A stretch of DNA of 63,393 nucleotides, filler included. It is 8 parts of 8 records of this genome, joined end to end, with 100 filler letters (N's around TTAATTAATTAA, not from the genome) between each part and the next. Parts side by side here need not be neighbours in the genome. Positions count along the whole stretch, not along the records: positions 22,780 to 36,551 come from DRR723986_31358; 7 more parts are not named here. One strand, 5' to 3'. This document shows positions 1 to 63,393 of this stretch, piece by piece. The position numbers and the translations under genes were made by a program. Every line of letters starts with the position of its first letter. Positions within the stretch are counted from its first letter, which is position 1. The notes under the pieces are model-generated. The model searched no databases, had not been told where the DNA came from, and saw only the letters and a program-made list of their open reading frames with translations.

Positions 1-943
1 CGCCGAAGACGTGATGGACATGTGCGCCATCCTGTTCGGCGAAGACTTCATCGAAAACAATCCCGTCACAACCGGCAACTGCAACGGCAACTCGCCACTG
101 GTCTGGGATGAAACCATGCTGGGGGCGTTGCGCGCCTTTTGCCGTCGCAACCAACCTGTGCTGTGCTCTCCGTTTGTTTTGGGCGGGGCCAATACGCCCG
201 CTAGTGTCGCGGCCTCGGTTGCGCAGCTCAACGCCGAAGCCCTGAGCGCGCTGGCCTATACGCAGGTTGTCCGCCGGGGCTGCCCCGCGATCTATGGCCA
301 CTATCTGTCCACCGTGTCGATGAAGTCCGGTGCCCCTATGGCGGGCACGCCAGAAATCAGCCTGATGAATTTCATGATCGGTCAGATGGCGCGGCACTAC
401 GGCGTGCCTTGGCGCACCTCAAACACCTTGGGTGGGGCCAAAACATTTGACGCACAGGCCGGGTATGAATCCGCAACCACGCTGTCATCTGTGATCCACG
501 CCGGGGCCAACTATATCTGGCATTCCGCGGGCTGGAACGAAGCGGGCATGCACTGCTCTGTCGCCAAGTTCATCGTTGATGCGGAACAATGCGCGATGGC
601 CTATCGCATGGCCGAGGGACCCAAATGGGATGATTTTGACACCGCCGTTGCCGCCGTGTCGGATATTGGGCCGGGCGGGCACTATCTTGGGCACCCCCAC
701 ACCCAAGAGAACTTTCAATCTGCCTTCTTCATGCCCGACATGTTCGACAACAATTCAATCGAACAGTGGATTGCCGAGGGCAGTGTCGAAATCACGGAAC
801 GTGCTCTGAAACACGCCAAAAAACTGCTAAGCGAATATCAGGAACCCGCGCTGGATATCGCCAAGGATGAAGAGTTGCGTGACTATATCGCGCGCCGCGA
901 ACGTGAAATTCCAGCCGCGGATGAACTGAACCAAAGCTACTAA
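1..943 (+). CDS. mttB: Trimethylamine methyltransferase (MttB) family protein, non-pyrrolysine type, 5'-partial
   Basis: Motifs NGNSPLVWD, GAPMAGTPE, AKTFDAQAGYES, GPGGHYLG. No in-frame TAG. ORF is open to the contig start. Confidence 0.9.
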   Translation, partial: AEDVMDMCAILFGEDFIENNPVTTGNCNGNSPLVWDETMLGALRAFCRRNQPVLCSPFVLGGANTPASVAASVAQLNAEALSALAYTQVVRRGCPAIYGHYLSTVSMKSGAPMAGTPEISLMNFMIGQMARHYGVPWRTSNTLGGAKTFDAQAGYESATTLSSVIHAGANYIWHSAGWNEAGMHCSVAKFIVDAEQCAMAYRMAEGPKWDDFDTAVAAVSDIGPGGHYLGHPHTQENFQSAFFMPDMFDNNSIEQWIAEGSVEITERALKHAKKLLSEYQEPALDIAKDEELRDYIARREREIPAADELNQSY

Positions 944-986
944 AACCCGAGGGCCTGCGCGGCCTAATCAGTTGAAAGGGATCATT

Positions 987-1718
987 TTGGATTTCACCAA
1001 CAAACGTGCCTTGGTGACAGGTGCAGCAGGGGGCATTGGGTCGGCGATTGTTGCGCAATTGCGCGCCGCCGGGGCCAAAGTGGCGGTCGCAGACCGGGAC
1101 GTTACCAATATCATGGCCGAGGCTCATTTGCCCGGTGACCTGACCGACCCGCAGTACGCATCGACATTGCCCGATCAGGCGGCACAGGCCTTGGGCGGGT
1201 TGGACATTGTCATCAACAACGCAGGCATCATGCGGCGCGGTCCTGTAACCGCCAGCAGTGACGAGGATTTCGACCTCTCCATCGCGGTTAATGTCAAAGC
1301 CCCGTTTCAGGTGTGCCGCGCAGCAATCCCCTTGCTCGCGGCCAACGGAGGGGGTGCCATCGTCAACACAGCGTCCTGTTGGGGCGTTCATCCGGGGCCG
1401 GATCATGCGGTGTATTGCATGACCAAAGCCGCCATCGCATCGCTGACGAAATGCATGGGGCGCGATCATGCTCACCAAGGCATCCGCGTCAATGCGGTCT
1501 GCCCGAATGAAGTGGACACTCCCATGTTGCGCACCGGATTTGAGCTGCGTGGATATGACCCCGCCACAGCCATCGCTGAGCTGGACAAAACAGTCCCGAT
1601 TGGCCGCATAGCCCAACCCGAGGACATCGCCGAGGTGATCCTGTTCCTCGCCTCAGATCATGCACGCTATATGTGTGGCGAATTGGTCGAGGTAAACGGG
1701 GGCAAGCCTGTGTCATGA
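987..1718 (+). CDS. SDR family NAD(P)-dependent oxidoreductase
   Basis: TGAAGGIG, NNAG, YCMTK (YxxxK). TTG start chosen after AAAGGG; the ORF track starts at 972. Confidence 0.9.
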   Translation: MDFTNKRALVTGAAGGIGSAIVAQLRAAGAKVAVADRDVTNIMAEAHLPGDLTDPQYASTLPDQAAQALGGLDIVINNAGIMRRGPVTASSDEDFDLSIAVNVKAPFQVCRAAIPLLAANGGGAIVNTASCWGVHPGPDHAVYCMTKAAIASLTKCMGRDHAHQGIRVNAVCPNEVDTPMLRTGFELRGYDPATAIAELDKTVPIGRIAQPEDIAEVILFLASDHARYMCGELVEVNGGKPVS

Positions 1719-2449
1719 AGCGGTTTACAGACAAAGTGGCATTGATCACGGGCGGGCGCAGCGGCATAGGTCAGGCCATTGCCCGCCGCCTGCATAATGA
1801 AGGGGCCAAGGTCTTTACCGCGCAACGCGCGCCAGATCCCGATTTCCCCAGTTTCACCGCTGATTTCAGCGACCCGGCAGCCCCGGCACAGGTGATAGAG
1901 CAGGTCATTGCGGACAGCGGGCAGCTTGATGTGCTCGTCAACAACGCGGGCATGATGCAGGAGTCCAGTATCGAGGCCATGTCGCTTGAGGATTGGCAGC
2001 GTAATCTGACGGTGAACCTAACCGCACCCTTCCTTCTCATCCAAGCCGCCCTGCCCCATCTGCGTGCAACACAAGGCAGTATCGTCAATATCGGTTCAAT
2101 TGAGGGGCTAGGCGCGAACCCCGGCCATGCGGCCTATTGCGCATCAAAGGCAGGGTTACACGGGCTGACCCGTGCAGTTGCGATTGATCATGGCCCCGAA
2201 GGCATTCGCTGCAACGCTGTTGCACCGGGTTGGATCGACACGGAATTGAACGAGGATTTCATCGACAGTATGGATGATCCGCAAGCGTTTCGGCGCGATA
2301 TCGGCAAAATCCACCCGGTGGATCGCACCGGCACCCCGGCCGAGGTCGCGGCCCTCGTGGCCTTCCTTACCGCCGAGGAATCCGGGTTTATCACCGGGCA
2401 AGTTTACACAGTCGACGGTGGCCGCATGGCAAAACTAAGCCTGCCGTAA
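1715..2449 (+). CDS. SDR family oxidoreductase
   Basis: TGGRSGIG, NNAG, YCASK. ATGA overlap with the upstream SDR stop. Confidence 0.9.
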   Translation: MKRFTDKVALITGGRSGIGQAIARRLHNEGAKVFTAQRAPDPDFPSFTADFSDPAAPAQVIEQVIADSGQLDVLVNNAGMMQESSIEAMSLEDWQRNLTVNLTAPFLLIQAALPHLRATQGSIVNIGSIEGLGANPGHAAYCASKAGLHGLTRAVAIDHGPEGIRCNAVAPGWIDTELNEDFIDSMDDPQAFRRDIGKIHPVDRTGTPAEVAALVAFLTAEESGFITGQVYTVDGGRMAKLSLP

Positions 2450-2450
2450 A

Positions 2451-2478
2451 CCCATGGCAATCTGTTAGAAACCATGGG
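2451..2478. terminator. Short inverted repeat between convergent genes (possible terminator)
   Basis: CCCATGG...CCATGGG between two convergent stops. No U-tract. Confidence 0.3.
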
Positions 2479-2488
2479 TCATGGCGCG

Positions 2489-3826
2489 CTATTCATTGCC
2501 TGCGCGCCACTCTTTCCACCGCAAAACAACATTCGCACCGATATCGGACAAGGGTCGGGGAGGTAGCGCTTTGGGCTGCGCCTCGGCTGTGAAATATCGT
2601 GTGATAGCTGTGTCTTCGCCACACGCCATTTCTGCGGCGCCCATTCCGGTCAGAGTGCCCCGCGCGGTTCCAAGCCCGTTCTGAACGCAGGCAGAAAACA
2701 CCCCGTCATCAACCGCACGCATCACGGATACGCCATTCAGTGACAGACACAGATGGCCGGCCCATTTGTATTCCATCGCCATCCCCGCCAGTTGCGGAAA
2801 CCGTTGGTCAAACTTGCCCTGCTGAACGCGCGCTGCGCGATCTACGTCGCCCTGACTTGCGGTCATGCCGGGCCGCAACACCGCACATGTGCGCGTGATG
2901 ACCCGATTACCGCCTTGCGCGGTATCAATCCGGCGCATCGTGGTGCCCATCGGATCTGACGGCGTGACGCCCCAGCGCGGAGCCCCCCCGAGACGCTTCA
3001 ACGTCTCAGCATCCAAATCGGGTGTCATCGAGGCAAAGAGAAACAGTTGCATCAACCGGCCACGTTCAATGCCAAAGCTTTCCAGATGCCCGTTGTTGGC
3101 CAAAATGACCTTGGCAGCAGACACCGATCCGGTTTCTGTGCGCACCAACCAATCCTGACCTTGCCGCGTGAACCCGGTCACGGCGGAATTCTCAAACACC
3201 TGCACATGGTCACGCAGTCCCCGCGCCAACCCACGAATGTAGCCCGCTGGCTGCAACGTCACGGTTCCGGGCGTATAAAGGCCCGAGCGATAGTGCGGTG
3301 ATCCCGTTAGCTCCTGCATCTGGTGCTGGTCCAGCATTTCAGACGCTTCACCAAGCGAGGCGAGATGTTTGGAATAGCTGAGATTGTGGTCATGACCCGC
3401 AGCGCTGGCTGCGCCGTTCACCTTACCCGAAGGGTCAAAATAGGCGGGATCAATGCCATATTCCTCAACCGCCGCCCTGCCAAATGCAATCGCTTGTCGA
3501 TTGAGACCAATCAGGGCCTGATCATCCCCAGATCCCGCATAATCGTCCGAGGCCAAATCATGCGGCAGATCGATCATAAAGCCGGAATTTCGCCCCGCCG
3601 CCCCTTCGGCCACACGCCCTGCCTCTAACACGACAACGCGGGCATCTGGCTGCAATTGGGTCAACCGACGTGCAGAGGATAAGCCTGCAAACCCGCCCCC
3701 AACGATCACAAAATCAGCCGTTAGATCGGCCCGCAGCACCTCTGGAGCGGCCTGAGGCCCCAGAATTGTGTTCCAAGCTGCCGGTCCACGTTGAACCGGC
3801 AGTCTCTTGGCCCTGTAAGCGGTCAA
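2489..3826 (-). CDS. FAD-dependent oxidoreductase, DAO/PuuB-like
   Basis: IVGGGFAGL, GAAGRNSGF, NGLGTARG. TTG start overlaps the aldehyde dehydrogenase stop. Confidence 0.85.
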   Translation of the reverse strand: MTAYRAKRLPVQRGPAAWNTILGPQAAPEVLRADLTADFVIVGGGFAGLSSARRLTQLQPDARVVVLEAGRVAEGAAGRNSGFMIDLPHDLASDDYAGSGDDQALIGLNRQAIAFGRAAVEEYGIDPAYFDPSGKVNGAASAAGHDHNLSYSKHLASLGEASEMLDQHQMQELTGSPHYRSGLYTPGTVTLQPAGYIRGLARGLRDHVQVFENSAVTGFTRQGQDWLVRTETGSVSAAKVILANNGHLESFGIERGRLMQLFLFASMTPDLDAETLKRLGGAPRWGVTPSDPMGTTMRRIDTAQGGNRVITRTCAVLRPGMTASQGDVDRAARVQQGKFDQRFPQLAGMAMEYKWAGHLCLSLNGVSVMRAVDDGVFSACVQNGLGTARGTLTGMGAAEMACGEDTAITRYFTAEAQPKALPPRPLSDIGANVVLRWKEWRAGNE

Positions 3827-5017
3827 TCGATTGCCTCGTCGGCATCGTCGCTCAGGTCGATCCAGATGGTTTTCAGCTGCGTGTACTGATCATGCGCATG
3901 CAGGGAATTGTCGCGCCCGCCAAAGCCGGATTGCTTGTAGCCCCCAAACGGGGTCGAAATGTCCCCCTCGCCAAAGCTGTTGACCGTTACTGTCCCCGCG
4001 CGCAACATCCGCGCGCCGCGAATGGCGCGTTTGGCGTTGGCCGTGAACAAAGACGCACACAGACCGTAATCGGTGTCGTTGGCGATTTTGATCGCCTCGT
4101 CAAAGCCGCCCACTTCGATCACCGACAGAACCGGGCCAAAGATCTCTTCGCGCGCCAAAGGGTGGTCGTTGTCGGGGATGTGAACCACCGTCGCCTCGAC
4201 AAATCCGTTTTCCGCTTTGCCACCGATTGCAACATCATCCGCCTGATCCAGATACCCACACACTTTCGTATAATGGGTATCACTGACCAGTGCGCCCATA
4301 CGGGTTTCTGGGTCCAGCGGATCGCCCACATTCCAGTGGCGCGCATGTACGGCGATGCGATCCATCAGCTCGGCCTTTACATCTCGATGCACAATCAGGC
4401 GCGACGAGGCGGAACAATTTTCACCCATGTTCCAGAACGCACCATTGACGATGTGTTGCGCCACACGGTCCAGATTTTCGGCATCCTCCATCACAACGGC
4501 CGGGTTCTTACCACCCATTTCCAGCACCACCTCTTTGGCATTGCTTTCGGCGGAATAGCTCAGGAACCGCTTGCCGGTTGCGGTTGAGCCGGTGAACGAC
4601 ACCATGTCGATGTCCATATGCCGCCCGATGGGTTCGCCCACCTCGGCACCACCACCGGGCACAATGTTCAACACCCCGCGCGGCAGGCCCGCTTCGGCGG
4701 CAATTTCTGCCACCCGCAGTGTGGTCAACGACGTCTCGGCGGCAGGTTTCACGACAAGTGAACAGCCAGCGGCCAAAGCTGGGCCAATTTTCCACGCCAG
4801 CATAAGCAATGGGAAATTCCATGGCAGCACCAGCCCCACAACGCCAATCGGTTCACGTACGACCATCGCAATATGATCGTCCGACGCGGGCGAGACCTGA
4901 TCATAAATCTTGTCGATCGCCTCGGCGTGCCACTTGATGCAATGGATCGTTTCGGGGATATCCACCGTTTCACAGTCAAAGATGGTTTTGCCGCTGTCGA
5001 TGCTTTCCATCACAGCC
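3823..5017 (-). CDS. Aldehyde dehydrogenase (PuuC-like), 5'-partial
   Basis: PWNFP, FTGST, LEMGGKNP, catalytic Cys in GENCSA, EEIFGP, PFGGYKQSG. Confidence 0.93.
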
Positions 5018-5117
5018 NNNNNNNNNNNNNNNNNNNNNNNNNNNNNNNNNNNNNNNNNNNNTTAATTAATTAANNNNNNNNNNNNNNNNNNNNNNNNNNN
5101 NNNNNNNNNNNNNNNNN
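5018..5117. other. Artificial contig linker
   Basis: N-run, TTAATTAATTAA, N-run. The same 100-nt linker occurs at 11754-11853, 22680-22779, 36552-36651, 41844-41943, 48175-48274 and 57055-57154. Confidence 0.99.
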
Positions 5118-5329
5118 GCGCTTTGAGCTGCGGCATTACATTTGCATCTCAGGCTTGTTTGATTTTTTGTTTAACACTGATCCAGCACGCACAAGTCACT
5201 CAGTGAATTCTCAATTCCGCAACAGTGCAAAACAAGAAAAAAAAGCCAGCCACCAAAGCACGGAGTGCGGGGGCGCAGCGCTCACGTCCCCACATTAAAC
5301 ATCAACAACAAGGCCGGAGATCCGCAAAC

Positions 5330-8300
5330 TTAGTGTTTTAGCGTCCGCAGGACTACCAATTCATCCCCAATCTCCAGTGTCAACAAATACACACCGGCGG
5401 CAAACGTGCGCATGTTAACTTCCTGCACAACAGTTAGGTCCGTTGGCCGCAGCGACTGGCGCAAGACTTCACGTCCAAGGGCGTCGCTCAGGTGCAAAAC
5501 TATTTGATCCACTGGCCGGCGTAACTCACCGCGCAGCACAAAAGCATCGCGATAGGGATTCGGCTCTATTTTAAACGTCCCCGCTGCAGCATACGCGCTG
5601 AGAACAGACGTAGAGACAATGCGCACAGGCTCCGATAATTGCGAAACACAATTGCCCTGGGTGATGCGCAAGGTATACTCCGCGTCAACATCTTCAACTA
5701 TTAGATTGCGCGTATTAACATTCAACGGCGCACCGTCCTTAAACCATTCGTAGCTGTCGGCTTCGGTATCTGCGCTAAGCTCTCCAGGGCTAAGACGCTC
5801 GATCTCTGGAATGGCGACGGACTGCACGATGATAACATCTTCCTTTTCGATTTCATCACGCCCAAGGTCATTACGCGCACTTAAACTGACGCTGTACGTA
5901 TCAGCGGCTTCAAAAACAATCCGCGGTGCGGTGCTGTGCTCGTCGCTGCCATCAACAAATCGCCAGGTAGACGGGCTAATAGCCCACAACAAATTATCGG
6001 GTTCGTTAATACTGCGGTCCGTTAGTGTTAAAGTATCGCCTAAACAGAGTTCGCTGTTATTAACATCAAAATCCACGCGTGGTTTAGCCGGCAGGAACAC
6101 CACTGCAATATCGTCAAGTGCCATGTCGGTAAACGCCCACCGCCCCAACAAACCACGAAAGCGAATTTTAACATCATCACTGCGATACGGTGAAAGATCA
6201 ACAGTTTCTTCATGCCATTCCAGTCCGTGATTGCCGCGGTGCGGCTCAATAATATTTTCCGTCAATTCACCATTAACGATTATGTCAATTGTTAAAAGGC
6301 CCATCTGGGCAGCATTCAGGCCATTCATATAGTAGGCGTACTGTAATTGTGGCCGGGTTCCGCCTGTTAAGTCCAGGCAGGGCAACTCCAGAGCCCCCCA
6401 TTCCAAGGTGCAGCCCTCGGTTGACAGCGCCAGGTACTGCCCCTCAAGATCACCGCGCGTGTTATCCACTTTTGGGCCAACCAGGTCATAGGCCGGCTGT
6501 AAAGGGCCCGATTCAACTGTCCAGTCGATATCGTCGACGCCCAATTCCGGCCGCAGATTCACCCAGCCGCCAGGCAAGGTGCATTTTGGAAAACACTTGC
6601 CGCTGCAGCCGTCCCAGTTGTCAAAAGATTCTGTCAGCGGCGGCGTCACCCGCCCGGTTGTGCGCGCATCTACAAAGACTGACATGCTATCTTTTCCGCG
6701 ACTGTTCTCCGCGCTCACCGTCAGTTTGTATTCACCGCGTTTTGCAAATGTTACAATTGTTCCGGGATAGTCATCGTCGGGTGCATCCCTAAATATTACA
6801 CCCTCAGATGGCTCAGCACTTAAACGTGTTGTGACGTCGCCGGGCACTGAATGATCGCGCACAAAGTATTCGAATTCGCAGTCGTTAAGTTTGCGCTCGT
6901 GAACATTGAGGTGGGCCACAGGCGCCAGCTCTTCGCTGCCTGGCAATGGCATTTCCCAGACACCACGGCCAAAAGTTGCGGCGCGAATTTTGCGAACCCG
7001 GTAGTTAATTTCAAAGTCGTTAACAAGGACGCCAGGCATGCCTTTGTTTAAGGCGATCCATTCATTCATCGTGTTGTCACGGTACCAAACGCCAAGCTCG
7101 GTCCCCAGGTACACAGCCTCATTCGGATTGTCACGTTCAATGATCGCGGTATGAACGGGGGCCTGCGGCAAATTCGCATGGCGCGACTCCCAGGACCTAC
7201 CGCCGTCGGCGGTGCGGAATACTTTTGCACCGGCCTGATACGATCTTAACGTCACCCAGGCAATCTGCGGATTGTGTGGATGTACGTGTACATGCATCAG
7301 CCTGCCACCATCACGCGGAATTGACTCACCGACGAGTTCGTAGCTCTCCCAGGCGTCGGTGGTGTGATACAGCCGGCTTTGGCTTGTAATCAAAAATTGG
7401 TGTGCCGGACGGTCAAAACAGTATCCCATACTTTCAATAGTACTGCCGTCGAGCGGCGGCGTTAATGTGTCCCACCGCTCTCCACCTTGTGTGATGCGAT
7501 AGACGCTTTTAAACCCGGTGTATAACACGTCAGTCTGCTGCGGATCCATAAAAATCGGCGTAACCCAGGCTCCCTTGTATAGCAGAGAAGCGGGCGTAAT
7601 TAGCTTAAAGGTCTTGAATCCATCGGTCGAATAGAAAAACACGCCCATCTGCGCCGAGGTCAAAACGATGTTTTCATCCAGCGGATGAAAGGCCGCCTCC
7701 ATTCCATCGCCCCCCGTCACGTATTCCCAATTTTTCACCAAAGCGTTGCGACCAAGCGTACTGTTGTCCTGCGAGCCCGCAAAGATCTTGTCCGGGTCCT
7801 CCTGCGATGCCCCCAGGCGATAAAACTGCGTGATTGACAGGCCCGCATTGTGGATAGTCCATGACTCGCCGGCATTTTTGGTCGAATAGAGACCGCCGTC
7901 GCTCGCGGCAAAGAATTCATTGTCGACCGGGTGATAGGTAAAATAGTGATGGTCACCGTGCAGGTTCTCGCGGAACGGGTCCCAGGTGCGTCCGCCATCT
8001 GCGGAACGCGCCGCCAGTACACCGCCGGCCCAAAGCTCGTCGGGATCAGTGCGCGAGGCTCCCAGCGGAAAACCCCAGGCCCCACCAGGCTGGATCGCGC
8101 CCCTGAACTCCCAGTCGCGTCCCGCATTATCGCTGCGGAAAACCGAGGACTCGTTGTACCAATTACTGGCAATTGCAACGTAGACAATTTCCGGCGCGGC
8201 GGGCGTAACCTCCAGGGCGGCATGCGGCAGACCGCCGCGACCTTCAAACACGCCATGTGCCGACCAATTAGTCCCGCCATCACGCGAAATCATGGTAGTA

Positions 8301-9241
8301 GCGCTAACATTATTGCGGCGCGTCACGGCATAGAGCGTGCGCGGATCATCCGGCTTAAATTCCATGTCCCAGACTGCGGCGTCGCTGACCAGGTCAAAAG
8401 TCTCTCCGGCATCCAGCGAGCGATAGATCCCGTGATTGCTGCCCACATACACGCGCCTGGCGTCCTGCGGGTCTACCAGCAAGCGGAATATCATCCTGTA
8501 GCGGTTGGCAGCCTGCTCTGCGGTATTCCACGCCAGGCCGGTCGCGTTCCAGGTCTCACCACCGTCAGTAGATTTATAGACTCCCAGACTGTGAAAGTAA
8601 AAAGCGCCCCAGGCATGTGAGCTGCGATCGCCACTGGACATATAAACCACGTCCGGGTCTTGCGGATCGAAGGCAAAATCACTGAAGTGCTGCTGGGGCA
8701 GGTCGAGCGTCATGCAGCGCCAGGTCTGTCCGCGGTCCGTGGACTTCCACGCACCACCGGAAGCCGAACCAATCCAAATCAGGTCCGGCGCCAAAGGGTG
8801 GAAGCTGATCACATTAATACGGCCTATTCCCGCATTTGCATTGCCTTCGTCAAGTTCTTTAGTACTGAACGGCCCCAGTGGCGTCCACGTATTAGCCTCG
8901 GCCAAAACGGCATCACTGCCACGTAACTTGGCGGCCTCGGCGCGCATATGCTGCAGCGCTTGCTGCCGGCGTACCGCAGCATCTGGAAAACTTCCGTCAC
9001 TATTGATGCGGCTCTGCCAAAAATATTCCCAGCGCTTAAAGTGTTTCCAGCCGCTGCCCTTAGCGCCAATCGAATCGCCAAACTGGGCATAAAAACGCGC
9101 TTTTATCTCATTGAAATTTTGGCCTTCGGCCAGGCTGCCGTCGGCATTGCGCTCCAAAAACGATAACACCGGGTCGGCTGCATAGAGCATTGGTGTCGAG
9201 AGACATAATAGGGCAAACAAGATCACGTATGGCTTGGGCAT
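5330..9241 (-). CDS. Secreted BNR/VPS10-type beta-propeller protein with MAM and PKD domains and T9SS type-A C-terminal sorting domain
   Basis: Signal peptide after an AAGGAGG RBS; KHFKRWEYFW; many SxDGGxTW Asp-boxes; ATFGRGVW; MAM-like DDIDW...DMALDDI; C-terminal PNP...GVYLL. Confidence 0.85.
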   Translation of the reverse strand: MPKPYVILFALLCLSTPMLYAADPVLSFLERNADGSLAEGQNFNEIKARFYAQFGDSIGAKGSGWKHFKRWEYFWQSRINSDGSFPDAAVRRQQALQHMRAEAAKLRGSDAVLAEANTWTPLGPFSTKELDEGNANAGIGRINVISFHPLAPDLIWIGSASGGAWKSTDRGQTWRCMTLDLPQQHFSDFAFDPQDPDVVYMSSGDRSSHAWGAFYFHSLGVYKSTDGGETWNATGLAWNTAEQAANRYRMIFRLLVDPQDARRVYVGSNHGIYRSLDAGETFDLVSDAAVWDMEFKPDDPRTLYAVTRRNNVSATTMISRDGGTNWSAHGVFEGRGGLPHAALEVTPAAPEIVYVAIASNWYNESSVFRSDNAGRDWEFRGAIQPGGAWGFPLGASRTDPDELWAGGVLAARSADGGRTWDPFRENLHGDHHYFTYHPVDNEFFAASDGGLYSTKNAGESWTIHNAGLSITQFYRLGASQEDPDKIFAGSQDNSTLGRNALVKNWEYVTGGDGMEAAFHPLDENIVLTSAQMGVFFYSTDGFKTFKLITPASLLYKGAWVTPIFMDPQQTDVLYTGFKSVYRITQGGERWDTLTPPLDGSTIESMGYCFDRPAHQFLITSQSRLYHTTDAWESYELVGESIPRDGGRLMHVHVHPHNPQIAWVTLRSYQAGAKVFRTADGGRSWESRHANLPQAPVHTAIIERDNPNEAVYLGTELGVWYRDNTMNEWIALNKGMPGVLVNDFEINYRVRKIRAATFGRGVWEMPLPGSEELAPVAHLNVHERKLNDCEFEYFVRDHSVPGDVTTRLSAEPSEGVIFRDAPDDDYPGTIVTFAKRGEYKLTVSAENSRGKDSMSVFVDARTTGRVTPPLTESFDNWDGCSGKCFPKCTLPGGWVNLRPELGVDDIDWTVESGPLQPAYDLVGPKVDNTRGDLEGQYLALSTEGCTLEWGALELPCLDLTGGTRPQLQYAYYMNGLNAAQMGLLTIDIIVNGELTENIIEPHRGNHGLEWHEETVDLSPYRSDDVKIRFRGLLGRWAFTDMALDDIAVVFLPAKPRVDFDVNNSELCLGDTLTLTDRSINEPDNLLWAISPSTWRFVDGSDEHSTAPRIVFEAADTYSVSLSARNDLGRDEIEKEDVIIVQSVAIPEIERLSPGELSADTEADSYEWFKDGAPLNVNTRNLIVEDVDAEYTLRITQGNCVSQLSEPVRIVSTSVLSAYAAAGTFKIEPNPYRDAFVLRGELRRPVDQIVLHLSDALGREVLRQSLRPTDLTVVQEVNMRTFAAGVYLLTLEIGDELVVLRTLKH

Positions 9242-9754
9242 GGTGCGCCCTCCTTGCTCGTAGTGGGGGTAGACCAGGTGAGGCCGTTTGGCGGACCTCA
9301 CAACAATTAAGGGTGGGTACGTGGCAAATATTCCAAATTCTGGGTTTGATTCAAAACGAAACGTCCGCGCCTGCCATACGCCCTGAATTCACCCTTGAGT
9401 TTTCAGGCGGCTAAGTCGCAAGAATTTGCCAAATATTTGTATTTTCCGCTGCCGAAGACTTACTGGAAGCAAGTCTTGCTCTTCGCTCCCAGTGCAGCTG
9501 CCGCACAAGTGGCTACATCCCTTTAAATCGCCAAATACTCATGCTGACTGGCCGCGGTATTCCGCTCCGCTGATGCCCGCCGGACCAGGATTGATACTCC
9601 CAAACTTTTTGAGCCGGCTACAAGCTCCGGCATCGTTCCACAAAAAGCTACTCCTACCGTTGGACTTCGGCAGCCACAGGTAGATTTGCGCCTAAACGCA
9701 TGTGCCAACTCAATTCCCAGGCATCAAGCATTTAACCGAGCACAAAGTTTACAT

Positions 9755-11164
9755 ATGGATCAAGAAAAGAAGTTCAGAAACTTATACAACAATGCTTCAG
9801 ACATGTACGCATCTGTTGATCCTGACAGCCGAACAATCGTCGAATGTAACGACACGCTCGCAAAGATGACGGGTTACACAAGGGCGGAAATCATCGGCCG
9901 GCCGCTGCAATTTATCTATCACCCAACCTGCCTGCCCGAAGTCGTGCAGGTTATTCAGGCTTATGACACGAACGGCTTTGTCAAAAACGTCGAACTCGCT
10001 TTGCAACACAAGAACGGCAGCACAATCCCGGTGCTCTTAAGCCTCAGTGCTATTAAAAACGACGAGGGCAAGGTTCTCTACAGCAGCTGTTGCTGGCGCG
10101 ATATCTCAGACCTCAAAATCGCACAGGCCAAACTCACGACTTTCACTTTTTTCTTTGAAAACAGCCTCGACATATGCGCCGTTGCCAACGACGCCGGCTA
10201 CTTCACTTTGGTCAATGATACTTTCAGCCAGACCCTGGGATATTCCAAAGAGGAAATTTACAGCACCAGCTTTGTCGATTGGATTCATCCGGATGACCTA
10301 GCCTCAACACTTGCGGTCTACGAAAAAGCCGTTGCCGGTAAATCCCTGTTTAACTTTGTTAACCGCTACCGCAAAAAGGATGGTAGCTACATCTACATGG
10401 ATTGGAACTGCAGCACCAACAGCTCAACCGGCGAAATCAATTGCATTGCACGCGATATCACAGAGCGCGTCCTGGCCGAAGAACAACTGCTCGCAGTCAA
10501 CAAAGAACTCGAAGCGTTTTCCTATTCCGTGGCCCACGACCTGCGCGCGCCCTTGCGCGCCATCCTGGGATTCTCGGAGATTTTAAAACAAGACCATGCC
10601 GACAAGCTGAATGCGGAGGCCATACAGTACCTGGAGCGTATCAGTGTCAACTCATCCTCAATGTCTGCACTTATAGATGACCTTCTCGACTTCTCACGCC
10701 TTGGCCGAAAAGAAGTCCGCAAAACCACAGTCGATATGAATCGGCTCACAAAGTATGTGCTCAAAAACCTGGAAAAGGAAACACCACCAAACGCATCAAT
10801 ATCCCTTCAGCAACTTCACAGTACCAGCGGTGATGAAAGCCTGTTGGTATACGTACTCCAGAACATCATCTCCAATGCGCTCAAATATTCTTCCAAAAGG
10901 GCGCAGCCAACCATTGTAATTTCTTCAGAAGATAAACAACATAAAACCGTATACTCGGTGCGGGATAATGGCGCCGGCTTTGACATGCAGTACGCCAAAA
11001 AATTGTTTGAAGTCTTCCAGAGGCTACACAACAGCTCTGAATACGGTGGCACCGGCATAGGCCTGGCCCTTGCCCAGCGCATCATCGAAAAACACGGTGG
11101 GGATATCTGGGCCGAAGCCATTATCGATCAAGGCGCAACGTTCTACTTCTCCCTGCCTAAGTAA
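9755..11164 (+). CDS. PAS-PAS sensor histidine kinase
   Basis: Two PAS/PAC domains (IYHP, WIHPDD); H-box SVAHDLRAPLR; NALKY, DNGAGF, GTGIGL. Confidence 0.93.
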   Translation: MDQEKKFRNLYNNASDMYASVDPDSRTIVECNDTLAKMTGYTRAEIIGRPLQFIYHPTCLPEVVQVIQAYDTNGFVKNVELALQHKNGSTIPVLLSLSAIKNDEGKVLYSSCCWRDISDLKIAQAKLTTFTFFFENSLDICAVANDAGYFTLVNDTFSQTLGYSKEEIYSTSFVDWIHPDDLASTLAVYEKAVAGKSLFNFVNRYRKKDGSYIYMDWNCSTNSSTGEINCIARDITERVLAEEQLLAVNKELEAFSYSVAHDLRAPLRAILGFSEILKQDHADKLNAEAIQYLERISVNSSSMSALIDDLLDFSRLGRKEVRKTTVDMNRLTKYVLKNLEKETPPNASISLQQLHSTSGDESLLVYVLQNIISNALKYSSKRAQPTIVISSEDKQHKTVYSVRDNGAGFDMQYAKKLFEVFQRLHNSSEYGGTGIGLALAQRIIEKHGGDIWAEAIIDQGATFYFSLPK

Positions 11165-11394
11165 TCGGCAGGTGCGCCTTCATTTAACATTTCCTTGCCG
11201 GCCGGCAGTGTACTGTCAAGTTCCAGCTGCGCTTTACCCCGAATAATTTCAGCGTATGAGCAGCCGTTTAACTGTGCCTGAATCCAGTCGCACAGATTAC
11301 AATAGGCGAACGCAAAACGGTCCAGTGGCTCCGCTTGCCGTAAACTCAACAGCACATTCAACAAGTCCTGCAGCGCTGCGTGGCGCTCCGCATG
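11143..11394 (-). pseudogene. 3' remnant of an unrelated gene, fused in frame to the intron RT fragment
   Basis: Sequence after GVDGM has no RT motifs (FAFAYCNLCDWIQAQL...AEII). It resembles the C-terminus of a helical FCB protein. Confidence 0.4.
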
Positions 11395-11753
11395 CATGCC
11401 GTCTACACCGGGAGAACCCTTGTTTGACGTCACACGAGCGTAGGCCCTGAGCATGTTCTCGCGTTCGACAATTGCTTCGGTCATTGCTATCTCGTTCCGA
11501 CGATAGTACTCACGCCTTGCCGCTGCTTCTGTGCACCCGATAGCTACCCTCGGCGATTCCGTCGCCTACTCTCCCTACGGGCCGCCGACCACTCCGTCGG
11601 GGCTTCGACACGTTCAAACCACACGAAATTTGCGCTGGCGTCTCCATGTCCATGTTTGGGCCTTCACGTTGTCGATCACGCTTCGATGCCCGCTGCTGAC
11701 TTCTGGTGTACCATCGCTGCACGTCGCCGCTGCACATCGCCGCTGCACATCGC
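11395..11753 (-). mobile_element. Truncated group II intron (IIC-like): ribozyme DII/DIII region plus the first 30 codons of the RT/maturase
   Basis: Minus strand CAGAAGTCAGCAG...GAAGGCCCAAAC (domain III-like). ORF start MTEAIVERENMLRAYARVTSNKGSPGVDGM is the RT0 motif of intron-encoded proteins. Confidence 0.8.
11715..11753. repeat. 13-bp tandem repeat x3 (CGCTGCACRTCGC)
   Basis: Copies at 11715, 11728 and 11741, running to the contig end. Confidence 0.85.
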
Positions 11754-12010
11754 NNNNNNNNNNNNNNNNNNNNNNNNNNNNNNNNNNNNNNNNNNNNTTA
11801 ATTAATTAANNNNNNNNNNNNNNNNNNNNNNNNNNNNNNNNNNNNNNNNNNNNGCTATACGTCCGTGCGACTCGCACTAGTCACCCAACCGGTTCTGAAA
11901 TTCAACCAATCAATGCTACGAAATCTTCGCGGCATTGATGGCCATCCATTATGTAGGTAGAACCCCGTGGCTTCCGGGGCATGACTCCACAATGGAAGGA
12001 TTGGTCGAAT

Positions 12011-12988
12011 ATGACCGACACAGCGATAGAGACCGACGCCAGCACTAGCCAACAGGCCGAATCTTCAGGCAACGTGATAGCGATATCCGGCGGGAGCGGC
12101 CTAGTTGGCACGGCTCTGACGCAGCGTTTGGTCCGTTCTGGCCGCCAAGTTGCACATCTGGTCCGCGACGCGAGTGCGAAACGCTCTGTAAACACAATTC
12201 TCTGGGATCCACAGGCCGGCGTTCAAGAAATCGACAAGCTTGAAAATGTCGTTGCAATTGTCCACTTAGCAGGCCGGAGCATCGGAGCAGCTCGTTGGTC
12301 GGATCGTGAGAAGGCACTGATTCGTGATTCACGAGTTGAGCCGACACGCATCCTATCCGAGCAGATTGCAAGCCTCGAACTTCCGAACCTCCATACCTTC
12401 GTCAGCGCATCGGCTGTCGGCATCTACGGTGACCAGGCCGACCGTGAAGTGGGCGACGCAGCAGAGGCCACAGACAGCCTTTCCATTGAGCCGACATTTC
12501 TCTCGGAAGTCGCAAAAGAGTGGGAAGAAGCAGCCACGCCGGCCGCCGGCAAGGTCCGCGTGGTACATCCGCGTCTTGGAATTGTGCTCAGCCCAGAGGG
12601 AGGTGCTTTGGCAAAGATGCTGCCTCTTTTCAAGTTCTTTCTCGGCGGTAGAGTTGGCGCGGGCGATCAGTGGTGGAGCTGGATCTCGCTGCGGGATTGT
12701 GTCGAAGCAATCGTCTGGCTACTCGACAACCCTGACGCTCAAGGCCCTTATAACCTGACTGCACCAGCACCAGTGACCAATTCAGAATTCACGACGGCTC
12801 TTGCGAGTGCTCTGTCACGGCCAGCATTCCTGCCCGCGCCCGCACCGCTACTTCGCTTGGCTCTTGGCGAAATGGCGGACGAACTTCTGCTGCAAAGCTG
12901 TAGGGTGCTGCCTTCCCGACTTCTATCAGAAGGCTTCACCTTCAAGCACACAGACCTTTCCGATTGCCTCAGCGAAATCCTTCAGTAG
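12011..12988 (+). CDS. TIGR01777 family NAD-dependent epimerase/oxidoreductase
   Basis: SGGSGLVG, HLAG, SASAVGIYG, WEEAA, WWSWI, GPYNLTAP. Start uncertain (11981 or 12011). Confidence 0.9.
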   Translation: MTDTAIETDASTSQQAESSGNVIAISGGSGLVGTALTQRLVRSGRQVAHLVRDASAKRSVNTILWDPQAGVQEIDKLENVVAIVHLAGRSIGAARWSDREKALIRDSRVEPTRILSEQIASLELPNLHTFVSASAVGIYGDQADREVGDAAEATDSLSIEPTFLSEVAKEWEEAATPAAGKVRVVHPRLGIVLSPEGGALAKMLPLFKFFLGGRVGAGDQWWSWISLRDCVEAIVWLLDNPDAQGPYNLTAPAPVTNSEFTTALASALSRPAFLPAPAPLLRLALGEMADELLLQSCRVLPSRLLSEGFTFKHTDLSDCLSEILQ

Positions 12989-13010
12989 TCACTGCAAAAC
13001 TCGCCAGGCT

Positions 13011-14111
13011 TCATTTGCGAAATTCTTGAATTCGATGCATGACTTCGCTCCAGTCGCCTTCGAAGCGAACGGCGCGATCGTCAACGTAAACGTGTGCAGG
13101 AGGCTTGTGCTCACAAACCTCATCCACCTCAATCGAGTGTTTCTCTAGCCACCGCTGGATTGCATTTCGCCCAGCTTCGGTAGCGCAACGGGCTGAGTTC
13201 ACAACAACGTAGTAGTCTTGGCGTAGGCGCTGGATGGAACGAGCTGTTCCATGAATCGGTGGGTCAGGAATATTGTCCACGCCGCACCACCCACTTCGAT
13301 AGGAATGAATCACGCCGTCAAAGTCCAGGCAAATTGTCCGCTGCTTGCCACGAATCCCCACCTTCTCACATTGGAGTTTTGTCGCCAGCCTGGTCGAAAG
13401 TAATCGATCGATCGCATCGTGGCCTTCCAACCAACGCACTTCATCAAATTCTTCATCGCTCAAGATTCTCGAATACCAATCATGAGTGTGATGCCGGCCA
13501 AGCAGTCGCAGCCAGTCGCCATAAGAATGCCACTGCGGTTTACCTGGAAAGACTTCTGGTTGATTGTCCAAGCCCAAGCGTGCGTAATCCTTGACCAAGT
13601 TCGATGCAAACGTGTGCACAATGCGAGTACACATAGGTTCACCAAAGACGACGATCAAGTGAAAACCACCTCGACCATTAGAATCGACCAGGATCGGATC
13701 AAATCCCATTTGGTTCAGCCGTTCGTGCCATGTCTTCGCAGCAACAAAATTGGCTTCCCGGGTCGTCGACAATTCATCCGCATCGTGCAAGTCGATGTCG
13801 ATCGCTAACCATCGACTGGTTAGGTCGGTCGAAGTGCTGTGCAGTCCCAGCACACCGCTGACCAACTGCGTCTTAAAATGCTTCGCAAGGGAGGAAACAC
13901 CCAGGAATACTTTGCCACGTTCGTCGCGAAAGGGCGCTGTAATCGCATGATTCTTAGTTCCCGACTCACTGTCGCGGTACTTCTTGGCAACGTATCGTCC
14001 CCAAACGTCGGTGCGATTAACTAGATGCGAATACGTCCACTCTGCTAACTCGTCAGCCCGCTCACGCCACTGCTGGCCAATGACTTTGAAATACTGATCT
14101 GCTTGTTTCAT
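13011..14111 (-). CDS. Archaeo-eukaryotic primase (TOTE-like AEP) domain fused to a C-terminal HAD-superfamily phosphatase
   Basis: AEP motifs WLAIDID, SNGRGGFHLIVVF, EVFP...GDWLRL. HAD motifs CLDFDGVI, NSAR, KPP, YVDDRA. Confidence 0.72.
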   Translation of the reverse strand: MKQADQYFKVIGQQWRERADELAEWTYSHLVNRTDVWGRYVAKKYRDSESGTKNHAITAPFRDERGKVFLGVSSLAKHFKTQLVSGVLGLHSTSTDLTSRWLAIDIDLHDADELSTTREANFVAAKTWHERLNQMGFDPILVDSNGRGGFHLIVVFGEPMCTRIVHTFASNLVKDYARLGLDNQPEVFPGKPQWHSYGDWLRLLGRHHTHDWYSRILSDEEFDEVRWLEGHDAIDRLLSTRLATKLQCEKVGIRGKQRTICLDFDGVIHSYRSGWCGVDNIPDPPIHGTARSIQRLRQDYYVVVNSARCATEAGRNAIQRWLEKHSIEVDEVCEHKPPAHVYVDDRAVRFEGDWSEVMHRIQEFRK

Positions 14112-14239
14112 AAGTTGCTATTCTGGATGAACAAACGTGCCGTTGGCAGCGATTCGAGGAACTGCCCGAAACGTAGTACAATGATAACTGCGTTCACGTG
14201 GCAATAATGGACCGCGACAACCTGCTGGGAAAAACCAAG

Positions 14240-15853
14240 ATGGCTCAGAGAAGCGAATCGAAATCCATCCCTGATCTTTACAAGCTACTCGGGTTGTCTG
14301 GGCCTGCGGCAAGCGAAGAGCAAGTTTCGGAAGCGATTGGCAAGTTAGAACGAAAAGCGGTTGCACTTTCGCAGCGTGACGATTCGCGAGCGGCTGGAGC
14401 CAAGCAGTTGTTGAGAGTTGCTCGCAAGCAGCTTACGTCACCGCAGCAGCGCGAGTTGTACGATCAGGCATGGTCCAAGCAGTTCGGGGCCGCCTCCGCG
14501 GACACACGCAAAGCGCCAGCATCAAACGCCGTAGCTCAGCCGACCAGCACACGGCTTCGGGAGCTTCTTCCGGCTGGTTCGCCCGAAGCGCCATTTGACA
14601 TGGCCACCTATTTGTCGCAACAGCAGGAGCCGGTCAGCGATGCCGAGATCGAGCAGGAGTTTGCAACCATTATCGCTCGAATGAGTGGAATCCACCAGCC
14701 TGCCGCGTCTTCAACACCTCAGCCCGCAGCACCTCATTCTCCGGTCGCCGCGGCAAGCGCACTCCAGCCCGTATCCAGACCGGCCCCTGGTATTTCCAAC
14801 AAGTTGCGTCGCAAGAAGAAGGGCAACTTGCTTGTGCCTGCCATCGGTCTCGTTTCGTGCACTGCGGCTGTGCTCGCGTTGATCGCCTATTTAGTGAATT
14901 CACCAGGCGATGAAAAGGAGGTTGCGGATGCAACACAGCAAAAAACTGCTCCGGCGACTACGGCTCCCGCTCCGTCTCAGCCAAAACGCAGCGGCCTGCC
15001 ACAGGTCAAAGGGCTTGATGGATCAAATTCGAATACGGAATCCCTCGGAGGAAACTTCCAACTGGGAGGCGTCAATGATTCGATGCAAGGCGCTGCAAAA
15101 GACGGAGGCATGGCCGCTCAGATGTCGGGCACTTCTGGGGGCTCCGATTTGGCGGCTGCCTCCAATATGTCGGCGGACGATGACGGCATGACTCCAATGA
15201 ATAGCGGTGACTCGATGCCTGAAATGCAATCACCAACCATGCAGCCAGGCGGTGCGTCGCCGCCAAACGATTCAACTCCGCCAAGTACAACATCCCCAGA
15301 GCCGCTTACTGCGGAGGCGAAGCAACTGTTTGTTTCAGTGTGTCAGGAAGCAATTCAGCTACTTGGCGACTACGAATACGATGACGCTCGCAACAAACTG
15401 GACCAACTCCTCGAACTAAACCTTCCGCCAGAGGAGAAGGGACAAGCAAGCCGATTGCGGCAACTTGCCGATTACGCCGAACAGGGTTTTAGGGGCCTGG
15501 AACAGGCAATCCGCAACCTTGGCCCTGGCGAAGTCTTCACTGTTGGAACATCAACGCAAGTCAGCTTCGTGGAAGCGGCAGACAAGAGAATCACCCTCAA
15601 ACTCGGGCCGCGTCCTAAGACATATGACTACGCGGTACTGCCCCCAGGTGTACTGTACAGTTTATTCGACCTTGCCTTGGATCGCAGGAATCAAACCGCA
15701 CTGGCCCAGCGATCCGCCTTCATCTTGTTTCAGCCCAATCGCAACGCTCGCTCGCTCGCCACGGCTCAAGACTACATGACGCGAGCGATCGTATCGAGCA
15801 ACGTTCCAGGCGAGTTGGTCGACGTCTTCGGCGACCCATGGTTCTCTGAATAG
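14240..15853 (+). CDS. Planctomycete-type membrane protein with degenerate J-like N-terminus
   Basis: DLYKLLGL...LTSPQQRELYD with no HPD; one TM segment after RRKKK; low-complexity linker; helical C-terminal domain. Confidence 0.6.
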   Translation: MAQRSESKSIPDLYKLLGLSGPAASEEQVSEAIGKLERKAVALSQRDDSRAAGAKQLLRVARKQLTSPQQRELYDQAWSKQFGAASADTRKAPASNAVAQPTSTRLRELLPAGSPEAPFDMATYLSQQQEPVSDAEIEQEFATIIARMSGIHQPAASSTPQPAAPHSPVAAASALQPVSRPAPGISNKLRRKKKGNLLVPAIGLVSCTAAVLALIAYLVNSPGDEKEVADATQQKTAPATTAPAPSQPKRSGLPQVKGLDGSNSNTESLGGNFQLGGVNDSMQGAAKDGGMAAQMSGTSGGSDLAAASNMSADDDGMTPMNSGDSMPEMQSPTMQPGGASPPNDSTPPSTTSPEPLTAEAKQLFVSVCQEAIQLLGDYEYDDARNKLDQLLELNLPPEEKGQASRLRQLADYAEQGFRGLEQAIRNLGPGEVFTVGTSTQVSFVEAADKRITLKLGPRPKTYDYAVLPPGVLYSLFDLALDRRNQTALAQRSAFILFQPNRNARSLATAQDYMTRAIVSSNVPGELVDVFGDPWFSE

Positions 15854-15888
15854 TTCCCCAGGCTGCGATGGACTGATTAGAGAAATTG

Positions 15889-16353
15889 TTAAAGCGTCGT
15901 CCAATCTTTGGCGGTGGTCTGCTTGCGCTTGCTGGCCAAGTGATTGTGGCTGTTGGCAACATGCGGCAACCAAAGCGCCTTCTCAACGATGTCCAAAAGT
16001 GTGTCCGGTTCCACGGGCTTCAGCAGGCTGAACACGCCACCGTGACTCGCCAACTTTTGCGATGCATCAGCCGACAAATCGTCTACTAGGAAGATGACCG
16101 GTGTGTCGGATGTATTGTCGAACGTTCGCAAACGGCTTGCAAAGTCACACCCCGCCTGAACGTCAGCGATCGATAGCACAATGGCATCGAACTGCCCCGA
16201 TGCGATCGACTCGTTTGCGACAGCCTCGGTCCTCGCCAGCACTGGCGTATGCCCACCCGATTTGAGAGCCGCCCCCATTGCCGTCAGCATCAACGGATCG
16301 GTTTCAATGACCAAGACCCGCGCGATGAGCGAGTCCATTCGCGTGATTGCCAT
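15889..16353 (-). CDS. Atypical single-domain response regulator
   Basis: Receiver pattern VLVIETD, DAIVLS, PVIFL, LLKP. Ser occupies the usual phospho-acceptor Asp position. Confidence 0.75.
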   Translation of the reverse strand: MAITRMDSLIARVLVIETDPLMLTAMGAALKSGGHTPVLARTEAVANESIASGQFDAIVLSIADVQAGCDFASRLRTFDNTSDTPVIFLVDDLSADASQKLASHGGVFSLLKPVEPDTLLDIVEKALWLPHVANSHNHLASKRKQTTAKDWTTL

Positions 16354-16375
16354 CGAAAGTGCCCTTCAGTTTGAA

Positions 16376-17344
16376 CTAGATTTGATAGTTTGCTTCAGGC
16401 ACCATATCATCTGGCACACCGCCACGCACCTTCAGCTTGGGCTTCTCCAGAACAACCGTTGCGTGAGGGGCAACAGAAGCAGTGATCCAGACACTCGACC
16501 CTATAACACTATCGTGCCCTAGAGTCGTCTTGCCGCCGAGTATCGTCGCGTTGGCATAAATGACCACGCGATCTTCGATGGTTGGGTGGCGTTTTTGGCC
16601 ACGAATCAACTGACCATCGGAGTCGGTCGGAAAGCTCAGCGCACCGAGCGTTACGCCCTGGTAGATCTTCACGTGAGCCCCAATATCGCAGGTCTCGCCG
16701 ATCACGACCCCCGTTCCGTGATCGATAAAGAAGTACTCACCAATGGTCGCACCGGGGTGGATATCGATGCCGGTCTCTTTGTGGGCCCATTCTGTCATCA
16801 TTCTTGGAATGAACGGAACGCCCAGTTGCACTAACATGTTTGCGAGGCGATAGACGGTGATCGCTTCCAGCCCTGGGTAGCAGAAGATAATCTCATCGCG
16901 GCTGGAAACGGCCGGGTCGCCGTCGTACGCTGCCTCTACGTCGGTAGCCAAAATCCGCCGCAGTGCGGGAACTTGCTCCAAGAACTTGATAGCAATTGCC
17001 TGCCCCTTCGCCTCGTAGTCGGTCTGCGTTTCGCAGTCGCTGACTCGCTCCTTGACGCGGTCATCATGACGAAGCGCTCGAGCGATCTGGGTGGTCAGTT
17101 TGTCGTGCAGTCCATCGACCAAATCTCCGACGTGGTATTCAACGTTCCCGATGTGGAGGTTCTCTCGGCGCCGAAAGCCGGGGTAGAGGATGTCCTTCAG
17201 GTCACGAATCACCGAGACAATCGCGTCGTAGTTGGGCAGCGGACAGTGACCAAGGTGGTTAATGCGATCTTCGGCGGTATAAGTGCCTACGATCTCCTTG
17301 GTCAGATTCGGTAGCTGTTCCTTGAGGCGAAAATCGGATGCCAT
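16376..17344 (-). CDS. cysE: Serine O-acetyltransferase (EpsC/CysE type)
   Basis: [44 protein letters not shown]. Confidence 0.93.
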
Positions 17345-17598
17345 TGAGACGGCTCCTTGAGGGCACGGTGTTCAGGTTTCCACTTAGGATGTTGAGGACG
17401 CGGATAAAGCGCATTCCTGACAGGGCAGTTGAAAAACTGAATCGAGCACAGCCAACCGCTTCCACCGTCATCGGCTCTAGAAAGCCAATAATCCAAGCCA
17501 GCGGTATCGACTGCGCTAATTGACTTGACCGCAATATTTTACCGCGTTGACGCAGCTTCCTCAGTACGCAGAACGCGGCAGGATAGAATCGCAGCCAG

Positions 17599-18030
17599 TT
17601 AAACTGCCCCGGAACTAAGAGACCAGCCGTCTTGGAAAAAGGTGATCGCATTCGTGCCAAGCGATTCAGAATAGGTGTCGATCGTCTGCTGAGCTACACG
17701 AACAAGCCTCTCGAACAGCTCGGGCGCGGAAGCCAAACCTGCCTCGACCTCGTCTGCCGCCGGGCCGCTGATGTTCAATCCAGGTCGATTACCGCTCAGA
17801 TCTAGCTCGATTTCGAAGTCGCCACCACCGGATAACTTCTCTAGCTCGGCCTTGATACTACCAAGAAGACTCGCCAGATCGGCCCCGCCGCCCGATGAGT
17901 CGGCCGGACTGCCAGGGTTCAGTGCTTCTGCGAAGGCAGCGGAGGCTCCACCGATCACCTTGGCTGCCCCACGCGCAGCGGACGCAGCAACTGGAATTGC
18001 TGCACCGATAATTGCTGGCGTTAGTGTCAT
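17599..18030 (-). CDS. Hypothetical protein
   Basis: ATG preceded by GAGGTGG; Ala/Gly-rich N-terminus. Confidence 0.55.
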   Translation of the reverse strand: MTLTPAIIGAAIPVAASAARGAAKVIGGASAAFAEALNPGSPADSSGGGADLASLLGSIKAELEKLSGGGDFEIELDLSGNRPGLNISGPAADEVEAGLASAPELFERLVRVAQQTIDTYSESLGTNAITFFQDGWSLSSGAV

Positions 18031-18330
18031 GAGCGCAGACCACCTCGTATAGTTCGGTTCCTCTGGCAATGGATCGGCATAATCGGCACAACCCCTCCAG
18101 GTTTTCAATCGTAAGGGTGAAATAAAGCCACCGTTTGCAGCCGACTGATGAGCCTTTCAGCCCTGTTGAAGCAAGGCAGTCTGCTATTGGCCAGTTGTAG
18201 GTCGGGTACAATCTGGTGCTAGCAAGGCCGCCAGTCCGTGCTGCCTACATATTGACTTCATTGAAGAGCTTGGCCGCTGCGATCAGTTCGGCCAAGAACG
18301 AGACTCCTGCTTCGACGCAAAGCCGCAATT

Positions 18331-19476
18331 ATGTCCATCGAGCGAAATCCAACACGTAGCGTCCAAATCGGCTCCATCTCAATCGGTGCCGAGCATCCAA
18401 TCGCTGTCCAGAGTATGACCGCGACGCACACCCAGGATATTGATGCAACGGTAGGCCAAGTCAACGCGCTGCATGAAGCGGGTGCAGACGTGGTTCGAAT
18501 CGCTGTCGACAGCACAAAGGACGCAGCCGCTTTGGCCGAGATTCGTAAACAAACCGAAGCGAATCTCTCGGTCGATCTGCAAGAGAATTATCGCCTGGCT
18601 GAACTGGTTGCTCCGCACGTCGACAAAATTCGATACAACCCTGGGCACCTGTATCACCACGAGAAACAACGGAGTTGGCAGGAGAAGGTCGAATACATCT
18701 GCAACATCGCCAAGGACAACGACTGTGCGATCCGAGTTGGCGTCAATTGCGGAAGTGTCGACCCAGACAAGAAAGCAAAGTACGGCCCGGACGATGATAT
18801 CAACCCGATTCTTGAAAGTGGTATCGAGCACTGCGAGCACCTCGAATCGCTAGGATTCACGCGGTTTGCCGTTTCGATGAAGGACAGCGATCCGACAAAG
18901 GTGGTCGCGATCAACCAAAAATTTGCGGAACAACGTCCAGACATCCCACTGCACCTGGGCGTTACCGAAGCTGGTCTACCACCTGATGGAGTGATTAAGA
19001 CTCGCATCGCTTTTGAACAGCTTATCGGACGTGGGATAGGCGACACGATTCGAGTTTCATTAACCGTCCCGAACCCTCGCAAGCCGGAAGAGATTGCAGC
19101 AGGGCGGCAGATCATTGACGACATCTACGCCGGGCGTCTTCGCAGTGTGGTGGCTTTGGATCCGACAGCACTGAATATCATTTCCTGCCCAAGCTGCTCG
19201 CGGGTCGAGAACGAAGCGTTCGTTGAGCTGGCACAAGACGTGAAGGAAATGACTCAGTATGCCAAGGATCATGCCATCACGATTGCAGTAATGGGTTGCC
19301 GTGTAAACGGCCCTGGTGAAACCGATGACGCGGACCTTGGGCTCTGGTGTGGTCCCAAACGTGTAAACCTGAAAAAGGGCGAAGACACCCTCGGCGCTTA
19401 CACTTACGATGAAATACTACCGGTACTCAGAACGGAACTCGATAAACTGATTGATGAAAAGAAGCAAAGCGTCTAG
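18331..19476 (+). CDS. ispG: (E)-4-hydroxy-3-methylbut-2-enyl-diphosphate synthase
   Basis: [50 protein letters not shown]. Confidence 0.97.
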
Positions 19477-19662
19477 TTCGATTCCCTCAACGCCAACCAG
19501 GGTTTCACACCAGTGATGTTTGAGTTTAATGACCAATGGTAGTCCCCTGAGCCGTATCGATTCGTGCTTTAGGACACGTTGCTTCATCGATCGCACGTTT
19601 CAAATCCCGCTCTACTCCGGAAGCAATCTATTGATCGCTGCGAGTAGTAAGCGCGGCGTTCT

Positions 19663-22269
19663 TTGATCGCGCGACGAATACCATTTCCTTTCTTGGCACT
19701 GCGAGATAGTCTAGTGAACGTTGCGTATTGGATCAGTTGTTTATTCGCAACGTTGACTGCAGTTCAGTTGCCGGGGCAGGGCGGACCGGCTCTGCTCGAC
19801 GAAATGCAGTTCCGGGTCCAGGCAACGGACTCGGCGGCAGCATTGCTTATCGTGACGCGATTTGAACCGCCTGCGCAAGTCACCTCGACGACTCGACTCA
19901 TCCATCTTTCGAAATCGCAGTGGACGGATACGATCAAGGAGGGAGCCGACGGAATCCAAATGGACGTCGTCGTGCCCGATACGCTTGCAATCGAAGCGAG
20001 TTTTGCCAACGCTGACGGTGAACTTGGCGTAATGTCTCGCATGCAACGACTCGGTCCCCACAAACGCTACTCATTTCGGTTTGGGAACGTTCTGCCCACT
20101 CCTGAGATTGAGAGTTTTGCGTTAAACGCAACCGAACAGCAACAGCTTAGTGAACTGATCGATGCAACCAACTCATCCGAGTTGGCAAGTCTTGCTTCTC
20201 CAGAACCTACAAGCAACGTCGACGCCACGTGCTTAGAGCAATTCAACCAATTCCTGTTGCAGAGGATTGGCAAAGCCAGCCATCCTGAAACTCCGGCCCA
20301 ATGGTACGCCTGGTCTCTGGGAGACGAACTGCGATCGATGGTCGGCGAAGTCTCCTTTGAGCGAGGAAAGGTTGAGTTTGAAATCGAATTTCGCGACGGC
20401 AAACTCACGCAACTGAACTGGCAGAGTTCGCAAGTTCCGCCGACCTGGTTTACACCAAGCGACCCGAATGGCGACTACCAGCAGAAAGCGGAATTGCTGA
20501 CCAAATTGCTGCTCACCGATCAGGCTGCGATGGCCCGCCGGCAATTCGCCGTCAGATTGCAAGAAGAAATTCCGGTTCAATCACTTGCCAAGTTGTCTGC
20601 ATCATTGCAAGAAGCCTACGGCACAGCAGGTTTCGAGACACGATTAATCGGCACGCGCCCGAGTGTGAGATCTGGAACGCCGATCCTGCTGATTCGTTTG
20701 CTGCATACGTTCGCCGATGGTCGAAAGGCTATCTCGGAGGCAACGTTTCTCTTTCCAAATAGCGGCAAGAGTGTGCCGATTGGCGAATTGAGCAACATCT
20801 ATTTCAGCCAGGCATGGACGACCGCTGCCCCCGAGCGGGCAAGAGTTGCGGAAGCATTTGTGACGAGTGTTTTCGCCGAGGATTCAAATCCAACAGGCGT
20901 CATCGAATTGCTTGGTCCGGCATACTGCGATGCTATCGACGAGCAACTGGCAACCGACTCGCTTGGCAGTTTCTTGCAAAGGACCAAGGCACAACATGGC
21001 ATAGCACTGGTTGAGGCTGCCCGTGAGTGCGATTTCGACAAGTGGTCTTTTCTCGCAGGCGACGCGTACTCGCAGGTCAGCGGTAGTCTGCAAATTGATT
21101 CAGCCCAGCCCATCAACATCACTCTGTCGTTTGACGACGACACGCTAACTGGTTTTTCATTGCAAACCGGCGGTACATTTTTCGCTTCCGCAGATTACAT
21201 CGGTGTGGCGGCGAAGTTCAACGAAGCGGCAACCAAGTTCTGGAAGAGCCTGCTGAGCGAACAACGCGACGACGCGTACGCTCTCCTTTCACCAGCACTC
21301 AAACAGCGAATGGCGCGAGATGATTTGGATGTAGTCGCCGTATCAAGTGGCCTGCCCAAACCAGAACGCATTTCCTATGTGCAAACGCGACAATCAACGC
21401 GCCTCGATCGGTCCGCTCCACTGACTGTGTCTGTGTTCTGCATTGCCGAGTTCGATAGCGGAATCCAACAACCACTTCGCTGCGACTTTGACCTTGAATC
21501 AGAAGCCCCAGCCATCGTCGAGTTCACTTCCGATTTCACGGAGAATTTCCGAGTCGATCCTGCTCGCAACTACGATGGCACTGGTGATTTGGCTTCTCGA
21601 CTGCGACCATTGTTAATGGGCAACGCCACCGACGTCCAACTACAGACTCAGCCCAGCCGACGAAAGTTCATTGACTTGGACATCCTTGATGCATTCCTCA
21701 CCAGAGCGCAAGAGTTGCTCGAGATCCCATTGGCGGCGGACTTATCAAAACGGATTTCAAACTCCGGCTCCCTTACACACACGTACGTCCTGGGGAGCCG
21801 CCGAGAAGTAGGCGCCTTGGTGCTGGATGACATCGATGGAGCGAAAGCAACGGTACGCGTAACGACTGAACTTGGGCAGCTAACTTCGTTTCACATTGAT
21901 ACGAATAAACTCCAGGGGTTCATTCCAGAGTTTCAATTGAAGGAACTAGCCGCTGCTCGCACAAACAGATTTATCGGTGCGTGGCTCTCTGGAGAATCTC
22001 TCAACGAATCTGCACTCAGCGAATTGACTGTGGCAAGCCTTCAGAGTGAAGAAACGATCATCGGCTTTAAAGCTCTGCGAGCAAAACTTCTGGCCCGCAT
22101 TGGTGACTTCGACGGGGTTGATTGTTCGCCGCCAATTATCGGGGGCGACGGCCGCGAAATTGAAGTGAACTGCCGCGTACTCGGTAAGGATTCGAGTGCG
22201 AATTTGACGCTTGTCTTGGAGTTGGACGCGATCAGCCTTCGGATCGCCAGCATCGAATTATCTCGCTAA
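19663..22269 (+). CDS. Large hypothetical exported protein with repeated alpha/beta (NTF2/DUF3887-like) modules
   Basis: 868-aa ORF with hydrophobic N-terminus and recurring helix blocks such as ATKFWKSLL...AYALLSPALK. Start uncertain. Confidence 0.6.
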   Translation: MIARRIPFPFLALRDSLVNVAYWISCLFATLTAVQLPGQGGPALLDEMQFRVQATDSAAALLIVTRFEPPAQVTSTTRLIHLSKSQWTDTIKEGADGIQMDVVVPDTLAIEASFANADGELGVMSRMQRLGPHKRYSFRFGNVLPTPEIESFALNATEQQQLSELIDATNSSELASLASPEPTSNVDATCLEQFNQFLLQRIGKASHPETPAQWYAWSLGDELRSMVGEVSFERGKVEFEIEFRDGKLTQLNWQSSQVPPTWFTPSDPNGDYQQKAELLTKLLLTDQAAMARRQFAVRLQEEIPVQSLAKLSASLQEAYGTAGFETRLIGTRPSVRSGTPILLIRLLHTFADGRKAISEATFLFPNSGKSVPIGELSNIYFSQAWTTAAPERARVAEAFVTSVFAEDSNPTGVIELLGPAYCDAIDEQLATDSLGSFLQRTKAQHGIALVEAARECDFDKWSFLAGDAYSQVSGSLQIDSAQPINITLSFDDDTLTGFSLQTGGTFFASADYIGVAAKFNEAATKFWKSLLSEQRDDAYALLSPALKQRMARDDLDVVAVSSGLPKPERISYVQTRQSTRLDRSAPLTVSVFCIAEFDSGIQQPLRCDFDLESEAPAIVEFTSDFTENFRVDPARNYDGTGDLASRLRPLLMGNATDVQLQTQPSRRKFIDLDILDAFLTRAQELLEIPLAADLSKRISNSGSLTHTYVLGSRREVGALVLDDIDGAKATVRVTTELGQLTSFHIDTNKLQGFIPEFQLKELAAARTNRFIGAWLSGESLNESALSELTVASLQSEETIIGFKALRAKLLARIGDFDGVDCSPPIIGGDGREIEVNCRVLGKDSSANLTLVLELDAISLRIASIELSR

Positions 22270-22530
22270 CACACCGTCACTCTGCCGCTGGCCGCTAGCC
22301 TCAACTTTTAATTGCCATTCTTTTGCTAGCGAAACAACTTCGCATTTCGCGAATTCTTCGCAAGCAATGAAACTCATCGACTCGCAAGGCTCTTGCGATG
22401 GTGACGTGCGAGTTCCGGCTGAACTCCGGCCGCTGCCTCTGGTGGTTCTTGGTACAGTAGCTCCGCATTATCAAACTCAGGATCCTCGATTCCGCACCGT
22501 GCATCCGTAGATGTTCACTTGGTTGAGGCA

Positions 22531-22569
22531 CAAAAAAACTCCGCTCGCGAAATGAATCGCAAACGGAGT
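22531..22569 (-). terminator. Intrinsic terminator
   Basis: Minus strand ACTCCGTTTGCGA-loop-TCGCGAGCGGAGT followed by a T-run, just after the Lys/Ala-rich stop. Confidence 0.8.
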
Positions 22570-22600
22570 ATGGTGTTCGGTCAGTCGTAGGCAGAAGAGA

Positions 22601-22679
22601 CTACTTCTTCTTTGCAGTCTTTTTCTTAGCTGCCTTCTTCTTAGGTGCTGCCTTCTTCTTAGGAGCAGCCTTCTTCTTG
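22601..22679 (-). CDS. C-terminal fragment of a histone H1-like Lys/Ala-rich protein or tail
   Basis: Translates as KKKAAPKKKAAPKKKAAKKKTAKKK*; cut by the contig end. Confidence 0.7.
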
Positions 22680-22891
22680 NNNNNNNNNNNNNNNNNNNNN
22701 NNNNNNNNNNNNNNNNNNNNNNNTTAATTAATTAANNNNNNNNNNNNNNNNNNNNNNNNNNNNNNNNNNNNNNNNNNNNGCCTGAGACCAAACGACACTG
22801 AAAGTGGAGAGCCGGGCTCAAAGCGATCTTTAACACATCCGAACGTGAGCTGGCTAAAATGCTGCTAGTTGATGCTGAGTTATCGGCTGCC

Positions 22892-23857
22892 TTAGTTGTT
22901 GTTCGAATTTGGAGGCGTGCCGGATGAACCGTCAGAATCATAGCGATGTGGGCGCGTAGGTTCGTCCTTGCTGGTCTGATATAGGCGCTGTGTCGGGTAG
23001 GCAAACTGGATGTCGTCGTGCTGTGAGAACGCATCCAGAATTTCTTCCCAGACGGCTTGTTCGCTGTGCCGGCGGCGGCGCGGATCACAAAGGTAACGCG
23101 CTGAAAGTTGTACGCCGTGTTGTTTAACACTTGTGTAAACAGTCGGTTTGACAGATGCCTGGAAGACGAGGTAGCGTCCAGTAGTTTGGCTGACTTTGCG
23201 CTGTGCCGCGTGGGAGAGTGCTTTGCCGTGATGCATTGCGATGTCGTTTAAGATTCGCTTGGCTTTTTTCCAGTCGCTGTTAAATGTTAAACACAGGTTT
23301 ATTTCTGTCCAAATGTATTCGAACCAGCCTTCATTGTAATTGCCGACCGGGTTTGTGAAGATCGTGGAATTTGGAATGTGAATGATGCGGCCGGTGTTTT
23401 GATCTGCGTCAACCCAAGCGCCAATTTCCATGATCGCAAAATGAAACATGCCCTGATCAACAATGTCGCCGGCATAATCCCCGGCTACAACCCGATCGCC
23501 AACGTGGAAGGGCCTGCGCGAAACGATGTAGACCCATGCAGCAATGTTAAGTAATGGGTCCTTAAGTGCAATGGCGATGCCGGCAGTTAACAAACCCAGG
23601 AATGTGGCAAGTGAATGAATGCCCTCAAACCAAATGCGACCCACAATTAGAACGGTTATGGTGATGGCGGTGTACCAGGTGGTTTTTTGCCAACGGTAGC
23701 GACTTTGCACGTCTTTAACACGACGGAAGGCCAGTTTTAAGATTACAATTTTACAGGCCCAAATAATGGCGATTGCCACAAGAGACTGGAGCAAGTGTAG
23801 TTGTACGTCAGGCCGGAGGCCGATTACTTCTTCAAACTGGACAAAAAAATCATTCAT
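22892..23857 (-). CDS. mscS: Mechanosensitive ion channel, MscS family
   Basis: TM helices, GIAIALKD, RPFHVGDRV, IPNS, FAYPT. Confidence 0.9.
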   Translation of the reverse strand: MNDFFVQFEEVIGLRPDVQLHLLQSLVAIAIIWACKIVILKLAFRRVKDVQSRYRWQKTTWYTAITITVLIVGRIWFEGIHSLATFLGLLTAGIAIALKDPLLNIAAWVYIVSRRPFHVGDRVVAGDYAGDIVDQGMFHFAIMEIGAWVDADQNTGRIIHIPNSTIFTNPVGNYNEGWFEYIWTEINLCLTFNSDWKKAKRILNDIAMHHGKALSHAAQRKVSQTTGRYLVFQASVKPTVYTSVKQHGVQLSARYLCDPRRRRHSEQAVWEEILDAFSQHDDIQFAYPTQRLYQTSKDEPTRPHRYDSDGSSGTPPNSNNN

Positions 23858-23930
23858 GTTTGTGCCGCTTAAAAGTGCTTTGGATCGACTCCGCCGCGGA
23901 TGTGCAAGTGTTTAAGTTGTTAACTTGCAC

Positions 23931-25106
23931 TTATTGGGAATATGTGACGCGATAAATTGCTCCGGCACGATCGTCGGAAACCAACAGCGCTCCGTCGGGC
24001 ATTTGCATGACATCTACAGGCCGCCCCCAAACTTCATCACCGGGTTGAAGCCAACCTTCGATAAAGGGGCGGTAGGACGTCACTTCGTCGCCGTCGAGCA
24101 CTGCAATGCCTACACGATAGCCAATTTTATCTGAACGGTTCCAGGAGCCGTGTTCTGCAATAAAAATTGCATTGTGATACTGCTCTGGAAACATGGAGCC
24201 GGTGTAAAAACGCATTCCCAGTGCAGCTACGTGCGGCCCCAGTTTTTGCGCCGGTTTGCGATAGGTATCACCATCACAGCAGCCACCGCTTTCACAGAAC
24301 TCAAAGTCGATAATATCACCGGCGTGGCAGTAGGGAAAACCAAAGTGGAGACCGGCGCTTGGAGCGTGATTTAACTCATCGGACGGTTGATTGTCGCCGA
24401 GCCAGTCGCGCCCATTATCGGTGAACCACAATTCTTTGGTTTGTGGGTGGAAGTCAAAACCGACGCTGTTGCGTACACCATGTGCAAACACTTCCAGACC
24501 GGATCCATCGGGACGCATGCGCATGATTGTAGCAAAGCGTTCATCTTCTTCCTCACAGACGTTACATGGCGCGCCGACGGGCACATAGAGATAACCATCG
24601 GGACCGAAGCGAATAAACTTCCAGCCATGTGATTGTTCGGTGGGGAAGTCATCGCGTACAATTTCGCTTTGCGGGTTGTCGAGCCTGTTTTCGATATCCT
24701 TAAAACGCCAGACGCGGCTGACTTCGGCGACGAAGAGATCGGGGCCCAGCATAGCGACGCCGTTGGGCATGCGCATGCCGCTGGCGATTACTTTGACGTT
24801 CTCAGCGTAGTTGTCGTTATCCAGGTCACGGATTGCATAGACGCGATCGGATGCACGCGTTGAGACGAAGATTGTGCCGCCTGCGGCACGAGCCATGGAG
24901 CGTGCGGCGGGGACTTCGGCACAATAAGTGCTGATGCTAAAACCTTTGGGCATCTTGAGGAGTTCAAGCGGCAATTGCTGTGACGGCGTTTGCGCCTGAA
25001 GCGTACCTGTGTCAGCGCTTGAGTCCTGAGTCTCAGCGGCTTCGTCAGTATTCGCCGAGCAGGCCAGAGCGAAGCAGGTGAGAAGCATGATAAGAACGCG
25101 TTGCAT
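23931..25106 (-). CDS. PQQ-dependent sugar/sorbosone dehydrogenase family lipoprotein
   Basis: Lipobox-like ALAC; FGPDG, GAPCNVC, GVRNSVG, HGSWNR, GRPVDV. Confidence 0.9.
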   Translation of the reverse strand: MQRVLIMLLTCFALACSANTDEAAETQDSSADTGTLQAQTPSQQLPLELLKMPKGFSISTYCAEVPAARSMARAAGGTIFVSTRASDRVYAIRDLDNDNYAENVKVIASGMRMPNGVAMLGPDLFVAEVSRVWRFKDIENRLDNPQSEIVRDDFPTEQSHGWKFIRFGPDGYLYVPVGAPCNVCEEEDERFATIMRMRPDGSGLEVFAHGVRNSVGFDFHPQTKELWFTDNGRDWLGDNQPSDELNHAPSAGLHFGFPYCHAGDIIDFEFCESGGCCDGDTYRKPAQKLGPHVAALGMRFYTGSMFPEQYHNAIFIAEHGSWNRSDKIGYRVGIAVLDGDEVTSYRPFIEGWLQPGDEVWGRPVDVMQMPDGALLVSDDRAGAIYRVTYSQ

Positions 25107-25178
25107 GTGGACCCGGGGAGAGAGAGTTAGTGGCCAGAGTTGATTGGCTGAGTTGCTGGGTTGAATTGTTTAGCTGGA

Positions 25179-26246
25179 CTATTTGACGATTGGATTCGCT
25201 TCTGTGATTGCGCTGCTGTTGCCGCTCATCAGGACGGAAATGGGCCGCAGGGGCTCAATATTTTCCAGAACTATCTTGATTGTTGACATGATCGGGACAG
25301 CGAGAATGGCGCCCCATATGCCCCAGAGCCAGGACCAGAGGATCAGAGATACCAGAATGAGTACCGGGCTGAGGTTAAGGCGTGACTCCATCATTTTGGG
25401 TTCCACGACGTTGCCCATTACCAGTTGTGAACCGACGAGGAGACCGGCGATGATCAGCGGGGTCACAAAAGAGTCGAACTGTAATAGCGAAAGGAGGATG
25501 GGAAACAAGGTGGCTATAAAGGAGCCAACATTTGGTATGAAGTTCAGCAGAAAAGTCAGGAAGCCCCACAGTAGCGCAAAATCTACGCCGAAGGCATAGA
25601 GAATTCCAGCGGAGAGGCCCGCAGTTCCCAGGCTGACAACGATTTTTGTTGCGATGTACTGGCGGACCTGATTATCGATGTTTTGCGCCATTTTGGCGAG
25701 CTGCGAAGCGTGATTTGTAGAGAACGCGACGTTGAGCTTGCCGATAAACTGGCCTGAGCCACCCAGTAAAAACACCAGATAGAGCAGAATCAGGATGCCA
25801 TCGCCAACAGTATTGGCAAAAGAGCCAATTCCGGCGGTAAAGACAGATGTGAGTGAGCCAACTGAAACAAAATCACGCCAATCCTGGTCAGCTGTTAACT
25901 CACGCAGTAAGTCGTTCTGGCTGAGGGAGTCATATATATTGTTGATAATGTACTGTAGTTTCTCGCCGTACTTGGGAGCTTCGACTACGAAGGACTTAAT
26001 ACTGGTTGTGACGATCATGGAGAGACCAAACAAAAGTGCTCCCACAATACAGAGTACAATTAGCAGTGCGATGGCCGTAGGTACGCGCCGTTGCACCAAA
26101 TAAACAACGACGGGTTTGAACAAGTAGAAGATAAAGAGCGCAATCGCAAATGGAACCAGTACGGTTGATAGTTCCTTGAGTACAACGCCAACGGCTATAC
26201 AAGTAAGGACCCCGAGGAGTATAGACAGAACGCGCGAATCATTCAT
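25179..26246 (-). CDS. AI-2E family transporter
   Basis: Multi-TM protein; LNFIPNVGS, GNVVEPK, WGIWGAILAVP. Confidence 0.92.
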   Translation of the reverse strand: MNDSRVLSILLGVLTCIAVGVVLKELSTVLVPFAIALFIFYLFKPVVVYLVQRRVPTAIALLIVLCIVGALLFGLSMIVTTSIKSFVVEAPKYGEKLQYIINNIYDSLSQNDLLRELTADQDWRDFVSVGSLTSVFTAGIGSFANTVGDGILILLYLVFLLGGSGQFIGKLNVAFSTNHASQLAKMAQNIDNQVRQYIATKIVVSLGTAGLSAGILYAFGVDFALLWGFLTFLLNFIPNVGSFIATLFPILLSLLQFDSFVTPLIIAGLLVGSQLVMGNVVEPKMMESRLNLSPVLILVSLILWSWLWGIWGAILAVPIMSTIKIVLENIEPLRPISVLMSGNSSAITEANPIVK

Positions 26247-26442
26247 AAGGGTTGAATCCCCGACTGTTATGGGCATACCGGCCACCAGGTGTGGCTGCGT
26301 ACTAAATTAAAGACTAGCGGAGCTAATTGAAAGTAGGAGAGCCAGTGAGATTCCAGATAATTCCAAAAGCGCTGCGATGTTCAGCATGTTTGTCCTGCGC
26401 CGTAATGTTCGCGATCGGAGATAACGGCAGGTGTACTCATGG

Positions 26443-26471
26443 TTGATTTTCAGCAATATCGCTCGTATCTT
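26443..26471 (+). promoter_or_regulatory. Putative sigma70-type promoter
   Basis: TTGATT-17 nt-TATCTT upstream of the CDS at 26575. Confidence 0.45.
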
Positions 26472-26574
26472 CCGCTAACGAACTTCAGCGTGCCACGGTC
26501 GGAACTGCCGCCGCCCGCCATATTCCGGCCGCCCACAGAGCTCGCTTCTACGCAAGCTATATTCGATTAATTGT

Positions 26575-29500
26575 ATGCGCTCCATTTACGCTCGCATAGG
26601 AACCTTATTGACGCTGGTTTTTGCCGGCGCGGTACCGTGGTGCGCAGAAGTGACAGCCAAGTCTTCTGAAGTTGGAGCGCACACCAGTCTGTTTCAATCA
26701 AATGGTGGGCAATGGGCTTCTGAGGCGCGTTTCCTTTGTGATGTGCCGGGGTTGGCCCTGTGGGTGGGAGATACAACTCTGATCTTTGACCGCCGCCTGG
26801 GCGCCGGCGACAGTTCGCCGGACGGTTCCGGACACAGGCATATAACACGAATGCGATTTAGCGGTGCTTCCGCACGTGCGCATGCACGTCCTGCGGACGA
26901 GAGCATGTTTAGCCGTCGATACTTTTTGGGCGAATCTGCGGCGCATAGTAGTGCACACCGAGCGCTCCGCCTGGAAAGTTTGTATGCAGGCATCGACCTG
27001 GCGCTTGAGATCCAGGATGGATCGCCGCGTTATGACTTCCACGTCAGTCCCGGCGCCAATCCGGCGGATATCGCGATAGAATATGAGGGGATCGACTCAC
27101 TTTCGGTTCAGGCCCCAACAGAACTGACTTTGCACTCTGAAGTTGGTAACATTGTGCATCGCAATCTTTTGGCTTACCAGATTAATGCAGATGGTGCGCG
27201 CGAAACCGTAGAGTGTCGCTTCAGGCTGCGCGAACAAAACATTGTTGGATTTGAAGTCGGAGCGTATGACAAGACGCGCGAACTCATCATTGATCCATTG
27301 GTCTACAGCACATTTTTAGGCGGTTACGGCGATGATCAACCGCAGGACATTGTGCTCTTTGACGGCAAACTCTACCTGACCGGATTTACGACTTCGCGTT
27401 CATTTCCCGATGTGAGCGGAGTCGTCAGTAATACAACCGATAACAAAGAAGTATTTGTAACGCGACTTGCGCCAGACGGCGCGAGCGTCGAAGCCTCGGC
27501 AGTATTCGGTGGACTGAAAGACGAAGAAGCGCGTTCGCTTGCGGTTCTGCCTGATGGCCGCGTAGTGCTGGTGGGATGGACTGAATCGGGGGACTTTCCG
27601 GTTAGTTCCGGCAGCGCAATTCAGGATGACTTCAGTGTTCTGGGACCACGCGCTGCATTTTTACTGCTGCTGGAAAAAGACTTTCAGTTTGTGATTCATG
27701 GGACCTACTACGGCGGTTCCGGATCCGATGAAATCGAGGCTGTCCAAAATACCGGCAATGTGCTGCACTGTGTGGGCACAACCGGCTCTACGGATTTGTA
27801 CTGTCTTTCGTCCGGAGCGCTCAAAAGCACGCTGACCGGACTGACAGATGCTTTTTACATGCGTTTTGTTGTCAGCTCCGGTTCCAGCCTGGATTCCGGC
27901 ACAATCGAAAAACCAACAGGCACCCTGCTGGGCGGTTCCAGCAGTGATGAAGGCAATGCAATTCAGGTGTATGGCAGTAGCATTTACGTTGCCGGTGAGA
28001 CGCTCTCCAGCGACATTCAGACCATTAACAATCCTATCCAAAGTGACTGGAACGGCGGTGAAGATATGTTTTTCGCCATTCTGAAAAATGATATTAGCGC
28101 CTACGAATATGTCACCTATTATGGCGGCCCGCAGCATGAACGTGTCGAGTCAATTGGAATACTGGACGATGGTTCTGTAGTGCTTGGTGGAAATAATGAA
28201 GGCGGTGGTTTCCGCACAACACCCAATGCCTTTTCGACCGTAGGAGCGCGAGAATCCAACCCGGTGGTCGTCAAGTTTAAGCCCGGCCTGGGCACAAGAG
28301 ACTATGCCAGCTATTTGGGCCTCAAGAGCCCTGGAATTGATTTTGCGACCTTTGGTGACCTGACTATAGATAGCGATGCGAATATCATTTTGGTTGGCTC
28401 GACAACTTCCAAGGCCTTCGAGGTGACCGACAATGCGGAATATCCAGAGCTGGCCGGCTCAGCCGATGCCTGGACGATTATTCTGGCACCAGGTGATGAT
28501 ATAGATGTTTTGTATTCGAGTTACTTTGGCGGGGCTTCAGCGGACATCCCCACGGCGGTCGTCAGCTCCGGCAATGCTCGTTTCCACTTTGCAGGATTTA
28601 CCAAGTCCGCCGGCCCTGAATTCCCCACGACGGAAAACGCGTTTAGTCGCAGCAAACTGAATCCAGGAAATTCAAGTGAAAATGACGGTTTTGCTGTGCA
28701 TGTGCAGCTGGGGCCCAACTTGATTACTCCCGATGGCGGTGAGATATTTTGTGCTGAAACCGAGGTGCCAATTGAATGGGAAGGCTTATTCCGCGATGGT
28801 AGCATAGACCTGGCTCTTAGGGATGAAAACAACGGTCGCATCGAATTGATCGCGACGGATATTGAGACCAATTCCTCGCCGTTTTCATGGAACATACCCG
28901 ACGTAAGTGCTCCTGAGCACAATTTCCGTCTTGTGCTGCTGGGCCAAAACGGACGCGTTTTGGATAGCTCAGCCACGGTATTCAATATATATTCGCCACC
29001 CAAGTTTAATGAGTTTCTGCCGGAAGATACTACGGTCTGCTCCGGCACTTCACCGCGTTTGTTTGCGCGCGCCGGTGGTTATCCTGAACCCCAATTCATA
29101 CGCTGGGAGCAGAGCACGACCGGCTTTGACGGCAGCTGGGAACCCGCCGGAGTTGAGCCGCCTCGTCAGGTTTCAGTAGAGAGACATGACGGCCGTTTTT
29201 ACCGCGTTGTTTATGCGAATGAGTGTGACACTGTTGCGAGCCCCCACACAAAACTGAATGTTGAAGAATTTGATGCTATTATCAGTGGTGGTGGCTCTTT
29301 CTGTGTTGGATCCCGGGTTACGCTTAAAATTGTTGAACCGGCAGACGTTGTTGATCGCGGGATTCTCGTCCGCTGGGAAGTCGATCGTGGCGATGGAAGT
29401 GGGTTCCGCGTAATCGAAGGTGAACAGGGCGCGTCGCTGGCAATAGACATCGTAGATGCGTCGCGCGATGGATGGCGCTACCGCGTTTTCCTGGCAACGC

Positions 29501-31755
29501 CGGAGGGCTGCGAAGATTACAGCATGATTGAGAGGATCGATATCTTCCCCAGGCTCACAATTACTGAACAGCCGCAGTCCAGAGAAGTATGTTTTAGATC
29601 TTCAGTTGAATTTTCCGTTGATTATCCAAATAATCAGCCAACCGTGATTGAGTGGCAGTGGCGCCGTCCAGTAGAGACGGACTGGAGTGTGGCCGTCGGT
29701 TCAGGTGATGCCAAGCGTTTTCGGATCAATAATGTCGGTCCACAACTGGACGGCCGGCGCATCCGCGTGGCGGTTTATCATTGTAACGACACGACCTATT
29801 CCAGTGAAGCGATTTTACGCGTTATTCACCCTGGGCTCCTGAGGTTTGTTGAATCTGATACGCTGGACCTGGGGCGCATTGAGTCCTGTAATCTTAGCAC
29901 TTTACAGATTATACAGATTCGCAACGATGGTCCCAGTGACTTGACGGTGCAGGATTTGTTCTCGTCAGATCCGGGAGTGTCACTGGTGGGGGCTTCTCCA
30001 AACCCGATTCCGCCTGGACAGGTTGCGGACGTCTCAATTGCGTACGAACCACGTGCCGCAGGCCTCCTTGATTTTCGTGCCGACCTGATTTTTGAAGAAT
30101 GTGATGTGCGCCGCGCAATCACAATTCTGGGTGACATCCGCGGAGAGCGGCCGCGCCTGGAGCCGGCCGCGATCGATTTTGGTGCTGTACCAGTATGTAC
30201 TTCCACCGCAACGAGGTCACTGGAGCTTGTGGCGCCGCCGGAAAACGCCCTGGAGCTGCAAGGCATAGAGCTAAGCCCACCCTTTTCTACGGACTTCGAC
30301 CTGACGACTCCCGTGTTTGTGGCTGCAGGCGAGCGCTTGCCAATTCCAGTGACGCTCAGCCCAGTTACGGAGTCAGCCCTGCTGAGCGTCGCGCGGATTA
30401 CGTACCAGGCGGTTAATTGCGTTGATGCCAATGTGCTGGAGGCGACCCTTACGGCTGATGTTGGCTCAGCTGATTTAACGGTTGTGCCTCCGGCTCTCGA
30501 CTTTGAAATTTTTGACTGTGAGCTTCCGTACAGCGCGGAATTTGAGCTAAACAATCCCAGTGCCTTTGATGTGCCGCTCCAGTTCTCAGGCGAAGTCTTG
30601 CCAACAAATGCTCCCACCAGCCTGGCGGCAGGTGCTTCCGTAAGAATTGGATTCAGCATCGCAGAAATCGACGCTTTGACGCCATTACGCATGATCATTT
30701 CGAATATGCTTTGTGGACTGGATGACACGCTGACGTTTACTCCGCGCCTGACTAAGGTTGGACCAATTGAACTGCCACTGCTGCTCGACTATGGGATTGT
30801 CCGCAGCGGTATTACTTCCGCAGCCGGTGTGGGAATTACAAATACTGGTGAAACTCCCATTACGCTGACCGCTGTTGATGGTTTGGCGCTGGGCATCGAG
30901 CCCACTAATAGCACTGACCTGCCCCGGGAACTTGCCGTCGGCGAAACATTTGAGCTTTCGCTGAACTTGCTACCGGATGGAAGCAATGGCGTCGGAACTT
31001 TAACGCTGGAGTTTGAAACACCCTGTGGTCCGCAGCAGCAGACGATCGAAGTGACATCTGACCAGACCGAATCGTATTCGCTTGGATTTTCGGCCCGCTC
31101 GGGGTTTGTTGATCTGGGGGACACGGTGGATCTGTGTTTTACTCTGATCACGTCAGATGGTTTTGGCGAATTGACTGATGACTTCAGACTCAGTTTTGAG
31201 TTTGAATATAATTCTACCATTGTTGCACCAGTTGATTTGAGCCTGGAGACGCGCCGAGACCGAGCCCGTGCAGCCATAAGAATTGACACGATTTTGCCGC
31301 CGGCGCAAACGGAGATTATCTGCATTCCTATGATTTCAGGCTGGGGGAATGCCACCAATACGTATTTTGAGATTGTGGATGTGTCGGTTTCGCTGGCCTC
31401 GTCAGAGCGCATACTGGAACCATTGACCTGGACACAAACATTGGCCGGAGTCATGTTAATATCTGGAATTGGTCAGCGGCATCTGATAAATCCCGTTCCA
31501 GGTGTCTTATCTGTGAACATATTGAACACACCGATGGACATTGGTGCGCCATTGCAGATGGACCTGCGCGGTTTGCCGTCCGATGGGGCCACGCTTGAGG
31601 TCTATGATAGCTTCGGCCGTCTGGTGTATTCAGGTCGTGTGGATGGTGGTGTCACAAATCCTTCTGTAGATTTCGGAATTGCAGCGCCCGGTGTTTATTT
31701 TTGCCAGGTGAGTGTCGGTGCTTTTGCGATCACACGCCCATTCGTGGTTAATTAA
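26575..31755 (+). CDS. Large secreted protein: SBBP beta-propeller repeats, Ig-like and ASH/choice-of-anchor-D-like domains, T9SS-type C-terminus
   Basis: Signal peptide; LYAGID, YDFHVSPGANP, LIIDPLVYSTFLGG; repeated TYYGG/SYFGG; ITEQP Ig module; C-terminal YDSFGR...PGVYF. Confidence 0.85.
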   Translation: MRSIYARIGTLLTLVFAGAVPWCAEVTAKSSEVGAHTSLFQSNGGQWASEARFLCDVPGLALWVGDTTLIFDRRLGAGDSSPDGSGHRHITRMRFSGASARAHARPADESMFSRRYFLGESAAHSSAHRALRLESLYAGIDLALEIQDGSPRYDFHVSPGANPADIAIEYEGIDSLSVQAPTELTLHSEVGNIVHRNLLAYQINADGARETVECRFRLREQNIVGFEVGAYDKTRELIIDPLVYSTFLGGYGDDQPQDIVLFDGKLYLTGFTTSRSFPDVSGVVSNTTDNKEVFVTRLAPDGASVEASAVFGGLKDEEARSLAVLPDGRVVLVGWTESGDFPVSSGSAIQDDFSVLGPRAAFLLLLEKDFQFVIHGTYYGGSGSDEIEAVQNTGNVLHCVGTTGSTDLYCLSSGALKSTLTGLTDAFYMRFVVSSGSSLDSGTIEKPTGTLLGGSSSDEGNAIQVYGSSIYVAGETLSSDIQTINNPIQSDWNGGEDMFFAILKNDISAYEYVTYYGGPQHERVESIGILDDGSVVLGGNNEGGGFRTTPNAFSTVGARESNPVVVKFKPGLGTRDYASYLGLKSPGIDFATFGDLTIDSDANIILVGSTTSKAFEVTDNAEYPELAGSADAWTIILAPGDDIDVLYSSYFGGASADIPTAVVSSGNARFHFAGFTKSAGPEFPTTENAFSRSKLNPGNSSENDGFAVHVQLGPNLITPDGGEIFCAETEVPIEWEGLFRDGSIDLALRDENNGRIELIATDIETNSSPFSWNIPDVSAPEHNFRLVLLGQNGRVLDSSATVFNIYSPPKFNEFLPEDTTVCSGTSPRLFARAGGYPEPQFIRWEQSTTGFDGSWEPAGVEPPRQVSVERHDGRFYRVVYANECDTVASPHTKLNVEEFDAIISGGGSFCVGSRVTLKIVEPADVVDRGILVRWEVDRGDGSGFRVIEGEQGASLAIDIVDASRDGWRYRVFLATPEGCEDYSMIERIDIFPRLTITEQPQSREVCFRSSVEFSVDYPNNQPTVIEWQWRRPVETDWSVAVGSGDAKRFRINNVGPQLDGRRIRVAVYHCNDTTYSSEAILRVIHPGLLRFVESDTLDLGRIESCNLSTLQIIQIRNDGPSDLTVQDLFSSDPGVSLVGASPNPIPPGQVADVSIAYEPRAAGLLDFRADLIFEECDVRRAITILGDIRGERPRLEPAAIDFGAVPVCTSTATRSLELVAPPENALELQGIELSPPFSTDFDLTTPVFVAAGERLPIPVTLSPVTESALLSVARITYQAVNCVDANVLEATLTADVGSADLTVVPPALDFEIFDCELPYSAEFELNNPSAFDVPLQFSGEVLPTNAPTSLAAGASVRIGFSIAEIDALTPLRMIISNMLCGLDDTLTFTPRLTKVGPIELPLLLDYGIVRSGITSAAGVGITNTGETPITLTAVDGLALGIEPTNSTDLPRELAVGETFELSLNLLPDGSNGVGTLTLEFETPCGPQQQTIEVTSDQTESYSLGFSARSGFVDLGDTVDLCFTLITSDGFGELTDDFRLSFEFEYNSTIVAPVDLSLETRRDRARAAIRIDTILPPAQTEIICIPMISGWGNATNTYFEIVDVSVSLASSERILEPLTWTQTLAGVMLISGIGQRHLINPVPGVLSVNILNTPMDIGAPLQMDLRGLPSDGATLEVYDSFGRLVYSGRVDGGVTNPSVDFGIAAPGVYFCQVSVGAFAITRPFVVN

Positions 31756-31781
31756 TTGAATTTTATCCTGTTTTTACGCCA

Positions 31782-34064
31782 ATGACCGGTTTTGCACGAA
31801 GGGCGATTTTCCCGCTACTCATTTTACTGTTGTTGGCCGCATGTGAAGTCGTTCTGGCTCAATCGGCAGGAAGGCGTACATCCTTGCGCTCTTCGGCATC
31901 GACGGGCCCTGAACAGGAAATCCGGTTCGGCTATTATGCCACATGGCATGCCTCGATCCACACTGCTCGATTCGGCTACCTACCTCATGTTGAACTTGCT
32001 GAGGGTGATAGTGCAGTTGCCATAATTCGCGATGGTTTTGGCTGGGCCGGAAGTGTGGGCATGGCCTTTGATATTCCTTTTGACGACCCATCCGTGCTGG
32101 GCTTTCGAATGGGCTACACGTATCGCGACGCCACGCTGGACAAGCGCGCGATTCTACCACTTATCTTTGATGGAATTCCGGCCGAAGGAATTCTTGAAAA
32201 TCGTGTGGAAGGTCAGTTTGGCCACATGCAGCTGCAGGTGTTATGGGGTTATCGCATTGGCGACCTGTTCAGGTTGAACATCGGTGGTGAAGCGAACTTG
32301 CTGTTGCATTCAAACGTCAGGCAGGTTGAAGAAATCATTGAGCCCGTCGGGGCGCAATTCATAGATACAGGCACCCCACAGCGCCTGGCATATTCTGGAC
32401 GTTTTGATTCTGCGGCTGCCGTCTATGCGTCACTTCTGATGGGATTTCAACTCTTGCCCAGTGGGGCACTTCAGGTTGCCGGTATGCACGTCATGCCTGA
32501 AATCCGGGTTACGTTTCCGCTTACGGGCATCTGGAATAATGGAAACTGGAACATACACTCCTTGCGCCTGGGCATCACTGTAATGAATCCGCCTGAGTTG
32601 CCGCCACCACCTCCACCGCGCGATACGAGCAAAGTGGCGCCACCGATAACAAAAAGAGAGCCAGTTAAACCAAGGTCTTCTGGTTCGGCTTTTGTGTACG
32701 ATACACTGGATGTGCGGCGCGATACCCTTATTAGGTCTACCAGTGAGATTACTACAAACATTCTAACACTGGATACCACACGTATGGAGCGTTCCTCGCG
32801 GCGCGAGAATGGTCAGACAATCGTGATTTTACAGCCGGTCGAAACCTGGATTCTGCATTTGCCCGAAGTCAAACCGCTCCTGGTCTCAAGTGTGGCCGCT
32901 GCATTTGTGCTTGAGAATGACTCATTGAGCAACCAGGCCAAGGTCACGCTGGAAGAATTTGTCATGAATCGGCATGTGCCGCCGTTGAACTACATATTCT
33001 TTGAGGAGGACCAGGCTAGCTTGCCGGATAGGTATGCCAAGCTGTTACCCAGGGAAGCCGAGCGTTTTACCTCGGAGTCGTTTTACAGTCAATCAACGCT
33101 GGGACTCTATCACAATGTGCTCAATATCATCGGCGAGCGCATGCGCAGACTGCCGGATGCATCGATTGTTCTGCGTGGCTACAATGCCGGAGTCGAAAAT
33201 GAAAAGAATAACTCTGAGCTGTCGATGCTGCGTGCCGAGACAGTCAGAAGTTACCTGCGTGACGTATGGAACATAGACCCGGCACGCATGCGCAGTGAGG
33301 CCTCTGACTTGCCGCCGCGGCCTTCGGCACTCGAAACCCCCGAGGGGCGAAATGAAAATCGCCGCGTCGAAATCCAGGCCTCCGATCCTCAAATATTTGA
33401 ACCGGTGTTGTTGAGCGACACCGTCCGCATCATCGATCCGCCAACCATTCGCTTCAGGACTTCCGTCGTTTCCGATGCCGGAATTGAATCCTGGCGCCTG
33501 GAAGTCTCGCAGTCAGGTCAACTCCTGAAGGACATTCGCGGTCTGGGTGAAGTGCCGCCCAATGTAGACTGGCGTATCCGTGATGACATTCTGCGGCCCC
33601 TGGCCGATGAACCCCTGCGCTACCGCCTGCACGTGCGTGACTCAACCGGCCAGGAATTCTCTACGGCCACCGACGCCGTCATCCAATTTGAACAGCGCAC
33701 GCTCAGCCGCAAACGCAAGGAGCGCCTCGGGGATAAACTCATTGATCGTTTTTCTCTGATTCTATTTGACTTTGATGAAGATCAGGTCACCGACGAACAC
33801 GAGCGAGTGCTTTCAATTATTCGTGAGCGTATCACGCCCGAGTCTCGTATCAAGGTAACCGGTTCTACCGACCGCGTTGGAGAGCAGCAGTACAACCTGG
33901 ACCTCTCACTGCGCCGCGCGCAGTCGATTGCAAAGGCACTGGGGCTGCCGATTGATAACGCGGAAGGTGTTGGTGAAGATGAGATAACGTTTGACAACGA
34001 TCTGCCCGAAGGTCGTTTCTATAGCCGCACCGTGCGCGTGTTAATTGAAACTCCTACGAAGTAA
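31782..34064 (+). CDS. OmpA family protein (N-terminal beta-barrel, Pro linker, two OmpA-like C-terminal domains)
   Basis: PPLNYIFF, LSMLRAETV, NRRVEI; LILFDFD, GSTDRVG, LSLRRA, RTVRV. Confidence 0.85.
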   Translation: MTGFARRAIFPLLILLLLAACEVVLAQSAGRRTSLRSSASTGPEQEIRFGYYATWHASIHTARFGYLPHVELAEGDSAVAIIRDGFGWAGSVGMAFDIPFDDPSVLGFRMGYTYRDATLDKRAILPLIFDGIPAEGILENRVEGQFGHMQLQVLWGYRIGDLFRLNIGGEANLLLHSNVRQVEEIIEPVGAQFIDTGTPQRLAYSGRFDSAAAVYASLLMGFQLLPSGALQVAGMHVMPEIRVTFPLTGIWNNGNWNIHSLRLGITVMNPPELPPPPPPRDTSKVAPPITKREPVKPRSSGSAFVYDTLDVRRDTLIRSTSEITTNILTLDTTRMERSSRRENGQTIVILQPVETWILHLPEVKPLLVSSVAAAFVLENDSLSNQAKVTLEEFVMNRHVPPLNYIFFEEDQASLPDRYAKLLPREAERFTSESFYSQSTLGLYHNVLNIIGERMRRLPDASIVLRGYNAGVENEKNNSELSMLRAETVRSYLRDVWNIDPARMRSEASDLPPRPSALETPEGRNENRRVEIQASDPQIFEPVLLSDTVRIIDPPTIRFRTSVVSDAGIESWRLEVSQSGQLLKDIRGLGEVPPNVDWRIRDDILRPLADEPLRYRLHVRDSTGQEFSTATDAVIQFEQRTLSRKRKERLGDKLIDRFSLILFDFDEDQVTDEHERVLSIIRERITPESRIKVTGSTDRVGEQQYNLDLSLRRAQSIAKALGLPIDNAEGVGEDEITFDNDLPEGRFYSRTVRVLIETPTK

Positions 34065-34141
34065 AACCGGCACATTGTTTCGAGGTAAGCTGTGTGCAGG
34101 AATGGCTTAACAAATCCACTGCTAAACAATTCAGGTTTGTG

Positions 34142-34789
34142 ATGACGAGTAAAACAACAGCCGACGGAATAATGGGGCAGCTGGCTTCGGCCGCCGGCCG
34201 CAAAGACGAGGCACTTAACGTCGAGCTGGCCGGTCGCATTGCCGAGGCTGAAGACGGTGGCGCAGTCAGCCAATTAATCGCCATTCTGCAGGAAGCCAAA
34301 AAGGCGTTTCAGAGCGATGCAATTAAAGTGCTCTACGAAATTGGTGAACGCCGTCCGGAACTGATCGCAGAACACGTGCCTGTGTTTAAGTCGTTGTTAT
34401 CAAGTAAAAACAATCGCTTGCAATGGGGCGGCATGTGCGCGCTGGCGCAAATTGCACATCCAGAGCCCGCCAGGATTTATGCTGAGTTAACAGACATAAT
34501 GCAAGCCGCAGGGCGTGGCTCCGTGATTACTCGTGATAATGCGGTTGCTATCTTGTTGACTCTACTACAACAGAAACAATATCGCGCTGAGATATTCCCG
34601 CTACTACTTGAACAACTGCGAACGAGCCCACCAAATCAAGTGCCGATGTACGCTGAGCGCGCGCTGCCCCTGCTGCAGTCACAGGAGTTTGCAGCTGTAC
34701 ATCAGGCTTTGGAAGCGCGCCTGGATGATATCGAAAAGGAAAGCAAACGTCGCCGTGTGCAGAAAGTAATGCAACGCCTGCAGCCCTAA
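34142..34789 (+). CDS. Conserved hypothetical HEAT/ARM-repeat-like protein
   Basis: All-helical pattern; SDAIKVLYEIG, NNRLQWGGM, SVITRD, QVPMYAE. Confidence 0.7.
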   Translation: MTSKTTADGIMGQLASAAGRKDEALNVELAGRIAEAEDGGAVSQLIAILQEAKKAFQSDAIKVLYEIGERRPELIAEHVPVFKSLLSSKNNRLQWGGMCALAQIAHPEPARIYAELTDIMQAAGRGSVITRDNAVAILLTLLQQKQYRAEIFPLLLEQLRTSPPNQVPMYAERALPLLQSQEFAAVHQALEARLDDIEKESKRRRVQKVMQRLQP

Positions 34790-34808
34790 GATATGTTAAA
34801 CACACAAG

Positions 34809-34839
34809 CTCCGGGCACCAACTGTGTTAATGCCCAGAG
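34809..34839 (-). terminator. Hairpin downstream of Cys-rich gene 1, between convergent genes
   Basis: Minus RNA CUCUGGGCAUUAAC-ACA-GUUGGUGCCCGGAG with G-U pairs, followed by CUUGUGUGUUU. Confidence 0.55.
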
Positions 34840-34883
34840 TGTTAATGTAGCATGTTTGTTATGCGTTTTCCAATAACGAGTCA

Positions 34884-35246
34884 TTAGTTGTAACAGCAGC
34901 AGCGCCAGCGGACTCTCACCCGCACCGCACAGTTGCCATTTGGCAATACTTCTGTCGTGCACTGTGACGATTTAATGTCAATGTAACAGTTTTCCGTTGT
35001 GCTACACTGACTCTCAATATCAGTCTGTGCGCGTTCAATGGCCTGTTGTTTAAATAGGGTCATGACATCGGCAGGGATGTTGCAATCAAACTGATCGCTA
35101 AACACAACTGTAGTTATCAGGTCCGAACAATCAGCAGTCCCTTGTGTGTCACCGGTCAAAGCTCTTTTTGTCGTTTCGGCAGATTGGAGGCTCAAGGTTG
35201 GTACAGCCAATAACAATACGGCTAACAATGCATACAAGCGTCGCAT
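34884..35246 (-). CDS. Small secreted Cys-rich protein, paralog 1
   Basis: Signal peptide; DCSD, SDQFDCN, NGNC, RWRCCCYN; similar to 35746-36111. Confidence 0.8.
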   Translation of the reverse strand: MRRLYALLAVLLLAVPTLSLQSAETTKRALTGDTQGTADCSDLITTVVFSDQFDCNIPADVMTLFKQQAIERAQTDIESQCSTTENCYIDIKSSQCTTEVLPNGNCAVRVRVRWRCCCYN

Positions 35247-35293
35247 GGAATTACCCCGTTTAACTAAATAGTATAGAATGAGATCTTATATCG

Positions 35294-35323
35294 ATTGCGT
35301 TTGGTGGCAGTCGGCGACGCAAT
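35294..35323 (-). promoter_or_regulatory. Candidate cis-regulatory RNA hairpin, copy 1
   Basis: AUUGCGU [CGCCGACUGCCACCAA] ACGCAAU, 47 nt before the ATG. Confidence 0.6.
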
Positions 35324-35360
35324 GAAGTCAGATCACGTTAGGTTGGCTGTAACGAGGAAG

Positions 35361-35390
35361 AATATACCCATGAATTGTACACGGATCCAA
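35361..35390 (-). promoter_or_regulatory. Putative sigma70-type promoter of paralog 1
   Basis: TTGGAT-18 nt-TATATT, in the same position as the paralog 2 promoter. Confidence 0.5.
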
Positions 35391-35653
35391 CTAAAAAAAA
35401 TCGCGCGCGCTGTGTCGAAATTCTGCTGCGTTTACTTTGTTCGACAACTTCACTTGTCTGGATGATATAAACCTGAAATCCGTCAGCTTACAGCTTTGTG
35501 GCAAAGGGTGTCTTCCTTTTGTTGCTTTAATTAAGACCAGGCTTGAGCTGCGCTCGCCTTCTCATGCCATTTTTGTTAGTTTGTGTTCCGCAAGCCAGAG
35601 GAATTTAAGCCTCCTTAGAGACCAGGCAAGGGAACTGTACTGTTAAACACAGG

Positions 35654-35688
35654 CAACCTGGGCGCTACTTGAAGTGGCGCTCAGGTTG
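35654..35688. terminator. Hairpin downstream of Cys-rich gene 2
   Basis: CAACCTGGGCGCTAC...GTGGCGCTCAGGTTG. The minus strand continues with TGTGTTTAACA, as in paralog 1. Confidence 0.5.
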
Positions 35689-35705
35689 GAAAGTTATGTG
35701 AGTTT

Positions 35706-35739
35706 TATCTGACTATGTTAACTATCTGACTATGTTAAC
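35706..35739. repeat. Exact 17-bp tandem duplication
   Basis: TATCTGACTATGTTAAC x2. Confidence 0.9.
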
Positions 35740-35745
35740 AATGCC

Positions 35746-36111
35746 TTAGCCAAAGCAGCAGCACTGCCAGCGGATACCAACTATGACAACACAGTTGCCG
35801 TTATCAAGCTGAACAATTGTCGCCTGGCGCTCTAAGACTTCAACAAAACACTCATCCGTGGTTTTGATGCATTCGTCTTGTGCCTTGCGCAGAGCGCGGT
35901 TATAGGCTTGCCGCGCGGCGGCTTCAATTACATCAGCTCCGGCATTACAGTCAAATTGATCGCTGCGGGCGCTTGAAGACTTAACATCAGAACAGTCGGG
36001 CGATGAAACAACAGCAACTGCTGTTTCATTTTGAGTCATTTCGGCAGAATGTAAGCTGACCAATGGTGCTGCCATTAACAAAGCGGCAAGCAATGCGTAG
36101 AAGCGTTTCAT
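35746..36111 (-). CDS. Small secreted Cys-rich protein, paralog 2
   Basis: Signal peptide; DCSD, SDQFDCN, NGNC, RWQCCCFG. Confidence 0.8.
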   Translation of the reverse strand: MKRFYALLAALLMAAPLVSLHSAEMTQNETAVAVVSSPDCSDVKSSSARSDQFDCNAGADVIEAAARQAYNRALRKAQDECIKTTDECFVEVLERQATIVQLDNGNCVVIVGIRWQCCCFG

Positions 36112-36154
36112 AGAAAACTCCGATAAAGTAATAATGAATATAGTGTAGTATAGC

Positions 36155-36186
36155 GTGTACGCTTGGTGGCAGTGTTAAACGTACAC
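36155..36186 (-). promoter_or_regulatory. Candidate cis-regulatory RNA hairpin, copy 2
   Basis: GUGUACGU [UUAACACUGCCACCAA] GCGUACAC, 43 nt before the ATG. Confidence 0.6.
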
Positions 36187-36221
36187 TCGCGATGTCGTGA
36201 ACATGATGGCAGTCTCAGCGG

Positions 36222-36250
36222 AATATACTCGTGTTTGTAGGCGATGTCAA
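36222..36250 (-). promoter_or_regulatory. Sigma70-type promoter of paralog 2
   Basis: TTGACA-17 nt-TATATT with an A-rich upstream tract. Confidence 0.75.
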
Positions 36251-36958
36251 GTAAATAATTTTTTTTTCTCCGATACAATCCGCATAAAAGCCTTGTCAAA
36301 TTGCCGGACAAAAGCGCTTGATTTGCCTGTTTCTGAGTGTGACAGCCGCCTTAAGCACTAAGCCACAAGGCCAATGCCCCCAGAAAGTGTCAACGTTAAA
36401 ATCCACTACATTTCGTCTTGCAATAGATGCAAACTCCTCAACAAAAACTCGCCTTACTTGGGCTCAAGCTGCCGGAGCCGAGCACACCCGGCGGCGAATA
36501 TGAGTCAGTCAACATTCGCGCCGGCCAGGCGACTGTTGCGATTCAGTTTCCNNNNNNNNNNNNNNNNNNNNNNNNNNNNNNNNNNNNNNNNNNNNTTAAT
36601 TAATTAANNNNNNNNNNNNNNNNNNNNNNNNNNNNNNNNNNNNNNNNNNNNAATGCAAATCAAGTCAAACTGAAAGAGCGGGCGAGAGCACAATGCCGCA
36701 AGTCAATCAACTTCAAGACCGATGCAATTGATTCCAACGAATCAGTTTTTTGTTGATGCTCTAACGTGTGTTTCGCTAAATCCGCAAAAATGTCGGCCTG
36801 TTAGCGCTCTATTAATAATTAGATAAAATGCCCTGCGGACAATACCGTCACTAGCCCGGATGCAGCATCGGGGGGCGGCGCAGCATTAATAGCGTCCGTT
36901 TCTGACTGTGAATTTTTGTAAATTCTGCTTGCAAGCCGATATGTAGAATCGGCGATTT

Positions 36959-39900
36959 GTGTCTGTGCAGCATTTCCGAGAAGAGCCGGAAGATATCATG
37001 ACAGGACTCAACGACGCGTATTTAGAAGAACTGTATTTTCAATTTCTGCGCGACCCGCAGTCGGTCAGTGCAGAATGGCGTAACTATTTCGCCGACAATC
37101 GGGCGGAAATCACGAAACAAATTACGGAAGACCGTGGCGCAGACGTCGCCGATGCCAGTGATTCACTGGTGCCCGCGCGGCCACCTGCAGCGGCGAGCCC
37201 ACCAGCTCAGCGGCCTACACCAGGCCCGGGCAATGGTCAGGCCACCCAGCGTCCGGCTGCCAACGGCCACAATCGTGGTCCCGGCCCGGCACGTGGCAAT
37301 GCAGCCGCGCCGGCGCGTCCCACTCCCAAAGCGCCAAACCCCGCTCCGGCTCCAACTGCCAAAGCATCGGCCCCAGCGGCTGCAAACAAACCAGCCAAAA
37401 CTGCGCCGAGCGAAAAGCCCGACGTCTACGTTGCTGCGAATGATGAGCTCCAGTCCCTCAGCGGGATCGCCGGAAAAATTGCCGTTAACATGGATGACAG
37501 TCTGTCGATACCAACGGCTACCTCCGTGCGTACACTGCCGATCATCGTGCTCGATGAAAACCGGCGCATGTTTAATCACCTGCTGGTCAAGAGCGGACGT
37601 GGCAAACTTAGCTACACACATATCGTAGCCTGGGCGATTGTCAAAGCGCTGCAGAAATTCCCGCAGATGAATGATGCCTATGCCGTTGCCGGCGGCAAGC
37701 CGCATCGCGTCAAGCGCGGACAGATCAACCTTGGTCTGGCGGTTGATGTGCAGCGCAAAGATGGCTCCCGAATGTTAATGGTTCCCTGCATCAAGGATGC
37801 AGGCAGCCTCAACTTCCTTGAGTTTGTTGATGCCTACGACGCGATTGTGCGCAAAGCACGTACCGGCTCAATTGGTCCCGACGACCTGATGGGTACAACC
37901 GTCACACTCACAAATCCGGGCGGTATCGGCACAATCGCCTCGATGCCCCGCCTTATGAAAGGGCAGGGACTGATTTTGGCGACGGGTTCAATCGATTATC
38001 CGCCCGAGTTCGCTGCCGTGGCACCGAACGTGCGCGCCTCGATGGCCGTCAGCAAAGTCATGACAATTACCAGCACCTATGATCACCGCATTATTCAGGG
38101 TGCTGAGTCAGGCGTATTCCTGCAGTACATGCACAAATTGCTGCTGGGTGAAGAAAAATTTTACGATTCGATTTACTCGCACTACGACATCCCATTTTTC
38201 CCGGTACGTTGGGAAGCCGACAACATGGCGCATCACTTTGCGGGCATGGATCAGGCGGACGTTGTAGAGAAAGAAAGTAAAGTCCTGCAGATGATCAACG
38301 CATATCGCGTGCGTGGACATTTGTATGCCGACGTAAATCCACTCTACGGCCCCAAGTATGAATACGAGGAGCTGGAACCTAGCTTCTACGGCCTCACAGT
38401 CTGGGACTTTGAGCGCGAATACGATACTGGTGGATTGAGTGGTGTGACGCGCGCCCGTCTGCGCGATATCATTACCAGCGTGCGCGATATTTATTGCGGC
38501 AAAATCGGTATTGAGTTCATGCACATTCAGGAGCCGGCGAAGAAGGCCTGGGTGCGCAAGCAGTTTGAGACGCATTACCATGGCATCGAATTCGAGGCGG
38601 CCACCAAGACGCGCGTTTTCCGCCAATTGGTCCGTGCCGAAGTATTTGAGTCTTTCCTGGGCACCAAGTTCCTGGGACAAAAACGCTTCTCACTGGAAGG
38701 CGCCGAAGTCTTGATCAGCATGCTGCACGCAATGGTGGACAAAGCTGTTGAACATCGCGCCTCCGAGATGTACATGGGTATGGCTCATCGCGGACGCCTC
38801 AACGTGCTCGTCAACCTCTTAAACAAATCTGCCGAGCAGGTTTTCCGCGAGTTCGACGGTATCGGCGATCCGCATGAAAGTTTCCACGGTTCCGGTGATG
38901 TTAAATATCACCTGGGAGCCGACGGCGAAGTGGCATCGAGCAAAGGCAATGCCGTGCGTATTACGCTGGCGTCTAACCCCAGCCACCTTGAAGCGGTTGA
39001 TCCGGTGGTCGAAGGGATGGCGCGTGCACGCATCGACCAGCTCAAAGACGACAAGTACCGCAAGGTCATTCCCGTCCTCATCCACGGCGACTCCGCATTT
39101 GCGGGGCAGGGCGTCGTCACCGAAACATTAAACCTGGCCAACCTGAAAGGTTATGGCACAGGTGGAACGATTCACATCATCATTAACAATCAAATCGGCT
39201 TTACAACCCTGCCCGACGATGCGCGCTCCACGCCGTACGCCTCGGACGTATCCAAGATGCTGCAGGTGCCGGTTGTTCATGTTAATGCCGATGATCCGGA
39301 AGCTGTGCTGCGCGCCACCATTTTTGCGATGGACTACCGCGCCGAGTTTAACCAGGATGTGGTGATTGACCTGCTCTGCTACCGCAAGTATGGCCACAAT
39401 GAAACCGATGAGCCTGCATTTACACAGCCGGTGCTCTACAAGAAAATTCGCTCGCTGCGCCCGTGGTCCGATTATTATGGAGCAAAACTGGTGCGCGACT
39501 CGGTCCTGACTAAAGAAGAAGCCGATGAGATTCGAGCCGGTGAGCGCGAGACGCTCAACCGCGCATTCGAAGCGCGCAAAGATGTGCCGAAGGGCAATGG
39601 TTCGAATGGTCCACGCATCCGTCCCAACGCTTTTGAAGCCGTTGAAACACGCGTCGATGCAGCCACGCTGACGGAACTCTCACAGAAGTTAACCGTCGCT
39701 CCCGAGGACTTTAACATTCACCGCAAATTGGCGGACATGCTGCAGAAGCGGCATGATTCGGTTGTGCGTAACGCCGGAATCGACTGGGGCACAGGTGAGA
39801 CGCTTGCCTATGCTTCGCTTGTGACCGAAGGCCATCCGGTGAGGCTCTCGGGCCAGGACTCGGCTCGTGGGACATTTACGCATCGCCATGCAGTTCTCAC

Positions 39901-40801
39901 CGACCAGGTCTCTGAGCGCGAATTCCTGCCGCTCAACAACCTGGCACCGGGCTCACAGGCCAAATTTTCGGTGTATGACAGCTCGCTGTCTGAATTCGCG
40001 GTGGTTGGTTTTGAGTACGGTTACTCCGTCGTCTGCACCGAAGGTCTGATCCTTTGGGAAGCCCAGTTTGGTGACTTTGCCAATGGCGCGCAGGTAATCT
40101 TTGACCAGTTTATGTCTTCGTCCGAAGAAAAATGGGGTCAAACTTCCAATGTTGTCATTCTGCTGCCACACGGATACGAAGGCCAGGGGCCTGAGCACTC
40201 GAGTGCGCGCATGGAGCGTTTCCTGCAGATGGCGGCCGAGGACAACATGATCGTTTCCAATTACACCACGCCGGCCAACTACTTTCATGCTGTGCGCCGT
40301 CAGGCCAAACGCAGCATTCGCAAGCCGCTGGTGATCTTTACGCCCAAGGCCAATTTGCGCCGTCCAACCTCGACGCTGGATGACTTCAGCAAATTTGGCT
40401 ATCTGGAAATTATAGATGATGCCGCTGTAGCTGCCAAAGCAGAGAAAACACGTCGCGTTTGTCTTTGTAGCGGTAAAGTGTATTTTGACCTCCTGACTGA
40501 ACGTGACAAGCGCGGCATAGATGACGTCGCCCTCGTACGTGTTGAACAGCTCTACCCACTGCATACTGAGCGTCTTGAGGAGCTGTTTGATCAATACAAG
40601 AATGCCGAAATCTGCTGGGTGCAGGAAGAGCCGAAGAACATGGGCGCCTGGACCTTTATGCAAGCTTCACTGCTCGACGAGTTCCCGCAGCGATCACGTC
40701 CACGTTATATCGGCAGGCGCGCAGGTGCCAGTCCGGCCACGGGTAACAACCTGGTGCACCAACGTGAGCAGAAGGAAATTATCAATGAGGCCCTGGCCTG
40801 A
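36959..40801 (+). CDS. sucA: Multifunctional 2-oxoglutarate dehydrogenase E1 with fused E2 catalytic domain (Kgd/OdhA type)
   Basis: TYDHRIIQGA (E2 catalytic), KRFSLEG, GMAHRGRLN, HGDSAFAGQG, WEAQFGDF, GPEHSSAR. Confidence 0.95.
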   Translation: MSVQHFREEPEDIMTGLNDAYLEELYFQFLRDPQSVSAEWRNYFADNRAEITKQITEDRGADVADASDSLVPARPPAAASPPAQRPTPGPGNGQATQRPAANGHNRGPGPARGNAAAPARPTPKAPNPAPAPTAKASAPAAANKPAKTAPSEKPDVYVAANDELQSLSGIAGKIAVNMDDSLSIPTATSVRTLPIIVLDENRRMFNHLLVKSGRGKLSYTHIVAWAIVKALQKFPQMNDAYAVAGGKPHRVKRGQINLGLAVDVQRKDGSRMLMVPCIKDAGSLNFLEFVDAYDAIVRKARTGSIGPDDLMGTTVTLTNPGGIGTIASMPRLMKGQGLILATGSIDYPPEFAAVAPNVRASMAVSKVMTITSTYDHRIIQGAESGVFLQYMHKLLLGEEKFYDSIYSHYDIPFFPVRWEADNMAHHFAGMDQADVVEKESKVLQMINAYRVRGHLYADVNPLYGPKYEYEELEPSFYGLTVWDFEREYDTGGLSGVTRARLRDIITSVRDIYCGKIGIEFMHIQEPAKKAWVRKQFETHYHGIEFEAATKTRVFRQLVRAEVFESFLGTKFLGQKRFSLEGAEVLISMLHAMVDKAVEHRASEMYMGMAHRGRLNVLVNLLNKSAEQVFREFDGIGDPHESFHGSGDVKYHLGADGEVASSKGNAVRITLASNPSHLEAVDPVVEGMARARIDQLKDDKYRKVIPVLIHGDSAFAGQGVVTETLNLANLKGYGTGGTIHIIINNQIGFTTLPDDARSTPYASDVSKMLQVPVVHVNADDPEAVLRATIFAMDYRAEFNQDVVIDLLCYRKYGHNETDEPAFTQPVLYKKIRSLRPWSDYYGAKLVRDSVLTKEEADEIRAGERETLNRAFEARKDVPKGNGSNGPRIRPNAFEAVETRVDAATLTELSQKLTVAPEDFNIHRKLADMLQKRHDSVVRNAGIDWGTGETLAYASLVTEGHPVRLSGQDSARGTFTHRHAVLTDQVSEREFLPLNNLAPGSQAKFSVYDSSLSEFAVVGFEYGYSVVCTEGLILWEAQFGDFANGAQVIFDQFMSSSEEKWGQTSNVVILLPHGYEGQGPEHSSARMERFLQMAAEDNMIVSNYTTPANYFHAVRRQAKRSIRKPLVIFTPKANLRRPTSTLDDFSKFGYLEIIDDAAVAAKAEKTRRVCLCSGKVYFDLLTERDKRGIDDVALVRVEQLYPLHTERLEELFDQYKNAEICWVQEEPKNMGAWTFMQASLLDEFPQRSRPRYIGRRAGASPATGNNLVHQREQKEIINEALA

Positions 40802-40812
40802 ACCAACTTTTA

Positions 40813-40850
40813 GGGACTGGATCAACTAATTAGATCCAGTCCCAACTTTT
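40813..40850 (+). terminator. Intrinsic terminator
   Basis: GGGACTGGATC-9 nt-GATCCAGTCCC followed by AACTTTT. Confidence 0.7.
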
Positions 40851-40937
40851 GGAACTCCCGGCCGTAGGATTGTGTTTGCCTCGTAATTATTCGACGAAAA
40901 CATACTTTTTACTATTCAGATAGGAGAATGAACAATT

Positions 40938-41432
40938 ATGAAAAGGATGATGATTCTTTTCGTGTCGCTGTTTGCAGCAACAACGGCAATCGCAACAATG
41001 CCCGGCGGCGGTGAAGCCTGGCATACTAACATGGCCAAAGCCGTCAAAGAAGCCAGCAACTCTGGAAAATACATGCTCATCGACTTCACTGGTTCCGACT
41101 GGTGCGGCTGGTGTATCAAACTGGATAAGGAAGTTTTCTCCAAGGACGAGTTTAAGGCATACGCCGACAAGAACCTCGTTTTGGTATCACTTGACTTCCC
41201 ACGCAAAAAAGAAGTTGACGAAGCCACTAAAAAGCAGAACGCTCACTGGCAGAATATTTACGGTATCAAGGGATATCCTACTATTGTTCTGGCAGACCCA
41301 TCGGGTCGTCCGGTAGCACGTTTTGGTTACCGCAAGGGCGGCGCTCAGCCTTATGTTGATTACCTCAGTGACCTGATCAACAAAGACAAGCAGATCTTCG
41401 GTTCGGCCGACGAGGCCACGCAGCAGCATTAA
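40938..41432 (+). CDS. Exported thioredoxin family protein
   Basis: Signal peptide; DFTGSDWCGWC; GYPT; GGAGA RBS. Confidence 0.92.
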   Translation: MKRMMILFVSLFAATTAIATMPGGGEAWHTNMAKAVKEASNSGKYMLIDFTGSDWCGWCIKLDKEVFSKDEFKAYADKNLVLVSLDFPRKKEVDEATKKQNAHWQNIYGIKGYPTIVLADPSGRPVARFGYRKGGAQPYVDYLSDLINKDKQIFGSADEATQQH

Positions 41433-41460
41433 TTCTGCACCAAGGTCTTAAAGATATTAA

Positions 41461-41494
41461 CAAAAGCCTTCCATCTGGAGGGCTTTTGTGTTTT
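41461..41494 (+). terminator. Intrinsic terminator
   Basis: CAAAAGCCTTCC-ATCT-GGAGGGCTTTTG followed by TGTTTT. Confidence 0.8.
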
Positions 41495-41712
41495 AAACAT
41501 CTGCGTATTGATTGGCTCTACGACTAGTTCTCTTCTTATTCGTTCGCATGTCTATCTGCTCACCGCCTTTTTCAGAGCATGAGCGCTTCGCCGTCGAAGA
41601 CTTCCGGCTTGCTGTTTCTTTTTGTTTTGCATTGGGACCAGAGACTAAAGAGTTTGAGGCTGTCTGGAAGCTGAGGGGCTGGAGATTGGGGGGAGAGCTG
41701 GCAATTTGTGGT

Positions 41713-41769
41713 GTTAAATACCTATACCAGCTGTTAGCCTAAGGCTAACAGCTGGTATAGGTATTTAAC
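41713..41769. repeat. Perfect 57-bp palindrome (28-bp arms, 1-nt centre)
   Basis: GTTAAATACCTATACCAGCTGTTAGCCT-A-AGGCTAACAGCTGGTATAGGTATTTAAC. The 25-bp core recurs at 41815-41839. Confidence 0.95.
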
Positions 41770-42112
41770 GCGTTTGCCTTCATTGCGTCAAATAAGCTGC
41801 TAGCCTATCAAATAAGCTGTTAGCCTAAGGCTAACAGCTATAGNNNNNNNNNNNNNNNNNNNNNNNNNNNNNNNNNNNNNNNNNNNNTTAATTAATTAAN
41901 NNNNNNNNNNNNNNNNNNNNNNNNNNNNNNNNNNNNNNNNNNNGCCAAGGGCTCCGTCAGCCACGGGTGCCGCAGCGGTGAGGCCATGCCCCGGCATCGG
42001 GACCGGGGCGTGGCTGACGGGCCGAGCCGCCGGTCCACGCCGCCCATGCCTCACTCGAAGCGCAGGCTGGCGCGGACTTGATCCGGCGCGCGCATCGCCC
42101 CAGTTTCGGGGG

Positions 42113-42445
42113 ATGATCCTGTCCCTTGCCCTGCCCGCCGCCCTGCTGATCGCCGCCGCGATCCTCCTCCCGCGCGGGCTGGAGCCTCTGGTGCCCGAAA
42201 GCCTCGGCGGTCTTCTCCTGCTCGGCCTCCTGTCGGCGCTCGGCCTCTGGCTGCTGTCGGGCCTTGGCTTCGCGCTCCTCTACCACCTGCGCGGGGCCAG
42301 CTTCGCCTTGCTGGCGGGGGAGAACGCCGCCCCGGCCTTTAGCCACTTCGCCACGCTGGGCCTGAAGGCCGCGCTGATCTGGCTGCCGGTCCTCGTGCTG
42401 GCGGTCAGCACCGCGCCGCGCCGCTGGACCACCGCAACCTGGTGA
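42113..42445 (+). CDS. Small hypothetical membrane protein
   Basis: Three hydrophobic segments, C-terminal PRRW, GC3-rich codons. Confidence 0.7.
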   Translation: MILSLALPAALLIAAAILLPRGLEPLVPESLGGLLLLGLLSALGLWLLSGLGFALLYHLRGASFALLAGENAAPAFSHFATLGLKAALIWLPVLVLAVSTAPRRWTTATW

Positions 42446-42531
42446 CAGGACGCGCCTAACTGTCCCGCCAAAGCCTTTGACCGTTGATTTTCCGGGCTAG
42501 CCGTATCACCTGAACCAAAGGAGAGACGGCA

Positions 42532-42801
42532 ATGTTCGCCCTCGCGCGGTTTCTGATCATGGGTTTCGTCGTGCTGACGGTGGTCTACGGGTCGCTGTGG
42601 CTCTACCTTCGGGCGAAGCGGCGCGACCTGCTCGAGGCCGACTGGGCCGCAGAGGCGGACGAGCCGCGCGAACGGGACGACTATGTCAGGGACGAGCTCG
42701 AAGAGCATGACAAACGCCGCACACGGACGCTCTTGCTGCTTGTCTACGGGCTGCCCCTGTGTCTTGTGGCGCTGATCGTCTACCGCACCAACTTCGAATG
42801 A
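42532..42801 (+). CDS. Small hypothetical membrane protein (2 TM)
   Basis: AAGGAG RBS; two TM helices around an acidic loop. Confidence 0.75.
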   Translation: MFALARFLIMGFVVLTVVYGSLWLYLRAKRRDLLEADWAAEADEPRERDDYVRDELEEHDKRRTRTLLLLVYGLPLCLVALIVYRTNFE

Positions 42802-42814
42802 AAGGCCCCGCCGC

Positions 42815-43426
42815 ATGACCTACGTGAAATGGACGCTGATCATCGTCTTCTGGCTGCTGGTGGCCATGGTGCTGCATTACACCCTGCCGCAGACCGACAT
42901 CGTGCGGATCACCGACACCTACGAAAAGCGCGTCGACCCGGGCGAGAACCGCTGGTTCTGGGCGCAGGCGGACGTGGGCACCGACGGCACCCTGCCCAGC
43001 CGCGACGTCTTCTTCATCCAGACCCGGCTGGAGAACGGCAACGTCATGGTCTACCGCAACGAGGACACCGGCTGGGGCTGGCCGCCCTACTTCAAGTTCG
43101 ACACGTCCAACCTGCAGGCCGAGGCTTCGGACATGCGCTCGACCCCGGACAATCCGCGATGGGTGGCGCTGAAACACTACGGCTGGCGCAACGAGTTCAT
43201 GACGATCTTCCCGAATGCCATCTCGGTCCGCCCGGTCGACGGGCCTGACGTTCGCATCATCCCGTGGACGACGATCGTGGTGCTGGTGGTGCTTCTGGCG
43301 GTCTTCTGGGCGCTGCGGGTGCGCTGGCTGCGCTTCCGCGCGCGGCGCATCGACCCGGCGCTGGAACGCACCGGAGATCGCCTCGACGCGGGCAGCGACC
43401 GCGTGAAGGGCTGGTTCCGCCGATAA
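42815..43426 (+). CDS. DUF1523 family protein
   Basis: HYTLPQ, VYRNEDTGWGWPPYFKF, HYGWR, FPNA. Confidence 0.85.
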   Translation: MTYVKWTLIIVFWLLVAMVLHYTLPQTDIVRITDTYEKRVDPGENRWFWAQADVGTDGTLPSRDVFFIQTRLENGNVMVYRNEDTGWGWPPYFKFDTSNLQAEASDMRSTPDNPRWVALKHYGWRNEFMTIFPNAISVRPVDGPDVRIIPWTTIVVLVVLLAVFWALRVRWLRFRARRIDPALERTGDRLDAGSDRVKGWFRR

Positions 43427-43658
43427 GGGCGCAGGGGCGGTTCCGGACGGGCCATTCTTGGCCAAAGGACGGGCCGCCCTCGTCCGCTGGCAAAGGGGTC
43501 GGGCCTGCCGGTCTCGGATCCGTGGATCGGGCCGATCCCCGAAGCCTCCACGGCAGGGGATTGCGCCACGTGGCTTGGCCCGCGGTCCCGTCAGGCCCGA
43601 ACGCAGAGAGCTTCGCCAGAACGACAGGGTCCGACCGGCACGCCTGCGCCCGCGTCCC

Positions 43659-43979
43659 TCACTGCGACGGCGGCGCCAGATCGGCCTTCTGCAGGCAGGT
43701 TTCTGCCGCCTGCTCGACGTCATGGCCGTCGCGCGCCTGAAGGGCCACGCAATCCATCGCCTCGGCCAGCGCGCTGGGCTGGCAGTTCAGCCCGTTGTGC
43801 AGCGAGACCACGTTGGTCAGGCGGTCCACCGCGTCGTTCTCCGACGCGGCATCCTGCGCCGTCAGCACCCGCGCCCATGTGCTCAGCGCCTTCTGCGCCA
43901 GCACCGCGCAGCGCGGAGAGGTGTCGGCCAGCGCGGGCAGCGGCAGCAGCAGGGCGGTCAGCAGGACGGGTTTCAGCAT
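43659..43979 (-). CDS. Small secreted hypothetical protein (4 Cys)
   Basis: Signal peptide ending ALA; starts 3 nt after the soeC stop. Confidence 0.65.
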   Translation of the reverse strand: MLKPVLLTALLLPLPALADTSPRCAVLAQKALSTWARVLTAQDAASENDAVDRLTNVVSLHNGLNCQPSALAEAMDCVALQARDGHDVEQAAETCLQKADLAPPSQ

Positions 43980-43982
43980 CGG

Positions 43983-44864
43983 CTACCTTTCGGCCCGGGG
44001 CGGGTAATACAGCGCCATGACGTGCCGCGCCTCTGCGAAGAACAGCCAGCGCGCCGTCAGGGTTCCCGCCAGATGCATCAGCAGCGCCAGCGCGCCGGTG
44101 ACATGGCCCGGAGCCGCCAGCAGCAAGAGCGCGGGCAGGCCCGCCATCAGGACCAGCGCGATCACCCGCAGTTTGCGTGCGTGCTTGCGGGCGACGACGA
44201 AGGCCATCTCGCGCGTGAGGTAGCTGTCGCCGGTGTGCGGCGGCTCGAAGGGGCGCACCGCGCCGCGCGCCCCAAGCCCGGTGGCGGTGGCGCGGGTGCT
44301 GGGGTGCGTCTCTTCGCGCCGGTCGCCGCCGAGCCACCAGCCCAGTTGCGCCAGCCCCGTGGCCGTCAGCAGAACGGCTGCGGGGATCGTGCGCCCCGAC
44401 AGCAGCGCGCCGCCCGCCAGCCCGGTCAGCGCAAAGAGCGCCGGCGTCGACCAGTGGTGCCAGCGCGGCACGGTGCGCAGCTGCGCGTAGATCATCGCGG
44501 TCGCGGAGATCGTGGCGAGGCAGAGCAGCGCCGACAGCCACCCCAACGGCGCGAGATGCACCCCGAAGAACACCAGAGCGGCGGCGTGGAGGCCGGAGAC
44601 CGTCAGCGCCGCGACCGAGAGGCAGGCCTCTCGCGACAGCCAACTCGACCGCCATTGCGTGAAGGCGCGCAGGGCGCGTTCCGGGTGACCGAGGTGAAAG
44701 GTCGAGGCCGCGAGCCCGCCCAGTGCCAGCGCGAAGGCCAGCGCATAGAAGACCGCGCCGACCCAGCCCATGGGCGGCGAGGGGTCGATGCCCAGCCAGA
44801 CCAGCAGGCCGAAGCCGAGGCCCGAAAGCGTGGTGAACAGGATCAGCGAGCGCGCGGGATGCAT
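43983..44864 (-). CDS. soeC: DmsC/NrfD-type membrane anchor (SoeC-like)
   Basis: MHPARSLILFTTLSG, HLGHPERA, SSWLSREA, RWLFFAEA. Confidence 0.85.
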   Translation of the reverse strand: MHPARSLILFTTLSGLGFGLLVWLGIDPSPPMGWVGAVFYALAFALALGGLAASTFHLGHPERALRAFTQWRSSWLSREACLSVAALTVSGLHAAALVFFGVHLAPLGWLSALLCLATISATAMIYAQLRTVPRWHHWSTPALFALTGLAGGALLSGRTIPAAVLLTATGLAQLGWWLGGDRREETHPSTRATATGLGARGAVRPFEPPHTGDSYLTREMAFVVARKHARKLRVIALVLMAGLPALLLLAAPGHVTGALALLMHLAGTLTARWLFFAEARHVMALYYPPRAER

Positions 44865-45262
44865 CAGCGCCTCCGGCGGGGGAAGGTGGGTTGAAAACCC
44901 AGCCTACAAAGCGCCGCCAGCGCCGTGCCCGATCCGGGTCGGCCCGGACAGGGGGGGCGGGTGGGTGGTCGTGCAGACTTGAGACCTGCGGGGCGGGAGG
45001 GTCGTCGTGCGGATGCCAGGCCTGCGGATTGGGTTGGCAGTCGGGCGAACGTGAGGTCAGCGAGCCGGGTGGGTCGTTGTGCGGCTGGGAGACCTGCGGG
45101 CCGGGTGGGTCGTCGGATAGGCGCGGGGCCTGCGGGTCGGGCGGGCGGTGGTGCGAACGTGAGATCTGCGGGCCGTGTCAGCCGTCGAACCGGCGTGAGA
45201 CCTGCGGGTCGGGTCGGTCGTCGGGCTGGCGCCAGGCTTGCGGGGAGGTCGGGTCGTCTCAC
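44864..45262 (-). CDS. Putative 132-aa Arg/Pro-rich 12-residue-repeat protein bridging soeB and soeC
   Basis: GTG overlaps the soeB TGA (GTGA) and its TGA overlaps the soeC ATG (TGATG). Repeats RRPTRPAGLxxx with synonymous variation. Confidence 0.45.
   Translation of the reverse strand: MRRPDLPASLAPARRPTRPAGLTPVRRLTRPADLTFAPPPARPAGPAPIRRPTRPAGLPAAQRPTRLADLTFARLPTQSAGLASARRPSRPAGLKSARPPTRPPCPGRPGSGTALAALCRLGFQPTFPRRRR
44885..44907 (-). repeat. GTAG-type REP-like element
   Basis: GTAG-GC-TGGGTT-TTC-AACCCA-CC. Confidence 0.55.
44957..45258. repeat. Degenerate 36-bp tandem array, about 8 units
   Basis: GAGACCTGCGGG-like anchors at 44981, 45017, 45053, 45089, 45125, 45161, 45197 and 45233. Confidence 0.9.
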
Positions 45263-46008
45263 AGCCGCTCCAGCGTCTTGTCGAGCCATGCGAGGAAGCC
45301 TTTCGGCTCTTCGGCCACCGGCTCCAGCCACGGGGCGAGCACGTCGACCTCGCCCTCCCACGTATCGCGGGGGCGGGGGGGCAGGTACTGGTTGACCGGC
45401 TTGGTGCCCATCTCGGGCATGAGGGAGATCCCGCCCCGCTCGGCCACGAGCTGGCTGACGGCGCTGTCCGGGTCGCCAAGGTCTCCGAAATGGCGGGCCT
45501 TGGCGGGGCAAGTGCGCACGCAGGCGGGCTGGCGGTCTTCCTCGGGCAGGGTCTCGTTGTAGATGCGGTCGACGCAGAGGGTGCATTTCTTCATCACCTG
45601 CTCGGCGCCGTCCATCTCTCGGGCGCCATAGGGGCAGGCCCATGCGCAGAGGCCGCAACCGATGCAGGCGGATTCGTTGACCAGCACGATGCCGTCCTCG
45701 ACGCGTTTGTAGCTGGCGCCGGTGGGGCAGACGGTGACGCAGGGCGCATCCTCGCAATGCAGGCAGGACTTCGGGAAATGCACCAGCTGCGGCGGGGCGT
45801 CGGGCGGCGTGACCTCGTAGCTGTGCACGCGGTTGAGGAAGGTGCCCGAGGGCTCGGCGCCATAGGGCTCCTGATCCGACAGCGGCGCGCCATAGGCCTG
45901 ATCGTTCCAGCCCTTGCAGGCCACGACGCAGGCATGGCAGCCCACGCAGGTGTCGAGGTCGATGACGAGGCCCAGCTTGACCGGGCCGGGGGGCGGCAGG
46001 GTGGTCAT
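45259..46008 (-). CDS. soeB: 4Fe-4S dicluster subunit (SoeB-like)
   Basis: CVGCHAC...C, CLHC...CP, CIGCGLC...CP, CTLC...CP. Confidence 0.88.
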   Translation of the reverse strand: MTTLPPPGPVKLGLVIDLDTCVGCHACVVACKGWNDQAYGAPLSDQEPYGAEPSGTFLNRVHSYEVTPPDAPPQLVHFPKSCLHCEDAPCVTVCPTGASYKRVEDGIVLVNESACIGCGLCAWACPYGAREMDGAEQVMKKCTLCVDRIYNETLPEEDRQPACVRTCPAKARHFGDLGDPDSAVSQLVAERGGISLMPEMGTKPVNQYLPPRPRDTWEGEVDVLAPWLEPVAEEPKGFLAWLDKTLERL

Positions 46009-46649
46009 GAACCCTCTCCTTCGCGGAAGCCGTTGGTGACGAGCGGCCCCCTGCGCCAGTGTTCGTTAACCTGCACATGGTTCTTTCGCACCCATTTAAC
46101 CACGGAGCGCGAAAAGGCCTCTCGTTTGAACTCCGACGCGAGGCGCAGAACGAAGCCCTCTTGCCGGTCGGTGTCCAGCGCCCGCGCCATGCGGTCGGGC
46201 AGGTCTGGTGTGAACGGGCCGCGGTACAGCTCCGAAACCGGGGTAAGGGACAGCCTGATGCAGTCTGCCCGGGTTTCGTCCCACGACAGGCACGTTTCGC
46301 CAGTCCAGATCGAGAAGACGAGGAAATGTGACGGCAGGTCGTCATAGGCCAAGCTGTGACGGGCGAACAGATTCTCTCCGCAAATGCGGCGGCCGGCCGG
46401 GATGCGATGAGCAATCTGACCGTGAAGCGCTGCAAGCCGCGCCCGAGAGGGATGGAAACCGCTGTCGAGAGACCGTGCGTGAAAGCCGTCGGAGTATAGC
46501 GTCGTGTTCTCGCCATCCATCTTTTCAGTGACAACCACCTCGGCCCCCGCGAAAGCAGAAAGGTCGCGCGCAAGCTTGTCGTCCGAAGTCATGCCGGGCG
46601 AGCCCGGCAGGTGGAAGGTCCGGGGATATTTGAACCGGGCTTCCGTCAT
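46005..46649 (-). CDS. ATP-dependent RNA ligase family protein (stand-alone nucleotidyltransferase domain)
   Basis: KYPRTFHLP; motif I EKMDGEN; ICGEN; EGFVLR; KWVR. ATGA overlap with soeB. Confidence 0.85.
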   Translation of the reverse strand: MTEARFKYPRTFHLPGSPGMTSDDKLARDLSAFAGAEVVVTEKMDGENTTLYSDGFHARSLDSGFHPSRARLAALHGQIAHRIPAGRRICGENLFARHSLAYDDLPSHFLVFSIWTGETCLSWDETRADCIRLSLTPVSELYRGPFTPDLPDRMARALDTDRQEGFVLRLASEFKREAFSRSVVKWVRKNHVQVNEHWRRGPLVTNGFREGEGS

Positions 46650-46673
46650 CGCCGCCATCGGGGCGCGGGAACC

Positions 46674-46766
46674 GCTTTTCTTGCGAGGAGATGCACGGTC
46701 CTCATCGCGGCGGGCCGTGTTTTCCGGGGCTGGCCGGGGAAGTCGGTATTTTTGCCAAGAAGAAGC
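46674..46766. repeat. Short element with imperfect terminal inverted repeats (MITE/REP-like)
   Basis: Ends GCTTTTCTTG... and ...TATTTTTGCCAAGAAGAAGC. Confidence 0.45.
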
Positions 46767-46771
46767 ATGGG

Positions 46772-48174
46772 TCAGGAGCCCTTTGTCCGGGGTCGGCTTT
46801 CCGGCGCGGGCGGGACGGGGCTGGTCTGAGGCGGGATCGCCGCCTCCGGCCCTTGGGCCTTTTCCAGGCGCACGCGCAGGTCGAACCATGCGGCCTGTCC
46901 GGTGACGGGGTCGGAGTTGGACCAGCGCAGCCCGTCGCCCTTGGGTGGCAGGAGTTCGTGGATGATGTGGTTCATGAGGAAGCCCTTGGTGGCCTCGGGG
47001 GCGTCGGGGTCCAGCGCCCATGCCCCGCCGCGCTTGCCGATGGCGTTCCATGTCCAGACCGTTTGCGGGTTCAGCGCCGCCATTTCCAGCACCGGCACGG
47101 TGATCGAGCCATGCGCCGAGGTCAGGCGCGCCCAGTCGCCATCCTTCAGCCCGTGTTCGCGCATCAGCGCCGTGGGCACGTAGAGCGGGTTCTGCCCGTG
47201 GATCTGCCGCAGCCATGCGTTCTGCGAGCCCCAGGAATGGTACATGGCCATGGGGCGTTGGGTCAGGGCGTGCAGGGGGAGGCCCTCTGCCGCCTCGGGA
47301 GCGTACCAGAGCGGCAGCGGGTCATGCGTGTCCCGGATGCGGGCGCGCAGGTGGTATGGGGGCTGCGCGGGTCCGTGCCCCTCGGCGGCGCGCTGGAAGC
47401 GGCGCAGCGGCTCGACGTAGAGTTGGAAGAGATAGGGGGCGGGCTGGTCGGTCAGGCCAAGCTCCACCGCCCAGTCCTGATAGGCCGCGTTCCATGGCTT
47501 GAAATAGGCCGCCTCTTCCGGGACATGGGCCTGAAAGAAGCCGCCGTTGGCGATGTAGCTGTCGAGTTGCGCTTCGTTCGGGCCACCGCGCCCGTGTTGG
47601 AGGCCCGACGGCCCCATGCGCCAGCCTGCCAGCGGGCCGACGCCGGGGCGGCGTTCGTGCCGGGTTATGTAATCGGCGTAGTCGCGGAATTCCGGCGTGC
47701 CATCCTCTGCCGTGAAGCCGGGCAGCCCCAGCCGCGCGCCGAGGTCGCAGAGCACCGACTGAAAGCCGCGCACCTCCCGGTCCGGTTCCACCACCGGCCA
47801 GCGGATTGCGTCCGCCGCCGCATCCGGCTCCGAGATCGGACGGTCGAGCAGCGAGATGCAGTCGTGCCGTTCCAAGTAGGTGGTGTCGGGCAGGACGAGG
47901 TCGGCATAGGCCACCATCTCCGACGAGTAGGCGTCCGAAACGATGACATGCGGGATGACATAGGCGCCGCTTTCGTCGGTATCCGCCAGCATCGCCATCG
48001 TGCCGCGCGTGTTCATCGAGGAATTCCACGCCATGTTCGCCATGTAGAGGAACAGCGTGTCGATGCGGTAGGGATCGCCTGCGTGGGCGTTCGAGATCAC
48101 CATGTGCATCAGACCATGCGCCGACAGCGGGTTCTCCCATGTAAAGGCCTTGTCGATCCGCGCGGGGCTGCCGT
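46772..48174 (-). CDS. soeA: Molybdopterin oxidoreductase catalytic subunit (SoeA-like sulfite dehydrogenase), 5'-partial
   Basis: YMANMAWNSSMN, ADLVLPDTTYLER, MYHSWGSQNAWLRQ, SDPVTGQAAW. Followed by Fe-S and anchor subunit genes. Confidence 0.85.
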
Positions 48175-48274
48175 NNNNNNNNNNNNNNNNNNNNNNNNNN
48201 NNNNNNNNNNNNNNNNNNTTAATTAATTAANNNNNNNNNNNNNNNNNNNNNNNNNNNNNNNNNNNNNNNNNNNN

Positions 48275-48302
48275 GGAGGTTCGAATCCTCTCACTCCGAC
48301 CA
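48275..48302 (+). tRNA. 3' end of a tRNA, probably tRNA-Pro (or its att duplicate)
   Basis: GGAGGTTCGAATCCTCTCACTCCGACCA gives T-arm, acceptor strand and CCA. The anticodon lies outside the contig. Confidence 0.8.
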
Positions 48303-48746
48303 TTTTCTTCCTTTCAATTTGAACGCCTCGCGACCTGCAACGCCTGCGGACCAGTTTTCGCCCGCAGCGATTGGTACGCCTGCGTCGACGTTTTCTTCCC
48401 TAGGCCACAGTCTCGGCTAACCGAATTGGCACTTGCGATGCCCGTTGCCTTCCTTGCTGTAGCTGTGCGTTTCAGACCTGTTTTTGCAACCTGCTGCCGT
48501 TGTGGCCCGTCTCTCGAGACCGGCCTTTACATTCGTCCCCGATAAAAAGCGTGGTTTGATCAGGCTGCGCGCCACTTGCTTGCCGGCCTGGAAGATACTG
48601 GCAAGTGCTCGTTTTGATTGAGAGTTTTGTGAAATAAAACTGAAATTAAATCGATTGCTAAACAAAAATATTCAACCATATGAGGCAATTTTCCCGCAAA
48701 AATTGCTTGCAACCTGTAGCTTAAACCCTTAGGGCAGCATTAACAA

Positions 48747-48774
48747 AAAAGACAATGCGGGAAAAGACAATGCG
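48747..48774 (+). promoter_or_regulatory. 13-bp direct repeat, possible operator
   Basis: AAAAGACAATGCG x2 with period 15, in the AT-rich region upstream of ialB. Confidence 0.4.
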
Positions 48775-48943
48775 TAACAGTTTCGCTGTTTTTTGAACAA
48801 CTTGCCGGTTCTGAATTTGAAGGGCCGGCGACGATAGCTGCCTTTTTACGATCCTGATCGTTGGCCTGCCGGCTCTCCCGGCAGAACGCCTCTGCACGCC
48901 CTGCGTGCTGTCCGTCAAAAAACAGATACTCCAGGCACAGACA

Positions 48944-49522
48944 ATGTTTTTCCAATTTTTCGTACCGCCGAATTTCGTCTCCGGTCACCGCCACAAGTTC
49001 TGGAAACCGGTACTGGTGGCGGCAGGTCTGCTGGCTGTGTGCACGCAAGCCTCCGCCCAATCGGAACAGCCGGACCAGAAGACCCTCACTGAACGGTTCA
49101 AGGCTTGGACGGTGACGTGCGTGGAGGCCGAAACACGCACCTGCCGGATGACGCAGGAGCTGGTGCAGCAAAAGACCGGGCAGCGCCTGTCCGCCTTGTT
49201 GGTCGAGGAACGGGCCGGGGAGGGGCCGGTGCTGACGGTTCTGGCGCCCTTTGGCCTGGCCTTCTCGCAAGGGCTCACACTTGCTGTGGATGACGTTGAC
49301 TTGCCGAAGGCGCAGTTCCTGACCTGCCTTCCCTCAGGCTGCGTGGTGCCGGTGCCGTTGGATGAAGCTACCCTTGAAAAACTCCGGACTGGCAATCGGC
49401 TTACCGCAGTCGGTGTCACCGCCACCAACGACAAGCACGTCCGCATCGAGTTTTCGCTGCAGGGGTCCGCTGCCGCATTGGCCCGGTTGAAGGACCTTTC
49501 CGCGGGCAAGACGACCGACTGA
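48944..49522 (+). CDS. ialB: Invasion associated locus B family protein
   Basis: FKAWTVTC, CRMTQ, PFGL, TCLPSGC, FSLQG. Start uncertain. Confidence 0.85.
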   Translation: MFFQFFVPPNFVSGHRHKFWKPVLVAAGLLAVCTQASAQSEQPDQKTLTERFKAWTVTCVEAETRTCRMTQELVQQKTGQRLSALLVEERAGEGPVLTVLAPFGLAFSQGLTLAVDDVDLPKAQFLTCLPSGCVVPVPLDEATLEKLRTGNRLTAVGVTATNDKHVRIEFSLQGSAAALARLKDLSAGKTTD

Positions 49523-49526
49523 CACC

Positions 49527-51266
49527 ATGCGAGCACTTGCGCGTTTCCTGGCTCCGCTTGCAGGGGCACTGCTGTTTGCACTGCCCGGGGCGGCTCAAAC
49601 GCCTGCGGGGATCGAGGACGTGCTGCGCCAGCAGCAGCAGATCATCGAGCGCGAGGAACAGCAGCGCCGGTTGGAGCGTGACCGTTTTCTGGGCGGAACG
49701 ACGGAACCATCCCAGCGTTCGCCGGATCTGCTGCCGCAGGCAACCGGCGGCGAGGGACCATGTGTTGACGTCGACAGGATCCGGTTCGAAGGCGCAAAGC
49801 GCGTTCCGGCAAACCAACTGGAGTTGCTGGTCGGCAACCGTCAGGGCGCCTGCCTGACGCTGACCGACATCCAGAACGTGCTCAGAACGGCGACCAATTA
49901 TTACGTCGAGAAGGGCTTCGTCACCTCGCGCGCCTATCTGGTGCCGCAGGATCTCGGTTCCGGAGAATTGCGTGTCCTCATCGTCGAGGGCTCGGTGTCC
50001 GAGGTTCGCCTTCAGGAAAACGGCAAGGCACGACGAGGGGCAACGCAGCTTTTCGGCGAGCGATCCGGCCGGATCATGAATATCCGCGATTTCGAGCAGG
50101 GGCTGGAGCAGATCAACCGGCTGGGGTCGAAGGAAGCCGTCATCCGCATCGAGCCGGGCGCGGGCGTTGGCCAGAGCATCGTCACCATCGAGGTGAAAGA
50201 TGCCTACGCGGTGCAACTGTCCGCATCGCTGGACAATGGCGGGGCCACCAGCACCGGCCGACATCAGTGGAACGGCATCGCCGGCTTTGAGGACGTGCTC
50301 GGGTTGAACGAGCTGTTGACGATCTCTGCCCGCAGCTCGCTCGACAGGCTGGACGAGCGTATCTATTCGCGCTCGATCAACGCCTATCTGTCCGTTCCCT
50401 GGCGGTATTGGACCGTCAACATCAGCGGGTCCTATCTGGACTATCTGTCCCGCCTGGAAAGCCCGTCGGGCGACTATTCCTATGACGGCACAAGCTGGGA
50501 AGGCCGGGGGGAGCTCGACCGAGTGATCCACCGCACAGGGCGCTTTGTCTGGCGTGCCGGCGGCGCGTTCTCGCTGAAGGAAGCCAACAACTTCATCGAA
50601 GAGATCTTCATCGACGCCTCCAGCCAGCGGTTGGCCGTTCTGGAAGCGTCCACGAAGATCAGCGGCCGGATTGCCGGTGGGTTCGGACAGGCCAGTATCG
50701 CCTTCAAGCAGGGGCTGGAGGGCTTTGCCGCCCAGAAGGACAGTCACCAGCTGGATGGCACGCCGGCGGCCCAGTTCAGCCAGGTGACGCTGTCGGGGTT
50801 CTACCAGCGGGCCTGGCAGAACCCGGTCGGCCAGCTTTCCTTCCAGGCCAGCACCTATGGCGCTTTTTCGCCCGACACGCTGTTTGCCTCCGAAAGGGTA
50901 ACCATCGGCGGGCCGTTGTCCGTTCGCGGGTTCCGCGATGTCAGCCTGTCGGGGGATGCCGGTGGCTACAGCCAGCTCGAGCTTGGCTTCACCCCCGCAT
51001 TCGCCAGCAAAGCTCCGGACAACCTGAAACGGCTATTCGGTCTGCCGCAGGTGTTTGCCGGTCTGGATGCCGGCGGCGTCCTGGAAGATGCCGACGATCC
51101 GCTGGAAGGCGGAGAGCTGATGGGCGGTGCGGTCGGCCTGCGGCTGAGCGGCGGCATCGTCACCGGCGAAGTGGCTTATGAGCGGGCTCTGGCCCATCCG
51201 ACATTTCTGGATCCGGCGGAAAACGGCTTCTTGCGTTTCCGACTGGGCATTTCTCAAACGTTTTAG
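49527..51266 (+). CDS. Two-partner secretion transporter TpsB (ShlB/FhaC/CdiB family)
   Basis: POTRA YVEKGFVTSRA, EQGLEQINRL, LDNGG, SVRGF, terminal Phe. Confidence 0.93.
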   Translation: MRALARFLAPLAGALLFALPGAAQTPAGIEDVLRQQQQIIEREEQQRRLERDRFLGGTTEPSQRSPDLLPQATGGEGPCVDVDRIRFEGAKRVPANQLELLVGNRQGACLTLTDIQNVLRTATNYYVEKGFVTSRAYLVPQDLGSGELRVLIVEGSVSEVRLQENGKARRGATQLFGERSGRIMNIRDFEQGLEQINRLGSKEAVIRIEPGAGVGQSIVTIEVKDAYAVQLSASLDNGGATSTGRHQWNGIAGFEDVLGLNELLTISARSSLDRLDERIYSRSINAYLSVPWRYWTVNISGSYLDYLSRLESPSGDYSYDGTSWEGRGELDRVIHRTGRFVWRAGGAFSLKEANNFIEEIFIDASSQRLAVLEASTKISGRIAGGFGQASIAFKQGLEGFAAQKDSHQLDGTPAAQFSQVTLSGFYQRAWQNPVGQLSFQASTYGAFSPDTLFASERVTIGGPLSVRGFRDVSLSGDAGGYSQLELGFTPAFASKAPDNLKRLFGLPQVFAGLDAGGVLEDADDPLEGGELMGGAVGLRLSGGIVTGEVAYERALAHPTFLDPAENGFLRFRLGISQTF

Positions 51267-51278
51267 GCGGATCGGCTT

Positions 51279-54200
51279 ATGATCAAGTCCGTTTTAAATG
51301 GTTTCTTCTCTACCGTCTTCCTGGTCCAGACCTCCCTGCCGGTCTTTGCCGGCGGGTTGACGCCGGATGGCGCTGCTGCGCCCGGCAACCGGCCGGAGAT
51401 CATCGCGGCGCCAAACGGCGTGCCGGTCCAGAACATCGTCACCCCCAATGCGCAGGGCCTGTCCCACAACAAGTTCACCGATTTCAATGTCGGCAAGAAC
51501 GGCCTGATCCTCAACAATTCCAAGGGTGTCGGCCAAAGCAACCTGGGCGGCTACATTGTCGGCAACCCCAATCTTCAAGGCTCCGGGCCGGCATCGGTGA
51601 TCCTGAACGAAGTCACTTCGTCCAACCGGTCTTTGTTGCAGGGCGCGACGGAGCTGCACGGCGGGCAGGCGGACTACATCCTCGCCAACCCCAACGGCAT
51701 CACCTGTAATGGCTGCGGCTTCATCAACATTCCGCGGGCAACGCTGACGACCGGCGTACCGCAGGTAGATGCCGGAACGCTGAAGGGCTTCTCTGTCGAC
51801 CGGGGCACCGTCACCATCGGTGCGGATGGCGTCGCGGCGGAAAGCGTCGACTATTTCGACATCGTCTCGCGCGCGGTCGAAATCAACGGCAAGATCCACG
51901 CTGGCGAGAACCTCGGCGTCTTTGCCGGACGCAACGACTACGACTATGCCAACCGCTCGGTTGCGGCCAAGGCCGGGTCGGCAGCGGACAAGCCGGAATT
52001 TGCCATCGATTCCTCCGCGCTTGGCGGCATGTATGCCGGCCGCATCAAGCTGATCGGCACGGAAAGCGGCGTCGGTGTGCGTGCTCCGGAAAGCGCGACC
52101 GCAGCCACCGGCGATTTTCAGATAACCGCCGACGGCAAGCTGGTGCTTGGCGGCACGGTGTCCGCCCGCAAGACCTTGCGCGCCCAATCCGTCAACGGTT
52201 CGGTGGAGGTTCAGCAAAATGCGTCCCTCTATGGCCAGGAAACGCTGATCCTGAAGGCCGGCGGCGATATCATGGTTGCCAAGGAAGCAACCCTTGGTGC
52301 CGGCAACCAGGTGGATCTGGAAGCGGCAGGCGTCGATTTTGACGAGGCGCAGCTCCTGGCGGGCATGGCGCCCGGCGGCACGCTGGCTGCAGGGGTCGGT
52401 TCCATCAAGGTGGCAACGACGGGCCTGGCCGATTTTTCCGCCGCCAGCCACATTCAGGCGGGCGAGGCCATCACCTTCAACGTCGGCGCGCTTCAGCAAT
52501 CCGGAACCGTTGCCGCCGACACCTACACGGTGCGGGCATCAAACGACGTGGTCCTTGGCAGCGCGTCGGTCGCCAGTGCAATCGATGTCGCCTCCAGCCT
52601 TGGCGACGTCACGGTGGCCTCCGGCTCCGTGCTTTATTCCGGCGGAGACCTCGCCCTTTCGGCAGCCGGCCGTTTGACCGTGGCAACGGCGGGCGAGGTC
52701 AACGCGCGCGACCATGTCGCGCTGACAGCACCGGTGATCGACATTTCCGGCGGCAAGGTTTTTGCCGGTGTCACCGGCGAAGGCGCCGCGATAACGGACG
52801 CGGGCACGTTGACGCTGACTGCATCCGGTTCGCTCAACGCGGCCGCCGGGTCTCGCCTCCAGTCCGGCGACCTGACACGGATCACCGCCGGCACCTGGAA
52901 CCAGCTCGGCGCGCTGGAGGTCGGCTCGTTGGCGCTTGATCTTGGCGGGCTCTCCCTCAGCGGTTCCGGGGCGACGGTCGCGGCGCGGGATATCTCCGGC
53001 AGCATTACCGGCACTGCAACGCTTGCCGCTGCCGCCCCGGGGCTGACCGCCACCAACACGCTGGACCTCAGCGTCAACGATCTGACCGTTGCCGGGTTGC
53101 TGCGCGTGAATGGAACCGGCCAGCTGACCATTGGCGGCACGCTGTCGGTGACCGGCAAACTGGAAGCGACCGGCGGGCTGACGGTCAACGGCGGAACCAC
53201 CAGTGTTGCCTCCGGCGCTTACATCATTGCCAATGATGCTGCCCTGTTCGATGGACTGGACAGCTTCACCAACCGGGGCGGCGTTCACGCCGGCAACGGC
53301 CTGACCATCCGCTCAGTCAACCTGGACAACCATGGCGGCGTGCTTGTTGCCGAAAACGGCCTGACGCTGGAAGGCCGCACGGCCGGCACCAAGGCGGCCG
53401 GCATCATCAACCGCAAGGGCGGGATCATCGAGGCACGGTCCGGAACGCTGACGATCCGGGCTGAAAGCCTGAAGAACGTCACCGGTGCCACTTTCGACAC
53501 CAAGACGACCGCATATGCCAATGAAGTCGTCGCAGGGGCCTATCCTCCCGACTGGCTGAAGGGCGGGTTCTCCAAATACTGGGCGGCCGGCGGCATCGGC
53601 GACTGGGACCAGTTCTGGGACACTGGCGGCGGGCCCGGCGGCTATGTTTTCGTGCCGCACCCGGAAAAGATCGATGAGATCCTCACGGCCAAAAATGCCA
53701 CGGCAGCGGACTGGGACCAGAACTGGTGGAAGGACTACGCCCCGACATCCATTTCCGAGTTCGACCCGGACAACGGCACCTATGACGACTGGCTGATGCT
53801 CGCCCCCGACGAGGACGGCGCAGCAGGTTCGGGCGATGTGGTGACCATCTTCGTGACCGAAGACACCTATGAGCTGGTCGACCCGGTCGCGCGCATCGCG
53901 GCGCTGAACGGCAACATGGTGCTGGATGTCGGCACGCTGGAAAACGAATACAGCGACATCGTCGCCTCCGGCGACATGCGCATCGACGGCACCAGTATCG
54001 TCAACGGCGGCAAGACCCTGACGCGGGTCATCACCATCCACCAGAGCTGGTCGAGCTACGAAACCCGCACGCTGGGTTTTGCCCCCTCGCACAAGTTTCT
54101 GGACAACGGGGTGCAAAGCAAGACGCTGAGCGCCGAAACGATCGATGCCATTCCCGCGACCATCCACGCCGGCGGATCGCTGATCGGCAACCTGACAGGC

Positions 54201-57054
54201 ACGCTCACCAACGAAGCCGGCGAGCCTTCCACCCCGGAGGACCTGCAAAAGTCCACGCAGGACACGTCCATCGTACAGCTCAACGCCAGTTCCCAGGCCC
54301 CGGCCTTCGACCCTGCGTCCTACAAGTTCAACGGCCAGCTTTTCAGCCGTGCTCCGGAAAGCAGCCCGTTCCTTTACGAAACCCGCTTCGCATTCGTCGA
54401 CATCGGCGCATTCTTCGGGTCGCAGTATTTCCTGGATACGGTCGGCATTCCCGACATCGACAAGCACATCCGCTCGCTCGGCGATGCCTATTTCGAAAGC
54501 CAGTATGTGGCAGAGCAGGTGCGCAGGGCGACGGGCCGCCGCTGGCTGTCCGCCGACCAGACCTCCGATGCCCTGCAGATGAAGACGCTGATCGACAACG
54601 CGGGCGCACAGGCCGAGGCGCTGGACCTGGCGTTCGGCGTGTCCTTGAGCGAGGAGCAGATCGCACTCCTGACCAGCGACATCGTCTGGTACGAACGCGC
54701 GGTGGTGGATGGCGTCGAGGTGATCGCGCCCCGTCTCTACCTTGCCTCGACAACGGACCTCAACAAGACCGGCGCGGTCATCGCCGGGCGCAACACGACG
54801 CTGGAGGCAGCGGAAATCAGGAACGTTCGTGGCACGATCAAGGCCGACGAAACCCTGGTCGCCAGCGCCGCCGGCACCCTGCTCAACAGGTCCGGCACGA
54901 TCAGCGGCAAGGATGTGACCCTGTCCGGCGAGACTGTCTCGATCGAAACCGCAACCCGGGCGACCGGCAACGGCACCACGGCCATCGGCACCTGGGCCTA
55001 TGAGCGCGGCACGGTGACGGTGGAAGACACGCTGACCATCCGCAGCGATAGCGACACCCGCATCACCGGGGCAGATCTTGCCAGCGGCGGCAGCCTGGAA
55101 ATCGACGCCGGCCGGGACCTGGTGGTGACCGCCATCGAGCTCGACAGCCATTTCGAGGCCAGTGGCCAGGCGGGCAGCAACCGCTACGATGTGCGCGAAA
55201 GCCAAACCCGTGTGTCCGGCTCCACCATCCAGGCGGCCGAGTCGGCTAACCTCAAGGCCGGGCGCAACATCGCCGTGGAAGGCTCGCTGATTGCCAGCGA
55301 CGGCACGGCCAGCCTGACAGCCGGTGAAAACGTCACCATCGGCACGGCGGAGGAAAGCCGGGAAGACCGGTCCGCGCGCAACAAAAGCGGCTTCCTGACC
55401 TCAAGTTCCAGGAAACGCGACAGCAGCAGCACCACGCAGGTCGGCTCCATGGTGACCGCGCTCGGCGATCTGGAGATCTCGGCCGGTGCAGGGGATGTGG
55501 TGGTCAAGGGTTCCGCCGTATCCTCCGAAAGCGACGTCGCCCTTTCGGCCGGGCGCGATGTGCGCCTGGAAGCCGCCCAAAACACCTCCGAAGACAGCCG
55601 GGTCGACAAGAAAAGCGGCTTCTTTGCAGAAACCGGTAACATGGGCGTGGTCGCCGGCTACAAGTCCGAACGGCATACCTCCGACACCAGCTCGTTGACC
55701 CAGGTCACCTCGGCGGTGTCCGGCCGGAACGTTTCCATTGATGCCGGGCGCGATGTGGTCTCCGAAGCTGCCTCCGTCGCCGCCGACGAAGACCTTGGCA
55801 TAACCGCCGGGCGCGACATCGTCCTGGACAGCGTTCACGATCTTTATGCCCATTCGGAAAGCCACAAGATCGACACCTTCGCGCTGTCGGTCGGCGCCTT
55901 CGAAAACATCTCCGGACCGGTGAAGTCGCTGGCGGATGCCCCGCGCATGGCAGCCTCGGGCAAGGGCAATCTCGGCTATCAGGCGCTTTCCGCGGTCTCC
56001 GCCGGGCTGAAGGCGGTCGACGCGCTCAACCAGCTCAACGCCATCCGCCAGGGCGGCACCATTGCCGGGGTGCGCATCGGCATCGGCATCTCCCGCGAGG
56101 AAAGCAGCTCGTCGGAGGTTAGCGCCATCGCCCGCACCGCCACGCTGTCGGCGGGCAACGACATGTCCCTGGAAGCGGGACGCGACATCACCGCCAAGGG
56201 CGCCCGGATCGACGCCGGCAACGATATTGCCATGGCGGCGGGACGGGATGTCATCCTGGAATCGGCGCAAAACCATCTCGCCTATGAGGGCGAAAGCTCC
56301 AGCATGTCCGCGGGCATCGGGCTGACGCTTGGTGTCGGCGCCAGTGGCAAGAATAGCGCCCCCGGCGCCAGCCTCAGCCTGGGGCTGGATGTCTCCGGCC
56401 AGCAGAGTTCCTACAGCCAGTCGCAGACCTATCACACCAATACCGATGTGACGGCGGGCGGCAACGTGTCGGTCGCAACTGGCCGGGACCTTGCCCTGAA
56501 GGGCGCGCGGATCGAAGCCGACAGTGCCGATCTCGACATCGGCCGCAACCTCACCATCGAAAGCCGGCTGGACACGGCCGAAGGCTCCAACCAGAGCAGC
56601 GGCTACAGCGCCGGGGTTTCCGTTGGCATCGGGCTGGGGGCAGACGGCGCCGGGCCCACCTTCGGCGCCTCTGCCAGCGTCAACGGGGCCAAGGGCTCCA
56701 ACAGCTCGGCCTGGGTGAACGCCCCCTCCGGCATCGTCACAGACAACGCGCTCAATGCCGATGTCGGCGAAACGACCTCCATCACCGGTGGGGTGATCGC
56801 CTCGCGTTCCGGCGACCTGACCCTTGAAACCGAGCGTCTGGAAACGGCGGATATCGACCTTCACCGCAAGGGCCGGCAGGTTTCCGGTTCGGTCGGCGTC
56901 AGCATAGGCTCCAATCCGGAAGGCAAGTCCAAACCGGGCATCACGGTGGAAGGGGCCTATTCCAACTCCGAAACCGAGGGCTTTGCCCGCGCCACCATTG
57001 GCGAGGGCGAAATCATCGTGCGCGACGGCGATGGCGACGGCATCAAGGCCGCCG
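51279..57054 (+). CDS. Filamentous haemagglutinin / CdiA-like TpsA, 3'-partial
   Basis: TPS domain NPNL and NPNGI; FHA repeats; LGDAYFE...LTSDIVW...PRLYL block; AGRD repeats. Open to the contig end. Confidence 0.92.
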
Positions 57055-57273
57055 NNNNNNNNNNNNNNNNNNNNNNNNNNNNNNNNNNNNNNNNNNNNTT
57101 AATTAATTAANNNNNNNNNNNNNNNNNNNNNNNNNNNNNNNNNNNNNNNNNNNNTACTTTTTTATGCAATGAAAAAAAGTAAGACCATATGCTAAAATTC
57201 ATGCAGAAGTTTTGTCATATCTTACTGTGTCTTGACTACCACTGGTTGTCTAAATACTTCATCAATTTAGTCC

Positions 57274-58266
57274 TCACACTTTCCCATAAAACCTCAATCC
57301 AACAGAAAACTCAATAAACGACTGCATCCATCTAAAATCCGCATCTTTCATTCCCAAACTCGTCAAATCACCTGAAGCTGTTAAACGGGTATAAAAGTTC
57401 CTACCATTATAAGTAATCCCTGTTCGACCTTTCACTACAAACGGAATTTTCAAATTCAACTTATCTCCATCTTCATTAAAATATTTACGCAATTGTATTC
57501 CACTTCCTGAATACAAAAACAAGCCGATATTCCATTTACCAGCAACAGCTATATAACCGTATCCAGGCATAACATGAAAAGTATTCACCCAAATTTTATT
57601 GGTGCTTGCAGTTTCTGCATAAAATGGTTTTAATGAGTCTGGCACAAAGGGATTAGGATCGTTGAGTTCATGAAAATGATCTCCGAATATCAAACTGAAA
57701 GCCCCTTTACTTTTTAATTGTCTTTCTGATTGGTTGAATAAAGCATTGGCAGAAAGTTTGCTTGAAAAAGTGAATCTAAAATCAACTCCAAAACTGGTAG
57801 AGGTCATAGATGGCTTGTACTTAATCTCATTAAAATCATCATCTTTTTGGAAAGGATAATCGGTTGGATTCAACAAATAAAAGCCTCTGTTTTTTTGAAA
57901 ACTCACGTTCATCCCAAAGATATTTCCTCCTAAATCAAAACCAATTCGTTGGTGGCTAGGTGTTGAACCATCAGGGAAATTCGGCTGACCATAGGGGATA
58001 TTTTTTTGATAGTTAAAATGTAAAAAGGAGAAGGCAAATTCACCTCCCACATTCAGTCCGGTTGCTGGACGGTAAAGCATGGGGGTTTGTCCGCTATTGG
58101 GATAATCTTGAATAAAAAGATCAAGATGATGATTGGTAAACGCTCTGAAAGAAATGAGCGATTTTACTTTCTCAACGTACTGCTCGTCTTTTTCTTTTTC
58201 TTTCTCTTGAAGAAAACTCACCGTGGGCAAGAGCGCTATGAGGATGATTGTAAAAAACAATTTCAT
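57274..58266 (-). CDS. DUF4421-like outer-membrane beta-barrel protein
   Basis: Signal peptide; QSERQLKSKGAF, PGYGY, terminal VGLRF. Confidence 0.7.
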   Translation of the reverse strand: MKLFFTIILIALLPTVSFLQEKEKEKDEQYVEKVKSLISFRAFTNHHLDLFIQDYPNSGQTPMLYRPATGLNVGGEFAFSFLHFNYQKNIPYGQPNFPDGSTPSHQRIGFDLGGNIFGMNVSFQKNRGFYLLNPTDYPFQKDDDFNEIKYKPSMTSTSFGVDFRFTFSSKLSANALFNQSERQLKSKGAFSLIFGDHFHELNDPNPFVPDSLKPFYAETASTNKIWVNTFHVMPGYGYIAVAGKWNIGLFLYSGSGIQLRKYFNEDGDKLNLKIPFVVKGRTGITYNGRNFYTRLTASGDLTSLGMKDADFRWMQSFIEFSVGLRFYGKV

Positions 58267-58316
58267 GATTCAAAAGTACCATTCTTAAAGGGATATTTAA
58301 TTGAATTCGGATAAAC

Positions 58317-58859
58317 TTATCGATCTAAAATATCCTCACTATCAAGTGATGATGTTTCAAGAAAAACAAAGCTCTTTAAAATAGGGGTGAATGATAAGAT
58401 ATAGACGAGCCATTTATACAATTCCCAGCTCTTAGTAAAGTAAAAATAAACGCAGGGTAATAAAAGAAACAAGTTGGTCACGGCAAAAATGCGCAACCAA
58501 TTGGGGTATTTATCTTTTTGAATCAATAGCAGAAAGCCGTAAATTCCCAATGAACCCGAGAATGAATATTGAAAGTATAAGGGAGGAAAAATTTCTCGAA
58601 TATAGAATATGCCGTTAATCATGATAGTCGCATTAAAAAAGAGCCAAACCACTAAACTTAGATAACGACCCTTACGGTAATGGACCTGTGCAAAAAGAAA
58701 AATCACATAAAAATAAGCAATTGCGCTCAGTTTAATTACCCAAGAATCGTTAATGTCTGCTTGGAAATTTTCTGATTCAAAGAGCAAGTAATTCAAGTAG
58801 CACAGTTCAATTGACAGTAAGGCAACCAAAATTATTTTTACTGAAGACGGAACAGTCAT
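58317..58859 (-). CDS. Hypothetical multi-pass membrane protein
   Basis: About six hydrophobic segments; acidic tail EDILD. Confidence 0.65.
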   Translation of the reverse strand: MTVPSSVKIILVALLSIELCYLNYLLFESENFQADINDSWVIKLSAIAYFYVIFLFAQVHYRKGRYLSLVVWLFFNATIMINGIFYIREIFPPLYFQYSFSGSLGIYGFLLLIQKDKYPNWLRIFAVTNLFLLLPCVYFYFTKSWELYKWLVYILSFTPILKSFVFLETSSLDSEDILDR

Positions 58860-58924
58860 GACTTGAAAAATACAAATTCATTTCAATCAAAACGGTTTAA
58901 GATCAACTATTTCAGTGATTTAAA

Positions 58925-58955
58925 TTTGAATTTTACTAAAGCATGTGTAAATTTG
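58925..58955 (+). promoter_or_regulatory. Bacteroidota-type primary promoter
   Basis: TTTG-19 nt-TAAATTTG, 10 nt before the ATG. Confidence 0.65.
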
Positions 58956-58965
58956 GCTGACCTCA

Positions 58966-61900
58966 ATGAAAACTTTGTTCACATATCTTTTGATCTTTGT
59001 TGGCTTTAATGCTATGAGTCAGGTATATGTGACGAATTTAAATGATACCGGACTAGGTTCTTTGCGACACGCCATTGACAATGCTATTGCTGGAGAAACT
59101 ATATTGTTTAATCCTTCTATTACTGGAGGTACTATTGTATTGAGCACGCCACTTTCACCTTCTGTTGATTTGACTATCAACGGTGAAGACAAGGATATTA
59201 AAATTGATGGTAATTCATCAGTAAGGATATTTAATATTTCGGCGGTTACAAATTTCAACATGCAACACATTACTTTATTGCATGGAAACGCTTCAGAAGG
59301 TGCTGGGATTTACGCCACTTCTGGGACAAATTTGAATTTACACGACATCACTATTCGAGACTGCAGCGTGTCTAATGATGGTGCCGCGATTAAAGTGCAG
59401 GACGGTAGTCACATTTATACGAGTTTAAAATTTATTTCTAACTCATCTGGCTCCTTCGGAGGAGCGTATCACAGTTTAAACGCCACCTCCTATTTTGAAA
59501 ACTGTTTGTTTTCAGGAAATTTGGGAGGAGAAGGTGGAGCCGCTTATTTTAGGGGAGAAACGCATTTGATAAATTGTACTTTTTCTGGAAATTTCGCGAA
59601 TAACTTGGGAGGCGCACTCTATGTATTTTCAGGTAGTACAATTAACAATACGAACTGCATTTATTGGAACAACTCAGTTGGATCAACTTTTGGAACGCAG
59701 CAATGTTTTTTTGAAGTAGATAGTGGCCCAATTTCGTCTGTTGCAATGAATAACAACAGTTGTGATATTGAAGGTAGTGGTGGTACTGCATCATGGAATG
59801 CTCTGTTTGGAAGTAATTTGGGAAACAATATTGATGTTGACCCTTTATTTATAGACATGCAGCCTCCTACCTCTGCCCCAACTGTAGACGGGAATTATCG
59901 TGTGGATCATACTTCTACAACAATTAATGTTGGTTTTAACCCGCTAGTGACAACTTCCTTTGATTTAGATGGTAATAACAGAATTCACAATGGTCAAGTG
60001 GATATGGGGGCTTATGAGAATTGCGTCAATACGGGATTTGAAAATGTCAATGTCTGCTCTTCATATTTGTCGCCGAGTGGCAATCATGTCTATACGACTT
60101 CAGGAATGTATTTTGACACCTTATCCAATTTTTTTGGCTGTGATTCAATCATCCAAATCAATTTATCAGTAAACAATACATTTAATTCCTTTTCAGTTTC
60201 AGAATGCGGATCTTATACATTACCTAGTGGAAGTTCAGTCATCACCACATCTCAAACGGTGAATGACACCATCCCAAATAGTAATTCTTGTGATAGTATT
60301 TTGACGATTACTGTTAATATTGATGCGGGCACAACGAGTACAATCAACCCAACTGCCTGCGCATCCTATACCGTACCTAGTGGAGATGAAACCTATACAT
60401 CAGATGGAACTTATAAGGATACCATTTCAAATAGTGTAGGGTGCGATTCAATCATTACCATTAATCTTGATATTTTAAATTCATTCAATACCATCAATGT
60501 CACAGAATGTGATTCGTTTGTTACGCCAAGCGGAAGTAATACTTATTATAGCTCGGGCACCTACACAGATGTTTTACAAAACGCGGCATTATGCGATTCG
60601 ATCATCACCATTAACCTCGTAATAAACAATTCGAATTCAAGTACGATAACAGAATTTGCTTGTGACTCCTATACCGTTCCAAGTGGTCATGAAACCTATA
60701 CTATGTCGGGCGTTTATGAAGATACGCTTACCAATGTTGCCGGATGTGATAGCGTCATTACGATTAACCTCACCGTAAATAATAACAACACAAGCTTTTT
60801 GAATGAGGTAGCCTGTGATTTTTATGTCGGACCAGCCGGTAATACTTATACCAGTTCAGGTCAGTATTTTGATACTATTTCCAATGTTGCAGGATGTGAT
60901 AGTGTGATAACAATCAACTTGGCCATAGGAACGGAAACAACAGCCAGCATTGGTATGACAGGCTGTGATTCATTGGTTTCTCCAAGTGGAAATTATACCT
61001 ATTATGCAGATGGAACCTTTATGGACACCATCTCCAATAGCCTTGGTTGTGATTCTGTAATCACCTTGAATGTGACCATTAAGACGGCAAGCTTTGCCAG
61101 TATTTCGGAATCTGCCTGTGATTTTTATATGGTGCCGAGTGGTACTGCTATTTATTCCACTTCAGGTACCTATCAAGATACCATCCAAAATGTTTGGGGA
61201 TGCGACAGTGTATTAACGATTGATCTTACAATTAATTCAGCTAGTAGCGGAAGTACGGTTGAAACGCACTGTAACTCATATACCTCACCAAGTGGACTGT
61301 ATACCTGGACCAATTCAGGGATTTATCAGGATACCATTTTAAATGCCGTAGGATGTGATAGTGTAATTACAATTGATTTAACACTTCTATATACCACATC
61401 AACAATTGATACTGCTGCCTGTGATTATTATCACAGTCCAAGCGGTAAAATTTGGAATGCTAGCGGAACCTATACGGATACTTTACTTAACAGTATCGGT
61501 TGTGACAGTGTCATTACTGTGAATTTGTTGATTAATGGAGCAGATGCTTCCGCTAGTTTAAATGGGTTAACCCTCTCGGCTGATAATATTGGTGATGCGT
61601 ATTTGTGGCAAAGTTGTGACTCAATAGTAGTGGTTAATCAAAATAATGATGATTTTGAATTTACGCCGATTGAAAGTGGTCATTACCAAGTTATTGTTTC
61701 ATCTTTTGGCTGTAATGACACCTCTGAATGTATCTATGTAGATGTTCCAATAGAGGCAGTTACTTCTTTTTCTCCTAATGGTGATGGCATTAATGATTTC
61801 TTAATTTTGGATTTACCGAGTAATGAAAACACGGTAGTAGTTTATAACCGTTGGGGTGATGAAATTAGAACATTTAAAAATTATGACAACCTTAATGTTG

Positions 61901-62004
61901 TTTGGGATGGCACTGACTTATTCGGGAATGTAATGACCGGAACTTACTTCTATGTAATAGAGGATGACGTCAGTTCTGTTGGCTGGGTATTTATCAGCCA
62001 TTAA
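58966..62004 (+). CDS. Surface protein: beta-helix/choice-of-anchor Q-like domain, ten CDS repeats, T9SS type-B (gliding motility-associated) CTD
   Basis: GSLRHAI; GGA repeats; VDMGAYE; 10x C..Y.PSG...GCDSxITxxL; FSPNGDGIND, YNRWG, WDGT. Confidence 0.88.
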   Translation: MKTLFTYLLIFVGFNAMSQVYVTNLNDTGLGSLRHAIDNAIAGETILFNPSITGGTIVLSTPLSPSVDLTINGEDKDIKIDGNSSVRIFNISAVTNFNMQHITLLHGNASEGAGIYATSGTNLNLHDITIRDCSVSNDGAAIKVQDGSHIYTSLKFISNSSGSFGGAYHSLNATSYFENCLFSGNLGGEGGAAYFRGETHLINCTFSGNFANNLGGALYVFSGSTINNTNCIYWNNSVGSTFGTQQCFFEVDSGPISSVAMNNNSCDIEGSGGTASWNALFGSNLGNNIDVDPLFIDMQPPTSAPTVDGNYRVDHTSTTINVGFNPLVTTSFDLDGNNRIHNGQVDMGAYENCVNTGFENVNVCSSYLSPSGNHVYTTSGMYFDTLSNFFGCDSIIQINLSVNNTFNSFSVSECGSYTLPSGSSVITTSQTVNDTIPNSNSCDSILTITVNIDAGTTSTINPTACASYTVPSGDETYTSDGTYKDTISNSVGCDSIITINLDILNSFNTINVTECDSFVTPSGSNTYYSSGTYTDVLQNAALCDSIITINLVINNSNSSTITEFACDSYTVPSGHETYTMSGVYEDTLTNVAGCDSVITINLTVNNNNTSFLNEVACDFYVGPAGNTYTSSGQYFDTISNVAGCDSVITINLAIGTETTASIGMTGCDSLVSPSGNYTYYADGTFMDTISNSLGCDSVITLNVTIKTASFASISESACDFYMVPSGTAIYSTSGTYQDTIQNVWGCDSVLTIDLTINSASSGSTVETHCNSYTSPSGLYTWTNSGIYQDTILNAVGCDSVITIDLTLLYTTSTIDTAACDYYHSPSGKIWNASGTYTDTLLNSIGCDSVITVNLLINGADASASLNGLTLSADNIGDAYLWQSCDSIVVVNQNNDDFEFTPIESGHYQVIVSSFGCNDTSECIYVDVPIEAVTSFSPNGDGINDFLILDLPSNENTVVVYNRWGDEIRTFKNYDNLNVVWDGTDLFGNVMTGTYFYVIEDDVSSVGWVFISH

Positions 62005-62652
62005 TCAAATGTCTTTTTCTGTATAAGAGCAAATCACTTTTGCGTCTAGCGGTTTTAAATTGTTCAAAGGTCCTTTGAAAATTTGAATACCGAACGATTC
62101 TCCAGCTGAAAAAGTAATTGGAAATCTTAATGAATGTTCTGGGTGAAGACTACTGTATATTTGAGGCCCAAATTTATTTTGACTGATGTCAGTGAGCATT
62201 TCGCCGTTGATTGATTTGAAAAAGATATGGACTTCTTCTATTACTGGATTCCCTAAGCTATCTACAGTTACACCAGTAGTGTAATCACAAATGATTTGAT
62301 TAATGGTCCAGATTTTACCTTCTTTTACCTTAAGACGAGCAATTTTATTGTCTAACTGAATCACCTTAGCGGTTCCAATTTCAGTTTGTTTTTTAAGCTT
62401 TGCAATGTCAACTCGTTGTGCTCGCACTAAAGCTTGAAAATCCAGAATTTCCTGTCCAAGCGTGTTTCTATCTTCTTTAAGGATATTGATTGAACGGTCT
62501 CTGTTTTCAACTATGTTCTCAAAATTGGCGATCACTTTTTGCAAGCTATCAATGGTTGACTTTTGCTGGTCAACTTGATCCATCAATTCTTTTTTAGTTT
62601 GTGCATGCAGACTAAGCGGTAACACAAATAGTATAAGGATAAAAGTTCTCAT
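62005..62652 (-). CDS. Secreted hypothetical protein, coiled coil plus beta domain
   Basis: Signal peptide and heptad region. The C-domain is similar to the neighbouring gene product. Confidence 0.75.
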   Translation of the reverse strand: MRTFILILFVLPLSLHAQTKKELMDQVDQQKSTIDSLQKVIANFENIVENRDRSINILKEDRNTLGQEILDFQALVRAQRVDIAKLKKQTEIGTAKVIQLDNKIARLKVKEGKIWTINQIICDYTTGVTVDSLGNPVIEEVHIFFKSINGEMLTDISQNKFGPQIYSSLHPEHSLRFPITFSAGESFGIQIFKGPLNNLKPLDAKVICSYTEKDI

Positions 62653-62653
62653 A

Positions 62654-63103
62654 TTATTTCTCATTCGTTAGTTCTGTATAAGTGATGTATGCTGATCCGT
62701 CAAATGCTTTACATTTTCCCGGGTCACCTTTTATAATTACAAAGCTTATAGTCGTTTTTTCAGGCAATGTTAATGGAAACGGAATTGACGAGTATGTGCT
62801 GTTAGATTGAAACACTTGAGGTCCAAAGCGATTCCCTTGCCAGTCTGTTTTGATATCTCCATTAAAGGTTTTGATAAAGATTCTAATCGGAGTTACTTTG
62901 GCTGTTCCGTCTGCCATAGTTTCTACGCCCGCTGAGAAACTTGAAAAGATTTGATTCACCACCCAAGTTTTACCCGCTGGCACTTCAAAGCTTGCAGTAA
63001 AATTGTTGAATTGTTGTAGTTTTTCTGTTTTCTCTTGAGCATTTCCTATGAAAGGAGCGGCTAATAATAGCAGTAGCGGTATTAATGAGATTGTTTTGGC
63101 CAT
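62654..63103 (-). CDS. Secreted hypothetical protein, paralog of the neighbour's C-domain
   Basis: GKTWVVNQI / FGPQVF versus GKIWTINQI / FGPQIY. Confidence 0.75.
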   Translation of the reverse strand: MAKTISLIPLLLLLAAPFIGNAQEKTEKLQQFNNFTASFEVPAGKTWVVNQIFSSFSAGVETMADGTAKVTPIRIFIKTFNGDIKTDWQGNRFGPQVFQSNSTYSSIPFPLTLPEKTTISFVIIKGDPGKCKAFDGSAYITYTELTNEK

Positions 63104-63359
63104 TTGATTTGTTTTATGTGAAGATAGCCAGAACCGTGCCTTAATTTTTTACAGCCTAAATTAGTTTTCATTACATCCTTGTGGAAATGCAAAAGGTTAC
63201 CTTTTTAAAATGGTGACATAAAGTAGTAGAACATGTGAGAATCGTGATTTAATATTTAACTACAATACCATTTAACGTTAGCACTTTAAAAAACATTCTC
63301 ACCGAAATTCACATGGGAAATATTATTAATTAAGCTTGTTATTTCGTGAGTTAGGTTTC

Positions 63360-63393
63360 AAAAAAAATGGCCGTTAAGCAATTGCTTAACGGC
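63360..63393 (-). terminator. Probable intrinsic terminator of an off-window minus-strand gene
   Basis: 24-bp palindrome GCCGTTAAGCAATTGCTTAACGGC, followed on the minus strand by CA and a T-run. Confidence 0.65.

Follow-up and report, generated by a model that had tools for sequence, protein, structure and literature searches.

Each of two tandem genes for secreted cysteine-rich proteins, geneA and geneB, carries in its 5' leader a hairpin whose stem has changed in sequence with its pairing kept, and whose 16-nt loop ends in the same 11-nt box; the element is probably a real regulatory RNA that is found only in one uncultured lineage. The window, that is, the whole stretch of DNA that was analysed, has a length of 63393 nt and consists of eight contigs artificially joined, and gene order across the joints is without meaning. 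N-runs form the joints, and a gap of 12 nt interrupts each of them (where it was read, at 36596-36607, it is TTAATTAATTAA); both genes and their hairpins belong to the piece 22780-36551, and the upstream region of geneB stops at the joint (36551). The features that are needed first are as follows.

5018-5117, 11754-11853, 22680-22779, 36552-36651, 41844-41943, 48175-48274 and 57055-57154: seven N-runs, the joints of the window
34884-35246, minus strand: geneA, 120-aa secreted Cys-rich paralog, ending in RWRCCCYN
35746-36111, minus strand: geneB, 121-aa secreted Cys-rich protein, ending in RWQCCCFG
34809-34839, minus strand: terminator-like hairpin after geneA, from the terminator scan
35294-35323, minus strand: geneA hairpin, 7-bp stem ATTGCGT/ACGCAAT and 16-nt loop
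36155-36186, minus strand: geneB hairpin, 8-bp stem GTGTACGT/GCGTACAC with one U-G pair, and 16-nt loop

The proteins encoded by geneA and geneB are 44% identical; a signal peptide is present in both, as are several conserved cysteines and RW(R/Q)CCC at the C-terminus. Neither matched a Pfam family, and the protein atlas gave no convincing neighbour for the family. For the mature part a confident fold is predicted (pLDDT >90 for most of residues 41-120), namely strand-helix-strand-strand followed by the C-terminal CCC, and its comparison with the PDB returned nothing significant (the best E was 0.12, and chains of MoaC, dodecin and DUF74 were near the top of the list). Several other features of the surroundings were noted. 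Directly after the geneB stop codon there is a perfect tandem duplication of a 17-nt unit, TATCTGACTATGTTAAC (35706-35739, 2.0 copies), which is adjoined by a 17-nt inverted repeat (35654-35688). The 500-nt spacer between geneB and geneA holds a terminator-like hairpin on the plus strand, opposite to the genes (35498-35525); a plus-strand transcript stopping there would be antisense to the geneA leader, and the promoter scan found no promoter for such a transcript. The next contig piece encodes a 1280-aa fused 2-oxoglutarate dehydrogenase with the acyltransferase (E2) domain ahead of the E1 domains (36959-40801).

Read on the minus strand, the geneA hairpin is made up of the 5' arm ATTGCGT (35323-35317), the loop CGCCGACTGCCACCAA (35316-35301) and the 3' arm ACGCAAT (35300-35294), and the geneB hairpin of the 5' arm (G)TGTACGT (36186-36179), the loop TTAACACTGCCACCAA (36178-36163) and the 3' arm GCGTACA(C) (36162-36155). 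Both loops end in ACTGCCACCAA (RNA ACUGCCACCAA; 35311-35301 in geneA and 36173-36163 in geneB), an 11-mer that has exactly two sites in the 63-kb window, both of them in these loops, and beside this identical segment the remaining 5 nt of the loops have fully diverged. The original prediction had described just such a 16-nt loop ending in an identical 11-mer in each paralog leader, and this description holds; it had placed the hairpins 47 and 43 nt before the start codon, of which the distance of 47 nt for geneA (ATG at 35246) was reproduced while that for geneB was counted as 44 nt (ATG at 36111). It had also called the two leaders barely alignable, which is overstated, since promoter and leader together are 59% identical (102/173 columns), near the 60% of the coding sequences. 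At this level of identity, an 11-nt identical run is by itself unremarkable, and it is the paired but changed stems that form the real signal.

All seven pairs are standard in geneA and in geneB, and the predicted three double compensatory changes and the one change from U-A to U-G were found again; about half of the stem positions differ between the two copies with the pairing intact. When the 3' partners were slid by 1-3 columns, at most 57% of the cells were paired, compared to 100% in register. The pair-counting tool was applied to the two window copies only, and a shuffle test on these two sequences is without power, 64 of 500 shuffles reaching the observed value. Another control concerned the relation of stem and box: CGT-N5-ACTGCCACCAA was collected from viral contigs, where its 118 occurrences are due to chance, and at none of these does a stem of at least 7 bp close the 16-nt loop (the longest stem has 6); the stem is therefore not a by-product of the box.

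Relatives of the gene pair were found in two metagenome-assembled genomes, G001 and G002, which are close to each other and carry two tandem paralogs each, 'a' and 'b'. The exact 11-mer ACTGCCACCAA is absent from their Cys-rich loci. The leaders of the 'a' paralogs have a promoter-like site, TTGACA-17-TATTTT, recognised by eye, and a hairpin with the arms GCATTTGCA and TGCAGATGT (9 bp including two G-U pairs) around the loop CCAT(CA/TT)ACTGCTTACC, which is exactly 16 nt long, holds ACUGC and lies 45 nt from the ATG. Their positions, taken from a loop-anchored alignment, are as follows.

L007 5398-5431: leader hairpin of G001a
L008 4996-5029: leader hairpin of G002a

The G001a and G002a hairpins are near-identical, and the independent hairpin sequences are three, namely geneA, geneB and the G001a/G002a lineage. 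The alignment of the four hairpins was anchored on the 16-nt loops by a custom script, as MAFFT left the stems out of register. In this alignment pairs 1-7 are standard in 28/28 cells and comparison of the three lineages shows both partners changed in six of the seven pairs; all four loops have 16 nt, and the gap to the ATG is 47, 44 and 45 nt. Within pairs 1-7 there are wobbles in geneB (pair 1) and in G001a/G002a (pair 5), and each of them becomes an A-C mismatch on the opposite strand; that the wobble pairs on one strand only, as had been stated for geneB, thus extends to the relatives. When the G001a leader was shuffled with its dinucleotides preserved, 49/20000 shuffles produced a hairpin with ACTGC enclosed by at least 7 bp, and of the 12 sites of ACTGCTTACC in G001 and G002 the two leader sites alone are enclosed by stems of at least 7 bp. 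The proposal of selection on a sense-strand RNA hairpin is supported by these results and is strengthened by the third version of the stem in G001/G002. The leaders of the second paralogs ('b') of both genomes lack the element and have a different hairpin without the box.

Model searches between the two groups were made in both directions. A covariance model built from the window copies only (R1) ranked the sense-strand hairpin first among its matches in the 121-nt G001a leader (8.6 bits, with an E of 0.018 that applies to this small search space), and in an 87-kb search the G001a hairpin was not reported at E<=10. The reverse model, built from G001a/G002a (R2), reported neither window hairpin in 1752 nt and had its best matches elsewhere, at 8.1 and 7.5 bits. 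These reciprocal searches are not convincing, and on its three independent sequences the hairpin appears a modest candidate for a new lineage-restricted RNA motif.

It could be argued that the inverted repeat is a non-functional relic inherited by the paralogs, with the compensatory changes and the resemblance of G001a due to chance. The powerless two-sequence test, the failed reciprocal searches, the weak folding z-scores given below and the identical 11-nt run, which is not extreme between leaders of this identity, all agree with such an origin; however, all seven pairs have been kept in both window copies with half of the stem positions changed, the independent shuffle and chance controls (49/20000 and 0/118) point the other way, and loop length and distance to the ATG are alike in three lineages. 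A relic is hard to square with the controls and is considered very improbable.

Upstream of the hairpins the leaders share further elements, which are listed here together with a conserved block on the 3' side.

36222-36250, minus strand: geneB promoter-like site, TTGACA (36250-36245), 17-nt spacer, TATATT (36227-36222), scored 11/12 by the tool
35361-35390, minus strand: geneA promoter-like site, TTGGAT, 18-nt spacer, TATATT, recognised by eye and failing the tool threshold
36203-36213, minus strand: geneB box 1, ACTGCCATCAT, repeat of the loop box, 8 nt downstream of the -10 hexamer
35341-35350, minus strand: geneA box 1, ACAGCCAACC, repeat of the loop box, 10 nt downstream of the -10 hexamer
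35287-35293 (geneA) and 36149-36155 (geneB), minus strand: conserved CG-N-TATA block 3' of the hairpin, within the repeat D5 (25 nt, 80% identity)

The upstream promoter that had been predicted for both genes is thus found by the tool in geneB, whereas in geneA it is seen by eye and stays below the threshold; the geneA -10 block is conserved with that of geneB (direct repeat D15), and an A-run precedes the promoter-like site in geneB and a T-run that in geneA. If used, these promoters would put the window hairpins approximately 25-30 nt into the transcripts, and that of G001a approximately 18 nt. The CG-N-TATA block is either a part of the motif or a -10-like hexamer (TATAAG in geneA, TATACT in geneB); since each window hairpin is followed by this hexamer at a distance of 3 nt, transcription may also start downstream of the hairpin.

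Box 1 sits 8-10 nt after the -10 hexamer in all four hairpin-bearing leaders. In geneB it reads ACTGCCATCA and is identical to its own loop box at 9/10 positions, which was reached by 33/20000 shuffles; in G001a (ACTGCCGACC) and G002a (ACTGCCAACC) the identity is 8/10, reached by 80/20000 and 106/20000 shuffles, respectively. In geneA the value is 7/10 (3336/20000 shuffles), which alone is not significant, and the offset from the promoter is as in the other leaders. The two boxes are spaced 39/40 nt apart in the window leaders and 30 nt apart in that of G001a, a difference of about one DNA turn. The unit begins with the promoter; box 1 follows at the predicted 5' end and is separated by a spacer from the hairpin with box 2, after which come about 45 nt that are G-poor and AU-rich and then the Shine-Dalgarno sequence.

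The second box beside the promoter was missed by the original prediction, and because of it a reading at the level of DNA stays alive, in which the directly repeated ACTGCC-type boxes bind a transcription factor that blocks or loops the promoter and the inverted repeat is incidental. Counted from the predicted start, the boxes lie near +3 and near +43 (the second near +33 in G001a); box 1 abuts the start site in all four leaders, the spacings of 39/40 and 30 nt differ by roughly one helical turn, and in G001 an ECF sigma factor gene with a likely partner is situated 2-4 kb upstream. Yet such an operator leaves unexplained the two-sided stem changes with pairing kept, the fixed 16-nt loop and the wobble pairs that pair on one strand; neither a palindrome nor a known operator consensus was recognised, TGGCAG on the opposite strand lacks the sigma-54 spacing, and no regulon was found with ACTGCYWACC in the window (11 matches compared to 9.45 expected) or among the 30 examined of the 42 ACTGCCRACC sites in G001. 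A DNA operator is therefore regarded as decidedly unlikely.

For the latter pattern G001 has 42 sites, of which 30 were examined: 29/30 were scored as lying in long open frames, and two of those 29 (L186 and L187) lie, on reading, between tandem genes. One of the 30 is the G001a leader itself, and two are in the leaders of tandem giant secreted paralogs. The locus of these paralogs (L198 143-10424, on contig C9 of G001) holds three tandem proteins of approximately 1100 aa with signal peptides, and in two of its intergenic leaders ACTGCCGACC occurs at a distance of 37 nt upstream of the ATG (3571-3580 and 7055-7064); there is no likeness in promoter or hairpin, and these boxes are probably due to chance plus paralogy. 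As for the ECF-type sigma factor gene, it lies in L007 1390-3137, encodes the Sigma70_r2 and r4_2 domains and overlaps a 387-aa ORF without a Pfam family, possibly an anti-sigma factor; the pair stands 2-4 kb upstream of the Cys-rich genes, and the matching region of the window is cut by the contig end. A reading of the leaders as ECF promoters was rejected on reading the sequences. In sigma-54 promoters the GG and GC elements are always 10 nt apart (TGGCAC-N5-TTGC), and such a promoter on the opposite strand was likewise rejected, the GC element being one position off for the TGGCAG of geneA and missing at that place in geneB, and the G001a loop being without TGGCA.

The folding energies of the hairpins are ordinary and weak. 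Minimum-energy folding of complete leaders yields the hairpin in geneA, geneB and G002a, and folding of local segments yields it in geneB and G001a; in its 48-nt segment the geneA hairpin, which alone has -5.7 kcal/mol, gives way to another minimum-energy fold. The whole-leader z-scores of the four leaders are +0.24, -0.27, -1.50 and -1.45, and the local z-scores are -1.10, -1.84 and -2.00 on the sense strand and -1.97, +0.32 and +0.22 on the antisense strand. An RNA hairpin may also act without a dedicated partner, by stabilising the mRNA or by organising an unstructured ribosome standby region, in which case the box would be kept for local folding or through limited divergence. The strong, consensus-like promoters and the G-poor, AU-rich 45-nt tract, which suggest highly expressed secreted proteins, and the fact that no partner was found in any search speak for a function of this kind. 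Protective hairpins, however, normally stand at the very 5' end of the mRNA, while the present ones start approximately 25-30 nt (window) or 18 nt (G001a) after the predicted start, and neither the 11-nt identical loop segment beside a diverged 5-nt segment nor the second copy of the box would be accounted for; a purely structural role is thus unlikely.

With the hairpins, their covariation, the repeated box and the promoter-like sites in hand, it is quite possible, if still short of probable, that a sense-strand stem-loop in the 5'-UTR presents the box to a trans-acting RNA-binding factor, which we infer, as we infer that the region is transcribed. The stem of 7-9 bp, free in sequence, would hold open the 16-nt loop, in which the 5' third is variable and the 3' two-thirds form a conserved box rich in C, which reads ACUGCCACCAA in the window copies and ACUGCUUACC in those of the relatives. 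Box 1 would stay unpaired where the predicted transcript begins and serve as a second, linear site, and the two boxes together would make an operator with two sites, both recognised sequence-specifically by one RNA-binding factor, which may be a small RNA or a protein, the latter possibly dimeric. Such a factor may co-regulate the translation or the stability of the paralog mRNAs, in a direction that is likewise conjectural, and the 45 G-poor, AU-rich nucleotides between hairpin and start codon would stay unstructured for ribosome loading. More tentatively, and as far as the sequences suggest, this might be a new two-box RNA operator in which a lineage-specific regulator or small RNA of an uncultured bacterial group reads the same 10-nt C-rich box twice, at the 5' end of the mRNA and in the hairpin loop, and co-controls the orphan protein family.

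The presumed partner was sought in several ways. Searches of the window and the genomes for a trans factor, a complementary RNA and further target genes found none, and no conserved complement of the loop was found within the mRNAs. Box 1 has a complement in codons 13-15 of the gene that follows it, and this helix occurs in the minimum-energy folds of geneA (box 1 at 35350-35343 with 35210-35203, ACAGCCAA/UUGGCUGU) and geneB (36212-36206 with 36075-36069, CUGCCAU/AUGGCAG), with two apparent compensatory differences between them. It was rejected as a candidate, being no better than in codon-shuffled coding sequence (fractions 0.19 and 0.79) and lost in G001a/G002a. In the literature, the papers inspected among those listed for the 11-mer ACTGCCACCAA and its complement are unrelated, as far as titles and abstract openings tell.

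Further copies of the hairpin, for which a covariance-model search had been proposed, did not appear: covariance models and pattern searches found none in the window, in the four genomes of the family or in 151 genomes of the order. In the four family genomes the 11-mer has six matches, none in such a hairpin, and R1 has one match (E 3.3); in the 151 order genomes R1 has 19 matches with per-genome E values of 0.007-0.86, and the best 8 of the 19 look like chance or coding matches. The distribution of the protein is similarly narrow. The Cys-rich proteins are an orphan family, with two matches in a search of 5.8 billion proteins, one cluster in a profile search of 1.84 billion representatives and two loci in a search of genome contigs; they occur in 2/254 genomes of the order, in 2/4 of the family and in 1/401 of a phylum sample. 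Metagenome contigs contained nothing, either with the family alignment or with the OmpA-like neighbour as an anchor, a conserved neighbour that is 71-72% identical.

If real, the element is a compact and easily mutated RNA operator, made up of a stem, a variable part of the loop, a conserved box and a second box; it comes from a lineage without genetics, may be a bait with which to find a new regulator that binds RNA, and suggests that an orphan family of secreted Cys-rich proteins is controlled in a coordinated way. What is new here is the third version of the stem in the relatives and the second box beside the promoter. The reach is narrow, the family being present in two order genomes and in no other of 400 phylum genomes sampled, and the element is for this reason a curiosity for those who hunt RNA motifs and not a general principle.

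Comparison with known classes began with Rfam. The hairpin had been described as belonging to no recognised family, and in agreement with this Rfam 15 has no match at gathering score over the 63393-nt window; between 34700 and 36550 there are three sub-threshold matches (13.7-17.5 bits compared to the 36-55 needed, E >=1.4), none of them on the hairpins. An intrinsic terminator has a G+C-rich stem, a short loop and a U-run on the 3' side. A terminator or attenuator was rejected, as the loops have 16 nt and none of the four terminator-like sites in the scan is at the hairpins, whose 3' flanks in the window are CGAUAUAAG and CGCUAUACU. A leader peptide was also considered: geneA and G001a have 20-codon TTG frames (35322-35260 on the minus strand and L007 5402-5464) that run from the 5' arm of the hairpin to just before the Shine-Dalgarno sequence and have similar ends (ILFS and ILFFP). 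These frames lack a Shine-Dalgarno sequence of their own, geneB has no equivalent and a 1-nt indel shifts the frame in G002a, and the candidate was rejected. Integron attC sites have R''/R' boxes at the 3' end of cassettes, and HUH origin hairpins adjoin a Rep, relaxase or integrase gene; the present hairpins lie 5' of genes with their own promoters and share no RYYYAAC/GTTRRRY boxes, and no Rep, relaxase or integrase gene is among the contig neighbours scanned with Pfam, which led to the rejection of attC as well as of an HUH/Rep origin.

Among protein-read leader elements, the hairpin bound by LoaP, a NusG paralog, is, like similar leader stem-loops recognised by proteins, a small hairpin in a long 5' leader, as here, and is a specific protein-binding site through which long biosynthetic operons are controlled by antitermination; unlike that system, no NusG paralog or long operon was seen among the neighbours scanned. 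The phage lambda nut site likewise has a linear box near the transcript start followed by a hairpin with a covarying stem, and its boxB loop is read by a protein for antitermination of downstream terminators. However, the boxB loop has 5 nt and the present loop 16 nt, the linear box here has the sequence of the loop box, and the genes are single and short, with no terminator to read through; a lambda-type nut site was rejected for the loop length and because the scan shows no terminator between hairpin and gene. Stabilisers of the ompA type, found on mRNAs of abundant secreted or envelope proteins, resemble the present leaders in having a stem-loop followed by an unstructured AU-rich region for ribosome loading, but they stand at the extreme 5' end and need no conserved loop, whereas here the hairpin is internal and the loop box is conserved and duplicated. 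CsrA/RsmA sites present GGA (ANGGA) in a loop or single strand, usually with one site over the Shine-Dalgarno sequence. The loops and boxes described here are without GGA or ANGGA, neither box overlaps the Shine-Dalgarno sequence, and the boxes are at least 44 nt upstream of the ATG, so binding sites for this protein were rejected. In two-site operators of CsrA/RsmA, a dimeric RNA-binding protein bridges both sites and controls translation or stability, and what the present leaders have in common with them is the same short single-stranded motif placed twice in one leader, once in a hairpin loop.
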